Shown here: positions 1 to 64,000 of the stretch, piece after piece
Layout of the letters: each line of letters opens with the position of its first letter
Position numbering within the stretch: position 1 is the first letter of the stretch
NCBI RefSeq assembly: GCF_001447785.1
Contig: NW_015176494.1
Location: 376,794-440,793 of the forward strand
Length of the DNA: 64,000 bases
Direction: 5' to 3'
Origin: Gekko japonicus
Lineage: Eukaryota
The notes under the pieces: generated by a model
What the model saw: only the letters and a program-made list of their open reading frames with translations
Told to the model about the DNA's origin: nothing
Database searches by the model: none
Made by a program: the position numbers and the translations under genes

Positions 1-445
1 CACCAGATGCTTCAACTGTACCGGCAGTCATGCACCCCAAAGACACATGAACCCACGCAGCTGCCTTACACGGAGCTAGAACATTCATCTAGCCATGTTA
101 GCCTTGTTGATTCTGAGTTGCCATGGCTCTCTAGGGTCTTCAGCATCACCCACTATTTGGTTCTTTGAACTGGAGATACTAGGAAATTGAGCCTGGGACC
201 TACTGCATGCAAAGCAGGTGCTCTGCCATTCAGCCACAGTCCCGCCTATCAAAGATCAATTAAGTTTCAAGTAAGGAATTTTCTATGCTGAAGGGTGGGA
301 TAGAATGTTTTTACAACACTGCTAATCTGTAAGAAGTTACCGCATGGACATGAGACGGAAGACAGTTCAAGAGGAGCATCTAAGTTAAGGCCACCTACAG
401 ATGCAGCAGGGTGGGTCAAGAATTGGATTCTCTGATTGCACCTAC

Positions 446-579
446 CTGACAAACATCTGCCGTCTTATAGAAAGTTTTCTTATCAATGGTTTTTAGGCTC
501 TCTATGATGCAAGGCAAGTCCACCAGCTTGGCAGCTAACGGGACACGGTCAACACGCACGATCCCATGGCGCCCATCTG
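446..579 (-). CDS. TAF7L: TAF7/TAF7L coding exon 3 (gene continues beyond window start)
   Basis: Reads (A)DGRHGIVRVDRVPLAAKLVDLPCIIESLKTIDKKTFYKTADVCQ, the TAFII55 N-terminal domain. tag acceptor and gtagg donor; phase matches the upstream exon. Confidence 0.93.
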
Positions 580-675
580 CTACAGGAAAGACAGGAAAAG
601 CAGTTGGGCCTTTGAAGTTACCCGCTCACAATGACATCTAGACCTGTTGGGTATTTATGAAAGCACAGCAATGGC

Positions 676-893
676 AAACTTACGCAAGTGCCACCAATTC
701 AGCCCTCTGTGTTCCCTTCCATCTCTGGCTAAGAAGGGGGAAGATATATTGTCTTCCTCATAGTTCCTTGCTATATTAGACTGTGTGTAGTATTTGTGGC
801 TTGTTTTAAACTTACGCAAGTGCCACCAATTCAGCCCTCTGTGTTCCCTTCCATCTCTGGCTAAGAAGGGGGAAGATATATTGTCTTCCTCAT
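676..893. repeat. Perfect 86-bp direct repeat (676-761, 808-893)
   Basis: Identical copies separated by 46 bp. Confidence 0.9.
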
Positions 894-1509
894 GTACAAC
901 TGCCAAACTCGAATGAGGGTTTGGGTTACTGCACTCAATACAGATGCTGAGTCTCAGCATGACCCGGTCTTTTGCAGATGGTTTCAGAGGGTGGTCGTGG
1001 TGGTCTGCAGTAGGTCGGTTAGATTCGAGTCTAGAAGCACCTTAGAGACCAACAAGAGCTTCAGGGTATGAAGCTTTCAAGCGTCAAAGCTTTCTCCGTC
1101 AGACTAAGGTCTCTAAAGTGCTACTGAACGGGTCTCTAACTATATTTGCAGCTGTTAATTAATTCCGTGGTACCTTTGTATGGTCTTTGTACTCCTCTGC
1201 TGAATCTGCTTAACCTGTCTCACTTGTGAATTTTTTACATTATTAGGTTTGCTTCTCATCCTACCCTCCCTACTGGCCAGCAGTGGGGAGTGATTCTTAA
1301 CACTGTGAATGGACCGATTCCTATTTCATTGGTTATTGTTTGATACTGACCTCTCCTTGTAACTTCTCCTAATTCTCCCCATTCCTTTCTGTTGCTTGAA
1401 CTTTAAGTGTAAATTTCACTGCTTTGGAGGGACACTCCTATGCATCTTATAAAGCGAGCTCTAGCCTCTGACTCATGTAAGTTTATAGTGGAAATCATTT
1501 TGTTAGCTC

Positions 1510-1790
1510 CAGGCGGGCAGCCGCGTTGGTCTGAAGCAGTAGAACAAAGTCTGAGTCCAATTTAAGACCAACTAAGTTTTATTCAAGGTATGAGCTTTCA
1601 TGTGCACACACACTTCCTCAGATACATTGAAATGGAAGTTAGCAGTCCATACATGTAGGCAGAGGGTAAACAACAAACTAGTATATAACGCAATGAAGAT
1701 GTTTTAACAGATGCAAAGACCAAACTGGAATAAGAAGCTAAGTTTATATGGTCAACATTTGTTTGAATTTAATTACGGGGGGGGGGGGCC
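1510..1790 (-). mobile_element. Penelope-like element terminal repeat fragment (related pieces ~985-1135, 2170-2305, 30720-30815, 41715-41865, 47240-47410, 47720-47795)
   Basis: Recurrent ctgaagaagtgag...ctcacgaaagctcata...ttagtctttaaggtgc...ctcttgctctt motif carrying a hammerhead core. Confidence 0.55.
1588..1625 (-). ncRNA. Minimal type I hammerhead ribozyme motif in Penelope-like element end
   Basis: gtat-CTGAGGA-a-gtgtg(tgtg)cacat-GAAA-gc-tc-atac: intact core, stem I gtat/atac, 5-bp stem II, loopless stem III. Confidence 0.55.
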
Positions 1791-2700
1791 CAAAGGNNNN
1801 NNNNNNNNNNNNNNNNNNNNNNNNNNNNNNNNNNNNNNNNNNNNNNNNNNNNNNNNNNNNNNNNNNNNNNNNNNNNNNNNNNNNNNNNNNNNNNNNNNNN
1901 NNNNNNNNNNNNNNNNNNNNNNNNNNNNNNNNNNNNNNNNNNNNNNNNNNNNNNNNNNCTCTCAGCCCCACCTACCTCACAGGGTGTCTGTTGTGGGGAG
2001 GGGAAGGGAAAGGAGTTTGTAAGCCGCTCTGAGACACCTTTGGGTAGTGAAGGAGAGGGTATAAATCCAATCTCTTCTCTTCTCCTCTAAATCAATATGT
2101 CAAAATAAGAGACTGGTGTGCAAATGCATCCTTCTTAACTGTGGAATGCAAAGAGTAATTGACAGAGACGCATTCAAGCTCATACCTTGAATAAAACCTT
2201 TGCTGATCGTAAAGGTGCCACTGGAATCTAGCTTTGTTAGCGTTTAAGATGCTACCAGACTCCTGTTCAATTGTGCTAACACAGATTAAAATAGCTACCC
2301 ATCCAGAATTACTATCATTATTATTATGGATAGTCCAGGCTACTCTGACCTTGTCAGATCTTGACAGCTACGCAGGGTTGATACTGGTGAGTACCTGGAT
2401 GGGAGGCCACCAAGGAAGACCGGGGTCGCTAAGCCGAGGCAGGCAATGGCAAAACCACTTCTATTTGTTTCCTGCCTTGAAAACCCTACAGGTTGCGTAA
2501 GTTGGATGTGACTTGACAGCACTTTAAGCACATTACTATATTATCTTTACAATATCATCTTCTGTCCTTTCCCCGGCTTAGAGCAGCAGTGAAGCAACCT
2601 GTAGAACAGTCATGGGCTCCCCGGAACGTGGGGCAAGGAGGCCCAGGGATGTCATCGTAAGCGTGGGCACTTGAGCGGCAGAATTTGGCAATGAGATATG

Positions 2701-3051
2701 AGGTAAAGGTAAAGGTCCCCTCGCTCGAAAGCCAGTCGAATCCGACTCTAGGGTTGCGGTGCTCATCTCCGTTTCAAAGCCGAAGAGCCAGCGCTGTCCG
2801 AAGACGTTTCCGTGGTCATGTGGCCGGCATGACTAAACACAAAGGCGCACGGAACGCTGTTACCTTCCCACCGAAGTGGTACCTATTTATCTACTTGCAA
2901 TTTCTTGCTTTCGAACTGCTAGGTTGGCAGGAGCTGGAACTAGAGACAGGAGCTCACTCCGTCATGCGGCACCCGGGTCTCGAACTGCTGAACTACTGAC
3001 CTTCCACAGCCTGCAGTTCAGCGTCTTAACCACTTGAGCCACCGCAGCTCC
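2701..3051 (-). mobile_element. Sauria SINE
   Basis: tRNA-like head and (ACCTTT)n tail on the minus strand; near-identical to four other copies in the window. Confidence 0.85.
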
Positions 3052-3110
3052 TAAGTCTTTAGAAGAGGTGGAGACAAATAGACAAAAGATCGAAATTCTC
3101 ATTCTCTTAC

Positions 3111-3189
3111 CATGCAACTCAATGGTGAGCCGGTCCTTCAGGGCAACACTTCCGGACTGGACTGCCCTCCGTACAGTAGAAGCATATTC
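3111..3189 (-). CDS. TAF7L: TAF7/TAF7L coding exon 2
   Basis: 79 nt, EYASTVRRAVQSGSVALKDRLTIELH+g; aag acceptor, gtaag donor. Confidence 0.93.
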
Positions 3190-3311
3190 CTTCGATGAAA
3201 GGGACCAAGTGTGTGGAAGAGGCAATGTTAGATCATGCTACCCCAGCTGAACTTCTTTGGCACCAGAGTAAAGCAGTGTTTTAAAAGGTATTTATTATAA
3301 GGATCCCTTAC

Positions 3312-3377
3312 CGGAGGCAGTCGGAGTATGCACTGGCTCTCCAATTCACAGGGCGCATCGTCCTTGTTTTTGCTCAT
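3312..3377 (-). CDS. TAF7L: TAF7/TAF7L coding exon 1 (ATG)
   Basis: 66 nt, MSKNKDDAPCELESQCILRLPP followed by gtaag donor. Matches the TAF7 N-terminus; position next to TIMM8A/BTK matches the TAF7L locus. Confidence 0.92.
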
Positions 3378-6300
3378 CTTTTGTTCTTTTGTCCAGAAAA
3401 CAAAAGGCAAAATGGCACATGGTTATGCACTGGTCTAACAATACAGACTCTGGTAGTCTCCTTGCCAGGAGTCGCAGAAGAGTGGCCCGCACACCAACAT
3501 ACTTTGCCCACAAACACCTTATTTGAGGGAACTAGAGGACTTGCTAAAGTCAGCCACAACTGCACATTCTAGACCCAAAGCTTCCTAAGAGGCACTTGAA
3601 GGAATCAGAAATAAAAGAGCAACAGAGAAAGCGGTCCCTGCATAAGCATTAGCTTCCTCCGCAATTTCTTGTGACTTTAAATATAAAACTTTCATGGTTT
3701 CAAGACTTTGCACTTCAAGGTTGTCCAGCTTTTGTAAAAACTATCCCCAGCTCTTTCAAATAAGGTATGATCAACAGCCTAGACGTTCGGGTGTGATCAC
3801 AGACTTTAGCATCACAAAGGTTATACCAACCATACAGTGTAACATCACAACTGGAAGCATAAGGAGAACGCAGCCATTGAGGCAGGTGATTGGAGCATGA
3901 GGTGTTGATCTGCTAAGCAAGAAAACGCAGGAGATAGGAGGCGCAGTCCTGAGCAGGTCTTCTCAAAAGTAAGTCTCATGTTGTTCCATGGGGCTTACTC
4001 CCAGGAACATGCTCTTAGGATTCAACCAGGATCTGCTGCCAAACTCCTAGCAGGCAAGCACCCTTTAACAAACAGTCCATCTTTTGATGGGCTTTATGGA
4101 AGATCGCAAGGGAACCTGAGAGCTTTGGTTTTGGTTGGTCTTAATAAATAAAAGGCATTACTGGTGCTGCGATGGCCATGAGCACTGATGGCTTTAAAAG
4201 GGACTTAGACTTATGGAGGAGTGGTCCATAAAAGGTAACCTCCACTTCCAGAGGCAGTAAACCTCTGAAACCCAGTGCTGGAAGGCACCAGCAGGGGAGG
4301 GCCTTGTCCCCCACGCCCTGTTTGTTGGCCCTCCAGGGCAAGTGTTTGGGCAATGTGCGAAGGGGAATGCTGGAGCAGATGGACTACCGATCTGATACAG
4401 CAGGGTTTTTGTTATGTTTTTCATCTAAGCAGTGTTACATCCTTCTAAATGCACTGAGTTCACCGTTTTTGTTACAGGGGTACCCTATTTGTGACATGCA
4501 GCAGATGCCGCTGTCTCAGATCACAGAACCTCAGCAAGTTTTGTGGTTCACCCACCCCAGCCCTGCCCCAAAAGCTTGCCGTTCTCCTTTGAATCACTTC
4601 AGAAAAGAAGCAATAGTTTTTGCATTTGAGACCAGCCTATTCTTTCTTCTAGAGAGAGCCACAGACCCAGCACCAGAGAAATGTAAAAGAAACAAATGCA
4701 TTACTTGTGGACGCCATCTCTCCTCTTCTTTGCTTCACACAAACGTTTATAAAAACTTGTACCATTCAAAAAAACTAAACATAAATGCAGAAAAAGATTC
4801 AGTTAAATAAAAGAAAAAAAAAAGGAAAGTGACTTCAGGTGAAATATTCTGTTACTCAAAGGAGATCAAACACACCGTTCCTCTATCTCGATGAACAATA
4901 CACCAGGTTTTATAATACACTCTCCTGGCATACCCCCCCGAAGAGCATTGCGCTCTGCAGATAAGAACTTAATGGTGGTCCCTGGCCCAAGAGATATCCG
5001 TCCTTGACCAGAGCCCTGGCTCCAACCTGGTGGAACTCTATGCCAAATAACATCCAGACCCTGCGGGACTTATTGCAGTTCCACGGGGCCTGTAAGGCAG
5101 AGATGTTCCACCAGGCATTTGGTTGAGGGCAGTGATGGTTTCCATCTGTCTGGCACTCCTGTTCCCTCCCCCTAATGGAGCAGCAGCACAGTCAGACACT
5201 TAGCATCATCTATCTAGGCCAATGGCTGTATTTTATTGTATTCAAACTGTGCATTTTTCCTATGAATGTTTTTATCACTGTACACTGCTGTTCTTTACAG
5301 GGGAGGGCTTCTAGAAATTTAATAAATAAATAAGGGTATTTCTTCCTCTCTATACACCCCCCCAACTTATCTCTCTATAAAAAAGATATTTGCTCAAGAA
5401 TCCTCAACTAATCAATGCGGCTCATCATCAATCTCAGCCTTTCAAAAACTTTCATAACATTCACTAAGCCTAACTGCTGGCAAAATAGGCAGGCAGTCCA
5501 GAAGTACTTTGAACTCTTTGAAGCACTAATTTAAATGCAAAATATTATTCCAGGGTCTTCACACATAGTATCTCCTTCTTCCACACAACCCATCTTGAAA
5601 GGGAGGTCAGTACTGCCTTCATCTTTTAAAGGATGAGGCGGAAAGCTGAGAGTGTCTCTTGCCTAACCAAGAACTTTTAGAATTCATTGCTCAGTCTCTG
5701 AGATACTACACTAACCAGTTATTTTCTTGCAGAGAATCTCTTACAAGAAAAGAACTCACATGGTAATTCTTACACAAGATGCCAATTAAGTCAGGGCTGA
5801 AATTTGAATCTGGGAGGAAACAAGCATCCTTTTTTAAACCTTCTGGAATGTGGCTGATACCAAGCACCCGACAACACCCAGGTGCCTTGATCAGCACTGA
5901 CAGAGATGCTGCGTTATATAAAATCAGCCGATCTAATCCCATATTGTCTACTCTGACTGCCAATGGCTCTCCAAGTTCAGAAGGTCTTTCCCAACCCTGC
6001 CGTCATCAATCTTTTGCTTTAAGCAGGACAAGCCAGGGTTCGAACACAGGACCTGCTGTAAGCAAAAGCATGCTGTGCTGCTGAATTCCTCCCAGTGAGG
6101 AATTCCTCCCTTAAACTGACCAGAATCCTCACTAGCAGATACAATGATGGTGGTTAGCACAGAAGGCTTTAGAAAAGATTCAGTGGCAACCTCCACACTC
6201 AGCAGCCACACATCTCTGAAACCCAGTGCTGGGAGGCAACATCAGGGTGCTGGTGGTGGAAATCACCCTTGAGTCACGGCCCATAGGGTTTTCAAAGCAA

Positions 6301-6547
6301 GAGACTGACAGAGGGGGTTAGTCATTGTCTGCCTCTGCCTAGCATACACCCTGGACATCCTTGGTGGTCTCCCACCCAACTAACTACTAACCAGGGCCAG
6401 GAATGACCCTACTTGGCGTCTGAGATCAGGCTGGCAACATCAGAGGCCTCTTTGTCCCACTTGTTGGCCACTACCTGAGACACAGGATGCTGGACTGGAT
6501 AGGCCACTGGTCTGATCCAGCAAGGCACCTCCAATGTTGCAGAAATG

Positions 6548-7019
6548 TAGGGTTGCCAAGTCCCTTCCTGGCCACCAGCAGGGGATGGGGTGGGGGTAGG
6601 GTTGCCAGATCCAGGTGGGGAAACTCCTGGAGATTTAGGGGTAGGGCCTGGGGAGGACGAGGATCTCAGTGGGGTGCAATGCCATAGACCCCACCAGTGT
6701 TCCCTCTAAACTGAGTTAGTGTGAGCTAGCTCACAGTTTCTTAGCCTCTGGCTCACACATTTTTGTCTGAGCTCAGGTGGGATGGGGCTCCAGAGCAAAC
6801 TAATGTATGCAGCAGCCAAATCGCTCACTCACAGCTTTAATGCCAGTTGCTCACAAAGTAGAGTTTCTGCTCACAGGACTCCACAGCTTAGAGGGAACAC
6901 TGGACCCCACCCTCCAAAGCACCCATCTTCTCCAGGGGAACTGATCTCTGTCACCACCCCTGGAGATGAGCTGTCATTCCGGGGGATTCCCAGGTCCCAC
7001 CTGGAAGCTGGCAACCCTA
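6548..7019. mobile_element. TAGGGTTGCCA-terminated hAT MITE family (also ~25437-25657, 59352-59555, 62668-62882, 63798-64000)
   Basis: tagggttgcca / tggcaacccta termini; the 62668 copy has ctgtgctc/ctgtgcac TSD. Confidence 0.75.
6695..6902. mobile_element. hAT MITE nested in another MITE
   Basis: TIRs cagtgttccctctaa / ttagagggaacactg; 8-bp TSD gaccccac. Confidence 0.9.
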
Positions 7020-7079
7020 GGCCGCTTCCACCCACATTTCTCGGGAGGTGTGTGTGTAGGGGGGGCTATGAAATGCAGG

Positions 7080-8560
7080 GGCGGGAGAGAAAAGGAGAAC
7101 AGAAACAGAGAAGGGGGGGGGCGTTACAGAAAACAGTTCCTGCATGGTTGGGAAAGGAGGAGGGGAAACTGGGGACCCTCTTTTCCCCGCCCTCTCCCAC
7201 CCGCAGTGGCCGGGGAAGAGGAAAAGAGGCGTGCCAGAGAGCGTCCGGGAAACCCGGCTTGCTAAATGACTACGTCGGGTGGCCGCCCCAGGCGGAGACA
7301 TTCCTTCCTGGGGGTCATGTGGGGGGAACAGACTGGGCAGGGCGCTCTGCCTGCAGGGGGTGTGATGGCATGGCCCAGGGTCCACCTTATGGCGCTGCCA
7401 CGTTCTCCAGGGGAGCTGATCTCTGTCCTCTGGACATTAGTTGTTGTGATTCCGGGAGATCTCCAGGTTCCGGTGGGAGCTTGGCAACCCTACGACTCGG
7501 GACTAGTACTAAAGTCTTGTTGGTTCTATAACTTGGAAGGCGGCACTGATTTCCTTCTAGCCATGTTTACTTAAAAGAAGTCCCGATGATTTACATGGTG
7601 GGGCNNNNNNNNNNNNNNNNNNNNNNNNNNNNNNNNNNNNNNNNNNNNNNNNNNNNNNNNNNNNNNNNNNNNNNNNNNNNNNNNNNNNNNNNNNNNNNNN
7701 NNNNNNNNNNNNNNNNNNNNNNNNNNNNNNNNNNNNNNNNNNNNNNNNNNNNNNNNNNNNNNNNNNNNNNNNNNNNNNNNNNNNNNNNNNNNNNNNNNNN
7801 NNNNNNNNNNNNNNNNNNNNNNNNNNNNNNNNNNNNNNNNNNNNNNNNNNNNNNNNNNNNNNNNNNNNNNNNNNNNNNNNNNNNNNNNNNNNNNNNNNNN
7901 NNNNNNNNNNNNNNNNNNNNNNNNNNNNNNNNNNNNNNNNNNNNNNNNNNNNNNNNNNNNNNNNNNNNNNNNNNNNNNNNNNNNNNNNNNNNNNNNNNNN
8001 NNNNNNNNNNNNNNNNNNNNNNNNNNNNNNNNNNNNNNNNNNNNNNNNNNNNNNNNNNNNNNNNNNNNNNNNNNNNNNNNNNNNNNNNNNNNNNNNNNNN
8101 NNNNNNNNNNNNNNNNNNNNNNNNNNNNNNNNNNNNNNNNNNNNNNNNNNNNNNNNNNNNNNNNNNNNNNNNNNNNNNNNNNNNNNNNNNNNNNNNNNNN
8201 NNNNNNNNNNNNNNNNNNNNNNNNNNNNNNNNNNNNNNNNNNNNNNNNNNNNNNNNNNNNNNNNNNNNNNNNNNNNNNNNNNNNNNNNNNNNNNNNNNNN
8301 NNNNNNNNNNNNNNNNNNNNNNNNNNNNNNNNNNNNNNNNNNNNNNNNNNNNNNNNNNNNNNNNNNNNNNNNNNNNNNNNNNNNNNNNNNNNNNNNNNNN
8401 NNNNNNNNNNNNNNNNNNNNNNNNNNNNNNNNNNNNNNNNNNNNNNNNNNNNNNNNNNNNNNNNNNNNNNNNNNNNNNNNCGTTCTGGCAGCTTTAATTC
8501 CGGCGGCGCAAATAGCCCCGCCCCCCCCCCCCCGCGTTATCCGGCCCGTGTGACTGGGGC
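7080..8560. promoter_or_regulatory. Probable CpG-rich divergent promoter region for TAF7L and the NIPA2-like gene (core in N gap 7605-8480)
   Basis: CpG-rich flanks on both sides of the gap, GC boxes (gccccgcccc ~8516), located between the 5' ends of two head-to-head genes. Confidence 0.5.
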
Positions 8561-9564
8561 CTTTATTTATTTATGTATTAGATTTTTTTAGTCGCCACTC
8601 ATCCGAAGGGTCTCGTGGCAACTTACAGCATTAAAACCACTACCGTAAAAACAATATAAAAGAAATAACAAATATAAAATATGAACATTAAAATATTTAA
8701 AAGCATGGCTATCACCATACCACTATTAAAACAGCCCAAACATGTGGTTACCGTTCAAAATCCAACCTAAATAATTCAGCTTTGCATGCCCTGCAGAAAC
8801 TTTGAACTGGATCTGAAGAATAATTTCCAGACATTACAACAATAAGCCGTACCCATCCTTTCACTCTGAATTAATTAAACCACCACAATAATCCCTATGT
8901 CAAGGTACTCCTGTACATAAATTACAGTGAACACATATACGATCCATGTATGCATGGGGTTTTTTTGTATGTCTGTTGAGCATTTTCTTTATTACGTTCT
9001 ACACTTGTAGGGCTGCATGTGTGATTTAAGCGCATACGTTTATCCAGGGCAGTGATTTTAAAAGTGAATGTAGCATTGGCTCTTTTTTAGGTGCTGTGTG
9101 ATGTACAGCATTCACTGGAGCGTAGGCTAGTCTCTTTGGAGATTAGAATCAGCCACAACAGACACTGAAAAAGGGTGGATGGGGAACCTTGACTCATTTA
9201 ACAGTGAATGAGATTACATTAGAAGTAACTCATCCATGTGACGTGATGCTCAAAACATTGCACTATGGGATGTGGAGGATGGGACAAATATCTCCTCCCT
9301 GTAGAAGAGTAGTCAAGGAACGCTTGCCCTCTGACATGGGACCACTTCATAGAAAAGTCCCTTCTGCCTTGGGAATCCCACCAGTGTGACAGGTGAGTGG
9401 GACCAACTTCCTGATAAAAGTGTGTAGGAGGACACAAGTGTGTGAGTGCTCAGAGGGGGTTTAGGGGCAGCCTGCAAATGTTATCACACCACGCCTTCTT
9501 GCTACTCTAATTTAGAACAACGATCTTAAATCTGATCTCTCTCTTGAAACTTCAGGTATCTGGG

Positions 9565-9703
9565 ATGGAGGACTTATCAGGGCATTATGACTTCTACATC
9601 GGGCTGGGCCTGGCCCTCGGCTCCAGCCTGTTCATTGGAGGGAGTTTCATCCTAAAGAAGAAGGGGCTTCTCAGGCTGAGTGGCAGGGGCTCTGTCCGAG
9701 CAG
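9565..9703 (+). CDS. NIPA2-like first coding exon
   Basis: 139 nt, [46 protein letters not shown]+g; gtaat donor. Confidence 0.9.
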
Positions 9704-9769
9704 GTAATGACAAAATTTATTACTGAAGCTGACAGATTCCGGAGGTTGGGGGGTGGGTGGGATCCCAAG

Positions 9770-10122
9770 TACCTTGTGGCTAATAGCCACTGATGGACCT
9801 CTGCTCCATATGCTTATCTAATTCCCTCTTGAAGCCGTCAATGCTTGTAGCCACCACCCCCTCCTGTGCCAGTGAATTCCATGTGTTAATCACTCTTTGG
9901 GTGAAGAAGTACTTCCTTTTATCTGTTCTAACCCGACTGCTCAGCAATTTCATGGAGTGCCCACGAGTTCTTGTATTGTGAGAAAGGGAGAAAAGTATAT
10001 CTTTCTCAACCTTCTCGATCCCATGCATAGTCTTATAAACCTCAATCATGTCACCCCTCAGTCGTCGTTTCTCCAAGCTAAAGAGCCCCCAGCGCTTTAA
10101 CCTGTCTTCATAGGGAAAGTGT
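9770..10122 (-). mobile_element. CR1 LINE fragment (ORF2 C-terminus), lacking its 3' end
   Basis: LEKRRLRGDMIEVYK...TRGHSMKL...FFTQRVINTWNSL. Confidence 0.9.
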
Positions 10123-10250
10123 TAGTGTTAGTAAGCATAACACGATCAGACACTTCTTGTCCTCTAGCTGAAAGAACTTCTTTGTGCTTTCGGCTTCCCA
10201 AAGCAAGCCAGCTTCCGGCCTTCCTTAAACCACTGCATATTTCATTACAG

Positions 10251-10411
10251 TGCAGTTTTAGCTGCCTACTTCCTGAATGAGCGGCTAAACGTCCATGGCA
10301 AGATCGGCTGTATTCTCAGTATTTTGGGCTCTACCGTCATGGTGATCCATGCCCCGCAGGAGGAAGAGGTCTCCAGTCTGGAGTCAATGGCAGAGAAACT
10401 GAAAGATCCAG
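10251..10411 (+). CDS. NIPA2-like internal exon
   Basis: 161 nt, (S)[53 protein letters not shown]; cag acceptor, gtacc donor. Confidence 0.9.
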
Positions 10412-10885
10412 GTACCAAAACACATATATGAACTCGTTATTTGAACGAGGAAAATAGTTTGTTGGGGAAGAACGGTACAGCAGTCAAATGTCATTCCCTG
10501 ATTCCACTCAAGAGAAAGTTTCTTGTTCATCCAGAACTGGTAACCTGCAAGTGGAGAATTCTTTGGAGCACATTTTGTTTCTCCCCTTACCCACTGTCCC
10601 CCATTGATGACATTTATTTGAGTTCTTGTAGCACAGCAATTAAGTAAGAGAGGATCCCAAAGCACACTGCATGGTGAAAAATTACTGGCAGTGATAGCTG
10701 AAGGAAGAAAGTACGAATTTTGATCAGAGGGTTGGGTCCCATAGAAAATATTATTTTGCAGGGGGGGAGATTTTCACTGTTTTTCCCACTGCAGACCTAC
10801 AGCTCCTTGAACCTGCAAACTTGAAAGTTTTTAAGCACAGGCTAGATGGCCATCAGACAGCAATGCTGACTCTATGACTTACTAT

Positions 10886-11775
10886 TAGTGATGGGCACAA
10901 ACCTTGCCACAAACCTAATTTCGTCATGGACATGGCTGGTTCATGAGGCCTTGGTTCATGAGATCGCACCACCATATTTTTCACAGAGGTTGGTTAGGTT
11001 TGTGGCAGCAGTTTGTGAGCCAGACACGCAGGCGCCAATCAATTAATTGTCAAAGCAATGGGGGGGGGGTGGACTTGGCATCACCAGCTGCTCGTGCTGT
11101 ACTTGCCCATTGACTTGGTTTTCCAATTTGCCACCTCCCTCCCATGCCAGACCTCCCCCCCCCTTTTTGAACTTTGGACCCTAAGATCCTTGACTTCTGC
11201 TCCTCCGGGCACCAGCTGCCCTTGCTGTATCTGCTCATCAAGTTGGTTTTCCAACTTGCCATCCCTCCCCCCTGCTCTTGTAGAGCAGCATCCTGAGGAA
11301 GTCCACTGTGAGTTTGATGCCTCTAGCTTACAGGGGGTCTGTTCTGTTCGAATCAACACACTCCTGAACCTGTGGCTGGTGTGATTTCCCCAGAGAGCAC
11401 TTTTCTGGAGATACCTGCTTTGGTGTCCAATCCTCACCAAACTTGGAGGGCAGGTAGAGGAGAGTAAGCTGGAGACTTGCTGTGAATTTGCTGTCTCTAG
11501 CCCATGGGTGGGCCTGAACCTGTGGCTGGTGTGATTTCCCCAGAGAGCACTTTTCTGGAGATACCTGCTTTGGTGTCCAATCCTCACCAAACTTGGAGGG
11601 CAGGTAGAGGAGAGTAAGCTGGAGACTTGCTGTGAATTTGCTGTCTCTAGCCCATGGGTGGGCACTCTGTGGCATCATAAACCTAATGAAATGAACCGGC
11701 TCTGTAAACAGGAAGGTTCATGAAGGTTCGAGATTCGAGTGAGACCCCACGAACTGGGATGAACCTCCATCCCTA
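10886..11775. mobile_element. hAT non-autonomous element
   Basis: tagtgatgg / ccatcccta termini; perfect 8-bp TSD cttactat. Confidence 0.8.
11363..11663. repeat. Perfect 150-bp tandem duplication
   Basis: Units start at 11363 and 11513. Confidence 0.9.
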
Positions 11776-12284
11776 CTTACTATAATATGAATGTACAAAG
11801 CACGAAAATCACTGGCTAAAGATAAACAAAAATGTATTAAAATAATATTTAATGCCGAGTTCAATAATACAGTCATATAACTATATAAAGCCAAGGTGTT
11901 CTTACAAGAAACAACAGTAATACAGAAAAATAAAGTCACCAAAATTTCAATGTGTCTCACTCCTATTGTATTGTAATTCCATAGCCCATCTTGACTTGAA
12001 TACATAGTTCACCATAGAGTGGACTCATACAGTTCCTGGAAAATCCATATAATCTTGAAATCCATAAACCATAGAAGAGATGTGTAGTCCGGATGCAAGC
12101 TGCCACGTTTCGAATAATTCTTTTTCAAAACCAATAGGCTACAGTGGGACCCAATCTCAGTAGAAGCACATACAGAAGCCAGTTTATTCTGTCACAAAGG
12201 ACCACTACACCAAACCTAATACAGGAAACCACTTTTCTACAAATTTGGGGTAAATTTCTATAGTGGGTGGGAGTGTGGCTAAGA

Positions 12285-13438
12285 TGGGTCAGCAGCATCG
12301 CTAAGGTGATCCTGCTGGGGTGGCCTCCCTGATTAAAGTACCCTGGCCCTACACCTGACAAACACCCGACTGTTTGGTGTGTGTGGGGGGATTGTGTTTA
12401 AAGGCATGAGGGAGGCTTGGCCAGCAGCAGCACTAAGGAAATCCTAAGCAAGCCTCCCCTATGGCTTTAAGGACTCTGCACCCCTTTCAACCCTTGACAG
12501 GCAGTTGTCTGTCAGGTGTGGCAGGAGTAGCATGTCTGAAGGCATCAGGGATGCAGGGCCAGCAGGATTGCTAAGGAGATGCTGCTTAGGTAGCCTCCCC
12601 AATGGATTTCAGTGCTCTCCCCCTGCTCCTGCACCTGACAGACAACCGCGTGTCAGGTGGAGGAGGGGTGTGTGGGAGTGTGTCTAAAGCCACTGGGGAG
12701 GCTGGCCCAGCAGCATTGCTAAGGTGTTTCTGCTTGGGCAGCCTCCCTGATGGATTAAAGTACCCTGGCCCTGCTCCTACACCTGACAGACACCCACCTG
12801 TCTGGTGTTATGGTGGGGGAGTGTGTTTAAAGGCATTGGTGAGACTGGGCCAGCAGCAGTGCTAAGGCGATTCTGCTGAGTAAGCCTCCCTGATGGCTGT
12901 AAGCATCCCACCCCCTCTCCTACACTTGACAGGCAGCTGCCTGTCTAGTGTAGGGGGGGGGGGGGTATTGCAAGCCATTGTGGAGGCTGGGCTTGCTCCC
13001 TGATGGCTTCAAGCACCCTCCAACCGCCTGTCAGGTGTGGGGAGGTGTTTGAAGTCACGGGGAGGCTGGGCCAGCAGCATTATTGCACCTCACAGGTGGT
13101 TGGCCACTCCTGATTTCTTCAACTGTCATTAGCTCTCTGCAGTCTCCTGTAACTGGTTTTGTTTTTTTTACCTCAGAACACTGAGCTCTGCAGCTGACCA
13201 ATCAGAGGGTTGGGGGTGCAAGGAGGCAGCAGCCTGGCAGCCACATAGGAAGCAACGGGGGAGCACATTTTACCCCTTTTGACCCCCTTAGGGGTTGAAT
13301 TTCTAAAAAAATCCCTTCTTACAGAGCATCTACGTCATGGTAGGAACGCTCTCCCCGAATTCCATGTTTCTAGATCCAGGGGTTTGGCTTGGGTGTTGAT
13401 TTTACAGTGAGGGGACTTTCTTTTATATATATATAGAT
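12285..13438 (-). mobile_element. Probable non-autonomous Helitron 5' part with internal palindromic tandem array
   Basis: Minus strand starts a|tctatatatatataaaag (Helitron-type TC 5' end). About six diverged 130-150 bp hairpin units. No CTAG 3' end located. Confidence 0.45.
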
Positions 13439-13927
13439 TAAGAGCTTTTACAAGGTATTTGAAGAGGGGCTGTGGCTTACTGGCAGAGCATCTGTTTGGC
13501 AATGCAGAAGGTCCCAGGTTCAATCCCCAGCATCTCCAGTTAAAAGGATCAGGTAGGGGGTGATGTGAAAGACCTCAGCCTGAGCCCCAGGAGAGCCACT
13601 GCTGATCTGAGTAGACAATACTGACTTTGATGGACCAAGGATCTGATTCAGTCTAAGGCAGCTTCATGTGTTCATATGTTGGTATAAAGTCGAGCTGCTT
13701 TGGCAAGCCCTCCTTTTGAGGGCCGCAGGAAAAGATTTTGATTCACTTTGAGTGAAAGAATAAGCCTGGACTGGGGAAGTCTCACTGAGGTTTGGTGGCT
13801 TTGGGATTTCGGCCTTCTGAGTAAATTCCTAACCCAGGGAAGCCGGCGTTACCACACCAGGCAACACCAAGCCAGTGAACTGTGCTTATGATGCCAAATG
13901 TCCTTAACGATTTCTCCCTCTTCCCAG

Positions 13928-14565
13928 GATTCATTGTGTTTGCCGTGTGCGTGCTGGTGAGCTCTGTTCTTCTCATCTTCGTGGCCGGGCCTCGTTATGG
14001 ACAGAGCAACATCTTAGTGTACGTTCTGGTCTGCTCCGCCATCGGTTCGCTCTCAGTTTCATCCGTCAAAGGCTTGGGCATTGCCATTAAAGAGCTCTTC
14101 GCTGGGAAGCCTGTTTGGAAAGAACCGTTGGGCTGGATCCTCTTGGTGTGCCTCGTGATCTGCATCAGTATCCAGATCAACTACCTGAACAAGGCCTTGG
14201 ACATCTTCAACACCTCTGTGGTGACTCCCATCTACTACGTTCTCTTCACCACCGCCGTTATGACCTGTTCGGCCATCCTCTTCAAGGAGTGGCAGCACAT
14301 GGTTCTGATGAACATCATCGGCACCATCAGCGGCTTCCTCACCATCGTGTTTGGCATCTTCCTTCTGCACGCTTTTAGAGACGTCCCCTTCACGGCAGAC
14401 CTGCTGCCTCTGTTCCTGAGGCGCGACCGAACAGACGTGCAGGCAGCTTCTTGGAGAAAGGGGGACAAGAACTCGTCCTGCCTTCACCAGCCCCTTTTGG
14501 AATCAGAGGACAGGCTCAGAGAGGGGGGAGAGAAAGCAGAGGTGGAGGGAGACCAGAGTTTCTGA
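13928..14565 (+). CDS. NIPA2-like terminal coding exon
   Basis: ttcccag acceptor; (G)[10 protein letters not shown]...[27 protein letters not shown]...GIFLLHAF...; TGA stop. Confidence 0.92.
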
Positions 14566-16179
14566 AAACTCATGGACTGTTGGCTCCGACAGCAAACCAG
14601 CCTTGGTGCTCTTCCAAAGAACTTGACTGCTGCTGCTGCTGCTTTTGAGCAGACCACTTGAATCCGTCATGGGTTACCCTGCAGTACTATTTAACTGGTA
14701 ACCTGCTTGAACCCAATCATGGGTTACCCTGAAGTACTTGAGAAGACTATTTAACTGGTAACCTGCTTGAACCCAACGATAACAGTTAGTTCGAGCGCAG
14801 GCTCACAGCTCTCATCTCACCTGGCTTCAGTATTGTCAGTTGTCTCCCTTCTCTCCGGGCTTCCATCAGTAGCCTGGAGGGAATTGGAAGAAGTCAGGCA
14901 GATCGGACGCCAAAGAACTATGCAACTTTTCCTCTGTCCCTGAGGAATCCTTGCAGTCAACCCTCCTGCGGCTTTTCCTCTGTCCCTGAGTGGGTTTCTG
15001 AGGAATCCTTGCAGTCAACCCTCCTGCACAGTGAAAACAGCTTTTGAAACTGCCTATAGTTCAGAAGTGTTTGATGATGGGGAGTGTGTAGTGCTCCAAA
15101 GGTGGGGGGGGGGAAGGCCAACACTCTTATAAGGTGCACACAAGCCTTTGGGCGTACCTAAAGCATCTTTGAGAGGGTTCCCAGCCAGAGGCAGGAATGA
15201 ATGAGGAAGAGGGTTCGTCTTCCTTTCACTCTTGGCTCTGATTCCTGGGCCATTTCAGCATCTTAGACAGATGAGATAAGGCTCATATGACCAGGGGGAG
15301 CTTGCATGTGGGCAGTGAAAGGAACATACAGGAGATAGGAGGGATTCTCTTTGCATTTCTCCTCTTGGTCATTTTAGGGAAAAGGGGTGAAGACTCAGGG
15401 AGAGGAAAAACAGCAGGCGGCTTGGTCCTGCCACACAGTGGACCACTGATAAATTTCGGTGCTAAGCCAGGGCAGAGGAATGATCTCAGACCCTTTGTGT
15501 ACATGTGCTTTTGAAAAACACCACATGGCTGCTTCATCAAAATCAGTGCGACTTGCATTCATATAAGCATGTTTAAGCCCACGAGCCTTATGAGAACGTA
15601 GCTATCGCTCTGGGTACGTGTGTCTAATCTTGGCAATAACCGTGTCCTACCACTTTCGGAATGTAAAGCCAATGCATTGTGGACGGCCTTAAACATTAAC
15701 TTTAAACATTTTGAAGTGTTAACAGTTTACAAATGATTTAAAATGAATGTGTTACTTTTGTGCAGCATTGCAGCTCCCACAGTGGTAACACTTGTTGCAG
15801 ACGTAATATATATGGCTTTTTAAAAAACCAAAAACCTGAGTTCGTAGCATTTTAGTTCAAAGTCATTTGTGTCTTTTGCTACCTATTAAGTACCAGTTTG
15901 GCTCAATGGTTATGAGTCATTTGTTGCTTCAGGCCCAAGACCTGTCCTGTGGTATTTGCCAATCTCCACATACTGTGGCTTTTTTGCCTCCAGAATTTCT
16001 CCTGGTGGAAAAATGAGATCACTTCTTTGAATCCCAGTCTCTTCTACACCCCCCCCCAGTCATGTCTGTAGAACAGCACAACATTTAGCCAGAGTCACTT
16101 GCAGCTGCTTGCCTTTTTTCTTTTAGTGACACACCATGCCTCATATTAAAAACTAGCCTGGATGGACACTTGTTGCCGT

Positions 16180-16525
16180 AAAGGTAAAGGTTTCCCTTGC
16201 TTGAAAGCTAGTCGAACCCGACTCTAGGGGGTGGTGCTCATCTCCGTTTCCAAGCCGAAGAGCCAGCACTGTCCAAAGACATTTCCGTGGTTATGTGGCC
16301 AGTATGACTAAACGCCAAGGCGCACGGAACGCTGTTACCTTCCCACCAAAGTGGTACCTATTTGTTTACTTGCAATTTTTTGCTTTCGAACTGCTAGGTT
16401 GGCAGGAGCTGGGGCCAGAGACAGGAGCTCACTCTGTCATGCGGCATTAGGGTCTCGAACTGCCGAGCTACAGATCTTCTGGTCTGCAGCTCAGCGTCTC
16501 TTAACCTCTAAGCCACCATGTCCCC
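16180..16525 (-). mobile_element. Sauria SINE
   Basis: Same family, more diverged. Confidence 0.8.
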
Positions 16526-16748
16526 TCACTTGTTGCCTTACACCACTATAAATGTGCAGCGATAGGAACAAAGATGCATTCACAGCAGAGGGAGATTCTC
16601 AGGAAATCCTATTACTGCCTGAGCCTATAAAGACTGATAGCAGCAGCACTTACCTCCTCTATTTTCCATAAACTTTTAAAAGCTCCTTTCCCATCCTCAT
16701 TAGCTGCAGGATTCCTGTGGCTCTCCTCTACTACCTCCCTGTTATCCT

Positions 16749-17065
16749 TGCTCGAAAGCCAGTCGAATCCGACTCTAGGGTTGCGGTGCTCATCTCCGTT
16801 TCCAAGCCGAAGAGCCAGCGCTGTCCGAAGACGTTTCCGTGGTCATGTGGCCGGCATGACCAAACACCGAGGCGCACGGAACGCTGTTACCTTCCCACCA
16901 AAGTGGTACCTATTTATCTACTTGCAATTTCTTGCTTTCGAACTAAGTTGGCAGGAGCTGGAACTAGAGACAGGAGCTCACCCCGTCTTGCAGCACCCGG
17001 GTCTTGAACTGCTGAACTACTGACCTTCCACAGCCTGCAGTTCAGCGTCTTAACCACTTGAGCCA
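16749..17065 (-). mobile_element. Sauria SINE flanked by a 24-bp direct repeat
   Basis: cctctactacctccctgttatcct at 16725-16748 and 17066-17089. Confidence 0.85.
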
Positions 17066-17335
17066 CCTCTACTACCTCCCTGTTATCCTGGCAAGCATTC
17101 CAAAACTGCCTTTTAGAATTCAGGGTATGCCCAAGATTTCTTTTCTGGGTCCACCACATTGTCCTTCCAGGATATTGAGTGTTTTGGTACAGAATTCTTA
17201 GAAACTATGGAGTCTCAATCTGCAGGAAGACCACAAAATCCTTCCCCTCTCCCAAGCCATTTCCAGCCCCAGGAAAGTTTATTCCCATGGTTGAGGGACC
17301 TGCATGGATTTACAGCAGTGCTGGTCCCAAGCAGC

Positions 17336-18710
17336 ACATAACAGAAACCATGTTGGATCAGGCCAATGGCCTATCCAGTCCAACACTCTNNNNNNNNNNN
17401 NNNNNNNNNNNNNNNNNNNNNNNNNNNNNNNNNNNNNNNNNNNNNNNNNNNNNNNNNNNNNNNNNNNNNNNNNNNNNNNNNNNNNNNNNNNNNNNNNNNN
17501 NNNNNNNNNNNNNNNNNNNNNNNNNNNNNNNNNNNNNNNNNNNNNNNNNNNNNNNNNNNNNNNNNNNNNNNNNNNNNNNNNNNNNNNNNNNNNNNNNNNN
17601 NNNNNAACTGTACACTGTATTCCAAATGAAGCCACACCATCAATTTATACAGGGGCATTATGATACTGGCTGATTTGTTTTCAAGTCCCTAATAATCCCC
17701 AGCACAGCATATGCCTTTTTTATTGCCATTGCACACTGAGTCGACATTTTCAGTGAGTTATCTACCATGACTCCAAGATCTCTCTCCTGGTCCTCTCCTG
17801 GTCAGTCTCCGCCAGTTCAGACCTCATGAATGTGTATAGTTTGGATTTTTTGCTCCAATGTGCATTACTTTAAATCTCATTTGCCATGTTGATACCCACT
17901 TGCCCAGCTTCGACAGATCCCTCTGGAGCACCTCACAATCCTCCCTGGTTCTCACCACCCTGAACAACTTAAGTGTCATCCACAAACTTAGCCACTTCAC
18001 TGCTTACTCCCAGCTCCAAATCATTAGGGAACAAGTTAAAAAGCACCAGACCCAGTAATAAGCCCTGTGGTACCCCACTGCTTACCACCCTCCACTGTGA
18101 AAACTGTCCATTTATACTCATTTTCTGTTTCCTGTTAATTAGCCAGTTTTTATTCCACAAGAGGACTTATCCTCTTATCCCATGAGTGCTGAGTTTACTT
18201 AGGAGCCTTTGATGAGGAATTTTATCAAAAGCTTTCCGGAAGTCTAGGTAAACAACATCTATTGGGTCACCCTGTCCACATTTGTTGACCTCAAAGATCT
18301 CTAATAGGTTAGTCAGACAAATTCTTTCCTTACAAAACCCATGCTGATTTTTCCTTAGTAGCTTTTGTTCATCTATGTGCCTACTAATTCTGTCTTTAAT
18401 AGCGGATTCCACCAACTTACCTGGTATCAACGTTAGACTGACCAGCCTGTAATTTCCTGGATCTCCTCTGGAACCCTTTTTAAAGATGGAGGTTACATTA
18501 GCTACCTTCCTTGGGAATGGAGGCAGATTTAATGATAGACTGCATATTTTTGTCAGGAGATCCGCAAGTTCACATTTGAGTTCTTTCAGAACTCTTGGAT
18601 ATATGCCATCTGGGCCTGGTGATTTGTCAGTTTTTAATTTGTCCATCAGTCGTAGGACCTCCTGTCTCGTCACCTCAATCTGACTCAGGTCTTTCAGCTC
18701 CCCTCCTGAA
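17336..18710 (-). mobile_element. CR1 LINE, degraded reverse transcriptase and 3' end
   Basis: KSPGPDGIYPRVLKEL, PGNYRLVSLT, VVYLDFRKAFDKIPH, SGVPQG, KFVDDT motifs. Confidence 0.92.
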
Positions 18711-20201
18711 ATCAGCTGTTAGTTTAGTAAGCCCCTATTTCCCCCACCCAAGAATAAATTTTCACAAGGTTAGAAAGGAAGATCCTGTGATCCTTGCACA
18801 AATGGATTGCAGGATCCAACCCACAGTCTCTAAACATTGGGATGGGGAAAATCCTAGACTATTGGTGCCATTCACTGCTGGTTTGGAGTCTCCAACTCTT
18901 TGGCTTTGGTTAGGTGAGACATAAGCTGCTATATGAACAAACCCTGGAGGAAGCTTCAGGTAATCCTTGCTCTTCTCCACTCCAAACCAGGCAAAATACT
19001 TAAGAAACTTCTGCTTTGGGGGCAAGCTGACATTTGTTGTTACAAGACAAGCAGCTTTTGGTGTGTTCTCCCTGCAAGTCATGTGTCCAAGCTATATTAA
19101 CAGTGCAGATCCAGAAACTGATCTGCAAGAGCCCTGTTATTTGCAAGAATATAGTATTGCACTTGGTAAAAAATTATGGAAACTGTGTTTATAGGACCAT
19201 AGCCTTATTTAGGAGTAAAAGCCCATTCAACTCAGTAGGAGTTATTTTCAAGTAAATGTGCAAACTGGGTGTTACCATAAAATGATTTCTTCTCTTTCTT
19301 GTACTGCTGGGTTGGATTTCAGGAAAGAGAAGAACACTGGTCATTTCCTGGCTATCCCTACTGGGTCATGGATCCAGCTGTGGGGCTTGCTCTCAGCCTC
19401 AGTAGTCCCACCCATAAGAAAAATCAACTCCCATTCTGGTATTTTTGTTGTAAAGGGAAATTGTCCAAATGCTAATCCAAAGGGTAACATTTTAAAAATA
19501 CAGCAAGCACCAGAAAGAGCAACATGCACGGAACGTAGTCTTAAATTCACTGTTTTCCCCTCTGCAACCAAGAGCACCCAAGTAATTCTGCATTTCTTGT
19601 TGCTCAATATCCTCAAATCGATTGAATACATAAAGCAGGTGAAATGATGCCCCCTTACATTTGTTCTCTGGTCAGTGCCCAACTCCTTGAAACAAGAATG
19701 AAACGCTACACCTAAACTCTACACGCTAAAGATTTGGCTTCCTGGAGGATACATCCACATGGCTAGACAGATAAGGGTTTTTTTTAAAGTTATGGGTTCT
19801 GCAACATATGTACACATTTAGGAACATGTGGAAGGTTGATAAAACATGGGCCTTGTTTGCAGCGTTATTTGTGTGGCCTAAAGAATAAAAACATGGTTGC
19901 CTGTGCAAATCAAACTCTGTCTCATCTACTGATGGGTTCCATCGGTTTAAGCAACAATTTAGATGAGAAAAAGAAACCCACACAAGTAATCCTCCCCCCT
20001 CCCCAGCCACAGATTTTCAGAGAAATAGGCAACAAGATTAGTATAGCACCAGTACACTTTTTTCATTCTTGTGTAATTTTTTGCACAGATGGCAATGATC
20101 AGATTATCTAAAACTAACGGAAACATCCTGATTAATTTCGAGGCATGCTTGCTGGACTAGCATTTGCAAAATTCTAGAAAACAAAAAAACATACCCGTAA
20201 A

Positions 20202-20408
20202 CAATGCTCCCTCTAAGCTGTGGAGTCTGGTGAGCAAAAGTACTATTTTGTGAGCTGCTGGCATTAAAGTTGTGAGTCAGCAATCTGGCTACTGCATAAA
20301 CTAGTTTGCTCCGGAGCCATCCCTTCCTGAGCTAAGACAAAAATTGGTGAGCTGGAGGCTAAAAAACTGTGAGCCAGTTCACACTAACTCAGCTTAGAGG
20401 AAACACTG
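20202..20408. mobile_element. hAT MITE, same family (also 25198-25381, 56251-56451)
   Basis: TSD cccgtaaa/cccataaa; same TIRs and internal sequence. Confidence 0.85.
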
Positions 20409-22078
20409 CCCATAAATCAACTCTAAAAAGTAATTATTTTTATCCCTGCTTTCTTATAGCAGAGCAGAAGCAGCTGCTAGATACAGTGGAACAACCAAGA
20501 TACTATATGGAAATAAAACCAGAGAATCTTGCGGCAACATGAAGATCAATATGTTGTGGTTTAGCACAAATGAATAAAATGTCTCTCCCCCCCCCCCCCC
20601 GTACTTGAGAATATACACGCCTACTGATTTAGGTAACCACTTTAGGTACCTGTTGGTGGGCTTCAGGCTGCAAAACCTTAGCTCCACAATGCATTTGCGA
20701 GTATTTAAGTTGCCATAAAGTTTATGCTGCAACAGATTAACACAACTATTATAATTACTTCAGTGACTACAGCTGGCAGAATAATTCACACAGAAGAATG
20801 TATAAGCTGTACTTATTCCTACGTACCAGCCAATTCCTTTTCTAAGGAATAGTCATTTTAAAGCTGCCCAGCTTCTACCTGACAATTCACTCGGTTGCTT
20901 GTGGTGAAGATCCCCTCCAGCTGATCAGGCAAGGAAACTTTGCCAAAGTTGTCTCTTTAGGGGCCACAAATCGCTACTATACCTATATACTAGCAGACAG
21001 GCTAGTAGAAACACTGGTTGCAAAATAACTCTGGAGGACATTTACAGGACTAAGGTTGACATCCATTGTACGTGCTAACTAATTTGTGGACTATTGCTCA
21101 GGAAAATCGTGAGCTGCGTTGCCCGATACTACTTGCCAGAATTTTTCTACAGGATACACCGTATTTCAGATTATCGTGATTTACTACCCAGCGTTCCCCC
21201 TGTACCTGAATTCCAGCAAATCTAGTTGAAGTAATAAATGCCACCAACTCTACAGGCAGTTTTCAACAGATCCAATTGATGTTTATTCCACTGGTCGGGA
21301 GAAAGCAGCGAATGGGAAAAGTTAGTATTAACTCTTGTATTTCTCAAGTGACGTGTCTACGTGACCAGACAAGTGACAATCCCCCCCAACAGCTGTATTG
21401 TGGGGGGGGAGGTATTCCTAGCCATTTTAAAGAGGATGTGAGTAAGCACCTCCTGAAGGACCACAGGGTTCTACTGGCATACTAGTGCAAGTGAAGCCCA
21501 CCTTCCCCTGGTTTAGCTGCAGGGCCCAGCTGTGGTGCACAAAGGTCCACGGAGTCACAGGTGAGTCTGCTGCCTGGCTTAAAAGAGTAGTGCTAAAGCG
21601 CAGCACCGTTCGTAAAAGGCACATTTCCACCCCTGCCTTTCCCAAAATTCACATTAAGTGTCTGAAGCCTCCCAAGCCTCCCTATTTCAAGAAAGACGTT
21701 TTCTCAAGTATGAACAGATTGTGCTTCCCAGGCCAAGCCTTTGGGGAAAGCAAGACGGCCAAAGCCACACAACTGAGGTGTGAAGCTTCCGTTATTAAAA
21801 GAAAACGGGGCAGCACAAGCCCACGGCGGGTAGCAAATGTGTGATGCTGCATGGCCTCGTTGGCCCGACTGTTTTTGTTCACAAGGTGGGTAACTGAAAA
21901 CCAGAACCGATTGTCTTGGTAGGAAGTCCTGGAACCTGTCACAAAGGAGGAGGCCCACCTCCTGCACAGCCTCTTTTCACTGTCGGTCCTTTTCCTCTGC
22001 TCTCCCTTTTTCCTCCTCTCCCAACTTGGTCGGACGTTTTCCTCTAGTTAAAGAAACAGAGATGCCAATGCCCCCGGC

Positions 22079-22240
22079 TCAGTCAGACAGGTTCTCCGAG
22101 AAGGCCGACTTAGATTTCTGTGTCTGCTCCAACCGGTTGAGGATAAACTGGCTTGTATCTATGAAGCGTTCCACACAGTTCACAAAGCAGGTCTCTGCTC
22201 GGCTGTCCAGCTTGGGCCCAGGTTTGTCCATGCATTTCTC
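22079..22240 (-). CDS. TIMM8A: TIMM8A exon 2
   Basis: 162 nt, [53 protein letters not shown]; completes the twin CX3C motif. Confidence 0.97.
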
Positions 22241-23284
22241 CTGTTTGAGATGTGAAAGGGAGAGAGTCAGCCTGTGCACAGAAAGGAGCAGCGGTGCATT
22301 CTGAACAGCAGAACCCGCACAAAGCATACAGCCTTTCTTTGTGATACACAGCAGGGACACACCCAGCTTCCCTGCTGTTCAAAACAGCCGAACATCCATC
22401 CTACCCCTTAGGTTCTCTTTCCATACTTATCCCCTTCCCCAGTGCCACCACCACTGCTCACGACTGTAGCAGGAGAAATGACGAGAGTTATAGGATTAAA
22501 GAATCACAGAGTCGGAAGGGGTCCTACAGGACATCTAGTCCAACCCCCTGTTCAATGCAAGATCAGCCTAGAACACCCCTGACAAGTGTCCAGCAGCTGC
22601 TTAACAAATACATAAACACACATATAAAACACAAAGCAACATCTTCCGCCACTGCAGGCTCGCAACATCTCCACCCGGTTCCCAGATTGCTTGGCAAGCA
22701 GAAGGTCCAAGGTTCACTCTCTGGCATTTCTAGTTAAAAGTATCTCAGACAGAAGGGCAATGAAAGACTCCTGTCCGATCGCCTTGGGCCTTCCAAGTGT
22801 GGGCCAGATAGACCACACACACACACCCCTTAACAATTCCACATCGTAGCAGGATTGTATCTGCTCTCTGTGTGCTTCAACCCAAATCTTTCAGGAAGTA
22901 CCCACAAGCCTAGCGCCACACAAAAGGCTAGCTGAAGTAGGCATCTTCATGTCATCTTTTCCACCACTGCCACTGAAAGACCTTTTACCGATACTGGCCT
23001 AAGCAACAGTTGAATCCACTTGTCTGAGTTTCCATCAGCTTACACAGTTTGCAGCTGGCCAGATGTGACGATCATCAGTGGCTTTGTTGACCTTAAAGGG
23101 GATTTAGACCAACTTGAGGAGAACAGATCTATTAATCACTATTAGCCCTACCTGCTAAATGGAACTGCCAGGTTCAGAGGCCCTTATTAATTCATGAATT
23201 AATCGGAAGCATCTGGCTGGCCGTAGTAGGAAACAGGATTAACAGGCTATATGCACCTTGGTCTGATCCACCAGGACTCTTACG

Positions 23285-23902
23285 TAGAGATGTGAAGGCC
23301 CAGAAAAAACCCAGAAAAAATCGGGGGAAAACCCCCACTTTTTTCCTAAAGCCTTTTTTTATTTTTTTCTGAAAAATTGAAAAAAGAAAAAAAATTGATT
23401 ATGGAACGTTTTATTTTAACACAATGAATAAAATATTTTAAGACAAGGTGTTCAAATATTTTCCAAATCATTTCTAAAAATATGTATGGTATCAGATTGA
23501 TCTAATTTACGTGCACTGAGGACAAGCAAGTCCTAGGTTACAAACTGAACTCTCCAATGCAAGAACAAGATGCATTTCTTCCTTTAGGAGGTGCTATTGT
23601 CACAAGAAAAGGAAAAGGTTTCAGTTTTGTTTTTGCATGTGCGTGGGGGGTATTCTGCTTGTAATAATTGTTTGGATACACTATATTTTTAATATGCGAG
23701 TTGTGATAATTTCATGCCAAGTAAAAATGTCCATAGTCCTATTTTACGTTCCTAAAGTAACAGAATGACTTTCAATCTGGAAAAGAAAAAAAGAAGTGCT
23801 AATGTAGCATTTTTTTTCAATTTTCCCAAAAATTTCCACTTCCCCCCCAAAAACCCAGAGTTTTTTCCAAGCTTCAAAATTTTCAGAAATTTTACATCTC
23901 TA
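23285..23902. mobile_element. hAT non-autonomous element in the TIMM8A intron
   Basis: tagagatgt / acatctcta TIRs; TSD ctcttacg/ctcttatg. Confidence 0.85.
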
Positions 23903-24439
23903 CTCTTATGTACTGTGCACTGATCCTTCTATTTACGATCAATTTTTAATGAAATCATTTTAACAGTTTTGTGCAATGGAAAAATGCTAGCTTCTTTCAG
24001 TAGGGAGTATAAATCCAACCAAACAACTACAACAGTCTGACCTCAGGTAAAACTCAACAGCACAAACATAACTTGCTGGATCAAACCATGTAATCCAGAA
24101 TTCTGATTCCTATAGTGGCTTGTTTGTGGCTGTCCTGGAAGGCCCACAAACAGGGTCATAGGAACCAAAGCCGACCTGTTGTTGCCCCCCCCAGCAACTG
24201 CCATTCAGAGATATACTGCCACTGAACATGGAGGATCTATTTAGCCCATCACGGCAAATATCTCTTTATATGTAATCCCTTTTTAAAGTCACCTCCGCTA
24301 CATCACAGAATCACAGAGTTGGAAGGGGCCGTACAGGCCATCTAGTCCAATCCCCCGGTCAATGCAGTATCAGTGCACTGTAGCAGTGAGCTCCACAAGA
24401 GAATTATGCATTGTGCGAATAAATATTTTGCCACCTGAA

Positions 24440-25150
24440 AACATAAATCCACTTCCTCTCTCCTGACCGAATACCTGACGCCGCGTACAGTAAGTCAGAC
24501 CAAGTCTTCTAACAGACTTTCCCACCACCGGCCAACAAAGGTCTTTAACCTGGTGGGAAACCGAACCCGGAACCCTCCGCACGCAAATCATGGAGGAAAC
24601 ACTCCCAGTTCTTTCGCAACGGGAAAGTCGCAGGCGTCGGAGGATCGCTGCCGTCCCGCCCGCTGTGTAAAGGCACAAGAGGCGTGCAGGCCACTCTTGC
24701 TGGAGAAGCTGCCCCCCCCCCTCCTCCTCCACCCCCGGCGGCGCTTCTTCCCGCCCTACCCAGCAGAGCTCCGTCATCTGGTGCACGAGCTGCTGGAAGC
24801 GCTGCTTCTGCGTCTCCACCTCGATGAAGTGCTGCAGCTGCGGGTCGTTGACGGCCGCCCCCAGGTCCCCCGCGGCGGACGAAGAGTCCATGCCCAGCCC
24901 GCCGAACGAAGCAAAGGAACAGCGAAACGGGCAGCAGCGAGGCGACCTTCACGTGCCTCCCCCGGCCGGCCCACCGCGCATGCTCGCCAAGCCCTCATTT
25001 CCGGGGAGGCCACGCATGTGCGGAACTCAACGCGCGTCTTTTGCCTCCAAGCGTAGCGCGCACCATAGAGTCGAAGAAGGCTAGCGTGTGTCCTATATGC
25101 CCCCCTAATGGGGGGGGAGGGCGGAACCCGGCTGGCGACATGTGACTGCG
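24440..25150 (-). promoter_or_regulatory. TIMM8A CpG-island promoter
   Basis: Dense CpG; NRF1-like cgcgcatgc (24975-24983), ETS/GABP-like tttccgg (~24998), E-box cacgtg (~24950). Confidence 0.75.
24760..24891 (-). CDS. TIMM8A: TIMM8A exon 1
   Basis: 132 nt, [44 protein letters not shown], gtagg donor. Intact 97-aa ORF overall. Confidence 0.97.
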
Positions 25151-27505
25151 AAGGTTGGAGAAGAGACGTCTTAAAACTTAAATCTTTTTGTAGCACTTCA
25201 GTCCCCTCTAAGCTGTGGAGTCTTGTGAGCAAAAATTCTACTTTGTGAGCTACTGGCATTGACTTGGCTGCTGCATAAATTAGTTTGCTCTGGAGCCCTC
25301 CTTCCTAAGACAAAAATGTGTGAGCCGGAGGCTAAAAAACTGTGAGCTAGCTCAGACTAACTCAGCTTAGAGGGAACACTGGTCCCCTCTCCTCGCATCT
25401 CGGGGACAGTAACGTTGGACCACATTACTAGGTTGCTAGGGCTGCCAGCTCTGGGTTGGGAAATACCTGGAGGTTTGGGGGGGGTGGAGCCTAGGGAAGG
25501 CGGGGTTTGGGGAGGGGAGGGACCTCAGCAGGGCATAATGCCATAGAGTCCTCCCTCCAAAGCGGCCATTTTCTCCAGAGCAGCTGATCTTGGTCGTCTG
25601 GAGATCAATTGTCATAGTGGGAGATCACCAGGTACCACCTGGGGATGAGCAGCTCTGCCAGTCTTCCATGAGGGGATATTAGCAGTGGGGCTATGTTGCA
25701 GGGTTGTTGTAAACTACCAGCTCTCAGCCTTGGCACACACATAGCCCAGCAATCAGAAATGTGGAGCGATTAGCTGTGGAGTACATTACAGGGATGTTGT
25801 AATGCACTTGTGGAGAAACGCCATTTTATGCCTATGTTTAAGTTGGTGTGGGCCAGATGGGAGGGGACCATCAAACCTGAGATGGCCTAGTCTCCTCCTC
25901 ATTTCACCCCCCCTCCTGTCTCCAACCAGCAATCAGAGGGCAGCTCCCTAGAGAGGACAGGAAGTCCGTCTAGGCTGTGAGGAGATCTGCCCCAGAATGC
26001 TGCAGGAGGGAGAGCCACTTCCTGGGTGGGAAGGGCTGTTTGATATAGTGGAGCTTCTGGACAGGAAGCAGTCTATGAGAATTGAGGTCGGTCTGCCTGA
26101 AGTCTGGAGCCAGTCAGGCTGTCGGCTGGAGTCTGCAGGAGGCAGAGGCCATGTTGGGAGTTGTGCTAATCNNNNNNNNNNNNNNNNNNNNNNNNNNNNN
26201 NNNNNNNNNNNNNNNNNNNNNNNNNNNNNNNNNNNNNNNNNNNNNNNNNNNNNNNNNNNNNNNNNNNNNNNNNNNNNNNNNNNNNNNNNNNNNNNNNNNN
26301 NNNNNNNNNNNNNNNNNNNNNNNNNNNNNNNNNNNNNNNNNNNNNNNNNNNNNNNNNNNNNNNNNNNNNNNNNNNNNNNNNNNNNNNNNNNNNNNNNNNN
26401 NNNNNNNNNNNNNNNNNNNNNNNNNNNNNNNNNNNNNNNNNNNNNNNNNNNNNNNNNNNNNNNNNNNNNNNNNNNNNNNNNNNNNNNNNNNNNNNNNNNN
26501 NNNNNNNNNNNNNNNNNNNNNNNNNNNNNNNNNNNNNNNNNNNNNNNNNNNNNNNNNNNNNNNNNNNNNNGACATCAGAGGGAGGTTAGGAGGCTGTCCC
26601 GCCTAACCAGAGCCCAAGACAGGGACAGTGGTGGCAACAATACCCGGAGGCAGTGGTGAAAAACTGCCCCTTCAGGTGCCAGGTCAGGAAAAGGAGGGGT
26701 GGGCAGAGCGGGGTCTGCCAGCTGATGCGGGCCCGTTCCACCACAGCACTGTTTCTTAGCTTCTGCATGCCTTCACATGCCCACATATTCTGTAATATGG
26801 TTATATATATGGGGATAACTACATTGGTATATTACAGGGTGCCTCCTCTCTTACTGCGATCTGTAATGTGGCGAGATTTAGCAATGAACAACAATGCAAG
26901 GGTGTTGTAAACCATCATTTCTCAGCCCCACTTCCTCTTAGCAGTTCTGCATTGGGAGCAAATAATATGCTTTGACCTATGAGGTGACAAATCACCTCTG
27001 TTTGTCTCTTGCCTTGAAAATCCTATGGGGTTGCCTCAAGTTAGTTGCAACTTGATGGCACTTTCCATCACCACATTTACAGTGTTGTCATAAGATCCTG
27101 TCAGTCTCAGCTCCTCCACTGTGCATTATAGGCACAATGTCACTCAGTGTGCCATCACCTCCCACCCCATCTGCATCTGCAATAAGCAGTGTAAAAACAT
27201 ACAAGAGCACAACAAAAAAGGAGAGGAGGAGGAGGAGATTGGATTTATACCCCGCCCTTCACTTCCCAAGGGAGTCTCAGAGCGGCTTACAAACTCCTTT
27301 CCCTTCCCCTCCCCACAACAGACACCCTGTGAGGAAGGTGGGGCTGAGAGAGCTCTCACAGAAACTGCTCTTTTCAAGAACACCTCTGACAGAACTATGG
27401 CTTGCCCAAGGTCATCCAGCAGCTGTGAGTGGAGGAGTGGGAAATCAAACCTGGTCCTCCCAGATTAGAAACTGCACACTTAACCAATACACCACTACAC
27501 CAAAC

Positions 27506-29640
27506 TGAGAGATCTGTTCCACAAGATCCAAGGAATTAAAGGGATATTTAAAGCAGGGCTGGGCATGCTGGAAGATCAACATGGAAATTCATTAACTGAA
27601 CAGAACAAAATAAAGAAAAAGATGGGAATTTTAGAAACTGAAGCGAAAGCTTTACTCAAAACAGTCGGGAGAAACAAATCATCAGGAGTAGATGGGATAT
27701 CAACAGAGCTATTTCAGGCCACAGAAACTGAGTCCATCAAAATCTTAACAAGAATATGTCAACAAATATGGAAAACAAAGCAATGGCCCACAGACTGGAA
27801 ATGCTCGATCTACATTCCAATTACAAAAAAGGAAACTTTAAAGACTGCAGCAATGATCTGACCATTACATTAACTTCTCATGCAAGTAAAGTGATGCTCA
27901 AAATCTTACAAGAAAGACTATTACCATATATGAAACAATAAATGCCAGATGTTCAAGCTAGATTCAGAAAAGGAAGCTGCACTAGAGATCATATTGCTAA
28001 TTTACATTGGTTACTGTGGCATGCAAGATAATTTCACAAGAGAATCACTTGTTTTTCATAGATTACAGCAAAGCTTTTGACTGTGGATCATGAAAAGCTA
28101 CGGTTGGTTTTTAAAGAAATGGGTGTGCAATGACACCTGATTGTTTTGATGCACAACCTATACTCTGGACAAGAGGCCACTGTTAGGACAGCATATGGAG
28201 AAACACAATGGTTTCTAATTGGCAAAGATGTCAGACAAGGATGTATTTTATCTCCCTATCTTTTCAATCTATATGCAGAACATATTTTAAGGAAAGCTGG
28301 ATTAGATTTAAATGAAGGTGGAATGAAAATTGGTAGAAGGAACATAAACAGTTTGAGATATGCAGATGACACCATATTACCAACAGAAAACAATGAAGAC
28401 TGCTGATAAGGTTAAAGCAGAAAGTACTAAAGCGGGATTACACCTGAACATCAAGAAGACAAAGTAATGACTACCAGGGAGTTACACAACTTTAAGGCTG
28501 ATGATGAAGAAACTGAAATTATACAAGATTTTCTATTCCTTGGTTCAATCATCAACCAGAAGGGAGACTCCAACCATGAAATCAGAAGGAGATTGGGAAT
28601 GGGAATGGGAATGGGAAGGGCAGCCATGAAGGAGCTAGAAAAGTGTAAGGATATGTCACTGGCAATCAAGATCAAGTTAGTTAATGCCATAGTATTCCTC
28701 ATTACTACATATAGGTCCCGGTCATACGGGCCGTAAAATGTGTGTGGGGGGGAGTGTGGCAGTTTGGCCCGGAGCAAAATAATGCATGGCTGCCCGATCA
28801 CACGTCCTGTTGAGGTCCTGTGGGTAGGGGTGAGGTGGCAATCACACGACAATCTTGCAGTGTGGCAAAGAAGCAGTGCGGCGCGATCTCGCCAATGGCA
28901 TGCACGATTCTGCGGAGCAACGAAACTTTTGCTTTCCTCTTCGTGCGTATGCACCGTTGGGTGCTTGTGCGCATCCTGTGGAGACTTGGGGAAAAAAAAC
29001 CTGTTTGTGATGGGACATGGGTGGGTGCCAGATGCCATGGACTATCACCGGGAACGCGATCAGACGCCAGCCCTTGCCCCGCGGTTTCCGGAAACTAGTA
29101 CCTCGGAGGTACTAGTTTTTAACTCCACATCTTCGGCGGGAAGCCTCGGGTTCGCCATGGGAGCTCTACGTTTCTCAGATGTTGTGGTGTGATCGCGCCC
29201 GGAAAATCCGTCTATCATCCGTATCTCAGTAGCGTGGCTAATGCTCCGTGTGACCTCAGCCATAGATATGAAAGTTGGACAATGAAGAAATTTGATTCAT
29301 TTGAAATGTGGTGTTGGAGGAGAGTTTTATGAATACCATGGACTGTCAAAAAAGACTAATAAGTGGTTCTAGAATAAATCAAATCAAGCCTGAACTCTCC
29401 CTAGAAGCTAAAATGACTAAACGGAGGCTGTTGTACTTTGGTCACATTATGAGAAGGCAACACTCATTGGAAAAGACAATAATGCTAGGAAAAGCTTAAG
29501 GCAAAAGGAAAAGAGGAAGACCCAACATAAGATGGATTGACTCAGTAAAGGAAGCCGTGGCATTCGGTTTGCAAGGCTGTTAGCATAGGATGTTTTGGAA
29601 GTCATTAATTCACAGGGTTGCCTTAAGTAATCAGCCTGAC
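27506..29640 (+). mobile_element. RTE/Bov-B-type LINE, degraded, with nested insertion
   Basis: KSSGVDGISTELF, QWPTDWK, SHASKVMLKIL, VRQGCILSPYLFNLYAE, NSLRYADDT, LLYFGHIMRR motifs with stops and frameshifts. Confidence 0.92.
28714..29261. mobile_element. CpG-rich non-autonomous DNA element (PIF/Harbinger-like) inserted in the RTE
   Basis: Interrupts RTE ORF2; ATA on both sides; imperfect TIRs ggtcccggtcatacgg / ccgtgtgacctcagcc. Confidence 0.6.
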
Positions 29641-31240
29641 AACACTTAACATACACTCACAGTTTCTCCCATGCCAGCCCTTAGTTTGGGAAGCATTTGC
29701 AGGGTAAGTGAATTTCCAGGGCTTTTTTAAAAAAGGGAGACGGAAGAAGCCCACACCTGCAGTAAAGAATCCAGCCTGGGCTGATGTTTGGCAGGCACTG
29801 AGATGTTTTTCAGCAAGCATCTGCTCCCCTAAGTTTCCCTGGCCTGGATAGCCCAGGCTAGCCCGATCCCATTAGATCTCGGAAGCTAAGCAGGGTTGGG
29901 CAACCTCCAAGGAATACCAGGGTCGCGATGTGAAGGAAAACAATGGCAAACCACCTCTGAAATGTCTCTTGCCTTAAAAACAAGTCTAGCTTGCCACCTA
30001 GTGGCACATAACGCTAAAGAGCTAGAACTTTAGGTTGCCAGACAATCTTAGGATCTTCTGGCTATTCTACACACAATGCCATACGATAATAATTATTAAT
30101 TATTATTGTTCCCCTAAAGTATGCATGTGTCGTATTTCATACTACTGAGTGCCGAGTCCACAGCACGTCCTCTGTGACACACCACTCTTCCTTCCTGTTT
30201 ATTGCTTCACTTCTGCATTCTTTCATAGAAAAACTCATACCATTTTAAAAGTGATGCAAACTTTACTATTTAAGGTCTGACCGAAGCTGTGTGCCCTTCC
30301 ATTCTCTTACCTCCTGTCCTATATTTCTTGTAGTAATTTTTTTAACCACCAACTAAAACACATCCATTTTATTAACTGGCAGCCTAGATTCACAATCTCA
30401 CTAGTGGTTTCCCATTTCTGAGGCCTTTTTTCCAGGTTACTGAATCCAATTTATTCAGAGATTGCGAGAAATATGAATGTTACAGTGACTAATTATATAT
30501 AGATAGATATAATTACAGATTAAAAACAGAAACCAGCAGTTTGAGCGAGATTAAGTACATGTGAATGGCAACTGCGTGAAAAATAAGAACCGGTACATAA
30601 ATCAGATGAAATGCAGCTATGCTGTCAGTTAGGACACTGCCTTGGATTCTTGCAGAGGTGACCCAGAAAAGACAATTAAGCCAGTCAGGTATTGTTCCTT
30701 TTTATGAGCCATCTTTCATTTCTCTGAAGAAGTGAGGCCAGTGACTCACGAAAGCTCATCCCCTGCCACAAATTTTGTTAGTCTTTAAGGTGCTGCAGGA
30801 CTCTTGCTCTTTTCTGCTTTCTTTTCATTGTTATTCCCACATCACACAGCAGATTTCAGAAAATTTGCATCCTTGAGAAGATATTTCCATCCACCATGCT
30901 ATTCGAAAGTATGCATTTGGTCACTAGACTGCATTTGGTCCATGCATTTGGTCACTAGACTGAAAGGACTTTGCTTCCGCCAAAAAGGGTTCCTAACCAA
31001 CATCTGCTGTCATAGCTGTTCTGTCCTCTAGCATTGGTGACTTCAGGAACAATCCAATTATTACACAAAGGAAGAAAATGGCATCGGTATTGTTTGATGG
31101 GTCTGGTTAGGTTCTTCCTTTGGGGTGGGAGGCATGATGTGTTCCCACAGATGCATCCCTCCAGTATCTGTACAGGAATTCAACACAGAGACAGACCCAA
31201 ATGAATAGTAATGCACTCTCATGTGGAGACTGGAGACTGT

Positions 31241-31312
31241 TCAGGGGTCTTCGTTTGCTAAATCCAAAATGTTTCCCAGGAGGACTTGGAAGGTGGGGCG
31301 TTCCTCAGCTTT
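31241..31312 (-). CDS. BTK: BTK exon 19 (last coding)
   Basis: 72 nt, KAEERPTFQVLLGNILDLANEDP*. Confidence 0.93.
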   Translation of the reverse strand, partial: KAEERPTFQVLLGNILDLANEDP

Positions 31313-32339
31313 CTGGAAAAAATGCAAAAGCTTCCATGGATGAATGCAAAACAAGCATTTAAATGCTGAACAAGTACATTAATAACGACAGCATTTTCAT
31401 ACCACTTTCAATTGTCCAAAGTGTTTCACAAAAATTATCTTGCTGTTATCCCTAAAACAACCTTGGAAGGTAGCCTAAGTTATTTTTTTAATCCCCATAT
31501 TCTTGATGGGGTGCTGACACTGAAAGATGGACTTGCCTAAGGTGACCTAGCAAGTTTGTGGCAAAGACGAATTGAATCTGGGCAGTCTCTTAGCTACCCA
31601 ACTACACCAGCTCTCATTTAAAGATAAGGGCTCCATCAGCAGAAGGTACTGGAATGGGTTACTGCAGACTGGACCAGATTCATATTGGAGGAGGTGCCCA
31701 GATTTTAACCTGGCACCTCTATTCCTGCATTTTTTTCCTTTAAAGAACAACAATAACTTTGTAAAGCAGGCTAGGCTGATAATTAGTGACTTATGGCTGA
31801 CTAGGGCTTCCCGGTGTAAATCCAATACCCCGTGCATGGCATCATGCTGGCACTCTGCCAATGCATTGCAAGTGCCAATGAACCTTTGCAGAAGAGTTCA
31901 TGGCTCAGTAATAGATCACATGCTTTGTATGTGTAAAGGCTCAGGTTCCATCCCCAGGGTCTGTAACGAAAGGATCAGAGGTGGCAACAGGGCTGGGGAA
32001 CCCGTCTGCTTACTAGAACTGTTGCCAACTAGAAGAGACAATCTTGGGCTAGATAGACCAGTGGACTGCCTCTGTGCAAGGCAGTGCCTAACAAGCTTTT
32101 CTAACTGCCCCACACTTTGTCCCTTTGCCTGTCATGCTTCCATTGGTTAATCCACCATGATGTCACAGTAGGGCTCTGAGATGTTACAACCCCTCACACT
32201 GTCATTGGTTTAGCTGTTCTGAAGTCACACACGCTTAGGCTAGGTAGTTGGTTGCTAAGAAGAAACTGTAGACTTTAGAATAGGAACTCTAGTGTCACTA
32301 AATTAATGGGTTGCCTGCACACCATGGCTTGTCTCATTG

Positions 32340-32912
32340 TGGCCAGGGTCCGACCTACCTGAGGGACCGCCTTTCCCCATATATACCCCCAAGACCACTT
32401 TGGTCGGGGACACAACACCGCCTGGTGATTCCAGGTCCCCAGGAGGCAAAGCTTGCTGCGACCAGGGCCAGATCCTTCTCAGTGGCGGCCCCCACCTGGT
32501 GGAACGAGCTCCCGGAGGAGATCAGGGCCCTGCGGGACCTTATGCAGTTCCACAGGGCCTGCAAGACGGAGCTCTTCCACCAGGCTTTTATATAGGGGCC
32601 GCCATTTCTACTACTACCACCACCGAAACAACGGGGCTGGGAGCGGTCCCCGAAAGAACTGCCATAAATTTGCATGGCACTGATGCTGCTGGACTGGCTT
32701 GGACTATCGATAGGACAATTTCACCTAAGGAAATGATCAATACCATCCTCAGAGACCATCTTGTTTGTATGGAGCACTATTTGTTTTGTTGTGATTTAAT
32801 AGTTTTTACTGTTTTACATTGTTTTTATGTATGAGCTTATGCCCCTGTGTAAGCCGCCCTGAGCCCGTTCACGGGGAGGGCAAGGTAAAAATGCAATAAA
32901 TAAATAAATAAA
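32340..32912 (+). mobile_element. L2-type LINE 3' end (similar pieces 4935-5130, 51630-51810)
   Basis: GPTYLRDRLSPY...RSFSVAAPTWWNELPEEIR...KTELFHQAF; (aaat)n tail. Confidence 0.8.
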
Positions 32913-35091
32913 TTGTAGCTGTTCAATGAAGATCCATTAGCCAAAGGCAGATGGCACTGGCTTGCGGTGAAATGTTCAGAGAACTTTGGAGAGTGCAACT
33001 GCTGCCATTTAAGGCAAGAGGAGATAGAGGCTAGAGGATATAGATATAATCAGAGAAGTCGAAAGGTTTAAAAATGAGGACTAGAATCTTGAACCTGATG
33101 TCAATGGAGGCAGGAACCTGCTACAGAAGGAGAGGCAGAGAGATGTGGCTGGGAGGGTTTTATATATTTTTTAAAATATTCAGCTCCAGAATTCATTTGC
33201 TCTTTGTGACATGGTGGGATGAACCTTGTAATCTGCTTCTCCTTTAGAAAGCACAGAGGGAGCTCTCAACAGCCTCCCATCTAGACACAGATAGGGTCCT
33301 CATCTCCCTTATGTTGTGCTAATGAACTGCATGCTTCTGTAATACCTTGGGCCTAGTAGCTCTAATTGCATACTATGCTTCAGATATTCTAATTCAGGAC
33401 CACCATTAAGCTTAGTCTAGAGATATAGAACAGTCAGGCCTATTATGCATGGGTGTTTTCCCTCGCTTTCACTGTGCATGTCTGTGGGATTTTCTTTCTT
33501 GTTCTGCACTGATTTTCCTCCCTTCAGTGCTTCATTTGCTTTCTGGTCGCTGTTTTCCTGGGTTTTCTGAGAGTGCTTTTGTGCTGATTTTTCCCTTGTT
33601 TCACTTCCAAGCCGAAGGTAAGTCAAAAGATTCCCTCAGATTTCCCCCCTACCCTTCTGTTGTCCCTCGAAGGTCACTTCCCTGCCCACATTGAGGTCCT
33701 CCTGCCCACTCTGCACCTTCCACCATCCTCCCCCTTCATCGATACACAAGCTCCATTTACCCCGTGTTTTTTAATTTGTAGGTTTTTTGACAAGTGGCAT
33801 GACTCTAATGATATGAGACTATCGCTAGTCTTGGATCGCTAGATTTAAAAAGATTAAAGGGGGGGAGTGTAAAAGAAGCTGCGCAAGGTTTAGTTCCCTG
33901 CTGGTATTGACTTGAAAGGGGGGGTCGGAGAGGAGGCAAACGGCAGCATCCCCAGTGCAAAAAAGAAAAGAAAAGGATTTCAGTGCTTCCTGCAAACAAA
34001 ATAAAGGGGGGGATCATCACTATGGAATTAAATTGACATGAGCTGTAAAGAGAGACAGGCACTGGTGTGGGATGCCTAAAGCCTTGATAACATTTTTCCC
34101 TTTAATACTTTAGTGAACAAAGTGGGGGGGGGGGCATGTTGACAGTCTCTGGAAGCCTAACATTAAAATGGCAGCTGAGCCACATGGACCTTCTGCAAAC
34201 CACCGAACCTAAGAACTGTTTGGAATTTGGAGGACAGAGCACAATCTGCACAGGGCATGCTCTAAATAACTGCCAAAATCGCAACCAGTGTGCAGGATCA
34301 AATTAGAGCATCACAAAGAGAAAACCACACCCATTTGCAAGGAAGGGCAAGAAATTAGTATTACTATGTAGCTGCACTAGGGCATTGGCGAAAATACCCC
34401 CCCTTTTTTCAATTTAGTGGCACAAGACTAAAAAAGCTCTCCAGAGCTTCTGCCAGAGGCCTCCTCCTCCATACAAATGGCAACCCTGTGCAAAGCATGG
34501 TGGAGTTGCAACCAACTTTGCAGAGGCACGCACATGCACACACATTGCCAACAATCACAGTTTTCAATGCTAGGGTCGGTGGGTTCTACCATGCGTTCTG
34601 TTCACTCAATACGTTCCCCAATATTATGAGATCGTGTGACTCTTTCGCTCCACAGTGGCCAATAACACAGCAGAGGATCCCTTAGTACTCAGCAATACGG
34701 AAAAGGGGGTTGCTCAGCTGCTTGTCAGTTTCAAAAAGGCCTAGTCAGTTTCAACATTGGGTTTCCTCCCTTTGTCTATGTTGCTTTCTGTTCCCTTTCC
34801 TTCACCGAACTAATGCTAAAATCATATATGCACAAAACCTGAATCACGAAGATTTAAATGGAAAAAGCTTGCTGGACGCTACTGCGCAGCTCCAATAGGA
34901 CAAATGCATACATTTTTTAAAATCCTTGGGACCCCCCCCCCCCACATCACAAGAAAAGTGCATTTTAAAAATTGTAGCTGCAGAATAAATACACTGGAGG
35001 AAAAATAATGGTGCGTAAGGTGGTCTCTGAAAATCTGCAGTAAGGTGTGGGTGTGTAATGGGCCTTGGGATGGTGGTGGGGGATGCCTTAC

Positions 35092-35350
<259 letters not shown>

Positions 35351-35732
35351 TTATTTACTTCATCGGTACCCCACCTTTCTCCTCAATGGAGGCTTACATT
35401 GTGGCTTACATTTTTCTCCTTTCCTCCATTTTATCCTCACGACAAACCTGTGAATCAGGCATGTAAGTTAACCACAGACATGCTGAAAGTGATCACAGCC
35501 ATACTTCCGATGAAAATTTTATTGTGAAGCCAGCAGGATATATTAATCTATGGCACCAGACGTGGAAGCATTCACCAGGATCATCATCATATTTCCAAGG
35601 GAAAATAAAAGATAGCAACAACCAACCCAGATTTTTAAAATTAGTAAATTGTAACGTTTTAATTAGGGGCATCCAAACTTTTTAGCCCGAGGACCACCCT
35701 GAAGTAACCATTTGGCAGGCTGAGCCAGATCA

Positions 35733-35960
<228 letters not shown>

Positions 35961-36917
35961 TCAGCCTAGTTCTGTGAGGTGATAGAGCCTCAGCCGTACT
36001 AGTCTACAGGTAGGGGCTGTCAAGCTCCCTATCAAAAAGGTTCCATGGCACACGGAAAATTAGCACATCAAGGAAAAGCTACTGTGGAATCCTTCTCACT
36101 GAAGTTTGTCTGTGAAGGGATTTTTTTTCCTTTTGGGTATTTGTGTGTGTGTATGTTGGACTCGACTGCGACTGAACAACAATGTGTGTGTGTGTGTGTG
36201 CGCGTGCGTGCTTGCAAGCCTGGAAGTCATGGTGACTTCTGGCGACCCCTAGTGGGGCTAGGATGTTTCAGAGAGGTGGCTTTGATATTACCTGCCTCTG
36301 CGTCCTGGCCCTGGTATTCCTTGGAGGTCGCCCTTCCAAGTACTTGCCAGGGTTGGCCCCGCTTAACTTCTGAGATTGGGCTTGCCTGGGCTATCCAGGG
36401 CAGGGCAGGAATTTTCTTTATATGGTGGCGCATTCTATCATGTGAGCCCCCACCCACAGACTGAAGTGCTACAGCCCAGACACAGGTTCACCAACTCAGT
36501 AAGAACAGGGTCACTGTCTGTAGAGTTGTCCTTTTTTGCCTAGTTCCTGACCCTGTATCAAATTTAAAATGGGCAGAAACTCAGAGGTGGTGATGGAGAC
36601 AGCTTCACCTGGTGAATTGCTGTCCACCATCCAGCTGTTGAGAGTACTGCTAGGGGGGGAAAGGGGTAGACATTATCAAGGTAAGCTCTGACTATTCAAA
36701 GTATGTTTCGCTTAATATCAGTTGGGTCATAGAGAAAGCAGATGTGACATGCCTGCCTCCCCCCCCCCAAAAAAAAAATACTGCACAACCATTCAAGGAG
36801 AGAAGGGTATAATCTGGAAGAAATTGAAAGAAGAATTATCAGAAGGGGGGGGGCTGTCACACACCTCAGTGTTTTATTCTTTTCCCCCCAGACAAGATGT
36901 CTTTTGGGTGGCTAAGA

Positions 36918-37524
36918 CAGGGCTCTCCAACCTTTCTGAGACTGGACACCTTTAGAATTCTGACACAGTGTAATGGGCACAGCCATAAAAGGGCTGCCAC
37001 ACAATGGCTGCCGCAGCTTACTTCCAGTCACACAGTGAAGATCCTTGTGCTGTGGTGACAGCTGCTGCCAAGGTTTGTGTAATGGTTAAGACTGCAGACT
37101 CTAATCTGGGAGAACCGGGTTTGATTCCTCACTCCTCCTCATGCAGCTGCTGGTGTGACCTTGGGTCAGTTACAAGTTCTCTTAGAGTTGTTCTCTCACA
37201 AACAGTTCTCGAAAGAGCTCTCTCAGCCTCACCTACCTCACAGGGTGTCTGTTGTGGGGAAGGGAAGGGAAAGGAGATTGTAAGCCGCTCTGAGACTCCA
37301 AGTGAAGGGGAGGGTATAAAATCCAATCCCTTCTTCTTTTCAAAGCAATGTTTTTAAAACTTTGCACTGCCAATCAAATTATCCAGTGGCCAATCAGAAA
37401 CCATGCTGGGCAAAAGACCCACCTGGCCCTATGCACTTTCTAAAAACAATTGGTGGGCACCAGGACGGGTGTTGGCAGGCATCACGGTAGTGGGTGCCCA
37501 TGAGCAGCATGCAGGGGATCCCTG
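36918..37524. mobile_element. hAT (Charlie-like) MITE with nested SINE
   Basis: cagggctctcc / ggggatccctg termini; TSD ggctaaga/ggctaagg. Confidence 0.75.
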
Positions 37525-38475
37525 GGCTAAGGACTCGAGGTCACAGATGTGAGGGCGATCTGGCTGCGACATCTGTCACCCCATTGGTTGCCAGGGTTGA
37601 TTCGACTTGAGATCACACTCTATTCTGCACCCATGACATCAGCTTGAAAGAATTTTAATAACTGGATCATTCATTTTTTTTCAAGGAACTGATCGTTCGT
37701 CCTCTTTCATTGCCAGCTGATTTGATGAAGGGGACTCTGAGCTGGCAGACGGCCTGCTGATAGCTGGGATTCTTTCTTTTTGAATGAGATGCCCATCAGA
37801 CCCTGGAGAGAGACGTTCTTTTAGCTGAGGGACACCGAGAAGAGCCCTTTAGTGTTTTTTGAAGTGGGGTGGGGATATGAGACTTTCTAGCTGGAGACAG
37901 TGGGAAACGGGTGGGGTGGCGCAGGCTGGGGCAGGACTCCCTGATCACTCCCTGAGGCTCTGCCTGGCCGTGCCTCTATGCCCCCAATGGAAATCTGCAT
38001 GTATAGCTGTAGATAAAACAAAACTAGAAGACTTCTCTCCCTCTTATCTAGAGGAAAGTAACCCACCCGCCCCCACACACCCCTACACTCACACACTGCC
38101 CCCGGAATTTCCTCACCACTCGGGCAAGTNNNNNNNNNNNNNNNNNNNNNNNNNNNNNNNNNNNNNNNNNNNNNNNNNNGGACCCACAAGAGAAGAAGGT
38201 GATGGAGGCAGATCAGAAAAAGCTGCAAATGTTTGAAAGCAAGTGGCAGTGCACAGGGCAAGAGGGAAGCAGGACAGGTGAAATGATGGAGGGGAATGAA
38301 GTGAAACGGGGGAGAGCAAGAAAAGGCAAAAAAGGGGGGGAGGTAGTTACAGTGCAATGCTAAACACCCTTCTACATCCATTGAAGTCAATGGGCTTCAG
38401 AGGTTACATGTCTGCTTAAAGTGCATTAGTAAACATCCCAGTTCCCTCCACATATGTGCATGCATGCAAACTGAC

Positions 38476-38540
38476 CTGGAGAGGCCAAAATCAGATACTT
38501 TGATGGTGCCTTGTCCGTGCACCAAACAGTTGCGAGCAGC
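38476..38540 (-). CDS. BTK: BTK exon 16
   Basis: 65 nt, AARNCLVHGQGTIKVSDFGLS. Confidence 0.95.
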
Positions 38541-39124
38541 CTGTTGACAGAAAAACAGTGAGGCTTTCAGGGGAGCAGCATTACAGACCCACAGGGCAGA
38601 GTCGACCCTGCCCTGTCACCACCACCTCCAGGCCCCCGCAAGAGAAAAGAAATTCAGCGACTCAGGGAACTGACTGATTCCTGTCCGCTTCTGCAGTAAA
38701 TCAACTGCCGTGGTCATGTCCCTTTTAGGAACAGCCATTTTAGGCATCCTTTGCATCTCTTGTCAGGTGGAATACTTGCAGGTGAACTGAATGCCTCCTT
38801 CCTGCATTGTGCAGGGGGTTGGACTAGATGACCCTGGAGGTCCCTTCCAACTCTATGATTCTGTGAGCTGAAAAAACTGGATGTCAGCCAGCTGTGGCAC
38901 CAATGGCAGGTTCTGGGCCAAGCCTTGATATAAACGATCTATGCACCACAAACAGCATTAAAATCTATAAAAACTGCTATATCATAGGCAGTTGTGAATT
39001 TTTGGAGGTTCCCTAATCGTATGGTATAGTTATTTTAACATGATCCTTTATGTTAAAAAGCTTGTCCTTTAGTTTCACTTTTAACTTGTCTTGTTGGTTG
39101 CCATGTCCCTTCCTGAGCCAATCA

Positions 39125-39658
<534 letters not shown>

Positions 39659-39675
39659 TCAGAGGGGCAGACTGC

Positions 39676-39880
39676 TGCCCTGCCCTGGATAGCCCAGGTA
39701 AGCCCAATCTCGTGAGATCTCAGAAGATGAGCAGGGTCGACCCTGGCAAGGACTTGGATGGGAGACCTCCTTGGAATACCGGAGGCGGGAGGCGGGGGCA
39801 GGCTTTATTCAGCCACCTCTCTGACTATCCTCCAGACCCCCAGTAAGGGTCAGTCACCAGAGGTTGCCATGACTTCCGGG
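39676..39880 (+). mobile_element. 5S rRNA-derived SINE; copies ~2329-2520, 29837-29980, 49150-49350, 55089-55300 (+) and 6265-6430, 36225-36405, 49820-49965 (-)
   Basis: Head similar to 5S internal sequence (gatctcggaagctaagcagggtc...ttggatgggagacc) fused to a non-5S tail. Confidence 0.7.
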
Positions 39881-41289
39881 TGCACACACTGTCAGTCATC
39901 AGAGGTCGCCATGACTTCTAGGTGCACACACACTCACATGCACACACGTGCACATATGAAAAATACACACACACAAAAAGAAAAGAGATGCAGACTGCTG
40001 GCCTGATTTCTGCTGCACTTCAGTGCCACTACTGCGAATGGCCAATGATGGTATTGGTATCAGCCTATGGACCAACAAGGTTCTGCCCCAGCCTGTAGCC
40101 ACAGGGGGCATTTGGGGGCAATGCCCCCCAGGGACTAGCGCTGCCCCCCAGACAAAAATTCCCCCCAAACCCTGGGAAAATTTGAAAAACATTTATTAAA
40201 AATGGTTTTTTTAAAAAATGTAAGATACTGGTGGGTGTTCCAAAATGACTCTATACACAGTGAGAGAAGCTTCAGTCTCCTTTTCTTTTTTCCATGCCAA
40301 AAAAACAGGTTTCTAAAAATTCAATAAAATAAAGTAAAATAAAATTGCAAAATAGAGTCGAAGATTCCTCCCCCCCCCCCCAGCTTACACAGAAAAGCAG
40401 CCCGGAAACGAGTCTCTCCAACCAAACTAGAGGAGGACTAGAGGTCACAGTGGAGCCGGAGCTGCTTCTGCTGCTGCTGCTGCAAGAGGAGCAGCAGGTA
40501 CAGCCAGGGTGCCCCTCCTGATTTCCCCATACCCCACCAACCAAATTTTTCTGGATATGCCCTGTCCTCAAAAGCTTCTGACTGTGATTTGGCTCCTCAG
40601 TCTGAATGACTTCTTGTCCAGGGCAGAGATAAATTGCTCACGTAACTACCGGAAGCTACACAATTGCTTCCTGTCTGCTTTCTTCTTGGCTCAGCTACCT
40701 GCCTGGCTGGTAGGGTGCAGTAAAAAGAAGCTCTCAAGACTAAAGCTTTAGATTCATAGCAAAAGAGAGGCTTTGAAATTCAGGGATGGGCAGGCAAAGC
40801 CAGGAGGGACAACAAGAAGACTCCAGACCAAAGTTTGATGTGAACTTGAAGGGACTAAACTTTACCACCCCTGTCTTTCTTCTACTACTTTCTGTAACAG
40901 AAGAACTTCATACTACTTCATATCTACATAGTGTTTTAGGGGGTTCAACAAACTTCCCACGGATCATCTTGTTGTAAACCTTATGAAGACCCTGCAAACT
41001 GGATCTTCCCCATATTATTTCCCCCACATTTCAGGTGGGCAGGATGACTTACAAAGCATGCAGGTTGCCTAAGGCCACCTAATGAATTCCGGGCAGATGC
41101 AAGATTTGAATCAGAGACGTTGTCTTTCTCTTAGCCATTCTGCTACATTAGGTACACTCGTTTTTCCTCAGGTAAGGTTGCTTTCTCCATTCTGGCCCAT
41201 CTCTACAAGCAAGCACTGATAAAACTTATCTGCCCAGCAAGGGCTGTCTTACTACCTGTTCAGGACTGAATTGAGACCTGGGTTTCCTA

Positions 41290-41568
41290 GTTTGGTGTAG
41301 TGGTTAAGTGTGCAGACTCTAATCTGGGAGTACCAGGTTTGATTCCCCACTCCTCCACTTGCACCTGGCTGGATGACCTTGGGCAAGCCGTAGTTCTGAT
41401 AAGAGCTGTTCTCAAAAAAGAGCAGTTTCTGTCAAGAGCTCTCTCGGCCCATCTACCTCACAGGGTGTCTGTTGTGGGGAGGGGAAGGGAAAGGAGTTTG
41501 TAAGCCGCTCTGAGACACCTTTGGGTAGTGAAGGGCGGGGTATACATCCAAACTCTTCTTCTTCTTCT
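41290..41568 (+). mobile_element. tRNA-derived SINE with (CTT)n tail (Squam3-like); copies at 1959-2085(+), 27221-27505(-), 37073-37340(+), 52290-52565(-), older 51241-51480(+)
   Basis: A/B-box head gtttggtgtagtggttaag...ggtttgattcccca, conserved body, ttcttcttc tail. Confidence 0.75.
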
Positions 41569-42005
41569 TGCCAATGCTGATTTCTCCACGCCTACTACCT
41601 CTCTGCATATCTCACCTAAAGCCAATCACGCCTGCTGTTGTCATTTGCCTGCTATTGTCATTCGGCATCTGAAATCATTCCACTCTCCAAGACAGAAGGA
41701 CAGATGGACTCACATTCTAGCTGTATTTGAAGAAGTGAGCAGTGACTCATGAAAGTTCATCCCCTGCCACAGATGTTGTTAGTCTTGAAGGTGCTACTGG
41801 ACTCTTGCTCTTTTCTACTGCTACAGACAGACTTAACACGGTCGGCTACCCAATCTTGATCTGTCTGTTCAGGGTTAGCAAATATTCTTACTCATCGGAT
41901 CTTCCTGAGAATTATTTGGAGAGTCTGGTGTGCCATTGTTGGGGTTGCTTGCTCTTGCCATAAGGGACAGACCCCAAAGGGGGGGAAAGAATCAGGGACC
42001 ACTCA

Positions 42006-42460
<455 letters not shown>

Positions 42461-43537
42461 TTACAAAACCGCATTTGATACAGAAATCACCCAGTGAGTC
42501 AATGCAAAGCTTCTGTCTACAGAGCTCCTTATATACCCCAAGCTAGAAGCATCAATGTCAGATTCAGTGCCAAGATAGCCAAACCTGTGACTAGTTTAAA
42601 CAATGCACATTGAGAAAATGCACATAATTAACTCTCCGTTTTTATGTACTATATGGTGCAATTTTTACAACTTCACATAATTTATTCAGGTTTTGTTGTT
42701 CATGGAGAGGGGTAAAGAGCTACATAGGGCACTGAAGCTCTCCCCCCACCCCCCTGCTGGAAACGATCAACCTCCTGGAGGTTTCTGCAGATTTTGCTCA
42801 CACACTGAAGTATATTTGCATAGCCGTAAGGGCTAGAAACTTTTCTTTTTAAATGTTAAGGTGAGGTTTCCGGGAAGCAGCACCCAATACCTGATGTGTC
42901 CACAAAATTGCAGCATACATACAATCCTGATGTATGTGACCCAATTTATACCTGTTCCAGAACCGAGGGTAATACTTTACCTAGACAGTATCACTCCAAG
43001 CTTCAGGAAGGACTCTGTAGATTTCAAAATCACTCCATGAAAATGCTCCATGCATATAGAAAATTGGCATGCCAGAGAGAGGGCTAGGCTGATTTTTGTT
43101 CTCCCTGTCATGCTAGATTTCTACATGCAAGGGGAGGGTTGATTTTTGGCAGAGGGAACATTCATGCCTGCCCTCCTTCTCCTGCAGCCTGAAGTGGTGC
43201 AGCCCAGGAAAAGCATTACCATTTGAATCTGCTGATATTTTCAAAAACTCCCTGCCACCCTTAAAGGTTTTGGATTCCAGCCATCCTTGCTCTCATTCTG
43301 GACAGCAGCCATTCATTCAGCCACACTTTTCACTTTGCCACACCAGTTTCCCATTTGTATTTGAATGGCATGGACTAGGCCCTCTCAAGTCAACCAGAAT
43401 GTATCCCATCATACTGATTTAAGGAATTCCTGTCCCAACGTATGCTATAAATAATACACAACTGGTTATAGTACCTTCTTGGTCTTTGCCAGCTGCCGGT
43501 ACCCGCTTCCCCCTCCCTCTTTTCATCACAGCATTCA

Positions 43538-43765
<228 letters not shown>

Positions 43766-44640
43766 TTATGGCAGAACTTCTGCATAAAGACCGGGCACTC
43801 CGTGTGCAAGGGGGGGGCAGTGTGAGGAGATGGTCTCAGACCACCTATCTTGGGCAGCTGTCACACCTGAGAAAACTAGGGGTGTCTCGAGATGGCTTTT
43901 TGATCTGGGTGGCCGCACTGCATAGTTAGCTTATGGAACTCACTGCCACAGGATGTAGCAGTGGCGACAAGCTTCCAGAAGTCTTTAAAAAGAGTTTAGG
44001 GAAGTTAAATAAAGGCAGGACCAGCAGTGATTATTAGCCAATGATGGTTCCTTTGGGGCCTCTACCTTCAGAGGTTTGAATGCCAGTTTTCTGGGGACAT
44101 CTCTGGGGGAGGCTTTGGACTCTGTGTACCTACTATGGGCATTTGTAGGAAACTGGACTAGATGGACCACTGGTCTGACTCAGCAGGCCTCTTCGTAGGT
44201 TCTTATTGGAGGAGGATTCAAAGGAAGGCCAGCTCAGTAGTTTTTGGACAAGGACTGAATCAGGAGTCAGATACCACCACCTGGTCAGTAACTGGGAAAA
44301 CTGGAATGTTGGCAGAGGTTGAAACTGATAAATGAAGCAGACATTGACCGAATCTGCATATTCATATTGAAGTAGTTTTGCTTTGCTGTGACGCTGTCTT
44401 CCTTTGGATCGGTATGAAAGTGGCTTCCAGCCCACACACAAAAAAAGCGGGAGCCGTAAACTGAAGAAGACAGGAAAGGATAATAAGGCTACTGGAAGAA
44501 GCCAGAACGGAAGCCACAACAGCTACGTGATTTGCTTTCAAAACTGTTCTGGGGTCCTGAGCTGCTCTGCAGGTTGGCCTTTCCTGAGGACTAGTGGGCT
44601 GCAGGGTCTCCCCCATTTCCCCCTCAACAGGCCGCACTTA

Positions 44641-44856
<216 letters not shown>

Positions 44857-45139
44857 TCAGTGCTGCATACAAGTCCTTCCTATGACTTTGCCAAAAGTCA
44901 CTTGGGGTGTCCTGTTTGTATCATCTCTGACAAAATTTTATTGCAATTTTTTATAAAAATTAAAGATTTACCTTTTTAAAAGCTAACAAACCCAATTATC
45001 TCCCTAAGCCATTTTGTTGAATTTAGAGAGGGTTGCCCAACTGGCCCTAGAGGAAAATGTCCTGTCCCTTAATGAGTGGAAGTGGGCAGCAGACACTTTT
45101 CATGGCATAGAGATAAATAGCACCTTAATGGTAAATAAT

Positions 45140-46250
45140 ATAGAACCATAGAGTTCAAAGGGACCTCCAGGGCCATCTAGTCCAACCCCCCTGCGCAGTG
45201 CAGGAAATTCACAAATACCTCCCCCTCCACACCCACAGTGACCACTGTTCCATGCCCAGAAAATGACAAAAAAAACCCTCCAGGATCTCTGGCCAAAGTG
45301 GCCTGGAGAAAAATTGCTTCCTGACCCCAAAGTGGCAATCAGCATTTCCCTGGGCATGTAAGAAAGGGCCACGAGAACTAAGCACTGAGGCAACCCTTCC
45401 TGCCCTCCCTCTCAGGATCCGCCTGAGTTCACAGAATCAGCATGGCTGTCAGATGGCCATCTAGCCTCTGTTTGAAAACCTCCAAAGAAGGAGAAGCTCA
45501 CCACCTCTGGAGGAAACCTGTTCCACGGAGGAACTGCTCTGTCAGGAAGTTCTTCCTAATGTTTAGGCGAAAATTCTTCTGATTGAATTTCAACCCATTG
45601 GTTCTGATCTGACCTTCTGGGGCAACAGAAAACAACTCCATACCATCCGCTATATGACAGCCCTTCAAGCACTTGAAGATGGTTATCATATCACCTCTCA
45701 GTTGTTTCCTCTCCAGGCTAAGCATACCCAGCTCCTTCAACCTTTCTTCATATGACTTGGTCTCCAGAACCCTCACCATCTTCGTTGCCCTCTCCTGGAC
45801 ACGTCCCAGCTTGTCTATATCCTTCTTAAATTGTGGTGCCCAAAACTGAACACAATACTCTAGGTGAGGTCTAACCAGCGCAGAGTAAAACAATACCATC
45901 TCTTCACATGATCGGGACACTATACTTCTGTTGATACAGCCCAAAATCACATTTGCCTTTTTAGCAACCACATCACACTGCTGACTCATGTTCAGTGTAT
46001 GGTCTCCTAAGACCCCTAGATCCTTTTCACACATACTACTGCCAAGACAAGTCTCCCCCAACCTATAGTTCACATTTGATTTTTCCTACCTAAATGCAGA
46101 ACTTTACATTTTATGCCCATTGAAATTCATTTTGTTTTAGCCCAGTTTTCCAGCCTGTCAAGATCATCCTGTATCCTGACTCTGTCTTCTACTGCATTTG
46201 CTACCCCTCCCAATTTAGTATCATCTGCAAATTTAATAAGCATTCCCTCT
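45140..46250 (-). mobile_element. CR1 LINE 3' fragment
   Basis: EKDLGVL...LVRPHLEYCVQFWAP...RGDMITIFK; ttctat-type tail. Confidence 0.92.
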
Positions 46251-46974
46251 TATGCCATTAAGCCTCTCTTAANNNNNNNNNNNNNNNNNNNNNNNNNNNN
46301 NNNNNNNNNNNNNNNNNNNNNNNNNNNNNNNNNNNNNNNNNNNNNNNNNNNNNNNNNNNNNNNNNNNNNNNNNNNNNNNNNNNNNNNNNNNNNNNNNNNN
46401 NNNNNNNNNNNNNNNNNNNNNNNNNNNNNNNNNNNNTGTGTTTTGGGTGGCGGTTTCTCGGGGATATAAGCCGGCCTGCGAGCCGGCCAAAGTCGTCTTG
46501 TTCCGGATAGAATAAAGTACGCTTTGCTGAAATCACTCTCAATTTGCGTACTTTTCAGCACCCTTGTTCCCAAACCCACATTTGTCAAGGAAATGCAAAT
46601 GTGGGGACAGACCGGGTATCTGTAGGAGAGAGCGAATGGGCGGAAGGGATGGATGCCTAGCCATTCCAAAATCCACAAATCCTGCCCTGCAAATTCCTCC
46701 CCAAATCATGCCTCCCCACCTCCCTACTCTATTGGGCTTCTGGTTTAACAGCCTGGTTGAATGGGAAAAGGCAATTTAAAATGGCCAGAGCCAGGGGCAT
46801 GTTTGAAGGCGAGAACTGGCAGGTGAGGAAAGCATTATGCACCACTGATAACATGACTGTGCTCCCCCCTCCCCATAAAGAACAAACAAACAAACAAACA
46901 CATGATTGCTAATCCCATGTCTTCCTTCAAATGTGTAGTTCTGTCTTCAGAAGTGCAGTTTCGAGAGCACTCAC

Positions 46975-47037
46975 TCAAATATCTCCAGGGAATCTCTTGC
47001 TTCAGTGACATAATTGCTTGGAATGTAACCGTCTTCC
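46975..47037 (-). CDS. BTK: BTK exon 9
   Basis: 63 nt, EDGYIPSNYVTEARDSLEIF (SH3 end). Confidence 0.93.
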
Positions 47038-47460
47038 CTGCCAAGTGGAAGGAAAAGACCAATAAGCCACTCTCCAAGGAACAGATGGAGACCCAAGAAG
47101 AAAGACAAAGGTAAAACTGAGTTGACAAACGGTAGAACACATGGCACATCTACACAACATATCGATATTACAGCAGTTAAACTAGCATGGCTTCTCCCAA
47201 AGAATGCTGGGAACCATAGTCTGTTTAGAATGTAGATCATGATGGGTAGCCATGTCTGTCTGTAGCAGCAGAAAAGAGCAAGAGTCCAGTAGTACCTTAA
47301 AGACTAACAGAATCTGAAGATCTGAAGAAGTGAGCAGTGACTCACGAACACTCATACCCTGCCACAAACTTTGTTAGTCTTTAAGGTGCTACCAGACTCA
47401 TGCTCTTTTCTGTTTAGGATGCACAGCGTTCACAGTTAGAAGATCTAACTCCACCATAGT

Positions 47461-47670
47461 AAAAGGTAAAGGTTCCCTTGCTCGAAAGCCAGTCGAATCC
47501 GACTCTAGGGTTGCGGTGCTCATTTCCGTTTCAAAGCCAAAGAGCCAGCGCTGTCCGAAGACGTTTCCGTGGTCATGTGGCCGGCATGACTAAACACCAA
47601 GGTGCACGGAACACTGTTATCTTCCCACTGAAGTGGTACCTATTTATCTACTTGCAATTTCTTGCTTTCG
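47461..47670 (-). mobile_element. 5'-truncated Sauria SINE
   Basis: Flanked by aactccaccata TSD. Confidence 0.8.
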
Positions 47671-50600
47671 AACTCCACCATACCACACCTCAAACTACAA
47701 GTACCTTAGAAAAAGGATAGATCCAGGTGGTCAGCTGTGCTGGTCTGAAGCAGTAGAACAAATTTTGAGTCCAGTGGCACCTTTAAGACCAAAAGAATGA
47801 CTGCAGTCCGAACTAGGTGTTACATTATGCTCGTGACCACAGTGGGGGCTTGCAGTCAGACAGTAGCAGCAAGTTTCCCATCAAAACTCAGTTCTGAGGA
47901 GTGCGGAACCCTAAATCAGATCAGGACCACGAAGTGGAGGGAGGGGCTTCAGCCTCCCACCCCACCCCATTGTCACAATCTGAAAGAGCCGGAGGGAGCA
48001 TTGAAATGGATAGAATACACATGCATCCAAACAAGAAGGCTGTTTCAGGTCAGGAAATGCGGGGCGGGGTGGGTGGGTGCCACACTCTGCAAGTGTGATT
48101 CTTGGCCCTCTATGTAGGGGGTACATCATTTCTGCATTCTGTACATCTCCTAGCACATTGCTGGTGTAGAGGAAATAGAGCAGTGGCAAGAAATCTGAAG
48201 GAGCTCTTGAATGTGGTTCATCTAGTTCCAACTCCACAGGAAGAAGGAAAGGCAGCTATCAGAAAGTTAATTGACGGGATACCAAAGCCTTAAGCTGTTT
48301 CAGATCATGTCCCAAAGGTGGGGGGGGGGGGGTTTGCACATAAGGCAGGGGGATTATAGTGGTATCTGTAACTCTCATGCAAGTGTGTGCATGCATGCCC
48401 AAAGAATGTGCTTTTAAGCACAAAGGGAAGGGTGAGGAGAGACATGGTACTTCCTAGCACTGATTACTTCCATGCTGTCCACTAGGTCTGGAATGGCCCA
48501 GCTTCATTCACTCAGTTAGAACAGAGAATCCAGACAATGGTGTTGGCAACCTGTTGCATTATAGTGATTGCTATGTTGTTTCTTTGTCTTTTTGCAGACC
48601 AGATATGTAGCCAATTTTTAAATAATGCAGCTATCGCATAAGCGTCCACAGGTGGATTGACAAGGTTCTATGCAGTTTCCTTTCGTTTAACTGTTCCGTT
48701 AATCTTCTCCCCATTTTCTGCTTCTTTTTGGCTCGATTAATTATTCCCTGCTTAGTTGCTGAATGATCAGTTCTTATTTTCGGGGAAGGAACCAAAACAA
48801 CTTCCAGTGTGCAGTCAAAACTGCTATCATTTTGCAAAAAATAAAATAAAAATGTAATTTCATCATCTTCACCACCATAAAACAATGAGAGTGGTTTTGC
48901 CTACAAATGAAAAACAATACTCAATTCCCCCACCTCCAAATTTCTCAGTACTGATAATTGTTTGTAATGGCCTATGGCTAAATACAATAAAAACCTTCTC
49001 TCTCTCAGTACTGATAATTAACAATTGGTTTAGGATTGACCTGATCAGAGAACAAGCTGTAAAATCAAGGAACAAAAAGGAAATTGTAGAGAGGAGCATA
49101 ACCTTAGGTGAGCAAGACCTTTAGTTCAACTAGACATGATTTAGCAGACCAATAGTCCAGCCTAGCCTGATCTTGTAAAAGTTTGGAAGTTAAGCAGGGT
49201 TTGCCATGGTTAGTACTTGGATGGGAGACCACCAAGGAAGTTCAAGGTTGCTACGCAGAGGAAGGCAGTGGTAAACCACCTCTGCTTATCTCTTGCCTTG
49301 AAATCCCCATGGTCCTGGGGTCACCATGAGTTGGTTGGGACTTGACAACACACAATTATTATTATTAGACATTACTTCAATCAATCTTTGAGATTGGATC
49401 GTCCAGTCTTTTAGAGTGGATTTGGATCATCATCACATGGTAAACAGAGAGAGAGTTTGATCTTCTGCTCCCGCACGATTTCACTAATTAAAACCACCCT
49501 TGCTCTTTAAAAGTCATTTAAATGAGCAAAATCTTTTGCCTTTCTTTTGTCCTTTAAAAGGCACGGGGAGCCCCACTTCGTTTTGCAAAAACCATATGGA
49601 GTGCGGAAGGGTGACATCCCTCCTCCCCTTCCTGCAGGGCCCAATCCACATTGGCCCCAATGCAGCTGTAACTGTGCTTTAAAAGATGCTTGGGAAGCTT
49701 CTCACCATGGATCTCTCAGCAAATGGTCCATTTTGACCCTCACTCCTGAGTGGACAGTAGGACCTTGTGGTTGTGAAGACAGACACTGCTGGGTTTTTAC
49801 AAGGAATGTGTGTCATCACATCGCAGCTGACTTATGGAGATCATGGGGTTTTCAAGACAAGAGACTAACAAAGGTAACCTGCCTCTGTGGCGTGTCCCTG
49901 GACTTCCTTGGTGGTCTTCCTTGCTTAGCTTCCAAGATCTGGTAAGATTGGGCTAGTTTGGGCCTATAGCACTACATTAAACACTGCTTGGAACCACAGG
50001 CTCTTTTCAAATCACCATTCTAAACTGGATGTTATTTGTTGTTGGCCTGATTTCATGTAAAGCGATACATGGACAGGGATTTCATACAGTGAATTTCTTT
50101 CCGTTACTGAGCCATCTCTGAAGCGCTATGGTCATTTCAAACAGTGCTGCTTTTCCCCCACCCTTTTTCACTGTGCAGTCTTCCTGACCTTTTTTTTGGC
50201 CATTCTATAGCGCTAAATCAATATAGCACTTCAGTGCTATAGCGGCACCATTGAGATGACTTCATTGACCTCATGGAGTCATGCATCTCAATGGTGCTGC
50301 TATAACACTGAAGTTTAGCGCTGTAGCTCTCAACATAGAATGTTTTAAAAAATGTACGAGGAAGATTGCACGGTGAAAAAGGGTGGGGGAAAGCGGCATC
50401 GTAGGAAGTGCTGTGGGCATTTTAAACAGCAAACCACAGCGATTCAGAAGCACAACGAAGGGGCTGAAAATGGAAAAAAGCTGTTTCCCTCAAAAGCGAC
50501 TCAACCACGCTTTGCTAGCCCGACACAAGCGGGTTTGTATGAGCAGGTAAATAAACTCCGCTAGCGGCCGGTTATTAAAAGGGGTTTGTCTGAAATGACA

Positions 50601-50744
50601 GGGGGAAAACCCATTAGCAGCCAGTTACTTAAACGGGATACGAAGGCAGGTTGAAAAGGGCCATCATTTCAGTTTCCCTTGAAGCAGAATGTGGGAGAGG
50701 AATGGCTGAGAAGGACGCCAGGGATCCTCTGCACTGGGCTCTCA

Positions 50745-51014
<270 letters not shown>

Positions 51015-51037
51015 TTACCAGAGCCTGCAAGTCATAC

Positions 51038-51105
51038 CTGTTCCTCCTCTGGAGTGGGCGGTAGAGGCTTCTCTACTTTGTGGTGAGAATGGACATTTCT
51101 GAAAC
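51038..51105 (-). CDS. BTK: BTK exon 7
   Basis: 68 nt, FRNVHSHHKVEKPLPPTPEEEQ (proline-rich region). Confidence 0.9.
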
Positions 51106-52071
51106 CTTCAGGAACCGGAAAACAGAGCACATTGATCCTGGTGCATTCATAAGAGATGTTAAAAATGCTTTCAGCTTCTTTTGTGCACATTTGTGTGTTA
51201 CCGTCATGGTACACAACACACACCAGAGGAAATATAACAACCGAGAGCTGGCATGATGTAGCAGTTAAGAGTGTTGGACTAGGATCTGAGAGCCCCAGGT
51301 TCAAATCCCCACTCTGCTGTGGAAACTCACCAGGTGACCTTGGGCCTGTCACATACTCTCAGCCTAACCAACCTCATCGGGTTGTTGTGAAGATAAAATG
51401 GCGGCAAGGACAAGGATTTAGGCCATTTTGGTTCCCCATTGGGAAGAGAAACAGGGTATAAATGAAGCAAATAAATAACAATAACGATAATTCTTATTTA
51501 CTCTTAATACTCTCCATTAATTAAATACTCTCCATATAAAGCATTATGTGGCTGTTGGTTTTGGATGATTGCCAGCATTAGGGAGGAGGGACATGACCTC
51601 CGAAGGGCTTTGCGAACTGCCAATCAGCATTCTCCTGGTGGTCCCTGGCCTCAGAGATGTCTGTCTTACCTCAACTAGAGCCAGGACTTTTTCGGCCCTG
51701 GCTTCTACCTGGTGGACTGAGCTCCCCTATGAGATCAGGGCCCTGAGGGACCTTTTACAGTTCCACAGAGCCTGGAAGACGGAGCTCTTCCACCAGGCTT
51801 TTAGTTGAGGTGGCGGGTGTCCCCCCTCTATTGGGCCTCCCCTTCAGTGGGTCAGATCTTATTTATTTATTTATTTTTAATCTTTATATCCCGCCCTCCC
51901 CGGTGGGCTCAGGGCGGCTAACAAGGGCAGGCCATTAGCCATGCCATATATAAAACATATTAAAACATAATAAAACATCCAACATTAAAACCACAGTACT
52001 CAATCCATTACTAATGTCCTAAGTCCAAGATGGTAACTCCACAGTTCCAGATGGTACTCCCCTGATGTACA

Positions 52072-52162
52072 TGTGTTAGATCTGATAGATGTGTTAGATC
52101 TGATAGATAGATGTGTTAGGTCTGATAGAGCTGTTAGATCTGATAGATAGATCTGATAGATT
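52072..52162. repeat. Minisatellite (gtgttagatctgatagat)n
   Basis: About five imperfect units. Confidence 0.8.
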
Positions 52163-52615
52163 TGTGTTACTATCTGGGAGCCCCAATCTGAAATAGACCT
52201 CCTCTGTTGAGGCTTTGATTAGAAACATAGGAATATTATTGTATTTTATCTGATGTATTTAAATTGTTTTTAATTGTCTCTGTATTATAGAAGAGAAGAG
52301 AGATTGGATTTATACCCCGCCCTTCACTACCCAAAGGAGTCTCAGAGCGGTTTACAATTCCTTTCCCTTCCCCTCCCCACAGCAGACACCCTGTGAGGTA
52401 GGTGGGGCTGAGAGAGCTCTCTCGAGAACTGCCCTTGAAAGAACAGCTCTGAAAGAGCTTGTGACTGACCTGAGGTCACACCAGCAGGTGCACGTGGAGG
52501 AGTGGGGAATCAAACCCGGTTCTCCCAGATTAGAGTCCGTGCTCCTAACCACTCCACCAAACTGGAACCTGCCCTGAGCCTGCTATGCGGAGAGGGTGGG
52601 ATACACAGCGAATTA

Positions 52616-52891
<276 letters not shown>

Positions 52892-52951
52892 TCACAATAG
52901 GCATCTGATTGCCTGGACCCAGGTAGGGGGGGAGGGCATAATGTGTCTTTA

Positions 52952-53041
<90 letters not shown>

Positions 53042-53930
53042 CTAAGAGGCAGACAGACAAGGAAAAAGGTGCTTCTTCTCATGCACTGTAGATAGACTAT
53101 TGCCTGTGCAACGTCAGGCTGGTTTGTTCTTTTTGTTCTTCCTGTCCAAACAACTAGCCTCGTTCTTTGATCATGCTTGGATTTCCAAAATGTGAATACT
53201 GGAAATAGATGCAATTAATTTTTTTTTAACGTGTGTGTGTCAGAAAAGAGGGTAGTCATGACTTAGAAGGTCAGATAGCTTTAAAAAAACAGGCATGACT
53301 CTTTGGTGCAATGGCAGGTCATGTCTCTTGGAACCATATCAGATAAGGGCCATATTACACCTTATGAATTTTAGTGTGTCAGGTCTGGGGAACAGCGACT
53401 GCAGGAATTTTTAAAATCCTGACTGGGCTCAGTTTGGCTCAGGATGACACTGTGTGTGTGGGGAAAACAAGACCCCCCCCCTCTTCCCCCACACCGTCCT
53501 CCTGAGCCAAAATGGACCCAGAAACTTTTAAAATCCCTTTCCCTGCAATGTGTGACTCCAGGAAAACCTGGACCCAGCTTGCCAAAATCTATACTGTGCG
53601 GTTTGGCCCTATGATTTGGCCCTTAAGTGAATGACTGCTTCAGATCATGAATGATCTAGGCCCACATTTTGGGTCCAAACTAGAAGGAAATTCCAGACTA
53701 GGTTCTAGGTGTGCCTTGTTGAGCAGGACATGTATTTGGGAGCTGGAATGGGCCGTCTCAGGAGACACTTAATCAGTACCTTATAGCAGAATGTTTTAAT
53801 AGAACTGGCGTTACCATAGAGTAAAGTGAAATGGGAGCCATTTAGGGCCACAACCAAAGAATCACACCTTCTTCTTGCCCCAAAGGCCCAGATGTCAGTG
53901 ACAGGAGTGTTGACAGCGAGGACAGCTCAT

Positions 53931-53994
53931 CTGGAAAGGGTAGACGCTCTATGATGGAGATCTGTTCTGTCTCATTTAAATCCTCTCCTTTTTG
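53931..53994 (-). pseudogene. BTK: BTK exon 4 remnant (5-nt deletion, donor GT>AT)
   Basis: QKGEDLNETEQISIIER then c-tac-cct-ttc-cag (YPFQ out of frame), followed by atgag instead of gtgag. Confidence 0.9.
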
Positions 53995-54261
53995 CTGTGT
54001 GCGAAAGAGATGGAAGATTAGTGCACTGGACTCTGGTTCTCATCACATTGGTACTCACATCTAGAAGAATGTGGAGATTCTAACTTCCTTCCCCAGAGTG
54101 AACATGGCCAGAATCCCACTGGGGTGTGGGGCTAAACTCAAGAGAAGGCGATTCTTAAAAGCCTGTGGTTTCCATATAATCTCTGAGTGGGGTTAATTCT
54201 CTGTGTCTAGCCCCACATTATGTTATTTATAGATCCGCCTTTTGAAACAGATGTACACTGG

Positions 54262-54602
54262 CAGAGGTCATTTTGGGGGGGAACGCGGGGGAACGCAGTT
54301 CCCCCGGGTGAGGTGCAGGGGGCGGGGCACATGACGAAGCCCCACCCCCTGCTTCCGGCCGCCCCGCTTCCGGCCCTCATTCAGCCAGGAGGAGGCAGGA
54401 GAAGAGGGAGGGTAAGTTGCTTCCTCCCTGCCTCTCCCCACCCCTGCCTGTCTGGGGCCAGGGAGGGCCTTGGCAGGGCTTCCTCGCACTCCCGCTGGCC
54501 TTGCAGGTCCACCGCCAGGCCCCTGATGTCAGGGGGTGTGGCATATGCTAATGAGTTATGCTAATTAGCTCCCCTAGCTTTTTTTCTACGAAATGACCCC
54601 TG
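54262..54602. mobile_element. hAT-like MITE (related fragment ~60050-60180)
   Basis: cagaggtcattt / aaatgacccctg TIRs; acactgg flanking duplication. Confidence 0.7.
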
Positions 54603-55422
54603 ACACTGGGAGATCCAAGACCGCAGGGCCCCCATTGTGGATCAGGACTGTGTGGAGAGGGGGCTTAAATATCCTCCCCCAGTGCTATTTTCCCAATCTG
54701 GAACAGCCCCATTGGGGAAATTTGCCATACTGGGGAAGCTTCTGTGTACATGTCAGTTTCCCCAGTGGGCAAATAGTGGCAAGTGTGAGATATTGAGGGG
54801 AAATGGTGGCTAATAGGCAGGGGGGTTATGCACCTCCACACCTTCCCATCCACATGGTGAGAAAATCTGCTTTGGCTACAGAATGTTTGGAGAGATCAGA
54901 GTAAAGCAAGTTCAGGAAGCATCAGGGCAAACCAGGAGGATCCATGGAAACTGACAGAAGGAGGAGGACTGGAAGACAATATGCTGCAGATACTAAAAAA
55001 CAAACAAACCCTGCTTCAGTTGGAGAGCCAGGGCAAAGCAAAACATCCCTGCGGGAGCAGCTGTTCTGTGTCTCAAGACTGCTATTTTTGCCCTGACCTG
55101 GATTGCCCAGGCAAGCCTGATCTTGTCGGATCTCGGAAGCTAAGCAGGGTCAACTCTGGAAAGGACTTGGATGGGAGACCTCCTTGGAACACCAGCAGTC
55201 GGGAGGTGGGGGGCAGGCCTTATTCAGCCACCTCTCTGAATATCCTCCAGGCCCCCAGCAGGGGTCCCTCAGTCACCAGAGGTTGCCATGACTTCCAGGT
55301 ACACATGTGCGTGTGCACACACATACACAAAATACCCCCCCCCCCAAAAAAGACTGCTATTCCTTCCCAGATGTGATTGGGTAACTGCAGGCCAGAATGG
55401 CCTGAAGAACAGGATGAATCTA

Positions 55423-55632
<210 letters not shown>

Positions 55633-56773
55633 CTAGTCATGAGCCACCCAAGATGCATGGAGATTGCATCCCTGTCTGCACTGAAAGACAAACTGGGCAA
55701 GTTGAACAGGGCTTAAGTGACCTATCTTGATGCAGACCTACATCTGCATCTCCGGTGTGCCCAGCGGTAGCCGCCTTCCGCACATGCATCTCCTTTAGGA
55801 AGAGCAGGACATCCGATTGCCTTGATTGCAGATCCTACCCAAACTGCTACTGAAAGGCAGGCCACAAATCAGCATTTGCCACTTCCAGGTTTCACGTGCT
55901 TAACATGGTTGTGATTGTAGATTTGAACTCAGGAATAGACAAGAACTTTAGTGAAAGATCCTGCCCTCGGCCGTCTGCCCAAGGTGGCCACCATGTTTTC
56001 CCTGTTGCAAGCAAAGCTTTTCCCAACATAGAGACACAATGGTGGCAAAAACACTGACTGTTATTTCCTCTTTGCCATGCAATGGCATGGAAGCCTTACT
56101 GGAGAAATGAAGAACTCTACATCTACTTGTTTCTCCTGATCCTGACAACTGACACATGGGCTGCAACTGTTCCTGAGCACTTGATCCTTTACCCTGCCCC
56201 ATCCTGGGACAAGTGGCTTGGGCTAGATCAGGCCTGCCCAGCCTGTGACCCAACACTCCCTCTAAGGAGTGGAGTCTTGTGAGCAAAAATTCTACTTTGT
56301 GAGCTGCTGGCATTAAAGTTGTGAGCAAGCGATTTGGCGTAATTTAGCTTGCTCTGGAGGCCATCCTTCCTGAGCTAAGACAAAAATCTGTGAGCCAGAG
56401 GCTAAAAAACGGTGAGCTAGCTCACATTAACTCACCTTAGAGGGAACACTGCCTGTGACCCAACAAACCAAAGGCAGGCCACATACAATATATTGTGGCC
56501 TGCCAGATGCTTGGTGCCTCCTTCTTTTAGCAGTGGTGGGTGCACAAGCTGGGACATCTAGTTCCTGACAGACCACCGTACATGGCTGGTAGGCTGTTTA
56601 GCTGGGGAGGGGGTCACAGTTGTGCAACTTTGGGCTAAGCAGTCCATGGGGATCCCTTCATGGTTCCCTTCCTTAATATCCCTCTGGACAGCCTCCAGGG
56701 GGTTCCCTTCCGAGGCCTTCAACCATGCACTCTCATTAATTCGGGTTATCCCTAACTACCGCTGGGCCCTTCA

Positions 56774-57007
<234 letters not shown>

Positions 57008-57129
57008 TTAAAGGGCTACAAACTTGCTTTTTAGATTTTCAGGTTGATAATTTTTGTGCCTTGCTCAAAAATATTTATATTTTCATGGAATCATGAAGGG
57101 TGCTTCCACATTAGCTATTTCAAATCCCC

Positions 57130-57222
57130 ATCATTCATTCATTCATTCATTCATTCATTCATGCATGCATGCATGCATGCATGCATTCATTCATGCTTGC
57201 ATGCATTAATTCATTCATTCAG
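57130..57222. repeat. Compound microsatellite (CATT)n/(CATG)n
   Basis: Directly visible. Confidence 0.9.
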
Positions 57223-58656
57223 TCAGTTTTAATGGAGAATCCAGATGATACTGCTAGCAAACCAATGCACTCAAATTCTTCTGTGTTGTCTTCCCATCTT
57301 TTTTAAAGATCTGGTTTTTGGTAATTTAAAAAACCACCCTTAAAACAAAATTGGTGCTATTGCGGGTTTCTCAGAGGTCTTGTCCTTTTAAATTTTCTCC
57401 TGTTCTTCTGCTTTGAACATAGTTCATTAATTGCCAGTTATTGTTTGGAGGTGGGAAAATTAAGTCCTGCTTTGCACTCTGCAACCATTATGTGTTTTAC
57501 AATCATAATTTTGTTATCACACTTTTACAATAATAGAAAGACCTTACAGAAGGCAACTGCTGCAAAGGGGGGGGAAAGCAATACTTAAGTCACCCTCACC
57601 CACCCAAACAAGTACTGATAAGTAACTGTTGTATCACATATACTGAATCTTTAGGAAATATTTAATTAAGCTGTAAAGAAAGAAAAGGAACATTGCATGG
57701 AGAAGTGGAACCTTGCCATACTGGATTTATTTCTGAGTAAATATATTGAATGGACTTGCCCATGGGGATGGCTTTTGCTGGATTTTTATTAGGAATATAG
57801 AGTGGTATTAACAGTACCATTCTAAGCAGAGTTACACCCTTCAATGGAGGTAGAAGAAATTGCTTAGGGTGGCACATTCCCTGTGGAATCCCACTTGTAA
57901 TTCTGCTTGCAACTGCCGGCTGAGCACTGCAGAAGTATAGTCTGGAAGCAGCTACAGTGTCCTATATGCTAGGCTCCAGCAGGGAGTTCTTATCCCAGAA
58001 ACCAGGTTCTTGTTCTGTTTCCTATGCATTTGAATGTGGCTTGCACAAGACAACTGTCTGGCAGATTGTATTCTTTTGGTCTTTTTCAAAGCACACCCTT
58101 CCAGCTGCTGCTTTAGTACCTGATTTGGCATCACTGTGCACAGCTAGAAATACAGGCAGCATCAGGTATACAGGCAGTTTCCAGGACAGGACAGGCAGTA
58201 TACAATATACTGCACATATACTGAATTAGTGCCACAGGCACAGAACTAGAATTCAACCAAATTAAAAATCTTAGCTTTCATTTAAGGGGGGGGAAAGGAA
58301 CTGTTCATTCCTTAAGATCCATGATTGATGAAATCTCAGAAGCTTCTGAGATTTTGGGTCCCATGCAGCATGGTCACTAGACAGAACTTTTGGCTGTTCT
58401 CCTCGTGGTCCTTTCCTCCATCCCCATCATCACTAACATAAACAGATTAGATTAGGAAAATCAAGTAAACTGAATAAAACCTTGCTTTCTGTGGAGAATA
58501 ATATGGACAGAAACACTGCTCACATTGTCTCCAACGCTGCCCAGACATGTTTATAACACCCCTGATTTTGATTGTGAGGACTGCTACCCAAACTCTCCCC
58601 CAGTCCTCATTCAATGAGAGACCAAGTTCTGTCTGTTGCAGGCTCCAGTCACTTAC

Positions 58657-58775
58657 TCTGAAAGAGTCTGTTCTGTTTTAAATAACTGAAGAGCTGCCTA
58701 GACACCCCCCAGCATGGGGCTCCAAATGAAGTTTCCCTTTGCTCCACCCTCACCCTGTTGGAAGTGAAGGACTTT
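58657..58775 (-). promoter_or_regulatory. Candidate BTK promoter / non-coding exon 1
   Basis: Minus strand gggtgagggtgg (GT box), then aaagggaaac (PU.1-like), then a consensus aga|gtaagt donor at 58656. Confidence 0.35.
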
Positions 58776-61246
58776 GCACTGTCTCTTTAGTCTCAGACTT
58801 CAGAGGGAGACTATGTAGAGAGTCAGAGAGATAGGCCAGGACCCTAATCATCCTTTCCTTTCTACTGCCCTGGCGCTATTCCTTTGATGTGCCGACTGCT
58901 GCTCTCAGGGAATCTCCCTTCCAGCCTGACACCTTCTCTCCACACGATGCTACTCTTCTCCATCTCTATCCATCTTAGCTAGTTAGACTAGATTAGAATC
59001 CTGTTTCTATCCTGCCTAGAATGGACTCATAGTAGCTTTTGCAAAGATAAAGAGGATCCGTCTGTAACTTTGTTTCTTGACTGCACACACAAACCAGATA
59101 GGCCCTGCTGCGTTATGTGCCTTGAGCACTCTGCTAACCCAATAATCCTTCACACCCAACCCTCGAATCCAATGAAAACAAACGATATGGCTTGCCAAAT
59201 AGACTAGTTGTTGGTTTCCACTATGCTGTTCCTCAGATTTATATGCAGTCTTTCTCCCAAGCAGTTTAGGACACTATACGTGGCTCCTACATTACCGCCA
59301 CAACAACCCTGTCAGGTAGAGTTATGCTTTTTTCTTTCCCTCAGTAAACAGACTTGCCAACTCTGAGTTGGGAAATGCCTGGAGATTTTGGGGGCGGAGC
59401 CTGGAGAGGGAGGGGCAGGACATCAATGGTGTATAATACCTTAAAGTCCACCATCCAAAGCAGCCATTTTCTCCAAGGGAACTTATCTCTGTTGCCTGGA
59501 TATCAGTTCTAATTCTCAGAGATCTCCAGATCCCACCTGGAGGCTGGCAACCCTGTCAATAAATGGGGACTGAACTTACAGATGCACACTCACAACATTT
59601 TGTCTGGGTCCCCAGAGCAACTGGTGCCCACAGAACGATGTCCATCGACTTCCGCTTCCCTCCACATAGCATCCTTGAATGCCAAGAAGGTAAAGATATG
59701 CTACAGCAGTGTTCACTCTAAGCTGTGCATGCGAGTGGCCATTCATTAACACAGGAAGCCCCGCTCAGCAGCAATCGGGAGCCATGCAGGGTCTTGCACT
59801 GTCCACTTTAAGATTACAGCAGTTCTATTCTGCTCAGGATGTGAACTGCTCCAGTCAGTAGGGGGCGGAAATAGCAGGAACATTGTGTTACGGTAGTATA
59901 ATTGTTCTACTGCAGTTATCAGCAGCTAAAAAGAGCCCCACTAGCCAGTGAAACCATAGATTGTACACTACATAGCACCTTAATGTCCATGCATGTGTGA
60001 TAGGGACAAGATGCTACACTCACACCCACACTCCCCCAATTCAGTTCCAGAGGCCCTGGTCATGAGTTATTAGACTGGATTTTGTAGACAATGAAGTGCA
60101 GGAGCTCATTAGCATAACTTATTAGCATAACTTATTTGCATATGCCACACTCCCTGACATCACCGGAAGTGTGTCAGAAGGCAACACCCACTGCTCAGGC
60201 TCCACTGGACTGTTTTGGATTGCTAGCTATGGGGGGGGGGAACGTGCAGATCTGCCCTCACAGAGGAGGGAGAGCTTGTACCTGAATAAAACTTGGTCTT
60301 AAAGGTGCCACTGGACTGTTTTGGATTGCTAGCTATGGGGGGGGACACACGCAGATCTGTCCTCACAGAGGAGAGAGAGCTTGTACCTGAAGGCGGGCCG
60401 GGGGGCGGCGGCTCTGCAACTTACCTGGCTGCTTCTTGCTCCTTGTGGCCCAACTGAGGGCTGCTGGGAGCAGGGGGCGGAGCTTGTTGCATGTGCCTGC
60501 CCCTTGGGCTCCTTACTGCCGGAGCTCCGCTCCTGTGCACTCCCGCAGGAAATGACCCCTGGACTGGACCCCAAGGGACAGAAATTCTCACGGATGTTTT
60601 CCAAAAGCATTTGTCTCTCCAAAACAGGGGCAATGATTTAGCAAGGACAGGTCCCAGAAAATGGGACTGTCTTTGGTAAATAGGGGCAAGTTGGACCCTC
60701 TGTACTTGAACGATCACAGGAGCGTGGCCCAGGCATTCTTGCCATTTTTTTTAGTTTGCGACAGGGTCCAGTTTTGATTTCCAGCACCCTTTGCTACATT
60801 GAAAAGATTACAGAGCACTCATCTCAGAAGGCGCACTGTCAACTAGCACCCCTAAAACACTGGTGCCTCCAGCAGCCACTTGAATTGCTTGTACATTTGG
60901 GCTGGGTATGGTTTTGAGCAAGTTGTACTCAAGAAAGGATCTCAGATGCCTGGAAATTGCAGCACCTTATCTCTTTAGGTTTTGATACAGCTCTTAATCA
61001 CGAAAGAACGTGAGATAAGATGAAAGCCTATGTGCAGAGTCACAAAAACTGATTAAAATCAGGCACGATACTGATTAAAATTCACAGCCGGAGGGGGGAA
61101 GACCTTCATTAAGGCTCACCAGCATTGCCAATGCAATAGGTAAGTTTTGGAGCTGGACAGAACGCTTCCTCAGGCTGGGTGCCCAAGAAACCCTTTCTCG
61201 GAGTTTGGGCATTTTTAAGCAAATTGCAGCGTTTTAAGCCTTCTTT

Positions 61247-61598
61247 CTGGAGCTGCGGTGGCTCAAGTGGTTAAGACACTGAACTGCAGGCTGTGGAAGG
61301 TCGGAAGTTCAGCAGTTCGAGACCTGAGTGTGCCGCATGACGGAGTGAGCTCCCGTCTCTAGTTCCAGCTCCTGCCAACTTAGCAGTTCGAAAGCAAGAA
61401 ATTGCAAGTAGATAAATAGGTACCACTTCGGTGGGAAGGTAACAGCGTTCTGTGCATCTTGGTGTTTAGTCATGCCAGCCACATGACCACGGTAACATCT
61501 TCGGACAGCGCTGGCTCTTCGGCTTTGAAACGGAGATGAGCACCGCAACCCTAGAGTCGGATTCGACTGGCTTTCGAGCAAGGGAACCTTTACCTTTA
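61247..61598 (+). mobile_element. Full-length Sauria SINE
   Basis: ggagctgcggtggctcaagtggttaag head, acctttaccttta tail, tttaagccttcttt TSD. Confidence 0.85.
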
Positions 61599-64000
61599 CT
61601 TTAAGCCTTCTTTAACTTTGTTTACAAATTCAGTCTTGGATGGCTGGGAGGAAGTTCGTGCTGATCCATCAAAGCCGTGCCGTGTGGTAAACCTCAACTT
61701 CTACACTGGCATTTTGGGAAGGTACGAAGAAGCAACAGGTCTGCTTTTAAATATATATATGCTGGCTATTGGACATGACTGTATCTCTTGTGTATGCTTC
61801 ATTTTTAAAGAATGTACCCAGCTACATGGGATAATACGTCTGAGGCTTTGCTACACCCCCCCCCCCCAGGGGTCGAAGGTATACAACACACACGCACTGT
61901 TTATTAGTCGGAGGCTTTGCTCCCCCCCCCCCCCCCCAGGAGTCGAAGGATTACATACCCACACGCACTGTGCACTCTCTCGCCTTTGGACAACTTCATA
62001 TGGCACACTATGCAAGTATTTCTTAGAACAGAGCTAGAATCATGCACAAGCTAAATAAACTGCAGTGTAGAGCCACAGATGATGAGGGGGGCCCTAGATA
62101 CAAAAATAAACAGAACTAAAAATGACTGAATTATCTTGGAGGGGGATAATGCTACAAAGCCTCTTAAATTTGACATTGTTTAGGGCCTCAGCATGTCTTA
62201 ACCTAGCCCTGGCCCAGATTTTGACACAATGTGTGAATAGAACAGTAGTTAGCGATCTGAATAGGCCAGGGACATGCCCTGGGGAAAAGACAGAGAGAGA
62301 GAACGAATTCTGGCCTCCATCATGGAAGGGCTGCATGGATTTCTGGTTCCTGAGCTACTGGCACCCTAGCCTTGAATGCCATTTTCCTTTGGATACCACA
62401 CATGTGCTCACGAAGGGTTACCATATTTTGAAAAGCAAAAAAGAGGACATATTTCCCGCCTATTTCGAACAAGTGATCACCATGACAAATCTCATTTTAA
62501 AAAACCCTACTATTTAAGCTGTGATAATCACTACTAACCAGGAATATTCCTAACCTTCCAACCCCAAAAGAGGACATTTTCCTCTGTTTTTTAAAAAGAG
62601 CCCCAAAGAAGACATCAAAAAACGAGGCCACGTCCTGTAAAAAGAGAACATCTGTGTATCTGTGCTCTAGTGTTGCCAACCTCCAGGTGGGGCCTGGAGA
62701 GTTCCCAGAATCACAACTGATCTTCAGACTAGAGATAAGTTCCCCCTGGAGAAAATGGCTACGTTGTCAAGTAGACTCGATGGCATACTACCCTGCTAAG
62801 ATCCCTCCCCTCCTCAGACCCTGCCCTCTACAGATGCCACTTCCAAACTTCCAGGAATTTCACTCCCGAGTTGGCAAGCCTACTGTGCACATACATAAGA
62901 CGAAAGAAACATGACTTGGATGCCATCAGGTGCTTAGGCCAAGTCAACGGATTTCGAGGGTAGAAGCTCAAAGTAGCAGGCCAGCCTGGCAGACAATTAA
63001 ATTGAATAACTCTGATCTAGCCCCTACGAGCACGCTCACATCCAAGAACTCAGTGTTCAGGAATCACCAGTCGTGTCCACAACACAGCTGCACAATCTCC
63101 ACTTTTATCACCATCATCTTCCCTTCCGCACCCAACAGATTTCCCCCCCCCTTCTTTATGGCCCTGTTCATCTTTGGCTGGCCTAAAACAAAAGACTCAC
63201 TGGTCAGGTGGTCGTCACTCCTTTGCTGCACCCAGGCGCACCCAGGCCCTGTGGCTGGCTTCCCTCACAGGCGATGACTTCCCAGATGCATGCAGACTTT
63301 GGAACAACCTGCACATGGATTGCTGGTTCCTGAGTGTTTCAACGGTTGACAGCGGCGGCGGCGGCAGAAGACGCGGTGCAAGAGCTGTGCTGAACTGCAG
63401 GGAAGACGGTCACCCGGAGCTAACCCCACCCTTTCAGTTCCCCTTTTTTCAGTTTCTGGCCAAACGTCTTTGGTTTCCTTTCTGCCATGAAGCCACCTGC
63501 ACTTCTGGTACAAGAAAGAGGCTCCTAAATGCAGTACAGGGCTGTAAGGGACAGTAGGTGTGTGTCTGCAGCGAAAGCAGAGAAGGGGAAGGGGTTGGGG
63601 GCCCAGAACTGACTGTATGGGCAGACAGAGAAGCAGCAGGACAAACAGGCAACAGAAATAGATGCCAAGTAAGTACACAACCCTTTTGGGGGTACCATCT
63701 TAGTCAGTGTAAGGATTGCACAGGATTCTTCTTCTTGCCAGTTTGGATGGGCAAAGTGACCTGTGAGAGATAGAAGCTTACTGATTTCTGCCCCAGCTAG
63801 GGTTGCCAGCTCTGGGTTGGGAATACCTGGAGATTTGGGGGGTGGAGCCTGGGGAGGGCGGGGTTTGGGGAGGGGAGGGACCTCAGCAGGGTACAGTGCC
63901 ATAGAATCCACCTTCCAACATGGCTGTTTTCTCCAGGTGAACCGATCTGTGTCATCTGGAGATCAGTTGTAATAGCAGATCTCCAGCCACCACCTGGAGG

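Follow-up and report, generated by a model that had tools for sequence, protein, structure and literature searches.

An annotated gene that lacks part of its coding sequence may reflect a lesion in the animal or a fault in the assembly, and this is the question raised by a NIPA2-like gene of Gekko japonicus. We analysed a window of 64,000 nucleotides in which coding exons A and D of this gene are separated by 547 nt of ungapped sequence (66 nt of intron, 353 nt of CR1 LINE and 128 nt of intron), with no trace between them of two further exons, here called B and C. The six N gaps of the window all lie elsewhere, none of them between exons A and D and none inside the NIPA2-like gene. Coordinates are collected in Table 1.

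Table 1. Features of the NIPA2-like locus and of the neighbouring regions used for comparison (positions within the 64,000-nt window).
Feature	Position	Strand	Remarks
Coding exon A, helix 1	9565..9703	+	139 nt, ends in phase 1, intact GT donor; Pfam PF05653 positions 1-39
Intron stub after exon A	9704..9769	+	66 nt; G-rich tract 9741-9761 just left of the junction
CR1 LINE fragment	9770..10122	-	last 113 ORF2 codons, open; stop 9780-9782; ~10 nt of 3′ UTR; tail absent; both ends truncated
5′ insertion junction	10120..10142	+	17-nt motif common to the second CR1 copy, then 7-nt tail-end match at 10136
Intron stretch taken as coding in the RefSeq model	10175..10250	+	entered via cryptic in-frame acceptor 10175
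Coding exon D	10251..10411	+	161 nt, frame requires phase 2; Pfam positions 90-142
Final coding exon E	13928..14565	+	638 nt, intact; Pfam positions 144-295
Second CR1 copy	17336..18718	-	54-nt tail, 216-N gap (17390-17605), then RT region
BTK, internal quality control	31244..56941	-	lesions at 53926-53945, 44727-46974 and near 35155

Exons A and D are out of phase, as the first-pass annotation had recognised, and splicing one to the other reads V-Q-F-stop, with the TAG at 10259-10261. Exons A, D and E sum to 139+161+638 = 938 nt, which is out of frame, and adding the 148 nt proposed earlier restores a frame of 1086 nt, or 361 residues and a stop, the length of the Paroedura picta orthologue. 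We therefore confirm that two internal exons are gone from the assembled sequence. The suggested division into exons of 57 and 91 nt fits as a sum, while the split itself could be matched only to two bird models that lack exactly the first 19 residues. In the Pfam search the loss appears as a 50-position hole in coverage of the PF05653 profile, between positions 39 and 90; counted as an exon sum it comes to 49 residues, and the segment corresponds to residues 47-96 of orthologues. The claim that the missing peptides are absent was borne out within the window, where tBLASTn with residues 47-96 (first orthologue, whole segment) gave a best E of 0.16 among the matches listed, against E of 1e-14 to 1e-27 for same-sized pieces of exons that are present. 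Full-length queries from four orthologues match exons A, D and E only in tBLASTn of the window. Inverted, displaced or decayed versions of exons B and C were also considered and rejected, as motif scan and tBLASTn found none within the window; the two exons could sit in one of its six N gaps or on another scaffold. In-frame cryptic acceptors are present at 10175 and 10208. Upstream of the coding region, a likely acceptor lies at 9556, 9 nt before the ATG, and the GC-rich margins of an 876-N gap (7605-8480) may be close to a non-coding first exon.

Exons A and E show 100% identity to a Gekko japonicus model that RefSeq names NIPA2-like, and together with one BTK exon they match RefSeq models of this species on a single 470,544-nt scaffold. 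The RefSeq NIPA2-like model, of 337 residues, is reproduced exactly when the acceptor at 10175 is used, which keeps the frame and indicates that the annotator faced this hole too and spanned it with intron-derived residues. All three exons exceed the curated cut-off of 26.2 bits for PF05653 (Mg_trans_NIPA), and the last exon is 91% identical to that of Paroedura picta. We assign the gene to a BTK-linked NIPA2-like paralogue and not to NIPA2 proper. In a midpoint-rooted tree of 42 named proteins, made with the bridge masked and with unnamed and most fragmentary matches left out, the window gene is sister to Paroedura (support 100/98) in a clade of 24 rows (NIPA2-like / zgc:101583) that is split from 18 NIPA2 rows at 100/100. 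The gene's place in the tree and its synteny with TIMM8A and BTK agree on membership in this clade, whose genes lie on one scaffold with BTK in 17 species or more, as counted by eye. A separate NIPA2 was found in four squamates of the tree. The named eutherian matches that were classified all fall in the NIPA2 clade (11 of 11, none in the BTK-linked clade), and six of seven named marsupial matches are BTK-linked. The BTK-linked paralogue was found from sharks to platypus and marsupials; its absence from eutherians is suggested, such that placental mammals appear to have lost it, and its origin would lie in the genome duplications of early vertebrates. Duplicated genes with a tendency to be lost in amniotes have been described, in passages that do not name the NIPA2-like gene (PMC5901865). 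No report of the locus was found among the matches listed for literature on NIPA2 and gecko, NIPA family loss, and NIPA2-like/BTK/TIMM8A, a scope that leaves aside bioRxiv supplements and subscription papers, and no NIPA entry occurs in the supplements of PMC10776941 (2 files), PMC4673495 (1), PMC11140998 (6) and PMC5901865 (19). An intact two-exon TIMM8A lies at 22080-24891 on the minus strand, between the NIPA2-like gene and BTK.

The element between exons A and D is one that we take to be a CR1, a name that comes from the first-pass annotation and general knowledge and is backed by alignment to the window's RT-family copies. It is without its tail and all but ~10 nt of its 3′ UTR, as had been noted in outline: its tail-like score is 14, compared with 108 for the tail at 17336-17389, and two older CR1 copies carry 152 and 188 nt past the end of the ORF. 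The earlier comparison with the copy at ~17336 stands in that a 54-nt tail is visible there, but the two copies do not overlap and are presumably, rather than by alignment, members of the same subfamily. The left breakpoint, previously put near 9770, falls at about 9762-9779, and its exact position is uncertain, as the window has no assembled, intact 3′ UTR of this CR1 subfamily. We assume that gecko CR1 3′ UTRs turn variable or low in complexity at the very point at which the focal piece ends, a stretch that is assembled in neither of the young CR1 copies. The second copy carries its 216-N gap where 524-560 nt are expected, a gap at least 300 nt too short, for which an internal deletion could also account. 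The missing length roughly equals that of the focal piece, which is probably a coincidence.

At the opposite end of the focal piece, the 5′ junction agrees with that of the second copy at 16 of 17 positions, as does none of ~2000 random pieces, which suggests that an insertion did take place there. A 7-mer at 10136, 14 nt beyond the end of the focal piece on its 5′ side, repeats the final 7 nt of the second copy's tail; the background is 0.001, and the match is post hoc, the boundary having been chosen after looking. Possibly this 7-mer is the remaining half of a target-site duplication. It would imply that a tail once existed and suggests that the CR1 piece inserted normally, primed at its tail and with a short duplication; a later loss on the 3′ side would then be favoured over endonuclease-independent insertion, and the lesion would be best placed at the left junction. 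No target-site duplication survives at the focal CR1, the longest word in common being 4 nt. The earlier proposal that a deletion removed both exons and the CR1 tail thus fits in its anatomy and in its order of events (insertion, then loss at the left junction), but not as an established event in the animal. A G-rich tract 8 nt from the junction, noticed after the fact, has a G4Hunter score of 1.84, which is reached by 1.4% of random 40-nt pieces. G-rich tracts were tried as contig-end markers and rejected: one of the window's 12 gap edges scores at least 1.5, showing no enrichment, and the focal tract is accordingly no marker of a typical contig end. Rfam, run over 9000-19500, found nothing at the junctions. 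The junction motif stands at 10120-10136 and 18717-18732, where the two CR1 copies are cut at different points of the element and followed by nearly the same 16-17 nt, and its 9-nt core occurs at these two places only in the window; it may represent a target preference, templated addition or chance. A 7-mer is likewise common to the sequence just outside both CR1 3′ ends (9763-9769 and 17325-17331).

What the missing part would contribute can be read from human NIPA2, for which the cryo-EM paper describes helices 1-3 as a hinged lid over a cavity, E70, N73, G89 and S92 as binding substrate, and E70A or A75T as each sufficient to impair transport (PMC13500462). An AlphaFold model of an intact orthologue was discarded at a pLDDT of 45, and this paper was used instead. 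Human numbering carries over to the gecko gene, in which E70, N73, A75, G89 and S92 all fall in the missing part; the loss comprises helices 2-3 with substrate-binding residues and the glycine hinge, and takes four of the eight cavity residues (E70, N73, G89, S92, Q232, Y252, Y253, F256). The kept gecko exons resemble human NIPA2 (PDB 9Z6N and related; PMC13500462) in carrying F28, S192, K197, Q232, Y252, Y253 and F256. They differ from it in belonging to a paralogue, not an orthologue, in an assembly without helices 2-3 of the hinged lid and in a clade whose transport is putative, and from the rest of that clade in that residues 47-96 are absent. By likeness to human NIPA2, the paralogue would be a putative nine-helix Mg2+/nucleotide transporter. 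With helices 2-3 and the substrate-binding residues lost, the assembled allele is predicted to be null by either splice route, and, judged by its helices and cavity residues, it cannot be a working NIPA member. The canonical splice route meets its stop 150 nt ahead of the last junction, and a stop so far before the last junction is a decay signal.

The exons that remain show no sign of decay. Their 938 nt contain no stops and no indels, and the splice sites are intact. At the protein level, one Gekko-only change was found in 190 conserved sites, the branch length is 0.039 for Gekko and 0.092 for Paroedura, and Gekko was never the faster with any of 23 outgroups. Gekko has three private changes, where 24 other species have 1-13 each, and two of the three are common to Paroedura. 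The upper bound on neutral divergence is 1.3%, or ~6 Myr at an assumed rate of 2 per billion years and ~26 Myr at one of 0.5. The gene is therefore either intact in life or was very recently broken: of the marks of a unitary pseudogene, a disabling lesion is present in the assembly only, while relaxed selection and further lesions did not appear in the protein-level test. Counted by eye, both exons are found in 43 of 57 other named orthologue models and in 19 of 25 other squamate models. One or both segments are missing in 14 of the 57, some of them named isoforms or partial models; the part missing here often drops out of annotations, for a reason that this count does not show. The Sphaerodactylus model spans the last exon only. 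No Gekko protein with the missing residues was found among cluster representatives in the best 120 of 942 and the best 120 of 195 matches, and one could be hidden in Paroedura's 8-member cluster (~91% identity). One of four junction-crossing frames, compared with 1.84 billion proteins, gave three weak repetitive matches of 38-53% identity and no protein running across the junction, a result that favours neither reading.

Given the matches to RefSeq G. japonicus models on one scaffold, the window most likely comes from a short-read assembly built with k=29. The Gekko japonicus assembly is described as made from Illumina data with SOAPdenovo 29-mers, SSPACE and local gap filling, with a contig N50 of 21-30 kb (PMC4673495), as compared with 2 Mb in a later published PacBio assembly (PMC10776941), and fosmid coverage of the short-read assembly averaged 99.65% (PMC4673495). 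In older assemblies 26-60% of genes are reported with some false loss, missing exons being among the commonest kinds (PMC9516821). The gecko locus is like the false exon loss described there in its internal exons missing by a repeat and in the frameshift and splice errors of a neighbour gene, and is unlike it in that no N gap marks the place.

BTK offers an internal control for such errors. Its coding exons, which we take to number 18 in all, were found in 17 cases. In ungapped sequence, one BTK exon is 5 nt short and its donor is broken (53930-53945), and another, near 35155, carries two substitutions and an insertion of 4 nt, in stretches that six of the six other species shown have kept. 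A 55-nt exon is absent from an intron (44727-46974) that holds a 164-N gap beside a CR1, and the RefSeq BTK model, flagged as low quality, replaces it with intron-derived residues. Outside these three lesions Gekko BTK has one private change at conserved sites, and since the gene is otherwise conserved its lesions are best read as errors. A decaying sex-linked copy of the whole block was considered and rejected, the BTK changes being confined to three spots and TIMM8A being intact; temperature-dependent sex determination has been described in G. japonicus (PMC9026794). All three CR1 pieces with at least 100 ORF2 codons adjoin lost sequence, namely the focal piece, the copy with the 216-N gap and the one by the 164-N gap of BTK. 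The window also contains ten exact near-tandem repeats of at least 18 nt, two pairs of which (14667-14776 and 14926-15027, ungapped) look like both alleles of an indel set in tandem. These pairs and the exact tandem copies of 86 and 151 nt, also ungapped, are gap-fill scars; other assembly errors, as looked for around a false exon loss, are thus present nearby. Near-tandem copies at 676-893, 11363-11663 and 30911-30962, some differing by one indel, look like pasted alleles or gap-fill duplicates.

Taken together, the hole in the NIPA2-like gene is about equally likely to stem from an assembly error and from a genuine knockout of very recent date, and would be a well-known sort of event in either case; the weights that we attach to the explanations are judgements and not computed. 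We give an even chance to the possibility that the animal has an intact gene and that the assembly closed a gap falsely, and errors in ungapped BTK sequence together with unrelaxed NIPA2-like exons make this at least as likely as a deletion. A young CR1 would have inserted normally 128 nt upstream of exon D, as its tail-like match suggests, and such a repeat would break a contig in a 29-mer short-read assembly. Local gap filling might then have run from exon D through the CR1 body, halted at the start of the 3′ UTR and been joined to a contig ending just past the G-rich tract, with the tail and both missing exons, B and C, left out. Several points weigh against this sequence of steps. Collapse of two whole CR1 copies would retain a tail, and joining unique-looking sequence to a CR1 interior requires either spanning reads or an overlap arising by chance. 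Neither a tandem scar nor a cluster of errors occurs at the junction, and the reading frame of the CR1 is undamaged. In BTK the proven errors are small ones and the missing exon stands beside an N gap, G-rich tracts are not typical of gap edges, the missing-exon rates as given in PMC9516821 are not split between gapped and ungapped cases, and the fosmid coverage was high. The contrary reading, that of the first-pass annotation, is a real and very recent deletion after normal CR1 insertion, in which a break next to the G-rich tract was rejoined where the CR1 3′ UTR begins and exons B and C were removed. It has in our view somewhat less than an even chance, most of which goes to one haplotype of a heterozygous animal and little to a fixed deletion. 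The junction is clean, non-homologous and ungapped, the match at 10136 implies a former tail, the tract at the junction is in the top 1.4% for G-richness, the animal looks heterozygous for many indels, and the gene looks dispensable, given a separate NIPA2 in squamates and the eutherian matches. Against it, without decay only a young lesion fits and such lesions are rare per gene, most other squamate models have both exons, and local assembly errors are proven. In its fullest form, which we hold tentatively and below even, this would be gene loss caught in the act, an old duplicate knocked out in Gekko japonicus by a deletion from a G-quadruplex-like tract to a CR1 with the rest undecayed, and with a junction motif that may mark CR1 target preference or templated addition.

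Three further explanations carry far less weight. Endonuclease-independent insertion, whereby a double-strand break was repaired with a piece of CR1 cDNA and the exons disappeared in that one step, is very unlikely, even though the focal CR1 is 3′-truncated as well as 5′-truncated and has neither tail nor target-site duplication, as in non-classical L1 insertion with its loss of host DNA; 18 of 21 such human L1 insertions came with target deletions (PMC1920257). The focal element is a CR1 and not an L1, the tail-like 7-mer 14 nt past its 5′ end points, post hoc, to normal priming, and the L1 study itself cautions that deletions arising afterwards produce a like anatomy (PMC1920257). Recombination or collapse of two co-oriented CR1s into a chimera, the first after exon A and already 3′-truncated, the second before exon D, would explain the scar-free join, and CR1 pieces are common in the window; it demands an independent 3′ truncation of the left copy and is similarly improbable. 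Least credible is a gene functional in the shortened form of the RefSeq model, via the acceptor at 10175 and with a putative function. That model keeps the frame, is reproduced exactly and has no low-quality flag in its name, but it is without four substrate-binding residues and the glycine hinge in a region where single changes impair human NIPA2 (PMC13500462), its bridge is not hydrophobic (0.25 versus 2.0), and RefSeq made the same kind of bridge in BTK.

Should the false closure that we favour be correct, two adjacent genes of this scaffold have RefSeq models in which residues taken from introns mask the loss of exons, and a lack of gaps in this assembly is no guarantee of correct sequence. 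Should the deletion be real, it would provide a naturally occurring null allele of an unstudied NIPA paralogue that has been retained from sharks through to marsupials, and the redundancy of that paralogue with NIPA2 would be testable in a living lizard; as an exon-deletion allele at a LINE it would be a known kind of event, calling for no new mechanism. Among other repeats of the window, the last intron contains a diverged tandem array of ~4.4 copies of a 143-nt unit (12290-12990), and a tRNA-like match at 13466-13538 (Rfam, 38 bits) is probably the head of a tRNA-derived SINE. Five copies of a SINE-like 350-nt repeat, which we take to be the Sauria SINE, are 85-96% alike (2703-3051, 16178-16517, 16746-17067, 47462-47674 and 61249-61599); the copy at 16746 is without its head and is flanked by an exact 24-nt repeat.
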